Of a stretch of 43,135 nucleotides of DNA, positions 1 to 43,135 are shown in pieces (position 1 is the stretch's first letter; every line of letters begins with the position of its first letter). The DNA lies in IMG/VR virus record IMGVR_UViG_3300010224_000023; one strand, given 5' to 3'. Both the position numbers and the translations under genes were made by a program. The notes beneath the pieces were generated by a model, which saw nothing but the letters and a program-made list of their open reading frames with translations, ran no database searches and was not told where the DNA came from. This DNA comes from a virus.

Positions 1-55
1 CGACTGCTCCAGCTGCTCCAGCTGCTCCAGCTGCTCCCGCTGCTCCCGCTGCTCC
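1..55. repeat. Terminal overlap, identical to 43081..43135
   Basis: cgactgctccagctgctccagctgctccagctgctcccgctgctcccgctgctcc occurs at both window ends. Confidence 0.95.
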
Positions 56-184
56 GGCTGCTCCGACTGCTCCCGCTGCTCCGACTGCTCCAGCTGCTAC
101 CGCTGCTCCAGCTGCTCCCGCTGCTCCCGCTGCTCCGGCTGCTCCGACTGCTCCGACTGCTCCAGCTGCTCCCGCTGCTACCGC
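1..184 (+). repeat. Coding 9-bp tandem repeat (TGC-TCC-NNN)n, continuing from 43022..43135
   Basis: A TGC codon recurs every 9 nt from 5 to 176 in frame 2. A higher-order block (agc tgc tcc cgc tgc tcc cgc tgc tcc ggc tgc tcc gac) occurs twice, at 29..67 and 110..148. Confidence 0.95.
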
Positions 185-532
185 AAGGAAGGTTCAGAGC
201 CAGGAGAACAGCGTGAGCCGTTAGTGATTCCTTTCGTTGAAGAACTCCATAAGAAGCTCTACGCAGCCGTGACAGCGAAGCCAGATGCTCTGGATATGTC
301 CACATGGCATACCTGCGAGACGACGCACTGCCGCGCTGGATGGGTGGTAAATCTTGCTGGCGAAGAGGGACGCAAGTTAGAGGCGTTTCACAATACCGAA
401 CTCGCGGCCATGCTGATTTACGAAAAGTCCGGTTACGAAATTAATCCATGCCGCTTCTATGACTCGGACGAGGATGCGCTGGAAGACATGCGGAAGCTCG
501 CAGAGGACAAGGAGGCAAAGAGCCATGCCTAA
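2..532 (+). CDS. 3' part of the junction-spanning Cys-x-x repeat protein (about 239 aa in total with 42893..43135); C-terminal domain with a WHTCETTHCRAGW motif
   Basis: Frame 2 is open from the window edge. There is no stop between the repeat and the track ORF 224..532 (codon 221..223 is TTA). The stop is TAA at 530..532. The track start at 224 (GTG) is an artefact of linearisation. Confidence 0.8.
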   Translation, partial: DCSSCSSCSSCSRCSRCSGCSDCSRCSDCSSCYRCSSCSRCSRCSGCSDCSDCSSCSRCYRKEGSEPGEQREPLVIPFVEELHKKLYAAVTAKPDALDMSTWHTCETTHCRAGWVVNLAGEEGRKLEAFHNTELAAMLIYEKSGYEINPCRFYDSDEDALEDMRKLAEDKEAKSHA

Positions 533-785
533 CGAGCACCAGATTTCCGATGAACGACTGCTGCACTTGACGAAAGAGACGCACTGGGCCTCTGGGTGGG
601 ATGGGAGGCTTACTGAGAAGGCTCTTATAGCACGAGAACTCCTCGAACTCCGCCAGGAATCCGCATCCGCCGAGCGCAGGGGCATAGAGAAGGCGCTAGA
701 GGCCATCAATGGCCTAGACCCTGATGCGATCCGCGCCGTTGAAGCTCTTCTGCCCTCTGCGGATGAAACGGAGCCTACCAAATGA
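525..785 (+). CDS. Hypothetical early protein (86 aa)
   Basis: ATG 525 overlaps the upstream stop (ATGCCTAA). It encodes a helical protein, MPNEHQISDERLLHL... The track ORF 459..785 was trimmed to this internal ATG. Confidence 0.55.
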   Translation: MPNEHQISDERLLHLTKETHWASGWDGRLTEKALIARELLELRQESASAERRGIEKALEAINGLDPDAIRAVEALLPSADETEPTK

Positions 786-1153
786 CCCTCACACCCGCGC
801 AAGCGATGACGCCAGAATGGATAAACAGACGCAGCAATTACGGCAAGGTATTTACGACTTATTCGGATCGCCCTAACGGTTGGTCCGCCTGCGTAACGGA
901 TGACACTGAGTTGTCTGCACCATTCAGGGGTACTCGCTACCACGTCCAAGCAAATTGCCGATTCTGGGGCATCAGTCACCCATCTACATTCACGATGCTT
1001 AAGGATGCACGAGCGGCGGCACTGGCTTTCACCGATAGGATGCCTCGGTGCGACCCCGATGCGATGAACGGAGATCACTGCCGTGGAGCTTGGGATGTTC
1101 GCGACGAAGCTATAAAGCAATATCAGGACGCGCAGAAAGCAGGTAAGCAGTGA
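782..1153 (+). CDS. Hypothetical protein (123 aa)
   Basis: There is an ATGA overlap with the upstream stop, and the gene is co-oriented in the coupled operon. Confidence 0.6.
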   Translation: MTLTPAQAMTPEWINRRSNYGKVFTTYSDRPNGWSACVTDDTELSAPFRGTRYHVQANCRFWGISHPSTFTMLKDARAAALAFTDRMPRCDPDAMNGDHCRGAWDVRDEAIKQYQDAQKAGKQ

Positions 1154-1779
1154 CGCAACCCACGATGCAAGGACAGAATCCAGGAGCGATGTGTGTATGT
1201 GGTCGCGTTCTTGGCGATCACCACGCCCACGCAAACTATTGCCCCGGCCCACCAGACGAGTCTTGCCCCACGTTCCGCCCCTCCACACCGAGCGGCACAA
1301 AATCAGAAGGCCCAGCCGTGCCTATGCAGGAGGGCGATGAACCGAAGTACACCATTGATGAAATCTTAGCGGTAATCAACAGAGATCCCGACTTCGATGG
1401 ACCTATGCCTGATGAACTACGTGAACGTTCAGAAAAGGTTCCCGTCGAAACAGTGGCACGCGCCGGAGCTAGAGCGGCCAGGTTGTCACTCATCAGGAAG
1501 TTCAGTAACCTGCGCGCGCGTATCGAATCCGCTCCTGTACCGCCTTCACATAGCGAGCAGCAGTGGGTGAGCGTAGAGGACCGCAAACCCGAAGAAGACG
1601 TGGACGTTCTGTTCTGCGGGCGCGTCGGTGATGCCCCGGCAGGTGAGGTGTGGTTCGCGGTTGGGCGCAACGTGGCCGGATGCTTTTATGAGTTCACCGA
1701 TGAGGACACGCAGCCTTTAGACTACGCAACCCACTGGATGCCTCTTCCCGCTGCCCCAGAACCAAAGGAGCCGAGATGA
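1150..1779 (+). CDS. DUF551-type phage protein (209 aa)
   Basis: The C-terminus WVSVEDRKPEEDVDVLF...ATHWMPLPAAPEP matches the DUF551 pattern (W-x-S-V-x-D-R-x-P ... THWMPLP). The start overlaps the upstream stop. Confidence 0.7.
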   Translation: MTQPTMQGQNPGAMCVCGRVLGDHHAHANYCPGPPDESCPTFRPSTPSGTKSEGPAVPMQEGDEPKYTIDEILAVINRDPDFDGPMPDELRERSEKVPVETVARAGARAARLSLIRKFSNLRARIESAPVPPSHSEQQWVSVEDRKPEEDVDVLFCGRVGDAPAGEVWFAVGRNVAGCFYEFTDEDTQPLDYATHWMPLPAAPEPKEPR

Positions 1780-1837
1780 AGATTTTGATATTGTCCGCGC
1801 TGTTAGTCGCCGGTGAAAAGCAGGAAGGAGTACAGAA

Positions 1838-2050
1838 GTGAGCACCGAATTGAGCATGCCGGAACCGCTTGTGAGCACTGAGAAGGCGGCGGAGTTCCTT
1901 GGATTCACGGAGCCTATCATCCGCCAGATGGCGAAGGCCGGACGTATCCCATGCTATCGCTACGGACTCGGAAAGCGCATTTATTACCGCTTCCGCCTCT
2001 CGGAGCTGGCTCCGTCTAGCATGCGGCCGCAGGCGCAGGGTAGCCGTTAG
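1838..2050 (+). CDS. xis: Excisionase / HTH_17-type DNA-binding protein
   Basis: GTG start preceded by AGGAAGGAG. The sequence LVSTEKAAEFLGFTEPIIRQMAKAGRIPCYRYG is typical of the excisionase/MerR-like HTH. The gene lies immediately upstream of the integrase. Confidence 0.7.
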   Translation: MSTELSMPEPLVSTEKAAEFLGFTEPIIRQMAKAGRIPCYRYGLGKRIYYRFRLSELAPSSMRPQAQGSR

Positions 2051-2091
2051 GTACAATCATCGGCACCATCATCGGTGCCGCGGAATAGGAG

Positions 2092-3276
2092 TTGAATCCC
2101 TTGAACCGGCTATCTATACAGCAGGGGAGCGTGACCATCAAGCCGCGCGCCAACGGCGCGGACGCATGGGTATACCGCTTCCGAGACGGCAACAAGCACC
2201 GCTCAATCGTACTTGGACGAGCGGACCAGATGAAAGAAGAAGCAGCTTGGCGCAAAGCGCGTCAGTTGCGGGCAAAGAGTTTCCAGCAGGGCGAGACGAT
2301 GACATCTCTGATAGACACCTACGAGCGAGAAGGCCTGCCAGCCCGTCAAAGCACGGCAGGTCCTTACCGCTCAATCCTCAAGCGTATCCGTGAGGAGTTC
2401 GGCGCGCAGCCGGTAGATGATGTGATGCTCAACGTCATGGGCGTGGAGCGTTGGCTAAACGGCCTGCAAACCATTCCTACCGCAACGCAGACTGCCCGTC
2501 CACTGTCCAGCCGTTCGCGCGGCCACATCAAGGCAATTTTTCACCGCCTTGGAGAGTTCGCGATGAAGATGAACATGCTGGACATGCAGCGAAACCCGAT
2601 GGCTCTCGTGGAACTCAAGGGCTATAACCAGCGGGTGCGCCACATTCCGGTTCTGACGGTGGAGCAGTATCACGCCATTGTCGCGGACCCGAAACTGGCA
2701 CAGCATGTACGGGTCATGGTGCAGGTAGCCATGATGCTCGGACTGCGCGCGAGCGAGTTCCTGGCGCTCCGGTGGGAAGACATCGACCTGCTCAACGGGA
2801 CGGTCTTTGTCCAGCGTTCGGTTGTCGGCAAGCATCAGGATGACACGAAAACAGCCACATCAAAGGAGGTTCTTCCTCTGCATCCGCACTTGGCGTCCGT
2901 ACTGATGGCGTGGCGTCAGCACTCGCCGGTCATCGAGGGTTGGCTGTTCGGCTCTCCGATCACCAATCGGCCGTATCACCGCGACGCACTCCAGAAAGAC
3001 CATCTCATCCCCGCTGGCAAGCGAGTGAATATTCCAAGTTTGGGATGGCACGCGTTCCGGCACACCTACCGTGCGATGCTCCGCAAACTGGAACTCCCTA
3101 TCGAGGTCCAGCAGAAGCTCATGCGCCACGCGGACATAACCACCACATCGAAGTATGGCCAGTCCGGCTCCATGCTCGAAGAACTCCGTCCAGCGAATGC
3201 GTTGCTGGCGGAACGGCTGCAAAATGGAAAGAGCACCGGACGGCCATCCGATGCTCCTGAGGAAAAAGTGAACTAG
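2092..3276 (+). CDS. int: Tyrosine recombinase / phage integrase
   Basis: The C-terminal catalytic signature is present: GLRASEFLALRWEDID (Arg box), HAFRHTYRAML (H-x-x-R), LMRHADITTTSKYGQ (H...Y). The start is uncertain: TTG 2092 or in-frame TTG 2101, which sits 9 nt after AGGAG. Confidence 0.9.
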   Translation: MNPLNRLSIQQGSVTIKPRANGADAWVYRFRDGNKHRSIVLGRADQMKEEAAWRKARQLRAKSFQQGETMTSLIDTYEREGLPARQSTAGPYRSILKRIREEFGAQPVDDVMLNVMGVERWLNGLQTIPTATQTARPLSSRSRGHIKAIFHRLGEFAMKMNMLDMQRNPMALVELKGYNQRVRHIPVLTVEQYHAIVADPKLAQHVRVMVQVAMMLGLRASEFLALRWEDIDLLNGTVFVQRSVVGKHQDDTKTATSKEVLPLHPHLASVLMAWRQHSPVIEGWLFGSPITNRPYHRDALQKDHLIPAGKRVNIPSLGWHAFRHTYRAMLRKLELPIEVQQKLMRHADITTTSKYGQSGSMLEELRPANALLAERLQNGKSTGRPSDAPEEKVN

Positions 3277-3279
3277 ACC

Positions 3280-3306
3280 GTGTTCCCTCGTGTTCCCTCG
3301 TGTTCC
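3280..3306. repeat. Tandem 10-bp repeat gtgttccctc x2.7
   Basis: gtgttccctc gtgttccctc gtgttcc lies directly between the int stop and the tRNA-derived core. It may be an arm-type recombinase or accessory-factor binding site. Confidence 0.6.
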
Positions 3307-3307
3307 T

Positions 3308-3355
<48 letters not shown>

Positions 3356-3462
3356 GGAAATGGGAGACGCACCACATAAAGCGATAGAGCGGCACCGATG
3401 ATGGCCTAACTCTACGCAACGCAATGCCTCGATTTCTCACTTGTTCCCCCATTCTCCTATGC

Positions 3463-3487
3463 AACAAGAAACCCCGCCGAAGCGGGG
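3463..3487 (-). terminator. Intrinsic terminator downstream of the late/lysis operon
   Basis: The minus strand reads CCCCGC-TTCG-GCGGGG followed by TTTCTTGTT: a GC stem with a UUCG tetraloop and a T-rich tail. Confidence 0.6.
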
Positions 3488-3802
3488 CTGTCTCGTACTC
3501 AGAGCGTCCCCTGAGTGTGTGGCATGGAGCCACCCGTCCTTTTGTGTTTCCCTCGCTTGCTTCGCATAGTTGCTAGGCGCGCTGGTAATCGGTGCCGGAG
3601 GCCAGTAACCGGACGCTTATGTTGTGTGCGGGCAGGGCTTGATACCTGCTCTTGTGTGGCTGCCTGTGGCCAACTAGGTGGGATTTTCGCCCAACGTATG
3701 CTCTACCCAGGCCGAGGTTCCGCCGCGTGTCCTTATGCTTTCGCTCCACGCCGCCGCACACCCTAAGTTTAAAACAGCCGTACGCCGTTAACAAGGGCTT
3801 TC

Positions 3803-4057
3803 TTAGGCATCGGGTTCGGTCAGCGGTGCCGGATCGGGCAGAAGGGCGATGATGCTCTCTGCGCTGATGGGTGTTCCGCTGGCTGTGGCCCATGCCGTCA
3901 GAGCCTTCACGACGAGCTGCGCGGTCAGGTCCAGAACTACGCCGGCGGTTGCTGCGGGAAGCGCAACACCCGGATCCACACCTGCCACGGTAGAGAGAAT
4001 CTGGTCACCAATTGCCTGTCCTTCGCGGACATAGGTTGCGATAGTGGTCGCGTCCAT
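3803..4057 (-). CDS. Hypothetical protein (84 aa), last gene of the lysis cluster
   Basis: TAATG overlap with the lipoprotein gene stop. The protein is Ala/Val-rich and soluble, with no recognisable motif. Confidence 0.5.
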   Translation of the reverse strand: MDATTIATYVREGQAIGDQILSTVAGVDPGVALPAATAGVVLDLTAQLVVKALTAWATASGTPISAESIIALLPDPAPLTEPDA

Positions 4058-4434
4058 TACTTGCCTCCACAGACTGCGGTTGGGTTGGAGATGAGCGCCT
4101 GCACCTGCACCACGAGGGGAGCAAGGCCAGCAAGATCGGCTACTACGGCCGATTGCGCAGCCGTGGTATCACCCTTCGCTTCCTTCACGCGCTCAAAATC
4201 GAGGAATGCATTCACGGCGACCGTCTGCACGGCCTTGCCGTTCTCGATGAGCGACTTGGCGCATACTGTCTTCGGGATGGTGCGCGCCTCGTAATCCGCC
4301 TGTGCCTGGTCGATGACGGCTTTGGACGAGGAGAGTGTGTTGAACGTGGTGCGCTCCCAGTTGTCACAGCCAGCCAGCGCGAGAACGCAGACTGCGGAGA
4401 GCGCGCAGAGGTAGATTGCAACCAGTTTCTTCAT
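4057..4434 (-). CDS. Lipoprotein (125 aa); possible o-spanin-like or lysogenic-conversion lipoprotein
   Basis: The N-terminus MKKLVAIYLCALSAVCVLALAGC carries a lipobox, LAGC. It follows the holin-like gene directly. Confidence 0.7.
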   Translation of the reverse strand: MKKLVAIYLCALSAVCVLALAGCDNWERTTFNTLSSSKAVIDQAQADYEARTIPKTVCAKSLIENGKAVQTVAVNAFLDFERVKEAKGDTTAAQSAVVADLAGLAPLVVQVQALISNPTAVCGGK

Positions 4435-4435
4435 G

Positions 4436-4630
4436 TTAGTTGTCCTTTGCGAGTGTGAGGCTGATTGCCTTGGCTACGATGGCCGCCGTGAGAATCCACT
4501 GCGGAGTGTGAATGTGCTGCGTTTGCATGTCGGCCACCACCACCGTCACAATGCCTGCTGCGGCGATGGCAGTCGTCTTCCAGTTATTGAGCACCCGGTC
4601 GATCAGGCGCGTCTTGGTTACATCCGTCAT
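4436..4630 (-). CDS. Holin-like small membrane protein (64 aa)
   Basis: Internal ATG at 4630 preceded by GGAGGGG. MTDVTKTRLIDRVLNNWKTTAIAAAGIVTVVVADMQTQHIHTPQWILTAAIVAKAISLTLAKDN has two hydrophobic helices. The gene is adjacent to the endolysin. Confidence 0.55.
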   Translation of the reverse strand: MTDVTKTRLIDRVLNNWKTTAIAAAGIVTVVVADMQTQHIHTPQWILTAAIVAKAISLTLAKDN

Positions 4631-4796
4631 TTCCCCTCCATCTGCTTTTCCACGTCCTCTGCTGTCCATTGCAGGGCGTTGAAGATTGTTGTGCGTAGGT
4701 TCTGCTGGCGCTCGGACTCTGCCCGAACAGTTCATTTACCCGAGACACGACGAGTTCAAGCGTCTCGTCCAGCTTTTGCCGCGTGCGTCCGGTCAT
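4584..4796 (-). CDS. Hypothetical small protein (70 aa), uncertain
   Basis: ATGA coupling to the endolysin stop. The N-terminal 25 aa look helical. The C-terminal half is low-complexity and overlaps the holin-like start. Confidence 0.3.
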   Translation of the reverse strand: MTGRTRQKLDETLELVVSRVNELFGQSPSASRTYAQQSSTPCNGQQRTWKSRWRGNDGCNQDAPDRPGAQ

Positions 4797-5284
4797 GGCA
4801 TCGGCACCTCGTAATTCTTGAGGAGCCGTGCAATGTATTCGTGAGGCACGTTGCCATCACGGAAATTGCCGCTGTTGTAGGCATCCGCGATCTGCTCAAT
4901 GGTCTTGGCGCCCCTGTCGAGAATGGCCGTGTTGATGTGTCCGACCGTCTTCATGGCCGCGTACTCGCACCGCTCAAACAGCGCCGGGTCTGCATCGTTA
5001 CCGCAGTTGATGAGCAGGATTTGCCAGGGGCCATAACTGCAATGCGCAGCGTGTCCGAACTGTGCTGTGAGTCGCTGCACAATCGGCGCGCTGCTGTACC
5101 GTCCATGAGCGTCCGGGCAGTACCCGTTCTCATGGCGCGGTGTGCAGTTGGCTCCGAAGCTGCTTTCATTGCCAGCCAAAGCCCAGAGCAGTTGCGCCCC
5201 GTCTGTGCTGGTGTCCTTCAGCCACAGGCTCTTGCCCCATGTGCGGCAGGCTGCGGCTACTCGTTCGCGCGGGAATGTGTTCAT
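4793..5284 (-). CDS. Endolysin, lytic transglycosylase (SLT)-like
   Basis: ALAGNESSFG (catalytic E-S motif) and SYGPWQIL (compare GLMQI) are present. Position is within the lysis cluster. Confidence 0.65.
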   Translation of the reverse strand: MNTFPRERVAAACRTWGKSLWLKDTSTDGAQLLWALAGNESSFGANCTPRHENGYCPDAHGRYSSAPIVQRLTAQFGHAAHCSYGPWQILLINCGNDADPALFERCEYAAMKTVGHINTAILDRGAKTIEQIADAYNSGNFRDGNVPHEYIARLLKNYEVPMP

Positions 5285-5286
5285 GG

Positions 5287-7590
5287 CTATTGATTCGTCA
5301 CTCCGGCAGACTCAGCCAACCACGCGCTATCTGCCGTGTAGTAGACAAAGCACTGATGGTTGCGCTTGCTTGCGGTCGCGCCAACCGTCATCCCACCAAG
5401 CACGTTTGCAGGCCAAGCAAAAGTGCGGCTTCCTGTCGCGTCCTGCACGATGTTGAAGCAGGTGTGTTGACCGTCTAAGCCAGCGGCAAGCGTGGATGAA
5501 GTCACGTTGCCCGTCAGTACGATGCGATGGTTTCCTGCCGACACAGAGAACGTGGGGGTAGAGGAGAACGTTACCGCCTCCACGGTGTCGCTCATGGTGA
5601 GGAAGGTGAAGCCAGTCTGATGGGCAACGCCGGAATCAGTTCCCGCACCGTTGCCCCATCGCTGGATATTCGCCAGTTTAGAGCGGATGTAAACGCACGT
5701 ACCTGTATATCCAGTGGTCGCATCGCAGGAGGTGTGCGCCAATGTGCCCGATCCCTGCATCTGCGTTTCGATACGTTGCGCTAAATGGCTGGCGGTGGAT
5801 GATCCACTGTTATAGTTCAGCATCTCCGCAAGGTTTCCTGGGCCTGTTTGGCTATCCCATACGCTGCCGCACTGGAGGCTTCCATTCGCTCCGATACCGC
5901 AGCCAAACGTTCCGTCCTTCTTCAGAAAGCGCAAGAGTAGTGCTGTGCTATCCGACCACTGTGCGAGAGTGTTGCTGGCATTGCTTGAGTATGGGATACG
6001 CATAAAGCCGCGCTGCCCCGGGCTCGGCATAGTTGTAGTGCCGTCCGCAGCCTTGAAAACCGCCGACGGTGCTGGACTCCAAACGTTTCCGCTCCACGTG
6101 AGATCAAAATTTTTGTTGAAATTGTGAACAAGATTTCCGCCGATGGTGTCGAAGAGGCTATCGCGCAGAGCCACAGTTGTGCCGGAATAGTTGCAGAGTG
6201 CGTCAGTGGCGTAAGTCGTATCGCTGTGGGCGTACCACGCTTCAATCGTGATCGGTTCCGGCACCTTTGTTCCATCCGTACTGCCGATACGGATGATGCA
6301 GGTGTTCGTAGTGCTGTCACCGTTGAACTCGGTGTACAGACCGTGGAAGCTCACGCCTCGCGTGCCGTTTCCCTCAAGTACGATCGCGCCAAGCTTGTTG
6401 GTGCTGACAAGATTGCCGCCTGCAAAGGTGATCGTGTTGCTGAAGTTTGCCGATCCTGCGAGCGGCGTTCCGGTGCCGGTGCCCTCGTGAATACCGAGTC
6501 CGGAATTTCTGTAAAAGTTGGAGTTGACGAGCACGGTTGCATCTGTCTGCTGCCCAGCCGTCCAGCCGTCGCCTCCATTGTTACGAACCGTCAGCGTGTC
6601 GAGCTTGGTATTCGTGGTTTGCCATGTGTTCAGACCGGGGCCGCTGAATCCATAGATCTTCACGTCCTCAACTTCGTTGTCGTACATGTAGTTAAGATTC
6701 AGGCCGATTCCAGTGCCGGGAGTTACATATGTGGCGAGCGGAATCGTCGGTCCCGGAGGCCCAACAATCGAGAGATTCTTGACCGAATAAGGGCCGTTGA
6801 ACGTCGTGCCTGAATTGATACGCAATCCGTCTGTACTATCCGCCGTAATCCAGAGGATCGTGGATTCCTTGCCTGCGCCCACGATGTTCAAGCGCGAACA
6901 TGGAACCTCGAGAGAGGAAGTGAACTTGTATGTACCCATCGGAATAATCAGAGTTCCATTCAGGCACGCCGCTGTCATCGCTGTATTCCAGGCAGTGGTG
7001 TTATCAGATGCAGCAGTTGACGCACCATAGGAGCGGATGTCGGTAGCGTTGGGCAGGGCTTTACTATCCAACTGCGTCTGGATCGCACTAGTTACGCCAT
7101 GCACATAGCCAAGCTCTGCCGGGGTCGTGCTGCCGAGTGTCTTGTTCGTCAGCGTCTGCACGCCGTTGAGGGTGACATCGCCACCCCCCCCGCCGCCTAC
7201 TGCCGTCTTCGCCTGGATGCCAACCTTGTTGATGGTGACAACTGCTGTCCCTGTCCATGTCGCCGTAGCGGTGTAGTAGTCATAACCGCCAGTGACGGTC
7301 ACCACTCCGCTCGTGGTACCGGTGTACGGGTTGGAGCCGGATACAGGCGTAAGCGTGGTGCACGTTCCGCCCCGCATACAGCCCTGAAAGGTCACGCTCA
7401 TCGCTGAGGGTGAACCGCCGATGTTTACCTCGAAAGTGAGCGTTCCCGATCCGTAGCGGTCAAGGAAAGTCACGGACTGCCCGGACGCGTCGATTGTCCC
7501 GCGTTCCTGATCCTTCATCTGGGCGCTGGCAGTTGAAAGCAGTAAAACAGCGCACGCAATCGCGCCCGCTGCACGATGCAGTCGATTCAT
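5287..7590 (-). CDS. Pectate-lyase-fold (right-handed beta-helix) depolymerase / tailspike-like protein with N-terminal Sec signal peptide (767 aa)
   Basis: Strong SD (AAGGAG, 5-nt spacer) before ATG 7590. The N-terminus MNRLHRAAGAIACAVLLLSTASA|QM has an AXA cleavage site. TLTNKTL is a fibre-type motif. NATDIRSYGASTAASDNTTAWNTAMTAACLNGTLIIPMGTYKF matches the Pectate_lyase_3 N-terminal signature. Confidence 0.75.
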   Translation of the reverse strand: MNRLHRAAGAIACAVLLLSTASAQMKDQERGTIDASGQSVTFLDRYGSGTLTFEVNIGGSPSAMSVTFQGCMRGGTCTTLTPVSGSNPYTGTTSGVVTVTGGYDYYTATATWTGTAVVTINKVGIQAKTAVGGGGGGDVTLNGVQTLTNKTLGSTTPAELGYVHGVTSAIQTQLDSKALPNATDIRSYGASTAASDNTTAWNTAMTAACLNGTLIIPMGTYKFTSSLEVPCSRLNIVGAGKESTILWITADSTDGLRINSGTTFNGPYSVKNLSIVGPPGPTIPLATYVTPGTGIGLNLNYMYDNEVEDVKIYGFSGPGLNTWQTTNTKLDTLTVRNNGGDGWTAGQQTDATVLVNSNFYRNSGLGIHEGTGTGTPLAGSANFSNTITFAGGNLVSTNKLGAIVLEGNGTRGVSFHGLYTEFNGDSTTNTCIIRIGSTDGTKVPEPITIEAWYAHSDTTYATDALCNYSGTTVALRDSLFDTIGGNLVHNFNKNFDLTWSGNVWSPAPSAVFKAADGTTTMPSPGQRGFMRIPYSSNASNTLAQWSDSTALLLRFLKKDGTFGCGIGANGSLQCGSVWDSQTGPGNLAEMLNYNSGSSTASHLAQRIETQMQGSGTLAHTSCDATTGYTGTCVYIRSKLANIQRWGNGAGTDSGVAHQTGFTFLTMSDTVEAVTFSSTPTFSVSAGNHRIVLTGNVTSSTLAAGLDGQHTCFNIVQDATGSRTFAWPANVLGGMTVGATASKRNHQCFVYYTADSAWLAESAGVTNQ

Positions 7591-7611
7591 AGTTACTCCT
7601 TGTGTGTGGGG

Positions 7612-9600
7612 TTAGTTAGTGCAGGAGAGCGTGTACTGCATACCGGCTGTGGCGGTGTGCGTGAGCGTCACCGTGTTTGCCGCACTCACGCTGTAATAGG
7701 TGGTGGATAGGTTAGTTGCTGCGGTCGCATTTTCAGGAGTGACCGAACAATAACCTCCAGCGGATACCCCTGCGACCGTAAACGCTTCCGAAGTGACAGC
7801 CGTGGTGGTGACGTGTGCGCTTCCTCCACATCCAGTCGCCTGTGTGCAGATGTTCGAGCCGTTCACCGATGCACTGGAACCCTGCACGGTAAGCCCTCCG
7901 GTGATCGTCTCGTTCCCGAACAGTGTCATGGCTCCAGAAGTAAGGCTCAAGACGCGCGACCCTGAAATGTAGAAGTCGTGGGAAAGCGCCCGGTAGACAA
8001 GCGGTATGTATTCTTCCAGGTAGCTGTCGTAAGCCTGCAGCGTTCCGTTCCCGGATGAGACATAGCATCCCAGGGTTGGCCCCAGATAGCTTGTCACTGC
8101 GGCTCCAGCGCAGGTGAGCGATCCAACAACCTCCGCTCCCACAATCTGCGGGTTTTCATGCATCGCGTTCGTCTGCGGTTGGGGTATGTACGTCTGCGCC
8201 GAAAAGTAACTATTGAGCGCGTGCGCTATCCTTTGATTTTGCAGCGCATTGGGATGGGTGAAGTCCACAGTGCCCGGCGTCTCTATGTCCGTCACGCTCG
8301 GATAGGGCATCAACGCAGACATGTCAAACGGAGGGTATGTTCCGTTTGTGTCGCCCATGATGGCCTCATTGAACTCCTGCAGCCGCTGCAGCTGCGCCGG
8401 AGTGATCAAATCCACCGCCGTAAAGGAAACGCTATTAAGCTGTCCTCCGCTCAGAGCGGCCGACGCGAAGTCGAGGCCCGAGCCGGGTACAGCCAGAGTG
8501 ACCGATGTGGACGTCCATCCCGGCTGCACTGATCCCGCGTAGCCGTTGTAAATCTGCACGGGAGGGTAGAGTTGCGCTACCGCTCCGGTGACGGAAGTGG
8601 TCGAAATTGTGGCGCTGCCCGTCACTCCGAAGGTGATGGCGGTAGGAGAGGCTGCGGTAATCGCGCCAAGAGCCACATTTGTATTCAGACTGTCGCCGGG
8701 GGAGGTCACATTGGTGAAATAAGGAAACTGCCCTACTGAGAATGTGCCCGTACATCCGCTCAGTTCTACCGTCACCACCGTTCCGGCCTGCGCATAACTG
8801 CTCACATCGCAGGTTGGCGTGACGGTCATCACAGGGATGTTAGAGATGTACGCATAGTCGCGGGGGAACGATAATCCGGTGCCTGTAAAGGTGAGGTACT
8901 GCTGGCTTCCCGTATAGCTGGCTGCGACGGTGGAGACATCCATCCCGCCATTCGGGAAAGCGGGCGCTGTCGTCGCCGACGGGAGAACCGTCATCAGAAG
9001 AACATCGAAACCTGCCGCCTTCAGTGTCGAAACATAGCCATCGATACAGGACATCTCATCGGCCACACTGTCATTCAGATTGTTTCGGCCCACCATGATC
9101 GTTGCGATGCTTTGTATGGTGTTTCCGCCCGGCGCGTAATCGGCCACTGCCGAGGCCACTTGCGGCGCGATTGATGTGCATGTTGCTCCCGGCACGGCGA
9201 GATTGTGAACTGTAGCCTTCCCGGAAAAATATGGAAGACCCCCAAGAATGGTTGGCCAGTCCGTTCCCGGACCACCCGGAGTGTTCGCCGTGGTCGAATC
9301 GCCGAGCGTAACGAGATTGCAGGCGCTTGCTGTGCAGGCCGCGTTCAGGTCGGGCATGGTGGAATTCGACGTATACCATCCCGCCGTTCCGCACACGTAC
9401 GAGGTGCCAGTGCTCAGATCGGTGTAAGGCTGACCATAGTGCGAACTATCGCATGTGGATGCGGGCGCTCCGGTGCCTGTGACCTTCGGCCATTGGATTT
9501 GCGATGCAGGATTGATCTGCTGCGCGACAGCCATTGGTCCACAGCCAAAGACGTACATCGTCGCGACCCATCCAAGTAGGCGAATCATTAACTTCTTCAT
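7612..9600 (-). CDS. SGNH/GDSL hydrolase-domain protein with N-terminal signal peptide (662 aa)
   Basis: ATGA coupling to the tail fibre gene. The N-terminus MKKLMIRLLGWVATMYVFGCGPMAVA|QQ looks like a signal peptide or possibly a lipobox. LVTLGDSTT is SGNH block I and MVGRNNLND is a block III-like motif. The C-terminal region is Thr/Ser/Gly-rich and beta-rich. Confidence 0.7.
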   Translation of the reverse strand: MKKLMIRLLGWVATMYVFGCGPMAVAQQINPASQIQWPKVTGTGAPASTCDSSHYGQPYTDLSTGTSYVCGTAGWYTSNSTMPDLNAACTASACNLVTLGDSTTANTPGGPGTDWPTILGGLPYFSGKATVHNLAVPGATCTSIAPQVASAVADYAPGGNTIQSIATIMVGRNNLNDSVADEMSCIDGYVSTLKAAGFDVLLMTVLPSATTAPAFPNGGMDVSTVAASYTGSQQYLTFTGTGLSFPRDYAYISNIPVMTVTPTCDVSSYAQAGTVVTVELSGCTGTFSVGQFPYFTNVTSPGDSLNTNVALGAITAASPTAITFGVTGSATISTTSVTGAVAQLYPPVQIYNGYAGSVQPGWTSTSVTLAVPGSGLDFASAALSGGQLNSVSFTAVDLITPAQLQRLQEFNEAIMGDTNGTYPPFDMSALMPYPSVTDIETPGTVDFTHPNALQNQRIAHALNSYFSAQTYIPQPQTNAMHENPQIVGAEVVGSLTCAGAAVTSYLGPTLGCYVSSGNGTLQAYDSYLEEYIPLVYRALSHDFYISGSRVLSLTSGAMTLFGNETITGGLTVQGSSASVNGSNICTQATGCGGSAHVTTTAVTSEAFTVAGVSAGGYCSVTPENATAATNLSTTYYSVSAANTVTLTHTATAGMQYTLSCTN

Positions 9601-10349
9601 AGCGAAAAGGCTCCTTGTGCGAATAGCGCGTCATCCGAGGCTGGCGCCTGGGCGAATGTGACTTGGCCGGGGTCGGGTCCCAAGATGAATCCGTTGGTAT
9701 CATTTTGAATGAGGGGGAAGTTCTTCCAGACAAGCGCCTGCAGGGGCGTGACGCCGAGTGGTGTCCCGCCATTTGTCAGCGTGAAAACGCAGTTCGTCCC
9801 GTCCTGCACGCCGAGCAGTTCGCCGGAGAAAATCGCGGTTCCAATCGGTGACGCGGAGACGAGGCTAATGGCTCCGTCTCCGCCGAAATAAAGGAACTTT
9901 CCGGCGCGCTCCGTGGCGGTTGGCAGATTGACAGAACTCAAGTCGTCCGTGAGCCCGAACTTTATCGATCTGTCTGCGAGCACCTGTAACTGCTGAATGA
10001 GAATGGTTAGGCGATCAAAAACGGTGTTGAGCGTGTCGGGGTAAAAGCCACCGAGGTTCGTAAGTATGACCTGCTGCAACTCGGCAACATCCGACGTGAT
10101 CGTCATGCGGTAGGCGTTCGCCAGCGCAGACGTGAGCGTCACCGATCCGCCGGGCGAGACATCCTGATTCGCGTTCAGTACGGCCGTGTAATCAGTGCCG
10201 AGCGTAAGGATGGAGAGATTGCCTGCAGGGTCCTCTTGCAGAACATACAGATCACTCGTCAGAAAGACCTTGAAGTTGAATGGAAAGACGGTCGTTGTGC
10301 CGTTTCCGAGAAAAGGCCCCGCTTTCCGGTTTGTACTGGTAACTGCCAT
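9597..10349 (-). CDS. Tail fibre / particle-binding adaptor protein (250 aa)
   Basis: Start ATG 10349 with AGGAG 7 nt upstream (track ORF trimmed). The N-terminus MAVTSTNRKAGPFLGNGTTTVFPFNFKVFLTSDLYV matches the common podovirus fibre/spike N-terminal motif (Y/F-x-G-D/N-G-x-T-T-x-F). The C-terminal segment DGTNCVFTL...VTFAQAP looks Ig-like. Confidence 0.65.
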   Translation of the reverse strand: MAVTSTNRKAGPFLGNGTTTVFPFNFKVFLTSDLYVLQEDPAGNLSILTLGTDYTAVLNANQDVSPGGSVTLTSALANAYRMTITSDVAELQQVILTNLGGFYPDTLNTVFDRLTILIQQLQVLADRSIKFGLTDDLSSVNLPTATERAGKFLYFGGDGAISLVSASPIGTAIFSGELLGVQDGTNCVFTLTNGGTPLGVTPLQALVWKNFPLIQNDTNGFILGPDPGQVTFAQAPASDDALFAQGAFSL

Positions 10350-10380
10350 GGTTTCGCTCCTGCTGAGTGGCAATGGAAAA

Positions 10381-10398
10381 GGCCGCCCGGAGGCGACC
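10381..10398 (-). terminator. Weak hairpin (possible attenuator or terminator) between the internal-protein genes and the fibre gene
   Basis: The minus strand reads GGTCGCC-TCCG-GGCGGCC then TTTTCC. The single non-Watson-Crick pair is G-U on the minus strand and C-A on the plus strand. Confidence 0.3.
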
Positions 10399-10413
10399 TG
10401 GTGAGGTTCGGAT

Positions 10414-10701
10414 ATGATGGTGCGCATGTTCGAAAGACTGAAACAGCAGCCACTTATAGGCTTGGCGCTGGCAATAGCCGGAGGCTACGTGCTGGCGCAT
10501 GTGTTGATAGAAGTGTGCGATTATCTCTGGATCACTTACCTATGGGACTTTTCGGCTAGAAATGCGGATTCACTGGCCGCGTGGTGTGCAATCTTCGCGC
10601 TGGCTCTGTCTGCCTACTTTGGGTGGAAGAAAATGTGGACGATTCGGCGAAGCCATGACATCTCTAGTGAGACGCCCCAGCCACCGCACCCCACACGTTA
10701 G
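10414..10701 (+). CDS. Small 2-TM membrane protein (95 aa) on the opposite strand inside the structural operon
   Basis: It fills an otherwise unexplained 314-nt gap (10350..10663). It has two clear hydrophobic helices (LIGLALAIAGGYVLAHVLIEV and LAAWCAIFALALSAYFGW). GGTGAGG lies upstream of ATGATG. Confidence 0.45.
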   Translation: MMVRMFERLKQQPLIGLALAIAGGYVLAHVLIEVCDYLWITYLWDFSARNADSLAAWCAIFALALSAYFGWKKMWTIRRSHDISSETPQPPHPTR

Positions 10702-13700
10702 GGTGCTCAATCTTTCCTTGTTGTGATTTCCGTGTGTACCGCAGCGTCTTGAATATCTGATCTGTTCCGGGCACTCCGTAGGCTTCCATCGCCGCCTGCA
10801 GCGTATCCAGCCCGATTCCTACACGGTCTTTGATCTCCGCGTCTGATGTTGCGTGCACTACCGCCTTGGCGCCGCGCTCGATCATGCTCACGACGGGGGA
10901 GAAACGAACATCGCCCTTGTTCTCCAGGGCCTCTACCCCGATGTTCATAATGGCCATCGTTTCAGCAGGGAACAGCAGGGCGCGCTTGGCCGCCCACGTA
11001 CCTTTGTTCTCGTCGTCCTCGGGGCCTCGTCCGGTAAGCAGTGGTCCCATGATGGCCGGGATGATGGCTGCCATAATCATTCCGTAGGTGAGTTGGCCTA
11101 CTTTGCGGCTTTTCCCAAACTCGCTGGAAACATCGGCGATCTGGTTCCACTTGAGATTGTGGAAGCCGCCCATTGTTGTAAGCAACTTCGTAACGTCGTT
11201 GTTCCGCATAATGGGCGCGAGATCCTTTGGAGCATTCGAGCCAAGCCCCATACGTACGGCACCGTCTGCCTTGTGCATCGCCTGGTACTTCGCCTCAGTC
11301 TCCGAAAGGTGAACATTCTCGGCCAGGGCATTGCGATAGACAGCTAGCCACATCGGGAATGAAAGCATGTGGTCCATGAATTGAATCGGTGCCCAGCCTG
11401 CTTTAGCCCATACGTCCGCGACGGTCTTATTTCTCGTGCCGTCCTGAAGAACCTTGCGCATATCGCGGTCAAGATTCTCGCCGCGGGTCGCCATCTCATT
11501 AGGTGAAAGGTTCCGTATCTGCTCGGACATCTCAAACGGATGCGCCACGAAATCAATCATTGCCTGCGCGTAGGATGCCGGAGACGTGTGCAGGAAGATG
11601 CTGGAGGCGTGCGTCAACTGGAGCAGCATCGTAGAAAACTTGAATCCGAGCGCTGCCTTCACGACATTGGTGCGCAGGGTATTCATGGCGCGCGAAACGT
11701 CGCCCAACCCCTGTACCGTGCTGCCGTTGCGGTCGTTGATGATCGTCCGCAGCCATGGCATCATCTGCTTTTCATTGCCTACGCCAAGCGTCTCGCGAAG
11801 CGTCTGACGGATCGCCGGATCCAGCAATAGCTTGTTGGCCGTCAGCATGAACTCCCGATGAGTAATGTCTTTGATGACCTTCGCGGTGTGTTGCGTAAGA
11901 ACCTGTTCGTAATCGAGTTGGAGCGGGCCACCGAATCCGGTGCGCTCCTTCATGTTCCCGCGCGAGGTTGCCGCACGGCCATAGCCCGATTCCATCATGT
12001 TCTGCGCGGTCTGCCCTGCGTCCTGCTGCGCGCCACGTTTAGAGAAGCGCGGGTCCATCACCACGGGATAGTATCCGCCGGCAATATCCATAGTTGAGCC
12101 GTCCGCCAGTTCCACAGAGAACGGTTCAGGCTTTACCATCACCGGAGGCAACCCGGTCAGACGCTTTTCGAGTTCCGCCTGTGCTGCTCCGAGCGGCTTG
12201 AGTGAATCCCACCCGTCCTGCACGAACTGCCATTCCTCGCGCGTGAGCATGCCCTTGACCTTCTCAATGGCCGCCGGGTCCCAGCCGTGTGCGACGAACG
12301 TCTTCTGCAGGCGGTCGAGGTTGCCCTCATTCCCCATGTTGAACGCCATCGCCAGCAAGGTTCTACGGGTTACAGGCTCGGTAATGCCGTCGATGGTGAC
12401 CTTCTCGAGTAGCTTAAGTCGCTGCTCTTTTGGCATCTTCTCGAGCGCATCACCAACTCGCTTCGTTACCTCCGCCTGGAGTGCTGCCTCCTTACCCTGA
12501 GCATCCGCCGCAAGGTTCCACAAGTAGTCATGCCACGGCCCGCTTGTGCCACCATCCAGACGTTTCATAAGAAACTCTGTCCTGGCCAATAGCGCAGTGC
12601 CACGATTTACGAGATCGCCAGCCTTTTGCTCCGTTGTCCGGTTTTCATCGAGCACCGGACGCGGCTTGGACTTGATCGACTCGCGCGCCTGCGCAGCCAT
12701 ACGCTCAACGGCGGCATTGAACTCGATCTTGCGACCATTCACCTCCATGCCGAGCTCCTGCGATGCAAGATGCCGGATATTAGTCAGAGCATCGTGAAGC
12801 ATGCGTATTTCAGCCACACTCGCGTGCCGGTAGTGAACAGCGCGCGTCTCATCGAACATCTGCGGGTCGATGGCCGATTCCTTGCCCTCGTCATAGAGTG
12901 CAGACGCCCATTCGGCCAGCGTGCGCGCCGGCGGCTCAGCGGGTGCTGCAGCGAGCCCATAGCGGGAGAGCAGACGGTTGAACTGGTCGCGATAGTCCGC
13001 TCCTGCCAAACCAAGTTTCTGCTGCACGGTCTTCGTCTGCATGCGCTTGACGTAGGATTCAAACTTGCCGATGTACTCCTTGGCCTTCGTCGCCTCACGG
13101 AACAGGAAGTGATTCAGCAGTTCCTTATGCTTGGCCTGCGCAGCCTCGTCTATCTTTCCCTTGCGCAGTGCGTCGAAGGCCTCGCGCGAATACTTGCGGC
13201 TCGCATCCAGATAGCGGGTCGGCTGTAAGTCTGCAATGGCCTTCGACTCGACCATCTGCTGCGCGGCTTCGCGGTACGACTCGATGGGTGCAACCTGTAT
13301 CGAGCGCAGTGCGGATTTCTGGTCGGCGGCCTTACCTTTCAGACTCTCAATCTTCTTTTGGAGCGCCTTAAGTTCACGGTGCAGGTTTTCAGCGCGGTTT
13401 TGGTTTTCAACCGCCATGCGCGCCTGATCGTTCAGGCTGCCGTCATAACGGATGTCGCCATACTTATTCGTCATGTGCTCGCGGACGGACGTATCGATGG
13501 CATCAGTACGCCGCGGTACTGCCTCCAACGCGCTCAACATATCTTCCGCAGAGTTGAACCCGAGTACTTCCGCCGCTGCTTCTGTATCCACTCCGCCTTC
13601 GTTGCGGTACAGGCCAGGATGCAGCCGCTGGAGATCCTTCACGCGCTCCTCGCCGAACTGCTTTACCAGTTCTTCCCGCCTTAGGGTCAACGCAGTGCCA

Positions 13701-16700
13701 TCATCCAATGCGCCACGCCGGAGCGAGCGAATGGCCTGATACTCCGGCATACGATCAATCTGCTGTGTCAGAGCCTCGCGCGCGTTCTTTTCTTCTTCGC
13801 GCCATGCATCCGTGCGCTCGCGCACCGCAGCATCATTCAGCTTAGCCAGAATTTCAGCTTTGGCGTGCTCGACTTCCAGACCGCGCGCTTCCGCGTACTT
13901 CTGGAACTCCTCCTCCGTCCATCCAGCTTCTTCAGGACTGGAGAACAACTGCGGACCACCCTCCTGCACGGCACGATCCACGCCACCTTCCGCCGCGTAC
14001 AGGCGGTCGAAGACGCCGCGGATGTTGTCATTCAACTCCACGCCGAGGTCAGACGCTTTCTTGTAGACAGTCCCTAGCCAGATAGCAAACCGCTGAAAGA
14101 CTCCCTTCAACCCCTCGCTGGGAGCTTTACCTTCGCGTAGATATTGCTCATTCGCACGCGCCCAAGTTTCGTGCTGCTCGCGCGTAAGCGGTTGGCCCTC
14201 CTTTGCGCCGAGGTAATCGAGAATCTTCGCGTAGTCACCCTTGATGGTTTCGCTCGCGCCTTCTCGGGTAGCGAGTTCACTGATGATGTGCAGGTACGCG
14301 TGGGCGGGCTCATGTACAAACGTGCTGAGGTCGCCGATCTTCGTCCTCCCTATTTCATAGGTGCCGTCAGGCAGGACGCGGAACCAACCGCGCGGCGTGC
14401 CAGGTGCAGAGGCGGACTGGAGCATGAAATCATTGTTCTTGCCCGCCGTAGGGTTGCGGACTACAATTGGATCTCTGCCATCGCCTCGGGCGTTGGGATG
14501 AAGGTTGACCGCTATGCGGTCGGCATCCATCGTGGCAGGAAACCTCCGCATGGTGACTGCAGCAAGTTCTTTCGCCCCGCCCCTCTTCTTGCCAGCGCGA
14601 ACTTCTTCCACATAAAGAACCGATCCATCTGGCATTTTCTTGGCATAGCCAATCTGATCGCGGCCCAGACGATTCTTTGTGTTCAATATCAAATAATCTG
14701 GATCGCTGATAATCTCAGGGATCGATTCGAAGTCACGCTCGGTGACAGCTATCTGGCCGCGCTGAGCTTCGGTCTTCGCGTTCCCGTGACTATTGAGCGT
14801 ATGCCGAATGGCCGATCCATCGATGATGTGCGTGTAGCCATCGAGATCATATCCATGCTCCCTAGCCGCCTCCACCAGCCATGCGCCTACAGGTGCGATC
14901 ACCGCCTTATGTGGAACGTGTCCAGGCTGCTTCGCGGCCTCTATAACAGTCCGTATCTTCTCAATGGCCTCCTGATGTAAGGCCTGCGCGCCGGCTCCTG
15001 GCGATTCTTCCGCAACCACCTTGGGGTTGTAGTAGTTCACCAACTCGCTCGGCTTCAGGCCCGCACTCTTCGCAAGATTGCTATACGCGTTAGCATCCTT
15101 AACGGCCAGAGTCTCAGCCACTTCCGGAGTCTCGCCCGCATCCACGTAACGCTGGCGCAGGTCTTCCTTGACACTCTGCCATTCGGGGGATGATGCGGTT
15201 TCGGCATCGGCTTCCGCCGTCTCAGCCTGTAGCTTCTCGGGCCCACCCTCGGCAACCCACTTCTGTAGTTCCTCGCGGCCTTCCTGATGCTGGCGCATCG
15301 TGAGCCCGGTAGCGGGGTCTACTACATCAGCGAGTAATCCCTTTTGGTGCTCGGGGTCTAGCTTGGAGAGAAAGTCCGCTTTCGGAACTTCGACATCGCC
15401 ACCGGACAGCACCGCTTCCGCGTAATTGGAAGCGCCAATGTCTCCGGCTACCTCCGCAGGATCCATTTCCTTTCCTTTGAAATACTCGTTGAACTGTTCG
15501 GCGGGGATGCGCAGGCTTTCGTCGCCAGCGAAGATCGTCTGCAGCGCCTCGTGAAACTTCTCAGGAGAACGCGTGCGCAGTTGCGACTCATCCGCCGCAG
15601 CGACGGCTTGCGTCAGACTTCCAAAGAACGCGTCCGTACCGAGGTGCATACCGCCTTGCATGGCCGCACCCTGAACCGCAGCCGATGGGACACCCTCCAA
15701 AGTAGGCTTGCCGGTCACCACGTTCTGCGCTATCTGGCCTGACACTCCCGTTGCACTGCCGAGTCCAATCGAAGTCAGCAGCGGATTATTCCGCAGGGCA
15801 GGGATTAGGTCCGTCGCCCCAAACATGGCATTCGGCAGAACTGTGATTGCCGCCACGCGGTTTGCTGCCAGCCTCGCAGCATCATCGCTGCCACCGGCCC
15901 CCGCCACGGCGGTGTATGTCTTTCCCGCTTGGTCAGCGGTAAACATCCCACCGATAGTAAGGCCGGTTAGCACCTTAGCTGCTTTGTCGCTAAGTCCGAG
16001 CGTTTTAGCGAGAAGGCTTGTCCCTCCGGACGTTACGACAGAGGGCACCATCGGCGCGACATTCTTCATCAACCAGTCGAACTCGTTGCTCTTATGAAAG
16101 AGGGCAGACGGGTCCGTGTTCGTCTCGGCGCTTAGGCCAGTCTCGATGCGCTGCAAAAAGTTCTGTTTCGTTGGTCCGTCACCATGCAGCCCAAAGAATG
16201 AGGCGACGTTACCCACTATGCCCGCCGTGCCGCCCACTACGTCGATAGCTCCACGAGTCAGAGGAAAGTCATACGCGCGCTGCTTGACCTGATCGGGCGT
16301 ACGTCCGGTCACATCGGCGAAGGTCTGCGAGAGTTTGTCCCAAAAAGTAGGCGTGTACGCGCGCATCACTGCGGCGTGCTGCTCGATTCCAGCCAGGCGA
16401 TGAATCTCATCCACACCCGAGACGGCCGCATTGTGCGGATCGGACGCCCATCCCGACGTGATCGGTGCGATCTCCGTAAGGTATCTCGGGTCGATCCGGT
16501 TCTGGTTGGCTGCCTGCTGTACTTGATGCTCATTTCCCTGAGTGACTGACGGTGGGATGCCGGTCAGTTGTTGAAGCTGAAGCAGCTTGGCATACCGAAC
16601 AGGGTCTTGCTGGGATGCGTACGAAACCGCACCCTGCAATGCTTGGGCCTGAGTGGGCACCGGAGACGGCTCAGGTCCGGATATTGGAACAGCCTTATCG

Positions 16701-16729
16701 AAATCGAGGGTTACTGGAGTCGTCGCCAC
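10664..16729 (-). CDS. Giant internal virion / ejection protein (2021 aa) with embedded PBECR-like and HExxH zincin-like modules
   Basis: Its position after the two internal proteins and the tail tube genes parallels T7 gp16. There is a C-terminal hydrophobic segment, GQLTYGMIMAAIIPAIMGPLL. aa ~605-735 (nt 14525..14917) read THIIDGSAIRHTLNSHGN..RGQIAVTERDFESIPEIISDPDYLI. HEPAH is at nt 14300..14314. Confidence 0.75.
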   Translation of the reverse strand: MATTPVTLDFDKAVPISGPEPSPVPTQAQALQGAVSYASQQDPVRYAKLLQLQQLTGIPPSVTQGNEHQVQQAANQNRIDPRYLTEIAPITSGWASDPHNAAVSGVDEIHRLAGIEQHAAVMRAYTPTFWDKLSQTFADVTGRTPDQVKQRAYDFPLTRGAIDVVGGTAGIVGNVASFFGLHGDGPTKQNFLQRIETGLSAETNTDPSALFHKSNEFDWLMKNVAPMVPSVVTSGGTSLLAKTLGLSDKAAKVLTGLTIGGMFTADQAGKTYTAVAGAGGSDDAARLAANRVAAITVLPNAMFGATDLIPALRNNPLLTSIGLGSATGVSGQIAQNVVTGKPTLEGVPSAAVQGAAMQGGMHLGTDAFFGSLTQAVAAADESQLRTRSPEKFHEALQTIFAGDESLRIPAEQFNEYFKGKEMDPAEVAGDIGASNYAEAVLSGGDVEVPKADFLSKLDPEHQKGLLADVVDPATGLTMRQHQEGREELQKWVAEGGPEKLQAETAEADAETASSPEWQSVKEDLRQRYVDAGETPEVAETLAVKDANAYSNLAKSAGLKPSELVNYYNPKVVAEESPGAGAQALHQEAIEKIRTVIEAAKQPGHVPHKAVIAPVGAWLVEAAREHGYDLDGYTHIIDGSAIRHTLNSHGNAKTEAQRGQIAVTERDFESIPEIISDPDYLILNTKNRLGRDQIGYAKKMPDGSVLYVEEVRAGKKRGGAKELAAVTMRRFPATMDADRIAVNLHPNARGDGRDPIVVRNPTAGKNNDFMLQSASAPGTPRGWFRVLPDGTYEIGRTKIGDLSTFVHEPAHAYLHIISELATREGASETIKGDYAKILDYLGAKEGQPLTREQHETWARANEQYLREGKAPSEGLKGVFQRFAIWLGTVYKKASDLGVELNDNIRGVFDRLYAAEGGVDRAVQEGGPQLFSSPEEAGWTEEEFQKYAEARGLEVEHAKAEILAKLNDAAVRERTDAWREEEKNAREALTQQIDRMPEYQAIRSLRRGALDDGTALTLRREELVKQFGEERVKDLQRLHPGLYRNEGGVDTEAAAEVLGFNSAEDMLSALEAVPRRTDAIDTSVREHMTNKYGDIRYDGSLNDQARMAVENQNRAENLHRELKALQKKIESLKGKAADQKSALRSIQVAPIESYREAAQQMVESKAIADLQPTRYLDASRKYSREAFDALRKGKIDEAAQAKHKELLNHFLFREATKAKEYIGKFESYVKRMQTKTVQQKLGLAGADYRDQFNRLLSRYGLAAAPAEPPARTLAEWASALYDEGKESAIDPQMFDETRAVHYRHASVAEIRMLHDALTNIRHLASQELGMEVNGRKIEFNAAVERMAAQARESIKSKPRPVLDENRTTEQKAGDLVNRGTALLARTEFLMKRLDGGTSGPWHDYLWNLAADAQGKEAALQAEVTKRVGDALEKMPKEQRLKLLEKVTIDGITEPVTRRTLLAMAFNMGNEGNLDRLQKTFVAHGWDPAAIEKVKGMLTREEWQFVQDGWDSLKPLGAAQAELEKRLTGLPPVMVKPEPFSVELADGSTMDIAGGYYPVVMDPRFSKRGAQQDAGQTAQNMMESGYGRAATSRGNMKERTGFGGPLQLDYEQVLTQHTAKVIKDITHREFMLTANKLLLDPAIRQTLRETLGVGNEKQMMPWLRTIINDRNGSTVQGLGDVSRAMNTLRTNVVKAALGFKFSTMLLQLTHASSIFLHTSPASYAQAMIDFVAHPFEMSEQIRNLSPNEMATRGENLDRDMRKVLQDGTRNKTVADVWAKAGWAPIQFMDHMLSFPMWLAVYRNALAENVHLSETEAKYQAMHKADGAVRMGLGSNAPKDLAPIMRNNDVTKLLTTMGGFHNLKWNQIADVSSEFGKSRKVGQLTYGMIMAAIIPAIMGPLLTGRGPEDDENKGTWAAKRALLFPAETMAIMNIGVEALENKGDVRFSPVVSMIERGAKAVVHATSDAEIKDRVGIGLDTLQAAMEAYGVPGTDQIFKTLRYTRKSQQGKIEHPNVWGAVAGASH

Positions 16730-18858
16730 TATTGCACCACCCCGAGATCGTTCTTCCCGTCCGTGTAGTGCATCTTGCCATCACTGCCGGGCGCGACGTG
16801 CGTAGCTCCGGCGGGCATCTGGAAGCTGTACTTCTGCTCTGATGTGCTCGGGCTTATTCCGAGCACGCGCAACGGATTCCACGCGCTACGTGGAGTGGAT
16901 AGGGTGTGCTGGATAAGTTCCTGCTTGATTGCCTCATCCACCTGTGCAGCCGTGGCCTTGCCGTGGTTCTGCGCCTTGATCTGGTCAATGTCGTTGTTGA
17001 TCTTGTAAGTAAGGTCGATCAGGAGTTGTTTATCGTCCGCCGTGATTCCCGCGTTTGAGGCGAAATACTTGATGCGCTCACCTACTGCCTGCGCTTCCAC
17101 CACATTGCTGTGATTCTGGGCAAACTGCTGGGCCTTACCCATCAGCGAGAGGTATGTGGCATTGGATAAATGAGGGCGAGCGGTTTCTACATTGGCGGTC
17201 GTGATGGCCTGCGGGTTCGCAATGAAGTCAGACACGATGTCCACTTCGCTCATATTTTTGAACGCCTGACCCTGGTTGTATCGCTTCAATATCTCTTCCG
17301 TCTGCGCATCTTTGAAGTGCTGCCGCTGCTCGGGCGTGAGCTGATTGAAGATAGACGGAGGAATCTTTCTCCACTGCATGCCGCCCGCGTAGAACGCATC
17401 TCCCGCCTGCTTGAATATCTGCGTAGCCTGCGCGTTTGCCATCTGCTGGTTGTGGCGCACGATCGATTCCATCTCGCTCGTCGCCTGCTGCTGCAGGTAC
17501 GGATCCTTTATCTGCGAACGCACACTGTCGAGCGCATTGCTCAAAACCTTCTCATCGGTAATCTTGGTGAGGTCTACCGGTGCGAGGCCAGCCTTCATCG
17601 GATCCACCGCATTACCGTTCTTATCGGTAAGCGACCAAACCACGGCGGGATTCTTGCTGTTCGCTACAGCGCCGCTTGTGGCGACATCCTCGCCGCCCTG
17701 CACCTTGTCGCCAGCCTTCACATTGGCCGCGCTCAGTCCGGTTAACGTCGTCACGGAGCCGTCCGCGTGCTGAATCTTCATCGTGAAACTGCCATCGGCT
17801 CCCTTGCCGGCCTGGGTTACCGTTCCATCTGCGGGCGCCTGAATACTTGACCCTTGCGGAATGGGCACGACAACCGCACCATTCTCCGGGTCGTACGTCT
17901 GCGCTCCTGGCACAGCTCCGCGGATCCCAAAGCGATAGTCGGGAGTCCCCGTAGAATTTGTGGGCTGTCCCTGACTCGCGCGGTACGCATCGCTGAGACT
18001 CTGGTTTACCGTGGAGCGTATGCCCTCCTGCTCGGTATAGGTCTTCACCATCTTCCCGAGGGAGGTAGTTGCCTGCATACTCAACCATCCCTTGTCTTTC
18101 ATGTTGTCGTAGAGCGACTGGACTTTCGAGTAGGGCGCACGCGCGTCCATCATCTGCACGACTGCGCCGGTTCCGATCTGCGTATGCAGCATCAGGAGTG
18201 CTTCTTTTGCGACATCACTCTCCGGCGGAGCGCCTTTTGTGATGTACGCCGCATGAAGTGTCTCCGCTTCGGCGGTGGCAAGGTGCTTTGCAAAATCCCC
18301 GGTCGGGTTTCCATCCGCATCTGTCTGGCCGTAGCTCGACCACGCATTGCTGGCGTTGGTGGCGTACGTGTTCGCCCGGGCCGCCGCCGCCTCTCCAGAG
18401 AATTGGCGCGTCTGCTGGACATTGTGCTGATCCATCTGCTGGCCGAAACTCAACAAGTGCTGGTTCATCACCTGCGTAAACATGTGCTTCTGGATGGGAT
18501 TACCAAGGCCGTCGAGTTGGTCCTGAAACGCCTTGACTACCGACTGCTTGGCATTCGACAATCCGTCGATGGCATTCTGCCCGAGGGTGTTTAGATAGCC
18601 ATTCTCCCCATAGAGAAGTCCCTGCACGCTCGATAGTGCGGTGGTTTCAGCCTGCTTCGTCCGAGCGTCGTCTACCTGTTCAGCTAAACGGTCACCAATG
18701 GTCTGACCGGTAACCATCGCCATGCCGCCCGCGCGCTGCATCGTCTGCCCCAGCGCTTCCTGCTGCTGAGGAGCGTAGTTGCGCACCGGCGCTACCTGTG
18801 GCGTAGCGAACGGAGCCGATCCTGTGGCGGTCTGGTCAATTACCGGAACTTTAGGCAT
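16729..18858 (-). CDS. Internal virion protein (709 aa) with degenerate LytM/M23-like domain
   Basis: The position is analogous to gp15. aa ~305-425 read IQAPADGTVTQAGKGADGSFTMKIQHADGSVTTLTGLSAANVKAGDKVQGGEDVATSG, which has an M23 fold pattern but lacks the HxxxD and HxH metal ligands. Confidence 0.65.
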   Translation of the reverse strand: MPKVPVIDQTATGSAPFATPQVAPVRNYAPQQQEALGQTMQRAGGMAMVTGQTIGDRLAEQVDDARTKQAETTALSSVQGLLYGENGYLNTLGQNAIDGLSNAKQSVVKAFQDQLDGLGNPIQKHMFTQVMNQHLLSFGQQMDQHNVQQTRQFSGEAAAARANTYATNASNAWSSYGQTDADGNPTGDFAKHLATAEAETLHAAYITKGAPPESDVAKEALLMLHTQIGTGAVVQMMDARAPYSKVQSLYDNMKDKGWLSMQATTSLGKMVKTYTEQEGIRSTVNQSLSDAYRASQGQPTNSTGTPDYRFGIRGAVPGAQTYDPENGAVVVPIPQGSSIQAPADGTVTQAGKGADGSFTMKIQHADGSVTTLTGLSAANVKAGDKVQGGEDVATSGAVANSKNPAVVWSLTDKNGNAVDPMKAGLAPVDLTKITDEKVLSNALDSVRSQIKDPYLQQQATSEMESIVRHNQQMANAQATQIFKQAGDAFYAGGMQWRKIPPSIFNQLTPEQRQHFKDAQTEEILKRYNQGQAFKNMSEVDIVSDFIANPQAITTANVETARPHLSNATYLSLMGKAQQFAQNHSNVVEAQAVGERIKYFASNAGITADDKQLLIDLTYKINNDIDQIKAQNHGKATAAQVDEAIKQELIQHTLSTPRSAWNPLRVLGISPSTSEQKYSFQMPAGATHVAPGSDGKMHYTDGKNDLGVVQ

Positions 18859-19581
18859 TTACTGTCCAACTCCAGAGGGCATGAAGGATGATGCGGTGGA
18901 TAGTTGCAGCCTGCGGCGCCAATCCCACTGCGATGCAATGGAGGTCGCGCTGCTCAAAAGGCTTGTGGTGGTGGCTGATACGGGGCTGATGGATGATGCC
19001 GAGGTTCGCATGTTCTGTGCCGACACGCTCGACAGCAGGGAAGCATTATTGTCATTCGTCGCCTGTGTGCGCTTGCTCCATGCCGCGCGTGTAGCGTTTG
19101 CGTTGATGGTGAGCACATCCATCTGCTTCACCAGATCGCGGGAAGCGCGTTCGGTAACGGCACTCCCAGAGGACAAGTCGACGCCACGCGCCGCGGTAGA
19201 CACCTCAGCCGATGCGTTCTCCTGTCCGGCGCGCATCGTGTACTGCTGCACCTGCGTCTTTCCCGCTTCTTCGATGGACTGAGCGGACATCTCCGCCTGA
19301 TGAGCGTTGATGGCATCCATGCCCGATTGGAACTGGAGCGCGCTGGCCTCTGACTGCAACTGGTACTGCTGCGTCTTCGCCGCGTAGAACGAACCAATGG
19401 CACTATTGATGCCGCCGAACACGGCGGTAAGCATGCCCATATTCTGCAACGTGGCCGCGCTGGTCGCCATCTTCGCACCGGGGCTGCCGGGCTTGTAACT
19501 AGACAAGTCGGCGGTCGTTTGGCCATTGACGCCAAAGAACTTCTCGAAATCTGTCCATGCATTAGTTAGGAATGTCGCCAT
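18859..19581 (-). CDS. Internal virion protein (240 aa), gp14-like position
   Basis: The protein is Ala/Ser/Gln-rich. It sits between the tail tubular B gene and the larger internal proteins. Confidence 0.55.
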   Translation of the reverse strand: MATFLTNAWTDFEKFFGVNGQTTADLSSYKPGSPGAKMATSAATLQNMGMLTAVFGGINSAIGSFYAAKTQQYQLQSEASALQFQSGMDAINAHQAEMSAQSIEEAGKTQVQQYTMRAGQENASAEVSTAARGVDLSSGSAVTERASRDLVKQMDVLTINANATRAAWSKRTQATNDNNASLLSSVSAQNMRTSASSISPVSATTTSLLSSATSIASQWDWRRRLQLSTASSFMPSGVGQ

Positions 19582-19584
19582 GCT

Positions 19585-21918
19585 TTAGCCACCAATCGCC
19601 ATTTCTGCCGTGATCGAGACGACGGTAAGAGGTAAAGGGTTGTTCTGCCGAAGGAATATCTGCCCTTCGTCATTCCATGATGGCGACAGCGTAATTTCCG
19701 CCTGACCGCTTTGGAGCGCCGGTGGTGTTCCGTATGCTTCCGCTGTGCGCTGCTTGTACTCCACCAGCGAATCTTCGTCGGGCCCAGCAAAGATGCCGCT
19801 CGACTGATACAGGCGAATCCAGACCTTATTCACGTTCATCTGTCGGCCTTGGCCGAATCCATCGACCTGAAGCGTGGGCGGTAGAGTTTGCAGGTCTGCC
19901 ACGTAAGGGATGCCAACCTGCACCTTGCTCGCGGGATGGTCTAATTCAATTACCCCGCCGGTGACGGTCTTCTGGTTCTGCACGGCACCGTCGGCTAGGA
20001 CGGCGACGGTCTTACCTTCCAACCAATTGAGGCCGCTGATGGTTGTGGCTGGTTCGCCTGAGTAGGTGGCGCCAGCATCCACAAAGAAACAGTCCTCAAG
20101 AGCACCCACAAGGCGGCTCGCCATGCGTTCTACGTAGCGCACGGTCTGGCCGTTCACCGTGCGACGGATGACAGCATACAGACGCTCCTCGTTGTCCTCT
20201 GCGACACACGTTATGCTCTCAAACGCGCCATCCGTATCGTGATGGTGCCATGCTCCAATCTGCTGCTCAGGAACATAGGTAAGGCCAAGCAGGCTCCCAT
20301 TGCTGGATACGAACCAGACGATAGGGAGAGGCGCTTTCGAGAACGCCTGATCCGCAATCGTAAGCAGGTCGAATAAATGTGCTGATCGAAGGGATAAGTC
20401 TCCGGTGATAAAGCTGTCGGCCTGCAAGTTGTAGCCCATTTCACGCACGTGACCACCTCGGGATGCGCAGTACACAAGCAGATTATTGACCACTGTGGGC
20501 TGCACGTTCGAGGCACCGATGTACGATTGCGGACGGATGCCGATGGATGATGGAGTAACTGGACCGTTGTTCGCCGTGTACTCCGCATATTCGCATGATC
20601 CGGTAAGCAGAATGAGTTGGTTGAGCGGAACGATGTGCTGGATGCGGCTTACTTCGCGGGCTGCGATTTTTACCTCAATGCGGTCTGAATCACGCGAGGG
20701 GAGGGAGTACGCAAACGTGCTCTCCGTGCCCGAGTTCGTCATCCACAACGTTTGTGGCTTGGAATCTGTCCCAGCGAAGCATCGGCGCTGCTCTATATAA
20801 CCGACGCCAGCCGGATAGTTGCCATCACCGGAGAACGGGTTCTCAAGATTGTCAGGCGTGATGCTGAAATCCTGCGCGATGTTGTTATCTGTGAAACTCG
20901 TTCCAACCGCTTCTCCGATGTATCCCCACAGTCCATTCTTTTGTTTGAAAATGTAGTACCGCGAGGCCCCCGTCACGGCGCCCCAGGTGATGGTGTTGTA
21001 ACTACCGGGGACGTTGAGATTGTTCAAGACCGTGACACTGGCGGAAAGAACGCTCTGCGAGGTGTTATCTCCAGCGATGGCGGCCACGGCGTAACTGTTA
21101 TTGATGTTGTAGATTTTGTCGCCGTACTGGATCGTGCCATAAGACGTGATACTGTCCCACCCCGTAGAGTCGAGCGAATAGCCGTCGTAGTCCATCACCT
21201 GCAACTGGTTCGGGATGAGGTTTCCGTCTCCATCGATAGGCACCTTATCTACGAGGTAGAACCCACTCAGGTCAGTGGGCGTACCGCCAATCACCACATT
21301 GAGACCGTTGATGTAGATGCCATCGCCGAGGGCAAGCGTATGGCTCGCCACGGTGGTAATCAAGGCGGGGCTGGCAGTGCTGATGCTGGCGATGCGCGCG
21401 AGGTATCCGGGGCTGGCTGTCGCGGTAACGCCCGCAGGCGCGTCAATCACCGCATCGAAGTTCACCGGCGTGATGGTCCAGTTGAGCGCGCCCAGCCTGC
21501 GAAGTTCCATGGGCGCGTAGCCGGGGTGTACCAGCGTCATCACATCCGCGCTCTGCACGTAATGGATCTGGAAGATGTCGGAGGCCAGATAAGGGCTGGC
21601 GATCTCATACGGCACACCGGGTGCCGATTCCAGCGTTGCTCCCTGCGTGTGAAAGCGGATGTACTGGTCGCCTAGTTCGATCACCATCGTCTGCGTGTTG
21701 CTGTAGACGAATGGGATAAGCCGAGCTACGCCATTGTTCTTCGTCGCGAGCACGTAGGCGAATCCAGCGCGGTTCTGCGCTGGTCCCTGCGGAGTGGTGA
21801 TGAAGTTCTTTAGGAGCGCGGCGCCGGACTGATACTTGGCGTCGTCAATGCGACCGAACATCTCCGCACTGATTTCGCCACCAGCAAAGGACCGCGTAAA
21901 AGATTTAGTGTTAGGCAC
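19585..21918 (-). CDS. Tail tubular protein B / nozzle (T7 gp12-like, 777 aa)
   Basis: Size and position fit. The N-terminus FTRSFAGGEISAEMFGRIDDAKYQSGAALLKNF..PQGPAQNRAGF is typical of podovirus tubular protein B. Confidence 0.75.
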   Translation of the reverse strand: MPNTKSFTRSFAGGEISAEMFGRIDDAKYQSGAALLKNFITTPQGPAQNRAGFAYVLATKNNGVARLIPFVYSNTQTMVIELGDQYIRFHTQGATLESAPGVPYEIASPYLASDIFQIHYVQSADVMTLVHPGYAPMELRRLGALNWTITPVNFDAVIDAPAGVTATASPGYLARIASISTASPALITTVASHTLALGDGIYINGLNVVIGGTPTDLSGFYLVDKVPIDGDGNLIPNQLQVMDYDGYSLDSTGWDSITSYGTIQYGDKIYNINNSYAVAAIAGDNTSQSVLSASVTVLNNLNVPGSYNTITWGAVTGASRYYIFKQKNGLWGYIGEAVGTSFTDNNIAQDFSITPDNLENPFSGDGNYPAGVGYIEQRRCFAGTDSKPQTLWMTNSGTESTFAYSLPSRDSDRIEVKIAAREVSRIQHIVPLNQLILLTGSCEYAEYTANNGPVTPSSIGIRPQSYIGASNVQPTVVNNLLVYCASRGGHVREMGYNLQADSFITGDLSLRSAHLFDLLTIADQAFSKAPLPIVWFVSSNGSLLGLTYVPEQQIGAWHHHDTDGAFESITCVAEDNEERLYAVIRRTVNGQTVRYVERMASRLVGALEDCFFVDAGATYSGEPATTISGLNWLEGKTVAVLADGAVQNQKTVTGGVIELDHPASKVQVGIPYVADLQTLPPTLQVDGFGQGRQMNVNKVWIRLYQSSGIFAGPDEDSLVEYKQRTAEAYGTPPALQSGQAEITLSPSWNDEGQIFLRQNNPLPLTVVSITAEMAIGG

Positions 21919-22579
21919 GCGCGGCTATCCCCGATGGAACCGGTTGATGATTGCCGTGTCTCTGATTAGCGTCCTGGCCCTTCGCCTCTTCGAAATCGAT
22001 GCGGAAGAAACCATCCTGCCGCTTGCTTTCAGCGGCTCCAGCATCGCCCTTGAGGATGGGACCGGCCAGCATGGATGCGAGACGCCGCGCCAGGGCGTTG
22101 GTGAATAGGGCGGGGAACATCCCCGGCTGCACGGTGGAGACGCAGTAACGTGCAATCGCGTCCTCTGCGTTGGAAAGAATCACCTGCTGACCGTTGAATA
22201 TCTCAATTTGGAAATCGCGGCCGCGCTCAATCTCAAACTCAAGTGGCCGCGTCCATCCCCAATAGTTTGCGATTGCCACACCGAAGTAATCGCGCGGGTA
22301 ATCGCACTTCGGAAGAACAGAGATCACATCCGTGCAATCGGACGGAAGCGCATAGGCGAAGCGCCATGCGTGGAAGTAGCAGTCCTGCACCAGCGCGAGA
22401 TACGCGCGTTTGGTAGTGAAGTTCCATTGGTGGGATTCGAGCAGAGTATTCAGCGCAATAGGGTAGAAGCGCGCGCAGTGTTGCGCCTGCGCTGACCCTT
22501 CCGGCGGATCAATACTCGCGACGGTCGCTGAGTCTCCCAGATACGACAGTGCGAGATTGCAAATATCGACAGCTACCAT
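21911..22579 (-). CDS. Tail tubular protein A / adaptor-gatekeeper (T7 gp11-like, 222 aa)
   Basis: The N-terminus ICNLALSYLGDSATVASIDPPEGSAQAQHCARFYPIALNTLLESHQWNF parallels T7 gp11 as remembered ([41 protein letters not shown]). Confidence 0.7.
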   Translation of the reverse strand: MVAVDICNLALSYLGDSATVASIDPPEGSAQAQHCARFYPIALNTLLESHQWNFTTKRAYLALVQDCYFHAWRFAYALPSDCTDVISVLPKCDYPRDYFGVAIANYWGWTRPLEFEIERGRDFQIEIFNGQQVILSNAEDAIARYCVSTVQPGMFPALFTNALARRLASMLAGPILKGDAGAAESKRQDGFFRIDFEEAKGQDANQRHGNHQPVPSGIAARA

Positions 22580-22601
22580 CTATCCACCCTTGCGCAAGGA
22601 A

Positions 22602-22629
22602 AAGGGCTGAGGTTTTATCCTCAGCCCTT
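22602..22629 (-). terminator. Strong hairpin after the capsid gene block
   Basis: AAGGGCTGAGG-ttt(t)a-CCTCAGCCCTT forms an 11-bp perfect stem immediately downstream of the stop of the small ORF 22642..22800, with T/A-rich flanks on both strands. Confidence 0.6.
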
Positions 22630-22641
22630 TGTGGTTACGGC

Positions 22642-22800
22642 CTACTTGCCCGACTTCTTAGGGGTAGGTTCGGCCTTCTCATTCTCGATGTACTCCAGGC
22701 TATTGTGCTGCGGCCCGTTGTAATCAAACACGCCATCGTCCGGCGTCTTGTACCCTGCATCACCGAGATAGCAGGGTACTTTTGCTTTCACTTGTGCCAT
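22642..22800 (-). CDS. Small protein (52 aa) downstream of the cement-like gene; not in the ORF track
   Basis: AGGAGAAACT precedes ATG 22800. It encodes MAQVKAKVPCYLGDAGYKTPDDGVFDYNGPQHNSLEYIENEKAEPTPKKSGK and is followed by the hairpin terminator. Confidence 0.5.
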   Translation of the reverse strand: MAQVKAKVPCYLGDAGYKTPDDGVFDYNGPQHNSLEYIENEKAEPTPKKSGK

Positions 22801-22809
22801 AGTTTCTCC

Positions 22810-23256
22810 TTACGCGACGGCCGGGATACCGGAGTTGCGCGGGATGTTGCGCTGGATGGTGTTGCTCACGTAGCCATCGAACTTGCCAGCCGTAAGAGCG
22901 GCGGTGCCGACGCGGTAGGCAATGCGCGAATACTGACGCATGCCCGGAGGCGGCTGCACCTGCAACAGCACTGTTCCTGCCGTCACATTGGCAACTGCCA
23001 CCGCAGGGCCAGCCACGACATCGGCAAAGGAAGAGTTGTCCGCAGAATCCTGCAAAACAGCCTGAACCGTTGCCGAGCCGCCGGAGGTCGCCGTGGTGTT
23101 GACGGTGACATTGACCCACAGGTTCTCACCTGTCTGTCCCATGTCGCCCTGACCATTGGATCCGCCGCTGTTGTAGACGTTGGTGCTCGCGGTGTCGCCG
23201 GTCGAAGTGACCGCCTGCGCCGCAGAGAAGATAACTTCGTTGTCAAGCATTCCCAT
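22810..23256 (-). CDS. Capsid decoration / cement-like protein (148 aa; BPP-1 Bbp16-like position)
   Basis: It lies directly after the major capsid gene. The protein is Thr/Ser/Gly/Val-rich and beta-rich. The family assignment is from memory only. Confidence 0.5.
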   Translation of the reverse strand: MGMLDNEVIFSAAQAVTSTGDTASTNVYNSGGSNGQGDMGQTGENLWVNVTVNTTATSGGSATVQAVLQDSADNSSFADVVAGPAVAVANVTAGTVLLQVQPPPGMRQYSRIAYRVGTAALTAGKFDGYVSNTIQRNIPRNSGIPAVA

Positions 23257-23280
23257 GTTCTTTACCTCTCTTTCCGGTCC

Positions 23281-24351
23281 TTAGACCACACGCGCTTCGG
23301 TTGCGAGGATGGAGTCCACCGTGAGCACGGGAACGCCTTGGAACTTCAACTGACCACCACGCAGGCCGGTACCGGTACCGCCGACGCTGCCCGGAGCCAC
23401 CGATCCGTACTGGTTCACTGCGCCTTCGAACGAGAGCGCGTTCTGCGACTTGTCCAGAGCACCGACCGAGAGCATTTCCTTCACGGTGCGGCTGGCGAGG
23501 AAGAACGGCGTACCCATGCCCATAGAGGGGATGCGGGCGAGTGCCTTGATCATCAGTTTGTTGATCCAGGTCGCCGCCGTGATGGCCTGCGTTCCCGTCT
23601 GAGAAGCGAGGTCGCTCACGTCGATGTTGGCAATGCGAACCGCATAGCGCCAATCCTTGACGTGCAGGCCGTACTTCCACACCCAGCGCTCCGCATACGC
23701 GCGATAGCGATTGTTGCTCGCATCGAACGCATCGATCACGCCGAGATCTTCCTGTTCAAGACCAGCCTTCGAACCCTTGGGGTAGATGCCCGTCACTGTC
23801 TCCGCGCCAGCCACGATCAGCCATACGGAAGTGTTGTCGGAACCGCTGCCGCCAGCGTCGAGAATGTTCGCGCTGCTCGGAATGGATGCCGAAAGCGAGT
23901 TGTACCGCGGCGTCAGGCCGAGGATGCCATCCTTGTTGGTGGTGGTGTCGCCGTAGATGAGCTGCTGCGCAAAGTTCTGATTCATCGCTTCGATAAACGC
24001 GATGGCTTCGCTCAGACGGAACGCAGCGACGTTGCCGTTGAGTTCAGCAAGGTCCTTGTCCACTTCGCTGCGGGCTTCCTGCATGGCGCACACGTCCTCT
24101 ACGGTCGCGCGACCACTCTTGGAAGGTGCTACGCCCTGATAGAAGCGGCGAAGCTGAACGGTCGGCAGAGCCGAGCGCACGGCAGCCTTGTGGCCGGTGG
24201 GCAGGTTGCCTTCCATAAACGGAAGAAACTGGATTACTTCGTTGGACTGGTTGAGGAGTTCCGCGACCTTGAATACGTTGCCGTTGGGGTCGAGAGTCTT
24301 CGCCCAATCAATCAGGGTGCTATGCCCTGCTACTGCGGGAAGAGTTGCCAT
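23281..24351 (-). CDS. Major capsid protein (HK97 fold, 356 aa)
   Basis: AAGGAG SD is present. The gene follows an acidic scaffold gene. Size fits, and the N-terminal pattern LIDWAKTLDPNG..EGNLPTGHKAAVRSALPTVQLRRFYQGV is typical of BPP-1/epsilon15-type capsid proteins. Confidence 0.8.
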   Translation of the reverse strand: MATLPAVAGHSTLIDWAKTLDPNGNVFKVAELLNQSNEVIQFLPFMEGNLPTGHKAAVRSALPTVQLRRFYQGVAPSKSGRATVEDVCAMQEARSEVDKDLAELNGNVAAFRLSEAIAFIEAMNQNFAQQLIYGDTTTNKDGILGLTPRYNSLSASIPSSANILDAGGSGSDNTSVWLIVAGAETVTGIYPKGSKAGLEQEDLGVIDAFDASNNRYRAYAERWVWKYGLHVKDWRYAVRIANIDVSDLASQTGTQAITAATWINKLMIKALARIPSMGMGTPFFLASRTVKEMLSVGALDKSQNALSFEGAVNQYGSVAPGSVGGTGTGLRGGQLKFQGVPVLTVDSILATEARVV

Positions 24352-24357
24352 TTGTTG

Positions 24358-25005
24358 TTACTCCTTCTTAGAAGTCGGGTACAGGATTTCGGCAGTGGTC
24401 TTCGTGTTCTGCGGACTCACAGAACCACGCACAAAACCGTCCTCACTGAGGCTCTGCCCGACCTTGACGAACAACCGGATAACTTCCGGGTTGTTACCGA
24501 GGCCGGTCGTGTTCAACAGCGTTTTCAACTCGGGGCTGGCGAATGAGTCCATGGCTTTTTTGGCCGTGGCAAGATTCTCCGGCAGCTTCTCGCCACCGAA
24601 TTCCTTGTCAGTCTTGGCGGCTTCAAGCCACCCATCCTGAACTGCCTTCACCTGGGACTGCTGACGTTCGGCCAAAGCCGGAGCCATCTTGTCCAGAAGT
24701 TTCTGCGCGGCGTCCTGCGTCAGGTTGGCTTCTTTAGCCGCTGCCGAAAAGGGTTCCAATACCGCAGAGTCGTACTCCTTACCTTCCGGTGCCGTAAACT
24801 CGTAAGTCTCTGGCGCACCTTCTGGCTTGGTTTCCTCTGCAGGCTTGGCCTCTTCGGCTGGCTTCTCGCCTTCCTTGGGCTGTTCGCTCTGCTGCTGTTG
24901 TTCCGTGGCAGCGGTTTCCGTGCTCGTTAGCAGGGTTTCCGTTGCCGCTTCTGACGCGGGTGAGCCTTCAGTTGGTGTGGTCGGCTGTTCCGTCGCTTCT
25001 GACAT
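24358..25005 (-). CDS. Scaffolding protein (215 aa)
   Basis: The protein is acidic, Glu/Ala/Lys/Thr-rich and low in complexity, and is predicted helical. It sits between the portal-associated gene and the capsid gene. Confidence 0.7.
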   Translation of the reverse strand: MSEATEQPTTPTEGSPASEAATETLLTSTETAATEQQQQSEQPKEGEKPAEEAKPAEETKPEGAPETYEFTAPEGKEYDSAVLEPFSAAAKEANLTQDAAQKLLDKMAPALAERQQSQVKAVQDGWLEAAKTDKEFGGEKLPENLATAKKAMDSFASPELKTLLNTTGLGNNPEVIRLFVKVGQSLSEDGFVRGSVSPQNTKTTAEILYPTSKKE

Positions 25006-25309
25006 GGGTGTTTTCCTTCACAAGGGTTGGGTAGAGGTCGGGGCAAAGCGTGTGGACCATGCTGAGAATCCTGTTCCCGTAGTTCCGCCCTCCCTCGTTG
25101 AACGCCATCTGCATGGAGTTCTGAGAGAACGAAATACGGAAGACTCCCGCCTGCTCCAATAACCGCCACACAATGCGGCGGCCACGCTTGCTCGACATCA
25201 ACCACTTGAAGTCCGCATCTTCGGTTTCTTGCACAGCGCGCGCGCGGGCCTGTTCTTCGGCCTTGTCACGCTCCTGCGCACGGATGTCTGTCGGGTCGTA
25301 CTGACTCAC
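24968..25309 (-). CDS. Small head-module protein (113 aa; Bbp19-like position)
   Basis: ATGA-type coupling to the portal stop. The segment FKWLMSSKRGRRIVWRLLEQAGVF...AFNEGGRNYGNRIL resembles the small proteins found between portal and scaffold in BPP-1-like phages (from memory). Confidence 0.5.
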   Translation of the reverse strand: MSQYDPTDIRAQERDKAEEQARARAVQETEDADFKWLMSSKRGRRIVWRLLEQAGVFRISFSQNSMQMAFNEGGRNYGNRILSMVHTLCPDLYPTLVKENTHVRSDGTADHTN

Positions 25310-26973
25310 TGCTGCACCGTGTACCCGCTGACCTGGTTCAGTTGGTCGTAGGCATTACCGCCGCCCTGTACCGGCGTCTGTCCAAGGTTCTTCGCGGTCT
25401 TCGATTGCTGCTCCATCACAGCCGCCTGCTGTGCGGCCTGCTGCGCCTTCGCGCGCGCGTCACGAATCATTGCTACCTTGTCGTTGGCAACAATCAATGT
25501 CGGATCAACGCCTAACTGGTCGCTGTACACGTCCGCCCATGAATCCGAATCAAACTTATCGAGCACGTCCGGCTTGTACTGCGCAATCATGCCGAGATTG
25601 CCGACGAATCGGTCAATACCATTGGTGCCGATGGCACGCTGCGCCTGTGCCAACACCGATACGAGTTCGACATTCAGTTCCATCCCCTGCATCTCCTGCG
25701 GAGGCGGAGGAATGGCGTTCATCTCAACCATGTTGTCGAAGGTGAGATTGACCATCGGGTACAGTAGTTCGTTGCTCAGGCGCTCAAGCACCGGCCCAAG
25801 CATCAGCATCTTCTCTTCCTGCCGCGCCGCCACTTCCGTGGCCGTCATCTTCGGATCGACCATGTTCGAGATCATCAAGAACAGGTCAGAGAAGAATGTG
25901 GTGCGGATGCGCTGCCGAATATCCTGAATGTCCGCAAGCAGGTGGTTGAGATCGAGATTGACTTCGAACAGGTTCTTGACGCCCTGCTGTGCGTTCGTCG
26001 CGTCGTAATAGGTGATGCCCCCCGGCAATCTGTCCACATCGCGGTTCTTCAGTGATGCAGGCGCCGCAATCGGAGGATTGGTGAGATAGTCGATGCCCTG
26101 GGCCTTGCGAAGCTGCTCATGCTGCAGTTGCTTCACATCTCCAAGGGCTTCCATGCCCGGTGAGTTTCCGTAGATGTCTCCACCAGACACAGCCCAGCGG
26201 GGGGCGACAGCAGGGAATCTCTTGAATCCACTCTCGCGCAGGAATTGTCCATCGTTTACGCCAACTTCGAAGTAGTAGCTTCCCCACGCCATGTTCTTGG
26301 CGTCTTTCTTGCTCGGGTCGCGGTCAGAGCGCGGTTCGATGCTGTGCTGCACGCTGATCCACGCATCCAGCGTGCCGTTGGTGTAAAGGCTCTTCACGGT
26401 CTGCGAACAGTTCGCAATCCCGAACTCCTTCACGATCTGCGATACCTGCATCTGAAACTGCCGATATAGCGTGACCACTTCACCTTTGGCGTCGGTGGCG
26501 ATGCAATACTCGCCTGCCGTAAGCGGGTAATGATGGAGCACGGTGTTGAAGTCCGGCACGATCACAGATGCCGCCGTACCAAACGCGCCCAACTCCTCAT
26601 ACATCTGGTGCAGCGCGCGGTAGGTGTTCGATACCTGGAACGCCTTGTGCATCGACTGTGACACCTGATCGAGCCATATCTTTACCGGCTGATAGGCGTT
26701 CAGAGACGGGTCAGGAGTCTGCAACCGGAACCATGGACGTGCAGGCGAGGTTGCACCCGCCATCAAGCCAGCGCCGAGTGTTCGAAGCGCCTGTGTGCCT
26801 GTGTTGTCGTAGATTTGGTTGAACTTCTTTGTTCCCTTGTCGCGGTCCTCTAAGAAGTAGCGCCCGTTGTATGGAAGCAGGTAGCGAGAGATTTCGCGCC
26901 ACTGTCCAATCCACGATTGCCGCTCAAGTGTAAGAGTTCCCCATCGCCGGATGAGTTCGTTGCGCTTATCCAT
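25306..26973 (-). CDS. Portal protein (555 aa)
   Basis: Size and position after TerL fit. The N-terminus LIRRWGTLTLERQSWIGQWREISRYLLP..GR is a podovirus head-to-tail connector pattern. Confidence 0.8.
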   Translation of the reverse strand: MDKRNELIRRWGTLTLERQSWIGQWREISRYLLPYNGRYFLEDRDKGTKKFNQIYDNTGTQALRTLGAGLMAGATSPARPWFRLQTPDPSLNAYQPVKIWLDQVSQSMHKAFQVSNTYRALHQMYEELGAFGTAASVIVPDFNTVLHHYPLTAGEYCIATDAKGEVVTLYRQFQMQVSQIVKEFGIANCSQTVKSLYTNGTLDAWISVQHSIEPRSDRDPSKKDAKNMAWGSYYFEVGVNDGQFLRESGFKRFPAVAPRWAVSGGDIYGNSPGMEALGDVKQLQHEQLRKAQGIDYLTNPPIAAPASLKNRDVDRLPGGITYYDATNAQQGVKNLFEVNLDLNHLLADIQDIRQRIRTTFFSDLFLMISNMVDPKMTATEVAARQEEKMLMLGPVLERLSNELLYPMVNLTFDNMVEMNAIPPPPQEMQGMELNVELVSVLAQAQRAIGTNGIDRFVGNLGMIAQYKPDVLDKFDSDSWADVYSDQLGVDPTLIVANDKVAMIRDARAKAQQAAQQAAVMEQQSKTAKNLGQTPVQGGGNAYDQLNQVSGYTVQQ

Positions 26974-27329
26974 CAGGAACCCAGAAGTGTGGTCTTGCCG
27001 AGGTTGAGGCCAGAGGTATCGATTCCGCCGGGGCCGGTGAGCATTGTGCTTCCCGCTCCGCCGCCCGCTACCGCTGCGCGCTTGAGGATGGTGGAGATGT
27101 CAGGAGCCGCCTGATTCGCTTGGCCTTGTGCGACCTCGCCTTTACGTTCCGTGGAGAGTGCAGCAGCGGTAGCGGTCTGCTGTGCGGTGGTCTGTTTCTT
27201 CAATGCCTGCTGCTGGGCGGCGTGCTGGTGCTGTCCGTTGTAGATGCCGTACCCGAGGGATCCCGCTCCGACGGCGGCACCGGCAATAGCCGCGATTGTT
27301 GCTGCTGATGCGCTTCCCGCCATCGTCAC
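26973..27329 (-). CDS. Gly/Ala/Gln-rich small protein (118 aa), hypothetical virion or assembly protein
   Basis: It is coupled to the portal start (1-nt overlap). The N-terminus is hydrophobic and Gly/Ala-rich. Confidence 0.5.
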   Translation of the reverse strand: MTMAGSASAATIAAIAGAAVGAGSLGYGIYNGQHQHAAQQQALKKQTTAQQTATAAALSTERKGEVAQGQANQAAPDISTILKRAAVAGGGAGSTMLTGPGGIDTSGLNLGKTTLLGS

Positions 27330-27790
27330 TCTCCTGTCACTAAAACTTCATCAGCCGCGAAATGCGACAGTTTTTCGTACTCTTCTGTAAACTCGCGCTC
27401 TGCTTCTTCCACAGTTCGCGCCTGCGTGGGGAAGAGCATGGTCATCTCCACCGAACTCCGCGCCACAAACACCTGCTTGCGCAGCGAGCTTCCAGCGAAC
27501 ACACGATAGCCGTCTGTTGATCGCCATCCACGATCCGTCAACACGTCGGCGTGACCGTGAACCACCAGCACCGTGGGGATCTTCACTAACACGCCAGTAA
27601 CCACAACACCTTCCGGTACGCGGATCGTCCTCGCATACATTCCGGCGTGGAACATATGCTCTACCGGTAGTTCTGTCTGTTCTGCGGAGTTCGACAGTGA
27701 TTCAAATGCTTCTATTGCCGCCAGAACGTTTGCTGGCGTTGCGGAGAGGCTTGATGAACAGCGAACTAGCGCGAGAGTATCGTTTTGCAT
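27326..27790 (-). CDS. Cupin-like / beta-barrel hypothetical protein (start uncertain, 27655..27853)
   Basis: The conserved-looking core is ELPVEHMFHAGMYARTIRVPEGVVVTGVLVKIPTVLVVHG. The N-terminus overlaps the GNAT gene 3' end by about 90 nt whichever start is used. Confidence 0.45.
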   Translation of the reverse strand: MQNDTLALVRCSSSLSATPANVLAAIEAFESLSNSAEQTELPVEHMFHAGMYARTIRVPEGVVVTGVLVKIPTVLVVHGHADVLTDRGWRSTDGYRVFAGSSLRKQVFVARSSVEMTMLFPTQARTVEEAEREFTEEYEKLSHFAADEVLVTGE

Positions 27791-28181
27791 ACATCGCCTC
27801 TGCTGCGCTCCCCGCTGTTGCCCCAAAGCAAATCGCGACGCAGCCGTTGCCAAGCGCCCACTCTTCCGCTGTACAGATAAGCCGCGCTCCGGCGGTTGTG
27901 GAGCGGTGCGTCTTCTTTACGAACAGCGATTCCGACACCGCAGACTGCTCACTGAAATGTGGCAAGCCCGTATTCAGGACCGTGATGAACCCCACCAGAG
28001 ACTCACCCTCAAACGCCCCAAAGACTGTCAACGCTCCAGATGTTTCCAGCACCTCGTACAGAGCGGTGTTGATTCTGTACGCGCCGAGTTCAGGGCTGGC
28101 ACATTCCGCCTCGTACTCTGCAAGCAGTTCAGTGGACGCCAATACAACGTGCCGAGACACGCGCCTTATCTGAACCATCAC
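27702..28181 (-). CDS. GNAT-family N-acetyltransferase-like protein (159 aa)
   Basis: ATGA coupling to the TerL stop. The segment VSESLFVKKTHRSTTAGARLICTAEEWALGNGCVAI resembles GNAT motif A (R/Q-x-x-G-x-A/G followed by a helix). Confidence 0.5.
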   Translation of the reverse strand: MMVQIRRVSRHVVLASTELLAEYEAECASPELGAYRINTALYEVLETSGALTVFGAFEGESLVGFITVLNTGLPHFSEQSAVSESLFVKKTHRSTTAGARLICTAEEWALGNGCVAICFGATAGSAAEAMYAKRYSRASSLFIKPLRNASKRSGGNRSI

Positions 28182-29626
28182 ATCCTCGAATACGGGTCGT
28201 ACTCCGTCGCCTTTGCCTTGCGGATGGCAAACGGAAGGGAGTTCGCAGCAGGCATATCCGGCAGTGCGAACGTCAACGCCAACGCATCAGCAAGGTCGGG
28301 CGACTTGCCCAACCGCTTCTTAATCTTGTCCTTTGGCTCCAACAGAAACGCACCATTGCGGAAGCCATACGTGGGTGCCGTCAATTCCTGCACTAGCCCA
28401 GGTACGTTCGGCAGACTTCCACCGCGCTTTATCCACTCCGACATCTCCATCCAGCACTGAGCACGCATGTTCGCGTACTTAGGATTGGAGGATGGCCGGT
28501 CGAACGAAACCGCTACAGGGCTGTGCCCGGCAGCGCGCATGTGATCGATGGCTCCCGTAGCCCATTGGAACGTGTCATCGAAGAATTCCATCTCCGATCC
28601 CCACTCGTTTTTCTTGTAGATGGTCGCGTTCGCAATATCTACCGTTGCCGCCGAATCCCGCACATGACGCATCTCCCTTGGTGGGAACGCCACAATACCC
28701 TGTCGCGGGAAGATAACGGTGCGATCATCGCCAAACCTCGCCACGTCGATGCCAAGCCTTTTCTGCGCCCACTCATACGTCTCTGGCCGTGGATGAAGAC
28801 TCATGGCCTTCTCAACTTCTTCCACGCTCAACAGCGCATTGATTGAACCAGGCGGGAACAATCCGAGGATGAACGCCATAACCCAAGGGTTGTCACGTCC
28901 GTATAGCGCAATCTGCTCTGCAGCCCACTTGATGTCTACGCGCGGCGTGCGCTTAGGATCATCCGGGTCTGCCGTGATACTTACAATCTCCCACTGCTCG
29001 CGCCCGCGCGTGCAAACTTCATACAGCAATCCGGCCTGCGATGTGGTGTTTCCGGCTGTAACAATCAGGCCGTCTTCGCACGATGTAAGCCCCTGTTCGG
29101 CAGAGCGCACCATGTTCGGCGGAATGTCGCCCGATTCATCAATCAGGTAAAACGGGAAAACCGAGTGCATACCAGACAGGGTGCGACCAATCGCGTCCGA
29201 GTCAGACGTCTTAGACCATCCCTTTGCGCTCAGAAACCACGTCTCAGGATGGTCCTTTGCGAAGATCCTCTCCTTCTGCCATTGGAACGCCTCAAGCAGA
29301 AAGGGTGAGTTGTTCTGCCACTTCGCCAATTCCGCCCAAAGGTTGTCTTTCAGGTTGTCGCTTGTGATCGATACCGCAGCACCTTTGGGGTGCTCATTCT
29401 TGGCCGCGAAACATACAAGCCTATGCCAACCCAGCCATGCCAGTACAGCAGTCTTACCCGGTCCCGCGCAGGCTTTCATTGCAATGCGCTTACGCCCAGG
29501 CTTGCCAGCCATCGTGAGCACGTCAAGCTGCCACGCATCAGGCTCTACGTGGAACACATCTCGCACAAACTTTACGGGATCGTGCCGCCACTCTTTGATC
29601 CGGTCGCTCGCTGCGTTACTCGCCAT
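28178..29626 (-). CDS. terL: Terminase large subunit
   Basis: Walker A-like KACAGPGKT and Walker B-like FYLIDESGD are present. A C-terminal nuclease-type region, size and position all fit. Confidence 0.85.
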   Translation of the reverse strand: MASNAASDRIKEWRHDPVKFVRDVFHVEPDAWQLDVLTMAGKPGRKRIAMKACAGPGKTAVLAWLGWHRLVCFAAKNEHPKGAAVSITSDNLKDNLWAELAKWQNNSPFLLEAFQWQKERIFAKDHPETWFLSAKGWSKTSDSDAIGRTLSGMHSVFPFYLIDESGDIPPNMVRSAEQGLTSCEDGLIVTAGNTTSQAGLLYEVCTRGREQWEIVSITADPDDPKRTPRVDIKWAAEQIALYGRDNPWVMAFILGLFPPGSINALLSVEEVEKAMSLHPRPETYEWAQKRLGIDVARFGDDRTVIFPRQGIVAFPPREMRHVRDSAATVDIANATIYKKNEWGSEMEFFDDTFQWATGAIDHMRAAGHSPVAVSFDRPSSNPKYANMRAQCWMEMSEWIKRGGSLPNVPGLVQELTAPTYGFRNGAFLLEPKDKIKKRLGKSPDLADALALTFALPDMPAANSLPFAIRKAKATEYDPYSRM

Positions 29627-30047
29627 TTCCTACCACGAGCGATTCCAGCGTCACCTTGCCCGTATGCTCATGCTCCTGCTTATCGCGCCAATCGTCACGC
29701 TTGCGATTTTTGAGCCAGAAGATACAGGCAGTGGTGTCAGGGGGAACGACTTCGCGGAAAGGGACCTCAGTAACGAGTCCTTCCTTTGAGCAGAAAATCT
29801 TTACCGCGTCATATTCGAAGCCGATGGCTCTCCGGTACAGGGATCGCTCCACCATAACGTCAGCTTCGTCTTTGCCCGACTTTAGGGACTGAAGAAACTT
29901 GGGATGCTTCAGCTTCCACGTGTTGAGCGTACGCTCACTCACTCCAAAGAAATCAGCGATCTGGATGTCCGTAGCGCCCAAGAGGGAGAGCTTTTCGGCC
30001 TGCGCAGCGTATTCGGGCTTATAAGCCGTCGGTCGTCCTCCCGCCAT
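29616..30047 (-). CDS. terS: Terminase small subunit (HTH type)
   Basis: GGRPTAYKPEYAAQAEKLSLLGATDIQIADFFGVSERTLNTWKLKHPKF...ERSLYRRAIGF...IFWLKNRKRDDWRDK is the classical small-terminase pattern. It overlaps the terL start. Confidence 0.8.
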   Translation of the reverse strand: MAGGRPTAYKPEYAAQAEKLSLLGATDIQIADFFGVSERTLNTWKLKHPKFLQSLKSGKDEADVMVERSLYRRAIGFEYDAVKIFCSKEGLVTEVPFREVVPPDTTACIFWLKNRKRDDWRDKQEHEHTGKVTLESLVVGNGE

Positions 30048-30081
30048 GTCTCCTCACTACCGTGGCAAGATGCCACAACCT

Positions 30082-30204
30082 CTAAACTTTCAATCCCACG
30101 CCAAATCCGACCAGAAACCCGAACCCCACCAAAGCAAACGCCGCGATAGCTCCCACCAGATATAGGCCATAGTCCGATACCGCAATGAGGGTTTTGAGTG
30201 TCAT
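30082..30204 (-). CDS. Small single-TM protein (40 aa)
   Basis: Internal ATG gives MTLKTLIAVSDYGLYLVGAIAAFALVGFGFLVGFGVGLKV. The upstream extension in the track ORF is His-rich and implausible. Confidence 0.4.
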   Translation of the reverse strand: MTLKTLIAVSDYGLYLVGAIAAFALVGFGFLVGFGVGLKV

Positions 30205-30209
30205 GGTGT

Positions 30210-30443
30210 TTACCTGTGAGCGCGGATGATGATGTCTACCGTTGTCGTGATGATCGCAGTGGCAAGCATGGCGCATGTGGTCGCCGCGAATCTACGCGCG
30301 GATGACATGGACTGCTCAAGACGGTCCACTCGCACCGTCATCGGCTCTTTGCCGTTGCCCTCGATCAAAATCTGGTTGTGCTTACTGATGCGCTCCGTTG
30401 CCCAAACGCGAAATTCGGTCGAAACGCATGTTTGATTACTCAC
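30210..30443 (-). CDS. Small C-terminally TM-anchored protein (77 aa)
   Basis: The C-terminus is hydrophobic (FAATTCAMLATAIITTTVDIII). It abuts the upstream gene. Confidence 0.45.
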   Translation of the reverse strand: MSNQTCVSTEFRVWATERISKHNQILIEGNGKEPMTVRVDRLEQSMSSARRFAATTCAMLATAIITTTVDIIIRAHR

Positions 30444-30752
30444 TTAGGCCCTCTCCGGTGTCGCCGGAGTGCCGGCCAATGTGGGATATTCCTTGTCCAT
30501 AAACTCCCTCCATGCTTGCGCGGGAGTCCTGGGTGCTTCTTTCGCCTCGGGAGCCTTGTACTCACCGTTTAGGCATTTGGTGTGACGGCGCTGATACGCC
30601 TCAAGCATCTCTACGCGGGCAAAGGCGTCCTGCAGCTTGTATCGGTTCAACTCTTCGTAGCCGGCGCAGACAGGGCAGTGCAGCGCCTGTACTTCGTCGC
30701 TAATGTAAGCCGCGCGCGGGTTTCTAGACACCGGCCAGCGCCACCGATCCAA
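30444..30752 (-). CDS. Hypothetical protein with CxxC (102 aa; start TTG 30752 or GTG 30731)
   Basis: It has LHCPVCAGYEE and is otherwise helical. Both candidate starts are non-ATG. Confidence 0.45.
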   Translation of the reverse strand: MDRWRWPVSRNPRAAYISDEVQALHCPVCAGYEELNRYKLQDAFARVEMLEAYQRRHTKCLNGEYKAPEAKEAPRTPAQAWREFMDKEYPTLAGTPATPERA

Positions 30753-31056
30753 AGGCTGTCACGCTCGTCTTGATGAGGCCCCAACCAGTAAGCCGCTCGA
30801 ACTGCGATTCCGTCAGTTTCTCGCCAGAGGTCACATAGTCGATATAGCGGCGCGTGTCGGCCTGAGTAAGCATCGGGCAGGAGTCGGGGGAGTTCGACGG
30901 CTGCACAAACAGGCGATAGGTCCCGCCCCGCACGTGCTCGCACTTGTTGCGTTCAGCCATGCTGCGGGCTTCCGTGTAGGTGAGCCGCATGATGAGCTTG
31001 CCAGCGTCGTCTACCAGCTTGCAGTTCTCGCGATTTCCGCTGTTCGGTCGCTTCAC
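30724..31056 (-). CDS. Hypothetical protein (110 aa), first gene after the terminator
   Basis: GTG 31056 is preceded by GGAGGGG. The track ORF extends upstream through the terminator hairpin, so it was trimmed. Confidence 0.45.
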   Translation of the reverse strand: MKRPNSGNRENCKLVDDAGKLIMRLTYTEARSMAERNKCEHVRGGTYRLFVQPSNSPDSCPMLTQADTRRYIDYVTSGEKLTESQFERLTGWGLIKTSVTAFGSVALAGV

Positions 31057-31072
31057 TCGGCCCCTCCGCGTT

Positions 31073-31103
31073 AAATAAAAAGAGCCGCCCCGGTCGGACG
31101 GCT
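31073..31103 (-). terminator. Intrinsic terminator between the early-left genes and the packaging/late genes
   Basis: The minus strand reads AGCCGTCC-gaccg-GGGCGGCT followed by CTTTTTATTT. The one non-canonical pair is G-U on the minus strand and C-A on the plus strand. Confidence 0.65.
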
Positions 31104-31257
31104 GAAACCTATTTAGAGACAGCAAGGCTAAGCCTTACTGCAGGGCCACTGTCGTAGGCCATGGGCGATCCTGTCACCCACGAGGACTGAATCCATCTCG
31201 ACTATGACAGGGAACTATGCGCCGTTCAAGGTCAAATTATGGATTGTGCAGAACACG

Positions 31258-31515
31258 CTACAAACCATTTCGCGTCCACTCTTCAGCCTGTAAAACCACC
31301 CGCGAATACGTCATCTCAAGCGCCTTACAGATGCGCGTGCGGTTCTCGGCCGACATGCGCGTGCTGCCATGCTCCAGGCGAAGGACGGCGTGATAGGAGA
31401 GGTTAGAGCGTTCGGCCAGTTTCTCGATAGACAGGCCTCGCTCCCTGCGCAGACGCGCGAAGGCTTTGCCGATCTGCTCATCGGTCAATACGACAGCCTC
31501 GATGCGGTCTATCAA
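31258..31515 (-). CDS. XRE/Cro-type HTH regulator (85 aa)
   Basis: RRERGLSIEKLAERSNLSYHAVLRLEHG is the HTH_3 pattern. There is an ATGA-type overlap with the upstream gene. Confidence 0.75.
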   Translation of the reverse strand: MIDRIEAVVLTDEQIGKAFARLRRERGLSIEKLAERSNLSYHAVLRLEHGSTRMSAENRTRICKALEMTYSRVVLQAEEWTRNGL

Positions 31516-31700
31516 GCCGCCCTCCTATCCCTCACCGGCAAATCAATCTCCGTCCCGTCTTGAAATGTCACCAGCACCGCATCAAAGACCTCATGACACT
31601 CAGGACAATGCGATGTAGCCACAGCCCCGCAGACGTGCTTGCACCCCATGCAGGACATAACCTGAGTGCTGGATAGGTATTCAATCCGTAGCTTTGCCAT
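31512..31700 (-). CDS. Small Zn-ribbon protein (62 aa)
   Basis: ATG 31700 follows AAGGA. It encodes MAKLRIEYLSSTQVMSCMGCKHVCGAVATSHCPECHEVFD (CxxC...CxxC). The track ORF 31512..31961 was trimmed because its 5' part overlaps 31733..31969. Confidence 0.5.
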   Translation of the reverse strand: MAKLRIEYLSSTQVMSCMGCKHVCGAVATSHCPECHEVFDAVLVTFQDGTEIDLPVRDRRAA

Positions 31701-31732
31701 GTGAGTTCCTTTGGGCTGGATCGTGCGTGGGG

Positions 31733-31969
31733 CTATGCGCGTTTGACCGATACCGATACGCGAAACTTCCCATCGCCGGGCTTGTGTCCGATATGCCATG
31801 CGCCACAGAATCGGCACGCATACGCCTCCAATCCGGGTGAGCCTTTCGCGGCCATGCCGATGCAGGCTTTCTCTGCACCAGAGCGCGCCCCGTAGCACAC
31901 CTTTCCAGCGCACGAAGTCAGATACTTCATCGGTCTCAGGTACTTCCACGTTCTGTTCCACAGGCTCAT
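31733..31969 (-). CDS. Small Cys-rich protein (78 aa)
   Basis: GGAGGGG SD is within the repeated intergenic element. The protein has C..C...C...YACRFCGAWHIGH, a putative Zn-binding pattern. Confidence 0.55.
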   Translation of the reverse strand: MSLWNRTWKYLRPMKYLTSCAGKVCYGARSGAEKACIGMAAKGSPGLEAYACRFCGAWHIGHKPGDGKFRVSVSVKRA

Positions 31970-32006
31970 CACCCCTCCAACCCTTCCCGGTATGACCGGA
32001 GACTTA
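31970..32006 (-). repeat. Repeated intergenic element, copy A (stop - CCGGTCATACCGG palindrome - SD)
   Basis: cccctccaac(c/t)cttcccggtatgaccggagactta is shared with 32245..32281, 36 nt with 1 mismatch. Confidence 0.85.
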
Positions 32007-32243
32007 CTCTGCGTTTGCGAAGTCGTCTTGTGTAACCCTACGCACGCTTCCGTCGTCGTCTTCCATCTTCCCGGCCATGGAAAAAACTCCGCCCAATATG
32101 CTCATGACCGCGAACGCTGCCGCCTCAGCGGATGTTGGTTGCGCCTTGATCTGCTCAAAGGTTTTTCCGGGATTGTCCACCGAGAAGCCAACCTGTAAGT
32201 TCCCGTCGGCTCCATCCTCAATCGTTATCGTTGCTTTGCTCAT
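32004..32243 (-). CDS. Hypothetical protein (79 aa)
   Basis: SD GGAGGGG is within repeat copy B. The protein is acidic with a central hydrophobic stretch. Confidence 0.55.
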   Translation of the reverse strand: MSKATITIEDGADGNLQVGFSVDNPGKTFEQIKAQPTSAEAAAFAVMSILGGVFSMAGKMEDDDGSVRRVTQDDFANAE

Positions 32244-32244
32244 C

Positions 32245-32281
32245 TACCCCTCCAACTCTTCCCGGTATGACCGGAGACTTA
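32245..32281 (-). repeat. Repeated intergenic element, copy B
   Basis: See copy A. A degenerate third copy (cccggtatggccggaca) lies at 32593..32609 inside the rusA 3' end. Confidence 0.85.
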
Positions 32282-32554
32282 GTTATCTTTCGGCTTGGTG
32301 TTAGCGGCCAGCGTCCCGTTTGCGATAGCTGAAAGCATGTCCTGAATCAGCACGTATGCGCCGCGCGGGTCATTGAACCGAATGACCACTGCGCCATCTT
32401 TCAGTTTTTCCGGGTCGTGTTCTGAGCCAGCGTTTCGTCCCACAGTTCCGGGATGCTGTGCTGGCTCTATGAAGAGCGCAGGAACGCCTCCATATGTGCC
32501 CCAGTTGCTAACGATTGCTCCGATACCACACTCAACGACTTTTACCTTTTCCAT
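32279..32554 (-). CDS. Hypothetical protein (91 aa)
   Basis: ATG 32554 is preceded by GAGGAGG. The track ORF was trimmed by 5 codons. Confidence 0.55.
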   Translation of the reverse strand: MEKVKVVECGIGAIVSNWGTYGGVPALFIEPAQHPGTVGRNAGSEHDPEKLKDGAVVIRFNDPRGAYVLIQDMLSAIANGTLAANTKPKDN

Positions 32555-32572
32555 CTCACACCTCCTCAATCA

Positions 32573-32950
32573 CTACTTCGCTTCAAGTTGCGCCCGGTAT
32601 GGCCGGACAGTTATCTCAGTGCGGGGATTCTCGGCGTCTCGCCCCTTCTCCGCAATCATCCGCATCACCTTTGAATCCGTGTCGATCACGCCGGCGGTAA
32701 CAAGCGCGTCCAGAATCACCTTTGCCCGGTTGTCCACGTCGCCCCGCTCGCCCTTGCCGTGGAACACGATGTATTCGACCTCGTATCCCTGTTTGCAGCG
32801 CAACTGCTGGCCCGCGGCAATAATGGTCAAATCCCGAGCAAACCCTTGCGATTTACGCGTTTTGTAGCTACCGATGTGGCCCGCGATGATGCGGTGCTTG
32901 ACGTAGTGGTTCACGCTTACGGGCGTGCCGGGAACGGTAAACGAAATCAT
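32573..32950 (-). CDS. rusA: RusA-family Holliday junction resolvase
   Basis: ATG 32950 follows AGGAGG. ERGDVDNRAKVILDALVTAGVIDTDSKV matches the RusA catalytic Asp motif (D-x-D-N-x-x-K-x-x-x-D-a-L). Confidence 0.75.
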   Translation of the reverse strand: MISFTVPGTPVSVNHYVKHRIIAGHIGSYKTRKSQGFARDLTIIAAGQQLRCKQGYEVEYIVFHGKGERGDVDNRAKVILDALVTAGVIDTDSKVMRMIAEKGRDAENPRTEITVRPYRAQLEAK

Positions 32951-32991
32951 CCGCTCCTCCTTCGGGCTGCGGGTGTAGCGTGCGCGTCCCA

Positions 32992-33186
32992 TCAGCGCTT
33001 CACCGCGTAATAAACAACGTAAAACCACGAGCAGATGCCGTGCAGTGTCGCCAAAAATATTGAGTGATGCTCGCTCCATGAGATTGCGATTGCGAGAGCG
33101 CACCCGAACGAGATCCCGGTTTTGGCCGATTCAGATTTATCGCTCACGCCGCCACCTTCCGATTCAGCCACTTCTCCAGCGGCCAT
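32992..33186 (-). CDS. Small 2-TM membrane protein (64 aa; start uncertain, up to 33252)
   Basis: The C-terminus is GISFGCALAIAISWSEHHSIFLATLHGICSWFYVVYYAVKR. Confidence 0.4.
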   Translation of the reverse strand: MAAGEVAESEGGGVSDKSESAKTGISFGCALAIAISWSEHHSIFLATLHGICSWFYVVYYAVKR

Positions 33187-33308
33187 ACCTGCGTACTTCC
33201 GCACGCGCTGCATTGCTTCAAACTTCCGCCGATACTGTCGCAGTTGCAGCACACGCCCGCGCTCGACATTGGGATTGATTCCGGCTTGGTCGCTGTCGCT
33301 ACGCTCAT
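33144..33308 (-). CDS. Small Zn-ribbon protein (54 aa); not in the ORF track
   Basis: ATGA coupling to the methyltransferase stop. It encodes MSVATATKPESIPMSSAGVCCNCDSIGGSLKQCSACGSTQVWPLEKWLNRKVAA (CxxC...CxxC). It overlaps the alternative frame of 32992..33252. Confidence 0.4.
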   Translation of the reverse strand: MSVATATKPESIPMSSAGVCCNCDSIGGSLKQCSACGSTQVWPLEKWLNRKVAA

Positions 33309-33967
33309 GCGCTCACCTCGGCAAAAACTGGGATGGGAAACAGTGCGCCGGATACGCTGTGATTCGCCTCGAACACCGCTCTCGCGAATCCGGCCGGCGT
33401 CTTAGACCGCAGCAGATCGCGGTCCGGCGATGGGGCCATCAGGTGCATCTTGCTACCCTCTGTGGCTTCTACTCGCCGCGGTTCCGGCATGACGAATCCG
33501 TTTCCAGTCCAGAGGCACGTCTTCTTTGTGTAGGTGTCTCCCGCTGGCTCCAGGTATCCACCAAAATCGCAAGGGTCGAAGGAGTAATCCGGCTTACGCC
33601 AATAGGTAGAGATGGTGCTTACAGGGTTCTCCAGCATCCACGGAGCTCCGGCCCACTCGCATATCTCGCGGCACCGCTCCACCAAGACAAGACCTTCGAT
33701 CAGACCGCGCAGACCTTTATCCTTGAACCATCGCGCGCCGCTGACCGCAAGGTTCTTGCACATCGGGAAGGCGAACACGGCTGCATACTCGCGCATCGGA
33801 GGCATCCAGGTCAGGAGGTCAGCGCCAATGCGGGTTATATTCCCATCCTTCGATTCTCCGGCTGGATGCAGAATGTCCACGATGATGCAGTCATACCCCG
33901 CTTCCGCCCAGGGCTGCACCATGATTCCGCTGTGATCGCAAAGAGAAAGAACTGTTCCATAGCTCAT
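33305..33967 (-). CDS. Small DNA (cytosine-5) methyltransferase-like SAM-dependent enzyme (220 aa)
   Basis: ATGA coupling at 33964..33967. Motifs: VLSLCDHSGIMVQPWAEAGYDCIIVD (motif I-like), FPMCKNLAVSGA (P-C catalytic-like motif, with one inserted residue), WMLENP (ENV-like), SKTPAGFARAVF. Confidence 0.55.
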   Translation of the reverse strand: MSYGTVLSLCDHSGIMVQPWAEAGYDCIIVDILHPAGESKDGNITRIGADLLTWMPPMREYAAVFAFPMCKNLAVSGARWFKDKGLRGLIEGLVLVERCREICEWAGAPWMLENPVSTISTYWRKPDYSFDPCDFGGYLEPAGDTYTKKTCLWTGNGFVMPEPRRVEATEGSKMHLMAPSPDRDLLRSKTPAGFARAVFEANHSVSGALFPIPVFAEVSA

Positions 33968-34359
33968 GCGCTCACCGCCATCTGCTGTGCCGAGGTTTTT
34001 GCAGGCTTTGGACCGCGCTTCCACGGAGTCCTCATCTGCAGATATTCCGTAAGCTCTGTCATGTCGCTTGGGCCGGAGAGAATCACATCCACACCATGCA
34101 GACCTTCGTACTCATCGGCCATGTTCGGCGCGGTTATGGCGATGACGGGAATATTCCACAAGCTCATCAGCTCCACATCGTCTGCCGGCCTGTCCACGGA
34201 GACGATGGCGCGGATGTCGCCAGACTTGATTGCTAGGTGCGCGCCCATCAGCGTGGATGCCTTACGCACCTCGTAGCGCCACGTCTTCAGCACCATCTCG
34301 CGGATACCGGAGCCTACCGGCGTGGTGTCGAACAGCAGGATTACTTTCTTCGGCCTCAT
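33964..34359 (-). CDS. Receiver (CheY-like) fold protein, probably a pseudo-receiver (131 aa)
   Basis: ATGA coupling at 34356..34359. The layout is KKVILLFDTT...IRAIVSVD...IPVIAITAP..., which is a REC-like beta-alpha pattern without the canonical DD pair and K. Confidence 0.4.
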   Translation of the reverse strand: MRPKKVILLFDTTPVGSGIREMVLKTWRYEVRKASTLMGAHLAIKSGDIRAIVSVDRPADDVELMSLWNIPVIAITAPNMADEYEGLHGVDVILSGPSDMTELTEYLQMRTPWKRGPKPAKTSAQQMAVSA

Positions 34360-35039
34360 GCGCTTGCCCTTTCTCTTCCTAGAATCTCTTTCACCCAATG
34401 CGGAGCCTGCTTTTCGTACTCGGGGCTTCCCTTGTTGCGCCGCAGACGCCAGAAGCCGATCTGCATCTCGCGCTCCTGCTCATGGGTCATCGTCGTAGCT
34501 TCGCGGTTCATGCCGACGGACGCCGCCGCTGCTTGCTTGGCCTGCTTGAGTTGGGCGCGGGTAAGTTTCTTGCCCCCCTCGCCAGAGGGGGGTTGGGGGG
34601 TATTAGACTGGCTCTGGCTCTGGCTCTGGCTATCACAAACCGTTTGTGAATCGTTTGTGAACTGTTTGTGACTTGCGCGAGCTACGTTGCGGGCAAATGG
34701 TGCGCATCCGTCTGCGAAGTGTTCCTGCCGCTTTTTGAGGAGCTGATGCACAGCGTTATCGGCATGCTCGCTCCAGTCGTGGACCAGGTACTTGTCATCC
34801 TTCACGTCCACGAATCCGCAGCGAAGAAACGCATCCCATAGCCCTTGCGCATCTCCGGTGTAGCGAATAGAACGAGCCATCAGAGACGGGCGCACGCCTG
34901 TGAGGTCACCGGACGGGCGATACTTCGCCACCCAATGCCAGAAGACCTCAAGGAGCCCGACTGCAAATGGCTCCATGATGCCAAGCTCGTCGGCCAACAT
35001 GATCGTCTTCTCGTGCTCTAGGATTCCGCGCTTCGCCAC
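34356..35039 (-). CDS. Replication organiser/initiator-like protein (227 aa) containing the putative origin
   Basis: The N-terminal domain FAVGLLEVFWHWVAKY... resembles phage replisome-organiser N-termini (weak). It has an internal SQSQSQSQS linker and carries iterons in its own coding sequence. Confidence 0.45.
   Translation of the reverse strand: MAKRGILEHEKTIMLADELGIMEPFAVGLLEVFWHWVAKYRPSGDLTGVRPSLMARSIRYTGDAQGLWDAFLRCGFVDVKDDKYLVHDWSEHADNAVHQLLKKRQEHFADGCAPFARNVARASHKQFTNDSQTVCDSQSQSQSQSNTPQPPSGEGGKKLTRAQLKQAKQAAAASVGMNREATTMTHEQEREMQIGFWRLRRNKGSPEYEKQAPHWVKEILGRERASA
34573..34672. repeat. Putative origin of replication: 8-bp GC hairpin, (CTGGCT)4, and three 11-bp-spaced iterons plus one inverted copy
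   Basis: CCCCCCTC-gcca-GAGGGGGG lies at 34573..34592 and ctggct x4 at about 34604..34630. TCACAAAC is at 34633..34640 (inverted copy). GTTTGTGAA is at 34642 and 34653, and GTTTGTGAC at 34664. Confidence 0.55.
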
Positions 35040-35063
35040 GTACCGTTCTCTTTCTTTCTGGCC

Positions 35064-35645
35064 CTATGCGCTTACGCGCTGAAACTCTTGATCTAACTGC
35101 GTGGGGATCTGGTACCCGTCGTCCTGCATCATCTGTTGCCGTAGCCGCTCCGCATCACGAAACTTGCCGCGCGCCATCAATCGGTCGTACTCGCGGCGAG
35201 CCTGCCGGATATGATCAGGAACTTCCACGGTCTGCGCATCCATAATTGGCTTGTTGTACTGCTCATCTTCGCGGTATTCACGGCATGTATCGCAATATTG
35301 AAATCGTCCAGGCGCGCGCTCTCCGCCGCATCCTCTACACGTTGGCGTGGGTGGCTCCGGCTTGGCCCGTCTTGGAGACGCAGGCTCCGGCTCTATCTTC
35401 GCCGGAGGGGTGAGCATCATGGTCCCGTCCGCAACAGACTTGATCTTGTGTACAAGCCCCCACACAGGTAAACGGAGCGCATCAGAGATGCGTATCAGGG
35501 CCTCCAGTGGAGGATTGATCTTGCCGCGCTCTAACTGCGAGACATAGTTACGACTCGCACCCATCTTCTCGGCCAATTCCCACTGGTACATGCCAGCGTG
35601 TTCGCGAAGATTACGGATGACTTTTCCGACTGGAAGTTTTGTCAT
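35064..35645 (-). CDS. XRE-family HTH regulator with C-terminal Zn-ribbon extension (193 aa)
   Basis: IRNLREHAGMYQWELAEKMGASRNYVSQLERGK is the HTH_3 pattern. It also has CRGCGG...YCDTC. There is ATGA coupling to dut. Confidence 0.75.
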   Translation of the reverse strand: MTKLPVGKVIRNLREHAGMYQWELAEKMGASRNYVSQLERGKINPPLEALIRISDALRLPVWGLVHKIKSVADGTMMLTPPAKIEPEPASPRRAKPEPPTPTCRGCGGERAPGRFQYCDTCREYREDEQYNKPIMDAQTVEVPDHIRQARREYDRLMARGKFRDAERLRQQMMQDDGYQIPTQLDQEFQRVSA

Positions 35646-36067
35646 GCGCCCGTACTCCCCAACCCGCCGGCCCCGCGCTCTGTTTCAGGCAGGGAAGCGA
35701 CCTCGACAAACTCAGCGCGATCCACCTTCGCAATCTCCGCCTGTGCGATACGGTCGCCAGCCTTGACCGCGAGTAACCCGCCATCGGATACCAGCTTGAC
35801 CATCAGTTCGCCGCGATAGTCCGAGTCGATAATGCCCGTACCGTTTGCGAGCCGGATGCCGTGTTTGAAGCCATGCCCAGACCGCGAGTAGACGTTGATC
35901 TTGTAGCCCTCTGGAATCTCCAACGCCAGGCCAGTGCCAAACACGCACGCCGCATCATGGGACACAATGCCGTCGTTGATGGCGTGCAGGTCGAAGCAGG
36001 CCGCGCCCGGTGTCTGGTACTGCGGAACAATCGCGTCAGGGTGCAGCTTGAGGATGTTTACCTTCAT
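35642..36067 (-). CDS. dut: dUTP pyrophosphatase (trimeric dUTPase)
   Basis: GAACFDL, SRSG, GIIDSDYRGE and the C-terminal RGAGGLGSTG motifs are present. Confidence 0.9.
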   Translation of the reverse strand: MKVNILKLHPDAIVPQYQTPGAACFDLHAINDGIVSHDAACVFGTGLALEIPEGYKINVYSRSGHGFKHGIRLANGTGIIDSDYRGELMVKLVSDGGLLAVKAGDRIAQAEIAKVDRAEFVEVASLPETERGAGGLGSTGA

Positions 36068-36645
36068 GCGGACACCGCCTGCATGGCTGCATCGCGAGCC
36101 GCGTTTACACGGCTCATCTGCTCATGACTTCCGCCGCGATCTGGATGCGCCTCCATAGCCAGTTTGCGATGAGCCGACGAGATTTCCGCCGCGGAGGACA
36201 TCGGCGGTATGCCGAGCACCATCCAGCAGTCTTCTCCGGCTCCGGCTGTATCCGTGAGCGCCTTGAAGCCCGTAAAGGCGCGCTCCATCATGTCGGAAGC
36301 TCCCCACCGCTCAATACCGCGTAGAGCTTCGATGGTCTTGCCAATCGCATAGATGTTGTCGCGCGTGTAGTAATACTTGTCGCATGCAAATACCATGCTT
36401 CGGCCCTTGTGACGGAAGTAGACAGCCACACCAGCATCTTTAGGTTCAGGTGCGCTCGCTCGCGGCATCCCGTCATTTCGCAGCGGAACATTCGTGGAGA
36501 TGATGACGTTCGTTCCGCCCATGCGGGAAATCTCATTCGTCAGGAATATCCGCGCGGCATTGAAGCCTGTCTGGAATCGGCTCCGCTCTGGATGTGCCGT
36601 TCTTTTCCATCCATCCGGCCAATGCAAAGGAAATGCTTCAATCAT
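36064..36645 (-). CDS. J-domain (DnaJ-like) protein with uncharacterised N-terminal domain (193 aa)
   Basis: The C-terminus is WMVLGIPPMSSAAEISSAHRKLAMEAHPDRGGSHEQMSRVNAARD, with an HPD motif. The start was set at MIEAFPLHWPDGW (GGTGGCGGA upstream). The longer TTG-start extension looks non-coding. Confidence 0.7.
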   Translation of the reverse strand: MIEAFPLHWPDGWKRTAHPERSRFQTGFNAARIFLTNEISRMGGTNVIISTNVPLRNDGMPRASAPEPKDAGVAVYFRHKGRSMVFACDKYYYTRDNIYAIGKTIEALRGIERWGASDMMERAFTGFKALTDTAGAGEDCWMVLGIPPMSSAAEISSAHRKLAMEAHPDRGGSHEQMSRVNAARDAAMQAVSA

Positions 36646-36799
36646 TCCGCCACCCACTTTCCAAGCGCATCCCCGCGCTTCTGCTGGAGATGGCATGCAA
36701 GGCACCACCGGCGCTCTGGTAAACGTCCGGGCGCGATAGCGGAATAGTCCCAATCGTGGCGCAGGATAGAGCAGAGGAATTGCTTGAGACGGACTAGCA

Positions 36800-37081
36800 T
36801 TAGGCGCACCCGTTCCTGCGCGTCGAGGTAGAGCGAGAAGCCTTCTGCCCCCGGCGCGTTACCGTGATGCTGCGATGGCCTACGCCGCGCTTGATGTATC
36901 CATCGCGGGCGAGGATCGTAACCAGTTGCGTGATGGCCGTCTTGCTGACATCCATAAGGTCGGCAAGGTTCTTGTAGCTTGGCGGTCTACCGTTGGCCTT
37001 GATGTATCGGCATATCTCGCGCAAAGCATCCTGCTGGCGCGGACTGATGGGGTCGCGGGATGGATATTGTCCAATGGTCAT
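36800..37081 (-). CDS. LexA N-terminal DNA-binding-domain-only protein (93 aa); candidate switch regulator
   Basis: ISPRQQDALREICRYIKANGRPPSYKNLADLMDVSKTAITQLVTILARDGYIKR matches the LexA_DNA_bind winged-helix pattern. No S24 peptidase domain follows. It is the first gene leftward of the divergent AT-rich region. Confidence 0.65.
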   Translation of the reverse strand: MTIGQYPSRDPISPRQQDALREICRYIKANGRPPSYKNLADLMDVSKTAITQLVTILARDGYIKRGVGHRSITVTRRGQKASRSTSTRRNGCA

Positions 37082-37131
37082 GCTCCATCAGCATGGCGTA
37101 AATCGCTTCAGAACGCAAGACGTTTTTAGCC

Positions 37132-37160
37132 TTGACCTAAAAATAAATGGATGAGAATAT
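37132..37160 (+). promoter_or_regulatory. Putative sigma70-type promoter for the accessory cassette
   Basis: TTGACC (37132..37137), a 17-nt spacer, then TG-a-GAATAT (extended -10, 37152..37160), all in an AT-rich island. On the opposite strand, TTGACG (complement of 37175..37180) could give an overlapping divergent promoter. Confidence 0.35.
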
Positions 37161-37329
37161 TTTTCATGTCCAAACGTCAATACATCTTGCGCTCTAACGT
37201 CAGGCGCATGTAGAGTTTGGAGTCTAGCGCGATGCGATTGTTACCCTAGAGGTTGCCTCATGTACTCAAAACGGCACAAAAAAACGCTTCATAATGCTCT
37301 CTATGCGCCTCTGCGCACGGAGAACAAAA

Positions 37330-37473
37330 ATGAAGACTTCCCGCCTTATCGCTTTCGGTTTCGTGATCGCTCTCGCCGCAGTGGCTGGAGCCAAGTCCAC
37401 GATGTTCGCTGCGGTTACGCCACACTGGAATCCGATCCCGCTCTGCCCGCCCAGCGCCCCGGACTGCAAGTAA
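37330..37473 (+). CDS. Secreted micro-protein precursor (47 aa); not in the ORF track
   Basis: GGAGAA lies 5 nt upstream of the ATG. It encodes MKTSRLIAFGFVIALAAVAGA|KSTMFAAVTPHWNPIPLCPPSAPDCK, a canonical n-h-c signal peptide followed by a ~26-aa Pro-rich tail with 2 Cys. It ends 10 nt before the 7-TM gene. Confidence 0.55.
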   Translation: MKTSRLIAFGFVIALAAVAGAKSTMFAAVTPHWNPIPLCPPSAPDCK

Positions 37474-37482
37474 TCATCCAAG

Positions 37483-38214
37483 GTGCCCTCTCCGAAAGGG
37501 GGCGCCTTGCACTATAGCCCTTGGCAGTTCGCCATCGCTTTCCTCGGGATCACCGGAAACATGCTCATCGCTGGCATCGTTGTCACGTCCCGCCGCACGA
37601 AGCAATGGCCTTCTATTCTGTTCCTTTGTCTGTTTGAAGCGATCTTGAGCTGCCTACTTCTGTACGAGCGCGGCGTATATCGGCATTACTTCTGGACGTA
37701 TTGGATCGCCGCTTGCATCCGCCCATTTCTGCGCCTTTGGATCGTGGCCGACATCGCACGGTCGTTCCCCGGCCTCGGCTGGATACCCCGTAAGGTTTGG
37801 ATTTTCTTAGGTTCAATTGGTGTTTCTATCCTCGTCCTGTCCTTCGTCGTCAATCACCATGCCGGGATTGATTTGCGCGGGTGGGTATCGGGTATCGTCC
37901 TGCGAGAGAGAGCGGTGGAATACGCGCTGCTCATGCTCTACGCGTTCTTTCTCTTGGTCGGCAGAGTCACAGGGTTCGCCTGGAGCGCCAGCGGTTCGCT
38001 AGTGGCGCATGGGACGAGCATTCAGGCTCTTACGTCGGCAATCGCCCCACTCCTGTTCGCCTTCACGCCGAACGGCCCAAAGCACACACTTGCGGAGATC
38101 CTTATCGCCACCGGCGGTACGGCTTCGCTGTGCGTATGGGGTTCGGCGCTGCGTTCGCGATACAACCTTCCTGCTAACTTTCCGAGCTTTGCGCGCGAGG
38201 GTGCCATAAAATGA
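37483..38214 (+). CDS. Polytopic membrane protein, about 7 TM helices (243 aa; alternative start TTG 37507)
   Basis: There are seven hydrophobic segments of about 20 aa (for example WQFAIAFLGITGNMLIAGIVV and VWIFLGSIGVSILVLSFVV). I recognise no family. Confidence 0.65.
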   Translation: MPSPKGGALHYSPWQFAIAFLGITGNMLIAGIVVTSRRTKQWPSILFLCLFEAILSCLLLYERGVYRHYFWTYWIAACIRPFLRLWIVADIARSFPGLGWIPRKVWIFLGSIGVSILVLSFVVNHHAGIDLRGWVSGIVLRERAVEYALLMLYAFFLLVGRVTGFAWSASGSLVAHGTSIQALTSAIAPLLFAFTPNGPKHTLAEILIATGGTASLCVWGSALRSRYNLPANFPSFAREGAIK

Positions 38215-38720
38215 GCTTCAATCTGTTCTCGGTGATCGCTTCGACGGCCTGCGTTGCCGTAGTCGTACTACTCCTGTCCTTGTCTCGCCCATCGTTCCAT
38301 GCAGCTTGCAATAAAGCGATGGAGTTTTATCGGCCCAATGTACTCGATGGACTCTACCAGTTCATCGACAATCTCCTCTCTAGCGATGCCGAGTTCTGGC
38401 AAGCATCGCAGGGTCTACGCGGGGTCACGCGCCGCATGGTCAACGCCCTAGTTCTTCTCCGGGTCGTGCAAGTCCATTACGCTTTCGGACTCATCACAGC
38501 CGAAGAGGCGTTGGACGTGGCGCAGCAGGCGTGCGCGCTCGCATGGCTCTCCTTCCTGTCATATCCAGAGGCAGCATGGTGCGCCATCTGGAAGCGCCTC
38601 CCCCATGCAAATGCTCGATACGCGCTGGAAGCATACGCGAATCTGGCTGCATTGGCGTCAGGAATCACCTACACTAAGTATGCACAATCGTCCATACTGG
38701 AATTAAAGGATTCCCTTTAA
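38211..38720 (+). CDS. N-terminally TM-anchored helical protein (169 aa)
   Basis: ATGA coupling to the upstream gene. The TM segment is FSVIASTACVAVVVLLLSL and the remainder is predicted helical. Confidence 0.6.
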   Translation: MSFNLFSVIASTACVAVVVLLLSLSRPSFHAACNKAMEFYRPNVLDGLYQFIDNLLSSDAEFWQASQGLRGVTRRMVNALVLLRVVQVHYAFGLITAEEALDVAQQACALAWLSFLSYPEAAWCAIWKRLPHANARYALEAYANLAALASGITYTKYAQSSILELKDSL

Positions 38721-38721
38721 T

Positions 38722-39141
38722 ATGAAGACATTAGCCGAACAAGGCTTGCCGGAATTACGCAAGCGGCTCTCCCGGGTCCGCGAACTTCTATTAGAGCGCG
38801 AACCGCTCCTTATGTACGAGATGGAAGCGGTGCAGATCGCCATCAAAGCGAAGGAGTCCGGCGTGCCGTCCCTCTACGCCGAGGCCGACGACTGGCCGAA
38901 AGCTCTACGCCTTTGCCTCGCTAATCGCATGAGCTGGATGACCTATGCCCAGATAGCCGAAGACCTCGTAGAAGGCGGCTTCCTGAAGAAAAAAGAAGGC
39001 TCTACGAACGTCACGAACATGATGACGCGGCACCATGCCTGGATGCGCCCGAAGAAGCCCAAGGTGCAAACCCTCATCGTGCGCGGTGATCGCTTCGGTC
39101 TGCCTGAGTGGGAAGGCCGCGACGACATCCCCGATCTGTAG
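38722..39141 (+). CDS. HARE-HTH-like DNA-binding protein (139 aa)
   Basis: It starts 1 nt after the upstream stop. The C-terminal half MTYAQIAEDLVEGGFLKKKEGSTNVTNMMTRHH....LIVRGDRFGLPEW matches the HARE-HTH pattern ending R-G-x-F-G-L-x-E-W (from memory). Confidence 0.5.
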   Translation: MKTLAEQGLPELRKRLSRVRELLLEREPLLMYEMEAVQIAIKAKESGVPSLYAEADDWPKALRLCLANRMSWMTYAQIAEDLVEGGFLKKKEGSTNVTNMMTRHHAWMRPKKPKVQTLIVRGDRFGLPEWEGRDDIPDL

Positions 39142-39178
39142 CAGGTAAAAATATTTTTAAAAATTAGCTAAAAATATC

Positions 39179-39207
39179 TTGCATTAAGAAGCGAAAGCGG
39201 ACATACT
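39179..39207 (+). promoter_or_regulatory. Putative early-right promoter in an AT-rich island
   Basis: TTGCAT, a 17-nt spacer, then CATACT. It is preceded by the 12-bp perfect palindrome AAAAATATTTTT (39147..39158). Confidence 0.3.
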
Positions 39208-39245
39208 CTCAATATGCACAAACGTGCAGTTGGGAGTTTCGCTTT

Positions 39246-39521
39246 ATGAGCCTAGCCACCGCCCCACAGACCACCCCCGAGCTACCGATCTCAGCCACGA
39301 TCTTCCTCGTCAAGAGCAAGGAAGAGAGCTGCTTCGGCGGACCCTCTGAGCGCCAGTATCAGCTCAGCCTCCAGCCGGTAGACGAAGACGGCGAGTTCCT
39401 TGGTGACACCCTCATCGTTGATGTCCTTCCTCCGGTGTTTGAGTCCGCACGCGTCGGATCGCGCGTCCATATTGGCCAGTTCATTGAGGCTTCCATTTCC
39501 TCTTCTGAGGTGGCGGCGTGA
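39246..39521 (+). CDS. Hypothetical early protein (91 aa)
   Basis: It is the first ORF after the AT-rich island, with GGGAG upstream. Confidence 0.55.
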   Translation: MSLATAPQTTPELPISATIFLVKSKEESCFGGPSERQYQLSLQPVDEDGEFLGDTLIVDVLPPVFESARVGSRVHIGQFIEASISSSEVAA

Positions 39522-39862
39522 AGACGACCGTAACGCAAGGCATAAAAATTGGCGTTCCCAAGCGCGAATCCGGCGGAGACAGCACCCTTTTTGCGTGGGT
39601 GGTTGTTCCAGAACTGGACAAGCGGCACGACTACAGCGGGGAATGCTACAACGTCGAACTGCAGGTGTGCGTTGACGACCCCGATGAGGAGAGGCAGATT
39701 GCAGATCATCTTGCGAACTGCATCAATAGAGGCTCGGCGATGGCAGATGCTCTGCGCGCCGCATATCGCGCCATCGACTCAGTAGCTTTCCTTCAGCGCG
39801 AAGGCGACACGGACGAAATCAAGCGCACGATATTGGCAGCCATCGAAAGCGAGGCGGCATGA
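39518..39862 (+). CDS. Hypothetical early protein (114 aa)
   Basis: It has a start/stop overlap with both neighbours. Confidence 0.55.
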   Translation: MKTTVTQGIKIGVPKRESGGDSTLFAWVVVPELDKRHDYSGECYNVELQVCVDDPDEERQIADHLANCINRGSAMADALRAAYRAIDSVAFLQREGDTDEIKRTILAAIESEAA

Positions 39863-40221
39863 ACGGCCTCGATCCGCACTTCAAATCTCACCGCATCTCC
39901 ACTCCTCAGAGCGCACCCCTGTTTGAGCAGGACTACAGCAAGGGACGCGAGACGGAAACCTCGAAGGCTGCGTACGCGCGCGTCAAGGGCCACAAAACAG
40001 TTCAGTACGAGCAGATCAAGTCATACCTGCGTAGGTTTCCCCAGGGACGCACGAACAACGAGATCGTGGACGGCACTGGAATGAAGATCCAGTCTGTTTC
40101 GGGACGGTGCTCTGAACTCGTGAGCGACGGGATTCTCGTTCTCACTGGTGAGCGTCGGGACGGTGGAGCAGTCAAGGCGCTGAAGAATCCGCACGCAAAC
40201 GTTTTGGCGGGGGTGCAGTAA
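39859..40221 (+). CDS. Winged-helix DNA-binding protein (120 aa)
   Basis: QIKSYLRRFPQGRTNNEIVDGTGMKIQSVSGRCSELVSDGILVLTGERRDG is a MarR-like wHTH pattern common in phage early genes. Confidence 0.55.
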   Translation: MNGLDPHFKSHRISTPQSAPLFEQDYSKGRETETSKAAYARVKGHKTVQYEQIKSYLRRFPQGRTNNEIVDGTGMKIQSVSGRCSELVSDGILVLTGERRDGGAVKALKNPHANVLAGVQ

Positions 40222-40700
40222 TGGCTGAAGTCACCTATTCAAAGTGCCGCTCCTGCGATGACGGCTACATTTCCTCCCTAGCGCGCGAGAACGGATACAC
40301 GATCTGCTGGGACTGCATCGAGGCGGCGAAGGGCAACCCTTGCTTCGCGTGTGATGACCCTGCCGACTCGCGCTCGGAAGATGGCAAGCGTTGCGCGGTA
40401 TGCGAGCACCGCTTCTGGCTTAAGCATGGCCCGGATGGATTCGTAGGCGGATTTGAACGCTGGCAGGAGCATGTTGAAGCCTGGCGTGTGCGTGCTGGCA
40501 TCGACATCGAAATCCCGAAAGCCAAGACGCTGCACGAGGTCTGTGAAGCGATGCCGCGCCTGTCTCCAGAAATTACCCGCGGAGCCTACCGCCATCGTCC
40601 CTATCAGGGCGTAGGAGCAGCCGCACTCTCTATGTCCATCCTTGCCATGCTCGGCTTCGGCCTCAACGCCATGCTCGATGTTTTGGCGCGGCACCAGTAA
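40221..40700 (+). CDS. Cys-rich protein with C-terminal TM helix (159 aa)
   Basis: It has CRSC..., CWDC..., CFAC..., CAVC (four CxxC pairs). The C-terminus is AAALSMSILAMLGFGLNAML. Confidence 0.55.
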   Translation: MAEVTYSKCRSCDDGYISSLARENGYTICWDCIEAAKGNPCFACDDPADSRSEDGKRCAVCEHRFWLKHGPDGFVGGFERWQEHVEAWRVRAGIDIEIPKAKTLHEVCEAMPRLSPEITRGAYRHRPYQGVGAAALSMSILAMLGFGLNAMLDVLARHQ

Positions 40701-40725
40701 TTTCCACCCCACTAAGGAGCCTTAC

Positions 40726-41340
40726 ATGCCACTTACCTTCAAAGTCAACGCCGGATCGGGAGAGTTCAAATCCGTTCCCGCAGGTTCCCACATCGCGATC
40801 TGCAACATGGTTGCCGATATGGGGTTGCAGCCCGGAAGCGCGGCCTATCCCGCTCCAAAGCATAAGATCTTCGTCCGTTTCGAGATTCCCGAAGAGCGCG
40901 TCCAGTACGAGAAGGATGGGCGCAAGGTAGACCAGCCCGCAGTGATCGGACAGCAGTTCACCGCTTCGATGCACGAGAAGGCGACTCTCCGCATCCGCCT
41001 TGAAGGATGGCGCGGTCGCAAGTTTACCGATGAAGAGGCCGGGAACTTCGATGTATCTACCATCCTCGGTAAAGCGTGCATGTTGAGTGTCGTGGAGTCG
41101 GTTGTCGGAGATCGCGTCTATGCCAACATCGCTTCGATCAGCCCGCTACCGAAGGGCGTCCCATCTCCAACGGCAGAGAACCCGCTGATCTACTTCGCAG
41201 AAGAGAACCCTGACACGTTCAGCCAACTCCCCGAGTGGCTACGCGAGAAGATCAACGGCCAGCTTGAGCGCAAGCCCGCCGCTCCTCCCTCCTACAACTT
41301 TGATGATACGCATATCACCGACGACGATATTCCATTCTAA
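40726..41340 (+). CDS. SSB-like protein (DUF669-type?) with canonical SSB acidic tip DDDIPF (204 aa)
   Basis: AAGGAG lies 7 nt upstream of ATG 40726 (track ORF trimmed). The protein ends ...THITDDDIPF, identical to the C-terminal tip of bacterial SSB. Confidence 0.55.
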   Translation: MPLTFKVNAGSGEFKSVPAGSHIAICNMVADMGLQPGSAAYPAPKHKIFVRFEIPEERVQYEKDGRKVDQPAVIGQQFTASMHEKATLRIRLEGWRGRKFTDEEAGNFDVSTILGKACMLSVVESVVGDRVYANIASISPLPKGVPSPTAENPLIYFAEENPDTFSQLPEWLREKINGQLERKPAAPPSYNFDDTHITDDDIPF

Positions 41341-41350
41341 GGATCCAGCA

Positions 41351-41860
41351 ATGCAGCGCATGAGTTTGTATGAAATGACGGTGGAGGGGATGGAGCTTGA
41401 ATCCATCCTCTCTGAGAACGGCGGGGAATTGACGCCGGAGTTGGAATCCCGCCTTGACGCTCTGCTCTCGCAGGGCAAGGACAAGATAGAAGCCGCAGCG
41501 TGCGTGGTGCGCGAGATGGATGCCCATGCCGAAGCGTTACGCGCCGAAGCAAAGCGTCTTGCCGACCGCGCCGTGTCGTTCGACAACCAAGCCGAGCGGT
41601 TGAAGCAGCGCATGGTCTACGCCGTGGATGCGGCCTTTGGCGGAAAGCTCAAGACGGATCGCTTCACCATCTGGGCGCAGAACTCCGCCGGTGGCGTGCA
41701 GTTTGAGTGTGCTGATGTATCGAAACTCCCGGACGACCTAGTGAAAGTCACGCGCTCACTCAACAAGGACGCTGCGAAAGAACTCTACAAACGTGGCGAA
41801 CTGCCGGCAGAAATCCTCGCGGCAGAGTATGAAGGCAAACGCTATCTCCGCATTAAGTAA
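41351..41860 (+). CDS. Siphovirus Gp157-family protein (169 aa)
   Basis: MSLYEM...ELTPELESRLDAL...DKIEAAACVVREMDAHAEALRAEAKRLADRA...LKQRM...KLKTDRFTIW...LRIK follows the Gp157 pattern. The track ORF was trimmed to ATG 41351. Confidence 0.6.
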   Translation: MQRMSLYEMTVEGMELESILSENGGELTPELESRLDALLSQGKDKIEAAACVVREMDAHAEALRAEAKRLADRAVSFDNQAERLKQRMVYAVDAAFGGKLKTDRFTIWAQNSAGGVQFECADVSKLPDDLVKVTRSLNKDAAKELYKRGELPAEILAAEYEGKRYLRIK

Positions 41861-41932
41861 GGACACTCCATGCTCGATTACAACGACAACATTCCATGTG
41901 ACGAAGAAGCAACAGAGGTTTGGGAGAACTAA

Positions 41933-42376
41933 GTGCTGACACCCCGCACCCAACTGCATCGCCACAAGCGCCTGGTATGCAAGACGAGTTTGAAGGCACG
42001 AACTCCGATCAAGAAGGTGCGGGATAAGCCGAGGCGGAAGGGCAAGAAGAAGCCACCACCGCCAGTAAAGATATTTCCCGGCGGGCGTGAGGTATGCAGT
42101 AACACGGCAGCAGGCAGGGCAGAGTACAGGATTCGCAGAGATGAGATGTGGGATCGCGACCTAGGCATCTGCTGTGTGTGCGGGGAGCATGTCGATAAAG
42201 ACGAGGCCACGTTTGAGCACTGGCATGGTCGCGGCATGGGCGGTGGCAAACGGGATGATCGCACGACGAAGGACGGCAAGCCCTACAACGGCGTAGCGCA
42301 TGAGTGGTGCAACAGTTTGAAAGCCTCGACGCCGATTGAGAAGTGGCGCGAGATGAACGGAGAGAGTAATGGCTAA
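41933..42376 (+). CDS. HNH endonuclease-like protein (NinG/HNH type, 147 aa)
   Basis: The N-terminus is basic. It has CCVCGEHV....ATFEHWHGRG...AHEWCNSLKAS, the spacing expected for a Cys4/His HNH zinc finger. Confidence 0.55.
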   Translation: MLTPRTQLHRHKRLVCKTSLKARTPIKKVRDKPRRKGKKKPPPPVKIFPGGREVCSNTAAGRAEYRIRRDEMWDRDLGICCVCGEHVDKDEATFEHWHGRGMGGGKRDDRTTKDGKPYNGVAHEWCNSLKASTPIEKWREMNGESNG

Positions 42377-42896
42377 CCCAGAGAACGTGACAAAAAAGCT
42401 ATGCGATGAGTGCGAGGGGAACGGGAAAATACTCGCGATGTGCGGCGAGTGCAACGGAACAGGCTTTGAAATCAACCCTGCCGCCTCCCGTCTTGCCGAT
42501 CCAAAGGTAGAGGCAGTGGCCGAGCCAGCAGTGCCCACTCCCGCAGCAGAGGCAGTAGCCGCCCCCGTAGATGAAGAGCGCACGATATTTGAGGAATGGT
42601 GGGCGACTACAATCCACGGAACTGTCTGGAACATTGCAGATGAACGCTCGCGCATGGCTGCAAAGGATTCCTCTAGGGCCGCGTGGTATGCCTCACTGAA
42701 AACACGCATCACCCCATCAGCAGATGCGCTGGTAGAGGCGCTGGAGAAGTCGAAGCAGTTGGCCAGTATTGGTTATCGCATTGGTGAAGCTGACATGCGT
42801 GGACACGACAAAGTAGGCGAGCGGTGGAGCAAGAAGCAAGACGAACTGATTGCTGAGATAGACGCCGCCATCGCAGCCTACAAGGAGGCATTATGA
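42369..42896 (+). CDS. Protein with DnaJ-type Zn-finger repeats (175 aa)
   Basis: The N-terminus has CDECEGNG...CGECNGTG (2 x CxxCxGxG). It overlaps the HNH stop. Confidence 0.55.
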   Translation: MANPENVTKKLCDECEGNGKILAMCGECNGTGFEINPAASRLADPKVEAVAEPAVPTPAAEAVAAPVDEERTIFEEWWATTIHGTVWNIADERSRMAAKDSSRAAWYASLKTRITPSADALVEALEKSKQLASIGYRIGEADMRGHDKVGERWSKKQDELIAEIDAAIAAYKEAL

Positions 42897-43135
42897 AGAC
42901 GAAAACATGGTACGAAGAGTTCGGCACTGAATGGGTGCGCGACGAAAATAACAACCGCTGCTCGGTCAGCTATTTCGGAACGAAGGAAAAAGCAGAGGCG
43001 GCGCTCGAAAGTCTTGAGGACTGCCGTGGGTGTGTGAATTGCTACGACTGCTCCGACTGCTCCAACTGCTCCCGCTGCTCCGACTGCTCCAGCTGCTCCA
43101 GCTGCTCCAGCTGCTCCCGCTGCTCCCGCTGCTCC
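42893..43135 (+). CDS. 5' part of the junction-spanning Cys-x-x repeat protein (continues at 56..532)
   Basis: ATGA coupling at 42893..42896. It encodes MKTKTWYEEFGTEWVRDENNNRCSVSYFGTKEKAEAALESLEDCRGCVNCYDCSDCSNCSRCSDCSSCSS..., open to the window end on a codon boundary. Confidence 0.8.
   Translation, partial: MKTKTWYEEFGTEWVRDENNNRCSVSYFGTKEKAEAALESLEDCRGCVNCYDCSDCSNCSRCSDCSSCSSCSSCSRCSRCS
43022..43135 (+). repeat. Coding 9-bp tandem repeat, 3' window edge (includes the terminal overlap 43081..43135)
   Basis: A TGY codon recurs every 9 nt from 43022. Confidence 0.95.

What the first reader, a model, noticed from the sequence alone, without database searches (positions are those of the whole stretch)
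1..532. Junction-spanning protein with 27 consecutive Cys-x-x units (C-S-[DSRGN] / C-Y-R), encoded by a 243-bp 9-mer tandem repeat (also 42893..43135)
Seen in sequence. The ORF starting at 42893 runs off the window end on a codon boundary and continues in frame at position 56 to the stop at 530..532, about 239 aa in total. It has three parts: a 43-aa N-terminal segment; 81 aa in which every third residue is Cys (CRG CVN CYD CSD CSN CSR CSD CSS CSS CSS CSR CSR CSG CSD CSR CSD CSS CYR CSS CSR CSR CSG CSD CSD CSS CSR CYR); and a 115-aa C-terminal domain with the motif MSTWHTCETTHCRAGW.

The DNA repeat has a higher-order duplication (29..67 = 110..148). The neighbouring early genes are also CxxC-rich (42369..42896 has 2 x CxxCxGxG; 40221..40700 has four CxxC).

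Inference. A strictly periodic Cys array of this density suggests a metal-thiolate (metallothionein-like), multi-zinc or Fe-S binding rod, or a redox or disulfide-based scaffold. I do not know of a characterised phage protein with this architecture. The repeat is also a likely hotspot for copy-number variation.
Basis: partly seen in the sequence, partly recalled or inferred. Interest (0 to 1): 0.65.

Follow-up and report, generated by a model that had tools for sequence, protein, structure and literature searches.

The report
Phage protein with Cys-Ser-x repeat rod
A temperate phage encodes a real protein whose middle is 27 back-to-back Cys-Ser-x units; it belongs to a large, unstudied phage family in which this cysteine array sits where relatives carry pentapeptide or other repeat rods, which suggests a new and probably metal-held kind of repeat scaffold.

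Summary
The window ends share an exact 55-bp overlap, so it is a circular contig of 43,080 bp. The joined ORF (42893..43135 + 56..532) encodes 239 aa with 27 in-register C-x-x units.

It is a real gene, not junk. There are 771 or more homologues in the 5.8-billion-protein set. At least 494 IMG/VR contigs and 33 bacterial genomes from several phyla carry the same layout: an N-cap, a (Cys-Ser-[D/G/R/N/Y])n array of 4-59 units, and an all-alpha C-domain with the motif WHTCxTTHCRAGW.

Each array uses one Ser codon, but different arrays use TCG, TCC, TCT, TCA, AGT or AGC. The DNA is therefore homogenised by slippage, while Cys and Ser are selected at the protein level.

The same C-domain (1,496 clusters at 50% identity) is elsewhere preceded by pentapeptide, LRR-like or other tandem repeats. 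CSx arrays also occur in other small proteins.

No Pfam, NCBIfam, PDB or literature match was found. AlphaFold2 cannot model the array beyond about 8 units.

Best reading: a length-variable rod or scaffold module, probably stabilised by metal-thiolate bonds, in an early accessory protein. Metal binding is untested. The copy number of 27 is provisional, because the contig closes inside the array.

The parts
42880..42886 (+). Shine-Dalgarno AAGGAGG, 6 nt upstream of the start codon. The start ATG at 42893 overlaps the stop of the upstream gene (ATGA).
   Evidence: Sequence read; ORF list.
42893..43021 (+). N-terminal cap domain, aa 1-43. Family consensus W..D.nGNrCSVeYFGs.e.A..AL.SL..C; predicted as beta strands followed by two helices.
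   Evidence: AF2 pLDDT is 88-97 over residues 1-50. It is conserved in 117 aligned homologues. phrog_15341 matches aa 17-123 at E = 3e-18.
43022..43135 (+). First part of the Cys-x-x array: aa 44-81, which is units 1-12 plus two residues of unit 13.
1..55 (.). Assembly overlap, an exact duplicate of 43081..43135. This is not extra sequence. It marks closure of a circular contig inside the array.
   Evidence: the terminal overlap is 55 bp and the 55-mer is unique in the circle.
56..184 (+). Second part of the Cys-x-x array, aa 82-124. The whole array is 243 bp and 27 units, with a 53-bp internal repeat at an offset of 81 bp.
185..229 (+). Linker between the array and the C-domain, aa 125-139. 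It is Glu/Pro-rich and variable in the family.
   Evidence: Alignments A1 and A2. AF2 confidence rises again from about aa 130.
230..532 (+). Conserved all-alpha C-terminal 'THCRAGW' domain (aa 140-239) plus the stop codon at 530..532.
   Evidence: phrog_31265 matches at E = 3e-25. AF2 pLDDT exceeds 90, with six helices. 1,496 clusters at 50% identity match at E <= 1e-3. Identity to the Ralstonia phage 'pentapeptide repeat proteins' is 44-48%.
296..343 (+). His/Cys motif MSTWHTCETTHCRAGW. H166, H172, C173, G176 and W177 are invariant; C168, T171 and R174 are conserved in at least 90% of sequences; H146 upstream is also near-invariant.
   Evidence: (invariant columns in 117 sequences).

Best explanation
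This is a genuine, translated early or accessory gene of a temperate phage. It belongs to a large uncharacterised family built as N-cap + tandem-repeat array + conserved alpha-helical C-domain with a His/Cys motif (WHTCxTTHCRAGW).

In this subfamily the array is a Cys-Ser-x tripeptide repeat. Shown here:
- The array is kept uniform at the DNA level within each phage by in-frame 9-bp slippage or unequal recombination.
- Its length varies between close relatives.
- Cys at position 1, Ser at position 2 and a polar or Gly residue at position 3 are maintained by selection on the protein.
- The same C-domain is preceded in relatives by pentapeptide, LRR-like and other tandem repeats.

Inferred:
- The CSx array is a folded, elongated repeat module, a rod, spacer or binding surface of tunable length. 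It plays the same architectural role as those other repeat arrays.
- It has no hydrophobic residues and sits in a cytoplasmic protein. Its only possible core is the line of thiolates, which are most likely cross-linked by bound metal ions (Zn2+, or Fe or Cu).
- The C-domain is the constant functional part, either an effector or an anchor. It may itself bind a metal through H146/H166/C168/H172/C173.
- The protein acts alone, since it has no conserved gene partners, on a host target during early infection or lysogeny.
For: Real gene and family:
- The ORF, Shine-Dalgarno site and translational coupling are in place.
- 771 homologues at E <= 1e-3 exist, and the top 120 share the layout, with 116 of them carrying the motif.
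- 494 IMG/VR contigs and 96 GTDB genome loci, 33 of the best 80 with CSx arrays, span Acidobacteriota, Proteobacteria, Bacteroidota, Planctomycetota and Patescibacteria.

Protein-level selection:
- In 78 arrays, position 1 is Cys in 2,230 codons.
- Each array uses essentially one Ser codon, but across arrays the codons are TCG, TCC, TCT, TCA, AGT and AGC.
- Position 3 is D, G, R, N, Y, H or S and almost never hydrophobic.

Length variation:
- L007 versus L008 have 100% identical flanks but 37 versus 42 units. L067 versus L080 have 26 versus 59 units.

Interchangeability of the array:
- Ralstonia phage RSK1 and Sarlave proteins have the same C-domain after pentapeptide repeats.
- Among the best 150 of 1,496 C-domain clusters there are 24 with CSx arrays, at least 41 with pentapeptide repeats, and also LRR-like and other repeats.

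CSx is a module in its own right:
- It occurs with at least 2 different N-caps (P0010 and phage FL-1 versus the window) and in at least 2 other small families that lack the C-domain.

Folded start of the array:
- AF2 gives pLDDT of 75-93 for the first 7-8 units, packed after the N-cap, with a regular bridge at every second-position residue.

Cytoplasmic and early:
- There is no signal peptide or transmembrane segment in the sequence.
- The gene lies in the + strand early block, with Mu Gam-like, HNH and Q-like zinc-finger genes upstream and the integrase 1.6 kb downstream.
- There are no conserved neighbours in 72 loci.
Against: - No metal binding was or could be tested.
- AF2 gives pLDDT below 50 for most of the array in two independent runs, so a defined fold is not demonstrated. 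The array could be partly disordered without a cofactor.
- Unit counts show no bias towards multiples of 2, 3 or 4. This argues against discrete four-Cys sites with fixed stoichiometry.
- The N-caps of the CSx-type and pentapeptide-type proteins are not detectably homologous (hhalign probability 0.2%). 'Swap of the array only' is therefore too simple. The unit that is exchanged is cap plus array.
- The C-domain has no fold or sequence match to anything of known function, so the cellular target and activity are unknown.
Confidence: 0.45

Rival explanations
1. The array is an intrinsically disordered, slippage-generated low-complexity linker. It is tolerated rather than functional. Only the N-cap and C-domain matter, and no metal is bound.
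For: AF2 pLDDT is below 50 over most of the array. Length varies widely, from 4 to 59 units, and differs between near-identical phages. There is no super-period and no parity bias in unit counts. Some family members have only 4-7 units.
Against: Cys and Ser are kept across arrays that use different synonymous codons, including the TCN and AGY Ser families, which cannot interconvert by a single synonymous change. Hydrophobic residues, Ala, Pro and Thr are nearly excluded from position 3. The same array type recurs in unrelated protein contexts. A neutral linker would drift in composition.
Confidence: 0.2
2. The array is a chain of iron-sulfur clusters, or a redox or electron-relay rod. Each run of CxxCxxC wraps a cluster, as in ferredoxin-type motifs.
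For: By established knowledge, the 4Fe-4S ferredoxin motif CxxCxxCxxxCP uses three Cys at the same 3-residue spacing for one cluster. The protein is cytoplasmic. The conserved His/Cys motif in the C-domain could serve as a terminal site.
Against: There is no Fer4 or any Fe-S Pfam or NCBIfam hit. The array lacks the Pro and hydrophobic residues that shield clusters in ferredoxins. It is interchangeable with pentapeptide and LRR-like arrays that carry no redox cofactors. There is no bias of unit number towards multiples of 4.
Confidence: 0.08
3. The array is a disulfide-cored beta-helix of the insect antifreeze (TmAFP) type, that is, a covalently cross-linked rod.
For: The only PDB sequence hit of the family profile is TmAFP 1EZG (E = 0.028). 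TmAFP also has a core of Cys and Ser without hydrophobic residues (established knowledge).
Against: That hit is dominated by composition bias (bias 41 of 15.5 bits). The TmAFP period is 12 residues with Cys every 6, not every 3. Foldseek finds no match. The protein has no signal peptide and is made in the reducing cytoplasm from an early operon, not from the virion module.
Confidence: 0.05
4. The selected object is the DNA repeat, for example replication iterons, a recombination hotspot or a protein-binding array. The Cys-x-x reading is incidental.
For: 27 tandem 9-mers are nearly identical at the DNA level. The TGC-TCC core is kept even in the lower-GC phage FL-1. Contigs often break in the array, as this window does.
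Against: Across the family the DNA unit differs (TGC-TCG, TGC-TCC, TGT-TCA, TGC-AGT and others) while the peptide unit is constant. The array always lies in frame between two conserved protein domains. All slippage is in multiples of 9 bp. A 9-bp unit without spacers is unlike known iterons (established knowledge: these are typically 17-22 bp).
Confidence: 0.04
5. The array is a substrate for post-translational chemistry, with Cys/Ser heterocyclisation or thioether formation as in microcin B17 or other RiPP-like products.
For: Adjacent Cys-Ser pairs are the residues that microcin B17 synthase cyclises. The pentapeptide protein McbG is the microcin B17 immunity factor (established knowledge). 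This makes the CSx-for-pentapeptide exchange suggestive.
Against: No cyclodehydratase, dehydrogenase or radical-SAM gene was found among the scanned ORFs of the window (20 ORFs scanned). No gene of any kind is a conserved neighbour in 72 loci. The array is embedded between folded domains rather than following a leader peptide.
Confidence: 0.03

Closest known systems
Ralstonia phage 'putative pentapeptide repeat proteins' (RSK1 ORF34 BAO04699.1; RsoP1IDN; Bakolyvirus, e.g. Sarlave QMV33657.1)
   Same: The C-terminal THCRAGW domain is homologous, at 44-48% identity and E down to 3e-18. The overall layout is the same: a short cap, a tandem-repeat array of variable length, then the C-domain. These are also early-region phage genes.
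   Different: Their array is a classical pentapeptide repeat (PF00805, E = 4e-56), not Cys-x-x. Their N-cap is not detectably related. They are also functionally uncharacterised.
PHROG families phrog_31265 and phrog_15341 (both 'unknown function')
   Same: The C-domain matches phrog_31265 (E = 3e-25) and the N-cap plus array matches phrog_15341 (E = 3e-18). Phage proteins of this kind are therefore already clustered.
   Different: The PHROG entries carry no annotation, no function and no description of the repeat.
Flavobacterium phage FL-1 (KY421186.2), region 26.5-27.3 kb
   Same: It encodes a 36-unit CSx array followed by the same C-domain. It is the only cultured-phage CSx example found by tblastn.
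   Different: GenBank annotates the +1 frame, an A-P-[IV] repeat protein. The true frame is broken by a frameshift at the THCRAGW motif, so this is a sequencing error or a pseudogene. Its N-cap differs, being of the P0010/PF27784 type.
Metallothioneins
   Same: The array is about 33% Cys with Ser as the main companion residue. It has CxxC spacing, lacks a hydrophobic core, and is cytoplasmic.
   Different: There is no sequence relationship. The array is a strictly periodic 81-residue stretch between two folded domains of a 239-aa protein, not a free peptide under 10 kDa. Aromatic residues are present (Y/F at 7-10% of positions 2 and 3 in the family). Metal binding is untested.
Tenebrio molitor antifreeze protein (PDB 1EZG) and other Cys-laddered beta-helices
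   Same: It is a repeat protein whose core is made of Cys and Ser rather than hydrophobic residues. It is also the best PDB profile hit, though insignificant.
   Different: It has a 12-residue period with Cys every 6 residues. It is secreted and disulfide-bonded. There is no structural match by Foldseek.

Membership tests
THCRAGW-domain phage proteins (phrog_31265; not in Pfam) | C-terminal alpha-helical domain of about 100 aa with the motif ALDM..WH.C.T.HCRAGW...LAG..G..LE | tested here: met
   phrog_31265 matches at E = 3e-25. The motif is invariant or near-invariant in 117 homologues. AF2 predicts an all-alpha domain with pLDDT above 90.
THCRAGW-domain phage proteins (phrog_31265; not in Pfam) | The domain lies C-terminal to a tandem-repeat array in a (pro)phage gene | tested here: met
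   The window gene lies in a temperate-phage early block.
CSx-array proteins (phrog_15341-like) | An uninterrupted run of at least 4 in-register Cys-x-x units, dominated by Cys-Ser-[DGRNY] | tested here: met
   There are 27 units, 22 of them with Ser at position 2. The family statistics match.
Pentapeptide repeat family (Pfam PF00805) | Tandem A(D/N)LXX five-residue repeats detected by the Pfam model | tested here: not met
   The window protein has no PF00805 hit. The same model hits the Ralstonia relatives at E = 4e-56.
Metallothionein | Cys content of about 30% with C-x-C or C-x-x-C motifs | tested here: met
   27 of the 81 array residues are Cys, all at CxxC spacing.
Metallothionein | A small stand-alone polypeptide (under about 10 kDa) with sequence similarity to a recognised metallothionein family | tested here: not met
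   The protein is 239 aa with two flanking folded domains. There is no Pfam or NCBIfam metallothionein hit.
Metallothionein | Metal-thiolate clusters formed with d10 metals | not testable with these tools
   This needs ICP-MS, UV charge-transfer spectroscopy or EXAFS on purified protein.
Ferredoxin-type 4Fe-4S proteins | The CxxCxxCxxxCP motif, or a hit to a Fer4 model | tested here: not met
   There is no Fer4 family at E <= 1. The Cys-Pro element is absent from the sequence.
TmAFP-type disulfide beta-helix | A 12-residue coil with Cys every 6 residues, in a secreted, structurally similar protein | tested here: not met
   The period is 3 residues. There is no signal peptide. The PDB profile hit has E = 0.028 and is driven by bias. 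Foldseek gives no hit.
DnaJ-type zinc finger (CxxCxGxG) | CxxCxGxG units | tested here: not met
   These are absent from this protein. They are present twice in the upstream neighbour at 42369..42896.
Known anti-phage defence proteins (PADLOC) | A hit to any PADLOC model | tested here: not met
   No families match at E <= 1.

The most novel reading that the evidence does not exclude
Cys-Ser-x tripeptide arrays are a previously undescribed class of protein repeat. They would fold into a rod whose core is a continuous metal-thiolate chain, with one bridging or paired site per few units, a kind of proteinaceous metal wire. Phages would use it as a length-tunable scaffold in the same architectural position as pentapeptide beta-helices, in front of a conserved His/Cys effector domain that acts on a host target.
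Probability: 0.3. Interest if true: 0.85.

Novelty: new variant of a known kind. Interest (0 to 1): 0.62.

Why it matters
If the array is a metal-held rod, it would add a new structural class to the short list of solenoid-type repeats. Its core would be thiolate and metal rather than hydrophobic residues, and its length would be set by simple 9-bp slippage. That would interest protein designers and bioinorganic chemists.

Biologically, it also flags a very common and completely unstudied phage accessory family. The C-domain defines 1,496 clusters at 50% identity, and the family occurs in hundreds of viral contigs and in prophages across many phyla. The variable repeat module placed in front of a constant domain is typical of proteins caught up in host-phage conflict.

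Practically, the array breaks short-read assemblies and causes mis-annotation. Phage FL-1 is annotated in the wrong frame, and one homologue is named a 'solute carrier organic anion transporter'.

Tried and rejected
- Pfam, NCBIfam and PADLOC scans of the whole protein and its parts gave nothing significant. The only hit was DUF7336 at E = 0.05-0.19, below cutoff.
- PDB sequence searches with the C-domain and with the family profile gave only composition-biased or insignificant hits.
- Two AlphaFold2 runs were made: the window protein with 117 sequences, and a 16-unit homologue with 37 sequences chosen for similar array length. Neither modelled the array beyond about 8 units.
- Foldseek against the PDB (twice) and BFVD gave no informative match. 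The only hit was a 69-aa uncharacterised Campylobacter phage CP20 protein that matches the C-domain.
- A profile-profile comparison of the CSx-type and pentapeptide-type N-caps showed no relationship.
- A neighbour-gene clustering over 72 loci, looking for a conserved partner such as a maturase, chaperone or target, found none. Synteny with the closest homologue's contig is essentially absent.
- A search for a structural super-period in position 3, and for a parity bias in unit number, found none.
- Literature searches for CSDCS-type strings, HCRAGW, phage pentapeptide repeat proteins and Cys-rich tandem repeats in phages found nothing relevant.
- I considered and rejected the A-P-x repeat of phage FL-1 and of P0072 as a separate repeat type. 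It is the +1 frame of the same DNA.
Full report
OBSERVATION

The two ends of the window are the same 55 bases (1..55 = 43081..43135). The record is therefore a circular or circularly closed contig of 43,080 unique bp. Reading from ATG 42893 through the window end and on from position 56 gives one open frame of 239 codons, ending at TAA 530..532. The motif MSTWHTCETTHCRAGW is at residues 162-177 (window 296..343).

Tandem Repeats Finder reports the 9-bp period on both sides of the junction, plus a 27-bp super-period. At the DNA level, 26 of the 27 first codons are TGC and 22 of the 27 second codons are TCC.

The start codon has an AAGGAGG Shine-Dalgarno site 6 nt upstream and overlaps the stop of the upstream gene (ATGA). 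The next gene's ATG at 525 overlaps this gene's stop. The gene therefore sits in a translationally coupled operon.

It is 53 bp exact, at an offset of 81 bp or nine units.

RELIABILITY OF THE JUNCTION

The terminal 55-mer is unique in the circle. Independently, more than a hundred homologues carry the N-terminal part (encoded at the window end) and the C-terminal part (encoded at the window start) in one uninterrupted ORF. One example is P0001, at 69% identity over 95% of the length, in the interior of a 40-kb contig. The ORF is real.

The number of units is less certain. The contig opens and closes inside a 243-bp array that no short read spans. The 53-bp internal repeat is only just shorter than the 55-bp overlap by which the contig closes. 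At least eight of the 80 related IMG/VR loci are likewise cut at a contig end inside the array. I treat 27 as provisional.

THE FAMILY

A search of 5.8 billion proteins returns 771 hits at E <= 1e-3. The top 120 share one architecture:
- an N-terminal cap of about 35-45 aa, with consensus W..D.nGNrCSVeYFGs.e.A..AL.SL..C;
- a (Cys-x-x)n array of 4-38 units, median 21;
- a variable linker;
- a conserved C-terminal domain.

116 of the 120 carry the H..C..HCRAGW motif.

In the arrays, position 1 is Cys in 2,461 of 2,485 units. Position 2 is Ser in about 74% of units, otherwise Y, R, T, L or F. Position 3 is D, G, R, N, Y, H or S and is almost never hydrophobic. Net charge is near zero, and there is no consistent super-period among homologues.

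IMG/VR holds 494 contigs that encode a relative. One-genome-per-species GTDB holds 96 loci. 33 of the best 80 have CSx arrays of 4-56 units. They come from Acidobacteriota (a Terriglobales MAG is the closest, at 60% identity), Alpha-, Beta- and Gammaproteobacteria, Bacteroidota, Planctomycetota, Patescibacteria and others. They include isolates such as Rhizorhapis suberifaciens, Dyadobacter sp. CY261, Kaistia dalseonensis and Phyllobacterium phragmitis, and a prophage region of Granulicella sp. 5B5.

No Pfam or NCBIfam model covers any part of the protein. The precomputed Pfam column is empty for 119 of the 120 homologues. PHROGs has two matching families, both of 'unknown function'.

SELECTION ACTS ON THE PROTEIN

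In 78 viral arrays each array uses essentially a single Ser codon. Different arrays use TCG (1,297 codons), TCC (434), TCT (96), TCA (79), AGT (37) or AGC. Cys is TGC in most arrays but TGT in some.

Uniformity within an array is the signature of slippage or unequal recombination. Constancy of Cys-Ser across arrays built from different codons, including the two Ser codon families that cannot interconvert by a single synonymous change, is the signature of purifying selection on the peptide. Because the DNA unit is 9 bp, slippage always stays in frame. The array is therefore a length dial and not an on/off switch.

Length does differ between near-identical phages. L007 and L008 share a 600-bp flank at 100% identity but have 37 versus 42 units. 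L067 and L080 (94% identical flank) have 26 versus 59 units. Three other identical loci all have 32 units. Assembly error could contribute to these differences.

All three forward frames of the array are open. This explains two artefacts. P0072 alternates between CSx and AP[TAG] segments. The GenBank annotation of Flavobacterium phage FL-1 calls an A-P-[IV] repeat protein, whereas the neighbouring frame reads a complete 36-unit CSx protein that loses frame at the THCRAGW motif.

THE ARRAY IS A MODULE, AND SO IS THE C-DOMAIN

tblastn against cultured phages finds the C-domain, at 44-48% identity, in Ralstonia phages RSK1, RsoP1IDN, RpY1 and the Bakolyvirus group. There the protein is annotated 'putative pentapeptide repeat protein'. 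Its middle is a classical pentapeptide array (PF00805, E = 4e-56) of very different lengths in different phages.

An exhaustive HMMER scan of 1.84 billion cluster representatives with the window's C-domain finds 1,496 clusters at E <= 1e-3. My script sorted the best 150 as follows: 24 with CSx arrays, 41 with pentapeptide repeats, 31 'other' and 49 short or fragmentary. By inspection, the 'other' class holds shorter pentapeptide arrays, a few LRR-like repeats and other tandem repeats. The GTDB loci add 12-residue repeat types.

Conversely, CSx arrays occur behind at least two unrelated N-caps (the window type, and the P0010/FL-1 type). They also occur in at least two other small protein families that lack the C-domain altogether. 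The N-caps of the CSx and pentapeptide types are not detectably homologous (hhalign probability 0.2%). The exchanged unit is therefore cap plus array.

STRUCTURE

AlphaFold2 with 117 sequences gives a confident N-cap (pLDDT 88-97) and a confident six-helix C-domain (above 90). Confidence is moderate to high only for the first seven or so array units, which show a regular bridge at every second-position residue. The rest of the array falls below 50.

A second run on a 16-unit homologue, with an alignment restricted to arrays of similar length, behaves the same way. Foldseek finds nothing in the PDB for either model (best E = 1.7). In BFVD it finds only a 69-aa uncharacterised Campylobacter phage protein that matches the C-domain. 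The family profile's best PDB sequence hit is the Tenebrio antifreeze beta-helix, at E = 0.028 with heavy composition bias. This is a lead, not evidence.

In the C-domain, H166, H172, C173, G176 and W177 are invariant, and H146, C168, T171 and R174 are nearly so. The His-Cys pair sits at the N-terminus of a predicted helix. This could be a small metal site or a reactive centre.

CONTEXT

The window is a temperate phage. It has an integrase at 2092..3276, followed by a tRNA-3'-end-like attP core. The structural genes lie on the minus strand: terminase, portal-type head-tail adaptor protein (phrog_332), major head protein, tail protein and a 2,021-aa protein. The plus-strand early block contains a Mu Gam-like gene, an HNH gene, a gene with a Q-like/DnaJ-like zinc finger, and then this gene.

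Across 72 loci, no gene is a conserved neighbour on either side. The protein has no signal peptide and no hydrophobic segment. It is therefore a stand-alone, cytoplasmic, early or accessory protein.

INTERPRETATION

Shown:
- The gene is real.
- The family is huge.
- The array is slippage-homogenised and variable in length.
- Cys, Ser and a polar third residue are under protein-level selection.
- The array occupies the position that pentapeptide and other solenoid-forming repeats occupy in relatives.

Inferred:
- The array is a folded, elongated module of tunable length.
- With no hydrophobic residue to build a core, and in a reducing compartment, its thiolates are most plausibly tied together by metal ions.
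- The lack of a parity bias in unit number fits a continuous or fraying arrangement better than discrete four-Cys sites.

Unknown: the metal, the fold, and the target of the C-domain. The connection between pentapeptide proteins and DNA gyrase or DNA mimicry is a lead from general knowledge only. The CSx arrays are not acidic (net +3 here), so simple DNA mimicry is unlikely.

RIVALS

The rivals are a functionless disordered linker, an Fe-S chain, a disulfide beta-helix, a DNA-level element and a RiPP-like substrate. Each is weighed in its own section. The linker model is the strongest, and the codon evidence argues against it.

NOVELTY AND VERDICT

Its metal-binding idea is reasonable but untested. 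Its sense of rarity was wrong, because this is a common but unstudied family.

I found no description of Cys-Ser-x tripeptide arrays or of the THCRAGW domain in curated family libraries, in solved structures or in the searchable literature. I rate it a new variant of a known kind, a tandem-repeat scaffold protein or Cys-rich putative metal binder. There is a real chance, about 0.3, that the array is a new structural class.

Noticed in passing
window 1..55 and 43081..43135: There is an exact 55-bp terminal overlap, so the contig is circular or circularly closed (43,080 bp unique). The break point lies inside the 9-mer array. Chance placement there would be about 0.6% (243 of 43,080 bp). The array itself probably caused the assembly break.
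   Followed up: yes
window 2092..3351: A tyrosine integrase (phrog_1, E = 1e-49) is followed by CGTGTTCCCT x 2.8 direct repeats (3279..3306). Next comes a roughly 47-bp stretch (3305..3351) that reads as the reverse complement of a tRNA 3' end (T-arm plus acceptor) and matches Arthrobacter phage intergenic regions at 93-97%. This is likely the attP core for integration into a tRNA gene. ARAGORN finds no complete tRNA.
   Followed up: partly
L002 (Flavobacterium phage FL-1, KY421186.2 about 26,440..27,271): GenBank annotates an (A-P-[IV])n repeat protein (APZ82901.1) and a separate 74-aa protein (APZ82918.1). The adjacent frame encodes a complete CSx-array protein of 36 units that runs into the same C-domain after a frameshift at the THCRAGW motif. 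This is a mis-annotation caused by a sequencing error or a pseudogene.
   Followed up: partly
window 42369..42896: The upstream, translationally coupled gene has two DnaJ-type CxxCxGxG zinc-finger units at its N-terminus and a weak match to Q-like antiterminators (phrog_127, E = 1e-6). It is not a conserved neighbour of the family.
   Followed up: partly
window 40221..40700: This 159-aa ORF has several CxxC pairs and a hydrophobic C-terminal tail (AAALSMSILAMLGFGLNAMLDVLA). It has no PHROG hit and may be a membrane-anchored zinc-finger protein.
   Followed up: no
window 10664..16729 (minus strand): This 2,021-aa ORF matches phrog_9880 (unknown function, E = 1e-260). It sits between tail-protein and lysis-like genes and is probably a giant internal virion or ejection protein.
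   Followed up: no
P0267, P0270, P0272-P0275, P0290, P0304; and P0268, P0271, P0280, P0283: Two further small protein families (about 100-140 aa) carry CSx arrays without the THCRAGW domain. One has an 'EILKMSKEEL..YKW' N-terminus and an 'NLKYAICNVE..EEYEKKMKEL' C-terminus. The other has an 'RWYDENNNSW.TEE.A..YSPTL.NC' cap. One member is named 'solute carrier organic anion transporter' in NCBI, evidently a composition-driven misnomer.
   Followed up: partly
P0072: This homologue's array switches repeatedly between C-S-x and A-P-[TAG] segments and still returns to the correct frame for the C-domain. All three forward frames of the array are open, so indels inside it, whether real or sequencing errors, go undetected by ORF callers.
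   Followed up: partly
L002 (FL-1) array versus window array: The TGC-TCC hexamer core of the unit is the same in the window (58% GC gene) and in phage FL-1. In FL-1 the third codon has shifted to T-ending forms (GAT/CGT/GGT), as expected for a low-GC genome. It is unclear why the Cys-Ser codons have not followed genome composition there.
   Followed up: no
L122 and L123 (Xanthomonas sp. NCPPB 1128, NZ_LFME01000002.1): Two identical copies of a pentapeptide-type THCRAGW gene lie about 37 kb apart on one contig. This suggests two related prophages or a duplicated element.
   Followed up: no

Follow-up and report, generated by a model that had tools for sequence, protein, structure and literature searches.

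Two large open reading frames of a BPP-1-like temperate podovirus of soil type, here called genes A and B, take the place of the tail fibre or spike, and both begin with what reads as a signal peptide. This raises the question of where the two proteins fold and whether they ever join the particle, since to our knowledge the spikes of all tailed phages are assembled in the cytoplasm. The prior for exported spikes is low because we know of no tailed phage that exports a virion component; the literature searched contained no description of exported proteins in the tail-fibre position, a trait reported for no known tailed phage. The features concerned lie in the window (the whole stretch of DNA that was analysed, 43,135 nt) as follows.

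9597..10349, minus strand: adaptor/connector gene of 250 aa, whose start is the ATG at 10349 and not the one upstream at 10427
9900..10349, minus strand: adaptor tail-attachment N-domain, residues 1-150, 49-53% identical to four relatives
9606..9830, minus strand: adaptor C-terminal connector domain, residues 174-248, a proposed docking platform
7612..9600, minus strand: gene A, encoding 662 aa with a signal peptide, an N-module with a Cys pair, a split SGNH esterase and a conserved C-terminal module
9523..9600, minus strand: predicted signal peptide of gene A, residues 1-26, cleaved between AVA and QQ (A-x-A before Q, boundary from the family alignment)
9376..9522, minus strand: N-module of gene A, residues 27-75, INPxxQIxWPxxTGxGAPxxxC...YGQPYTD...YxCxxxGW (alignment of 33 sequences)
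8944..9327, minus strand: SGNH esterase blocks I-III, residues 92-219 (Pfam PF13472; GDS, GRNN)
8254..8265, minus strand: SGNH block V, DFTH, residues 446-449, aligned to YDGTHP of homolog P0025
7615..7818, minus strand: C-terminal module of gene A, residues 595-662, with two conserved Cys, a module that ends more than 80 proteins
7596..7601, minus strand: Shine-Dalgarno sequence AAGGAG upstream of gene B, 5 nt from its ATG at 7590
5287..7590, minus strand: gene B, encoding 767 aa with a signal peptide, an N-domain, a Gly linker and fibre motif, a probable beta-helix and a C-terminal domain
7522..7590, minus strand: predicted signal peptide of gene B, residues 1-23, cleaved between ASA and QM (direct reading)
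7057..7197, minus strand: Gly6 linker and fibre motif VTLNGVQTLTNKTL...ELGYVHGVTSAIQTQLDSKA, residues 132-178
6091..7038, minus strand: probable right-handed beta-helix, not established, residues ~185-500 (sub-threshold matches only)
5290..5598, minus strand: C-terminal domain of gene B, residues 665-767, resembling phiTE_241_C (phmmer, BLASTP)
3803..5284, minus strand: lysis-type cassette starting 2 nt after gene B, encoding proteins of 163 aa, 99 aa, 125 aa (a lipoprotein, LAGC) and 84 aa (position, BPP-1 synteny)
3308..3352, minus strand: 45-nt 3' half of an initiator tRNA-Met, probable attP core, adjoining the integrase gene
2092-3276, plus strand: integrase gene

Both reading frames are present on the minus strand where the sequence-only reading had placed them, and their translated N-termini agree with it: MKKLMIRLLGWVATMYVFGCGPMAVA followed by QQ in A and MNRLHRAAGAIACAVLLLSTASA followed by QM in B. 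The annotated starts proved real. The TGA that ends the adaptor gene (9597-9599) and the ATG that opens gene A (9598-9600) share bases in an ATGA, with an AAGGAG 10 nt upstream of that ATG, and gene B has its own AAGGAG at 5 nt. By rule-based checks and family comparison, the Sec-type leaders claimed for both proteins were borne out, with canonical n-, h- and c-regions (in B, Arg3 and Arg6, AAGAIACAVLLLST and ASA); neither protein contains a twin-arginine motif or a canonical lipobox. With its h-region rich in Ala and Gly, the B product may show signal-anchor-release behaviour. In a crude ORF survey of this genome, only three late-strand products had such N-termini, namely A, B and the 125-aa cassette lipoprotein.

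Homologs throughout the family retain the leader, which was the check proposed for them. Dozens of proteins have it ahead of the conserved N-module with its two cysteines, and among 33 aligned members pairwise identity was 19% in the leader versus 56% in the N-module. Family leaders are 18-30 aa long, have K or R within the first eight residues in 32 of 33 cases and any D or E in only one of 33, and end in small-x-small before Q. The family conserves the physicochemical pattern of the leader and not its sequence, and the comparison supports the view that the N-termini of A and B are real and would behave as export signals.

The mature parts of the proteins were consistent with this. They contain 14 (A) and 12 (B) cysteines arranged as close sequential pairs (near-pair gap test, p=0.016 and p=0.004, respectively), and only leader-bearing proteins have paired cysteines; elsewhere among the virion proteins of the phage cysteines are few or absent, with zero in those of 2021, 709 and 240 aa. 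Cysteine counts were even in 68 of 79 leader-bearing relatives (p=2e-11). In phage loci, all 24 leader-bearing proteins in the tail-fibre slot, picked by eye from 30 rule-flagged ORFs, had even counts, versus 33 of 59 leaderless ORFs. Even, paired counts point to disulfide-bonded, exported proteins. Export of A and B into the periplasm or beyond, the part of the earlier periplasmic or secreted reading that concerns export, is therefore well supported by the export-like leaders together with the even-cysteine signature, and secretion signals and paired cysteines together suggest that folding of these tail-fibre-position proteins probably takes place outside the cytoplasm, the site of particle assembly.

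As for what the proteins do, the SGNH signature read in A was upheld: it scores 35.5 bits against Pfam Lipase_GDSL_2 (gathering score 32.9, E=1.8e-8), with GDS at residues 100-102 and GRNN at 171-174, and the domain is split by an insertion of ~220 aa before block V. The sequence of A matched no PDB chain. Its N-module has eight residues invariant in 33 sequences (W37, P46, C50, G56, P58, Y68, C70, G74), and AF2 with nine sequences predicted a small beta domain over residues 30-80 (pLDDT 68-87). A fold search with this module gave no significant match, and hhalign showed no relation to Mtd_N (probability 0.13); a stretch of weak resemblance lies close to the C-terminus of a fibre from a Campylobacter phage, away from an attachment end.

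In B, the TLTNKTL motif is present as described, and the segment of Gly6 linker and fibre motif, with the flanking ELGYVHGVTSAIQTQLDSKA, matches repeats in 15 tail-fibre-like proteins, many of which contain Pfam Mtd_N. The pectate-lyase or beta-helix assignment was not confirmed, as all family scores stayed below threshold: B had no Pfam match at E<=0.1, reached E=0.46 against Beta_helix and 21.9 bits against TIGR03805 (cutoff 141.5), and AlphaFold2 without an alignment gave an unusable model (pLDDT 35). B contains no N-module. Its C-terminal domain matches P0041 (phmmer E=1e-17) and P0004 (4e-15), and a BLASTP comparison gave 52% identity. A domain of this type also lies inside leaderless stub proteins of loci L131 and L132, and the adaptor of L202 appears, by eye and with no alignment score, to end in one. 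The domain seems to shuffle, occurring both in proteins with a leader and in leaderless ones of the baseplate or adaptor. P0041 itself is a minimal member of 180 aa, with leader, N-module and B-like C-terminal domain.

We placed the start of the adaptor at 10349 because its homologs begin MTISS...; only residues 27-152 of the longer ORF match PHROG tail-fibre families. By tblastn the adaptor matches the N-termini of BPP-1 Bbp9 and of phiV10 and Caulobacter phage tail proteins, and residues 1-~150 are the tail-attachment domain common to Bbp9 and phiV10/epsilon15-type spikes, encoded in 251 metagenome loci. The connector domain recurs, at 44% identity (E=7e-17), at the C-terminal end of a 174-aa protein encoded directly upstream of the leader-bearing gene in L150, whose tail module differs from that of this phage and whose tail genes matched no PHROG family. 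The 250-aa protein had been proposed as the only receptor binder; it reads instead as a tail anchor with a connector domain, in which no distal domain or evident receptor-binding part was found.

The export trait had been noted for this genome. It stands, and it is wider than noted, since it recurs across a group of related phages together with a conserved partner gene. Every context examined proved to be the tail module of a phage, and at least four types of module were represented. In every context read, among them the myovirus baseplate loci L124, L127 and L130-132, the second 40-kb podovirus type of L125 and L133-135, and L150, L153, L155 and L156, the leader-bearing genes come last in the tail module before the lysis genes. 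They are usually preceded, and often overlapped, by a leaderless connector gene; in at least 11 loci the gene directly upstream is leaderless and has a conserved connector domain at its end. The two types of connector domain are not demonstrably homologous (hhalign E=0.11). L155 and L202 are BPP-1-like relatives with an adaptor of 193 or 273 aa followed by a single leader-bearing protein, which in L202 has a pectate-lyase-like domain directly behind the leader. Within the family the N-module is conserved and the distal domains vary, the usual pattern of receptor-binding proteins.

The leaders and their conservation across the family are observed, as are the cysteine signature, the position of the genes and the neighbouring gene that is conserved with them; export, the formation of disulfides, docking with its timing and the substrates are inferred. 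We tentatively favour, with considerable doubt, the possibility that A and B are tail-spike or depolymerase proteins which are exported and come together with the particle only when the cell lyses. As distal receptor-binding or polysaccharide-modifying proteins made as Sec precursors, they would be translated late in infection from the same tightly packed block as the adaptor, exported through the inner membrane with loss of their leaders at the predicted sites, and folded and oligomerised in the periplasm, an oxidising compartment, A with ~7 disulfides and B with ~6. The particle would be built in the cytoplasm carrying only the adaptor; once a holin, endolysin and spanin-type cassette broke the envelope, the pools would mix and the spikes would dock on the adaptor, A through its N-module. 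Docking of B is left unexplained because it lacks that module. Spikeless P22 heads can receive tailspikes in lysates, which speaks for the feasibility of such a late addition. Before lysis, the exported esterase and the probable beta-helix enzyme may already act on the polysaccharide of the dying cell, whether nascent or at the surface.

The main rival, which we consider somewhat unlikely, is that A and B are exported but remain soluble periplasmic or secreted enzymes that never enter the particle. Made late, they would strip, deacetylate or cut host exopolysaccharide or O-antigen, freeing progeny from the matrix and destroying receptors on debris in a neuraminidase-like manner, with the small C-terminal domain of the adaptor as the true receptor binder. 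All evidence for export applies equally to such enzymes, enzyme domains do exist (SGNH in A, the pectate-lyase-like domain in the L202 protein), and cytoplasmic virion assembly is respected. Signal peptides are found on ~5% of prophage carbohydrate-active enzymes (PMC13507307). The connector domain, or the B-like end of the L202 adaptor as a receptor-binding tip, could bind the receptor, in which case the exported proteins would be dispensable for adsorption. However, this would reduce the receptor binder of several phages (L155, L150, L125 and L133-135) to a single domain of 55-75 aa, gives no account of an N-module shared directly behind the leader by unrelated enzymes or of the recurrent upstream connector gene, and sits poorly with minimal members such as P0041, which have no enzyme domain.

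We regard as improbable that A and B are conventional cytoplasmic spikes whose hydrophobic N-termini serve as an adaptor-binding plug or helix, or whose export is inefficient so that a cytoplasmic fraction is assembled, any disulfides forming after release. Gene position, translational coupling, fibre-type modules and the precedent of all known spikes agree with this, and internal methionines near the predicted cleavage sites, M23 in A and M25 in B, could yield leaderless isoforms. Yet neither is preceded by a Shine-Dalgarno sequence, most family members lack such a methionine, the paired cysteines follow the leader, and an unconserved sequence with a conserved physicochemistry and boundary is the opposite of a docking peptide. 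Finally, lysogenic conversion or superinfection exclusion, in which A and B expressed from the prophage would remodel the receptor from the periplasm like phiV10 Oac or T5 Llp, is very improbable: this temperate phage does have an integrase and a tRNA attP, and an esterase could reverse marks such as those of the phiV10 O-antigen acetyltransferase, encoded next to the spike gene, but A and B are large, fibre-like, modular proteins unlike small lipoproteins and without membrane-enzyme features, they lie inside the tightly packed late block between the ATGA overlap and the lysis-type genes, no promoter-like site precedes either (the sole match in the scanned region is inside gene B), and the same arrangement occurs in contigs in which no integrase was noticed over the ~20 kb read (e.g. 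L127 and L150).

Among known systems, K1E, K1-5 and SP6 podoviruses carry an adaptor, gp37, and two spikes. They and BPP-1 (Bbp9 and Mtd) resemble this phage in encoding a short tail-attachment protein followed by separate distal proteins, and A and B occupy the slot of Mtd in the BPP-1 order of big protein, fibre, receptor-binding protein, lysis and attP; unlike A and B, these distal proteins have no signal peptide and are assembled in the cytoplasm. In a rule-based ORF survey of ~50 other BPP-1-like loci, the fibre was mostly 450-1050 aa, with a few shorter, and the genes after it were leaderless, their printed N-termini being judged by eye. Phage G7C gp63.1 is an SGNH-esterase tailspike attached through gp66; it shares the O-acetyl-esterase-type domain and is joined N-terminally to another tail protein, but it has no leader, and its domain does not share the insertion in A. 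T5 Llp and Cor, small receptor-blocking lipoproteins encoded beside receptor-binding genes, are likewise signal-peptide-bearing and act on the receptor of the infected cell; they differ in size and in having a lipobox, whereas A and B are modular and enzyme-bearing. The only well-known precedent for export of late products is that of Sec-exported or signal-anchor-release endolysins, fOg44 Lys44 and P1 Lyz (PMC6116005), which use host Sec before lysis, as A and B would, but are lysis enzymes, outside the tail module and not proposed for particles. The bacterial enzyme WceF of Pantoea stewartii is a tailspike-like beta-helix trimer that bears a signal peptide, so an exported tailspike-type fold, and acts on the exopolysaccharide of its producer (PMC7949094); it differs from A and B in being chromosomal, in an exopolysaccharide gene cluster, and exported folded via Tat.

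The cassette behind gene B matched no protein family, and its lysis function is suggested by position and synteny with BPP-1; a motif in the 163-aa protein reads like a putative lytic-transglycosylase signature. Exact matches to the 45-nt attP core were mostly in Acidobacteriota genomes, and homologs of the integrase adjoin initiator tRNA-Met in Edaphobacter and Acidobacteriaceae MAGs; the host is probably a member of the Acidobacteriota.

The late genes of the window lie on the minus strand and include a podovirus structural block recognised by PHROG matches; the closest cultured relatives are the Bordetella BPP-1 group, Limnohabitans DC33 and Caulobacter podoviruses. A 9-nt tandem repeat, (TGCTCCNGC)n, is shared by both ends of the 43,135-nt contig (1-190 and 43040-43135), so the genome is probably circular or complete.

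Features of the genome (PHROG matches for the structural genes and the integrase)
28178-29626, minus strand, terminase
25306-26973, minus strand, portal
24358-25005, minus strand, protease
23281-24351, minus strand, major capsid protein
21911-22579, minus strand, tail tube A
19585-21918, minus strand, tail tube B
10664-18858, minus strand, internal virion proteins of 240, 709 and 2021 aa (internal/ejection type, within the PHROG block)
9597-10349, minus strand, adaptor, 250 aa
7612-9600, minus strand, gene A, 662 aa
5287-7590, minus strand, gene B, 767 aa
4793-5284, minus strand, 163-aa product following B
3308-3352, minus strand, 45-nt 3' half of initiator tRNA-Met, 5' half absent, adjoining the integrase gene
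2092-3276, plus strand, integrase

Genes A and B are the sole long ORFs in their region. Given the ATGA overlap of the adaptor's TGA with the ATG of A, the AAGGAG placed 5 nt before the ATG of B and the 2-nt gap between the end of B and the next gene, the adaptor, A, B and the lysis-type genes form one packed block. No promoter-like site was found upstream of A or B, the single match falling inside gene B.

The N-termini that the sequence-only reading had described for A and B hold, both leaders (N-terminal signal-peptide-like segments) being read directly. A rule-based check asked for the Sec/SPI pattern: positive charge in the n-region, a hydrophobic h-region of some 10-20 residues free of charge, and small residues at -3 and -1. 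In A, K2, K3 and R7 precede LLGWVATMYVFGCGPM and a predicted AVA-Q site (26/27); in B, R3 and R6 precede AAGAIACAVLLLST and a predicted ASA-Q site (23/24). Of 33 family leaders, 32 show this pattern. These signal-peptide and cleavage rules are heuristic, and the leader of B, which has no full-length homolog, was judged alone. Beyond the leader, no hydrophobic segment occurs within the first ~50 residues scanned of either protein, and an ORF survey of the late strand found leaders only in A, B and a 125-aa lipoprotein.

Other types of N-terminus were also considered. A lipoprotein (SPII) signal does not fit A, where VFGC carries F at -2 and lies inside the h-region, six residues before the family boundary at AVA-Q; B has no candidate for the lipobox [LVI][ASTVI][GAS]C, while the neighbouring 125-aa protein has LAGC. 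The RR of the Tat signal (S/T-R-R-x-F-L-K) is absent from both leaders. Dual starts giving leaderless isoforms were rejected, as no Shine-Dalgarno sequence precedes M23/M25 and the internal Met is not conserved in the family. With respect to SAR segments, G/A/S/T make up 10 of the 17 residues of the B h-region, yet the canonical ASA-Q follows, and the leaders of the A-type family are Leu/Phe-rich; whether the B leader is cleaved or SAR-type, the body of B would be periplasmic. From these sequences, and with indirect support from the even cysteine counts described below, export of both A and B is likely.

The esterase signatures previously read in A are borne out: its profile match to an SGNH/GDSL hydrolase lies above the Pfam cutoff (PF13472, 35.5 bits versus 32.9), and the predicted blocks I (GDS at 100), III (GRNN at 171) and V (DFTH at 446) are conserved in two related proteins, P0021 and P0025. 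A ~220-aa insertion between blocks III and V is common to the homologs. The fibre motif reported in B is also real. Beta-helix profiles match B below threshold (Pfam Beta_helix, E=0.46; TIGR03805, 21.9 bits versus a cutoff of 141.5), no PDB sequence matches it and an AF2 model computed with no alignment was unusable (pLDDT 35); PF12708 is present in the related phage loci L124 and L202, and a right-handed beta-helix is suggested. Neither gene has a close homolog in the phage database or IMG/VR, nor B in metagenome contigs, and a word-indexed protein search returned self-matches or a short motif only. A and B show no similarity to each other; their only link is through modules shared in other proteins, among them P0041 and P0066. 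A sorting signal or other named family was likewise looked for in the modules and not found: apart from the sub-threshold beta-helix match on B, NCBIfam matched none of eight proteins (A, B, the adaptor, two lysis-cassette products and three proteins of locus L127), and Pfam names almost nothing across 76 family members.

A HMMER scan of 1.84 billion representatives with A gave 266 matches, which fall on separate modules of the protein. Dozens of proteins, from ~70 to more than 1100 aa, match residues ~7-100 of A at their own extreme N-terminus. Each starts with a leader, so that homologs do keep their predicted signal peptides, as had been asked of them, and continues with a two-cysteine segment, the N-module (residues 27-75 in A), of the form INPxTQIxWPxxTGxGAPxxxCxSxNYGQPYTDxxxxxxYxCxxxGW. 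Among 33 members the leader is 18-30 aa long and ends small-x-small before Gln; K or R lies within the first eight residues in 32 and an acidic residue occurs in one. Pairwise identity in the same set is 19% for the leader versus 56% for the N-module. Because its chemistry is kept while its sequence is not, the leader would be a signal peptide and not a docking peptide. At the other end, the C-terminal module of A (residues ~595-661, two conserved cysteines) ends more than 80 proteins, most of the full-length ones also having an N-terminal leader; a crude rule finds one in 76 of 98 full-length matches.

A model of the N-module had no significant match in PDB or BFVD, and weak fibre and collagen-like matches were not taken as evidence. 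Its identification as Mtd_N (PF18454) was rejected (hhalign probability 0.13). Variant N-modules such as PSGxCxxPxxLEQYNGDIYxCDPxxxxW occur in several genes of L156 (341-12049), L127 (9941-19471) and L124 (4993-12877), which suggests a wider superfamily of Cys-pair N-modules. The N-module consensus also matches weakly (E=0.04, 38% identity) residues ~1113-1165 of the tail fibre of Campylobacter phage CP30A (L157), in the C-terminal region of Eucampyvirinae tail fibres, where the first cysteine is absent; this may be chance or a distant relative.

The leader-bearing proteins are further set apart by their cysteines. With the leader removed, A has 14 and B has 12, arranged as sequential near pairs (alternating-gap tests, p=0.016 and p=0.004, respectively), with predicted pairs such as 50-70 and 618-660 in A and 71-77 and 711-747 in B; the 2021-, 709- and 240-aa internal/ejection-type proteins have none in 2970 residues, the capsid protein one and the portal two. 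The mature count is even in 68 of 79 leader-bearing relatives (binomial p=2e-11), with a median of 10 and no member without cysteine. Among phage-locus ORFs of at least 250 aa, the leader rule flagged 30, of which 29 have an even count; six were discounted as false positives, being without Cys, tape-measure-like or a spurious antisense ORF, and all 24 tail-fibre-slot ORFs kept are even. Leaderless ORFs are even in 33 of 59 cases and contain about half as much cysteine as the leader-bearing set. The even-cysteine signature points to disulfide-bonded, extracytoplasmic proteins and is confined to leader-bearing genes.

The N-module occurs in 17 IMG/VR loci, none of which has the other genes of the window and all of which are of other tail types. 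In myovirus baseplate clusters (L124, L127, L130-132), genes for hub, wedge and baseplate protein come first, then between one and four adjacent leader-bearing genes, then an endolysin; a second 40-kb podovirus type (L125, L133-135) also carries the module. Contig look-ups added the following cases. The leader gene of L150-152 lies between a lysis cassette and eight genes, a 1323-aa protein and seven neighbours, which match no PHROG family, size and position being the only grounds for taking them as a tail module. L155, a BPP-1-like relative, has a big protein, a 193-aa adaptor, an 878-aa leader protein and then lysis genes including a lipoprotein; L156 has five consecutive leader genes before its lysis genes; in L153 the leader gene adjoins an integrase. 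ORF calls in these related loci are crude. In L156, L127 and L124, three to five consecutive genes before lysis are both leader-bearing and even in cysteine. A host-derived, non-phage origin of the family was rejected, every context read being a phage tail module.

As a control, some 50 other BPP-1-like metagenome loci were inspected. Their fibre proteins are mostly 450-1050 aa, and the genes after the fibre have no real leaders when the N-termini are judged by eye, the automatic rule having over-called. Only L202 resembles the window: its 273-aa adaptor precedes a leader protein of 1176 aa with 22 cysteines, in which a pectate-lyase-like domain comes right after the leader.

The adaptor had been read as a short fibre and the only obvious receptor binder; it consists instead of a tail-attachment domain and a connector, a C-terminal domain proposed as a docking platform. 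Residues 1 to ~150 correspond to the tail-attachment domain, said to resemble T7 gp17, of BPP-1 Bbp9 (508 aa) and phiV10-type spikes (875 aa), with matches to 15 PHROG tail families (best E=1.7e-25) and, by tblastn, in 106 phage records. Residues 174-248 are 44% identical (E=7e-17) to the C-terminus of a 174-aa protein of L150, whose gene lies directly upstream of the leader gene and overlaps it. A second connector type, NG..Q..G.DYT..G..IT......GD.V..Y, forms the end of the leaderless product encoded just before the leader gene in L155, L127, L131, L132, L134, L125, L133 and L135; in L148 it occurs two genes upstream. A single superfamily for the two types was not demonstrated (hhalign E=0.11). 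Since both precede leader genes in different tail architectures, the pairing of a leaderless connector gene with a leader-bearing gene is conserved across them. Modules are shared as well: the C-terminal domain of B (residues 665-767) recurs in P0041, P0066 and P0004, of which P0041 (180 aa) combines a leader, an A-type N-module and a domain like the C-terminus of B. The same domain lies within proteins of L131 and L132 that have no leader and are baseplate-proximal and, by eye only, a similar one ends the L202 adaptor.

A tail-spike identity of A and B has positional and modular support: Mtd synteny, an adaptor lacking a distal part, the N-conserved/C-variable architecture, the partner gene and module sharing. 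Since this evidence combines with that for export, we tentatively favour spikes that are exported and encounter the particle at lysis, at a little under an even chance. In this reading the receptor-binding spikes would leave the cytoplasm through Sec and undergo oxidative folding in the periplasm, particles would be built spikeless in the cytoplasm with the connector domain, and once the envelope breaks the spikes would dock onto that domain via the conserved N-module. It is possible, though short of probable, that a tailed-phage group, probably of Acidobacteriota, completes its virions in this way only after lysis, with Sec-exported, periplasm-folded spikes docking on spikeless particles. Post-lysis attachment is physically plausible, and heads without spikes are known to accept them in lysates; to our knowledge it has no precedent as a natural pathway, and we know of no description of two-compartment assembly for any tailed phage.

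Free secreted enzymes, the main rival, would share the export of A and B and part with the tail-spike identity, and we consider them somewhat less likely. Conventional cytoplasmic spikes with a non-exporting N-terminus would keep that identity, but the absence of an export signal that marks virion-borne spikes is not found here, the leaders being present and conserved in the family, and this explanation is improbable. Lysogenic conversion proteins are very improbable: O-antigen modifiers of that kind (Gtr, Oac) are expected to be integral membrane enzymes expressed from the prophage under their own promoter, while A and B show no hydrophobic segment past the leader in the ~50 residues scanned and no promoter-like site upstream, and both genes belong to the coupled late block. 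A small share of the probability falls to none of these readings.

According to textbooks, tailed phages are assembled wholly in the cytoplasm, and there is a substantial chance that the arrangement in the window represents a new assembly route. The architecture of the window works like the adaptor-plus-spike systems of K1-5/SP6 and BPP-1 (Bbp9-Mtd), and A like the esterase spike G7C gp63.1; both differ from these by the export signal. Among exported proteins, the closest parallels are endolysins of the Sec and SAR types (PMC6116005) and WceF, a bacterial Tat-exported tailspike-like protein (PMC7949094). The searched full-text literature gave no account of tail fibres or spikes with signal peptides, and an acidobacterial phage-isolate paper does not mention them either.

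Systematic export and disulfide bonding of proteins in the tail-spike position would mean either that virion assembly can be completed beyond the cytoplasm or that, in some phages, secreted depolymerases have replaced virion-borne ones. Prediction of receptor-binding proteins in soil viromes would change, as filters that drop signal-peptide proteins as non-structural would miss them. The missing annotation of leader-bearing tail-slot proteins would also be explained; production of such depolymerases would need periplasmic or oxidising hosts. Modules that are new and specific to phages (the N-module, a pair of C-terminal modules and the connector domains) are defined as well, and the analysis offers the adaptor and A as a concrete gene pair for a docking study.

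All of this evidence is computational and the host assignment is indirect. The tRNA-Met half is probably the attP core. Since most of its exact copies lie in genomes of Acidobacteriota (others are in Planococcaceae/Bacillaceae and Rubrivivax) and integrase homologs adjoin initiator tRNA-Met in Edaphobacter and Acidobacteriaceae MAGs, the host is probably an acidobacterium. Rfam and tRNA scans found no complete RNA gene in the window. Beside the tRNA-Met half, a direct repeat, GTGTTCCCTC, occurs twice at 3280-3305, and the junction sequence at the tRNA-fMet 3' end consists of the tRNA end plus ATTAGGAACACGAGGGAACAC.

Several further observations concern neighbouring sequence. The 163-aa product after B has six cysteines, no family match and a GNESSFG...YGPWQI pattern that by eye resembles a lytic transglycosylase motif; it is a likely candidate for the endolysin. 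In the region 10350-10701, where 314 nt separate the 2021-aa gene from the adaptor, there are a terminator-like hairpin on the minus strand (10380-10399) and an opposite-strand 95-aa ORF (10414-10701) with two putative hydrophobic segments by eye; this may represent a moron or a transcription boundary immediately ahead of the adaptor-A-B-lysis block. Across the junction of the contig ends, translation of the tandem repeat gives a long (Cys-Ser-x)n run, CSDCSNCSRCSDCSSCSS..., at least 30 units in length, in a protein with ordinary sequence on either side of it; the assembly probably broke inside this array. A 36-nt element with the hairpin CCGGTATGACCGG is present in three copies (31971-32006, 32246-32281 and 32578-32613; spacing ~275-330 nt), within or close to the intervals that separate successive small early genes of the minus strand, and could be a repeated regulatory or RBS-proximal element.
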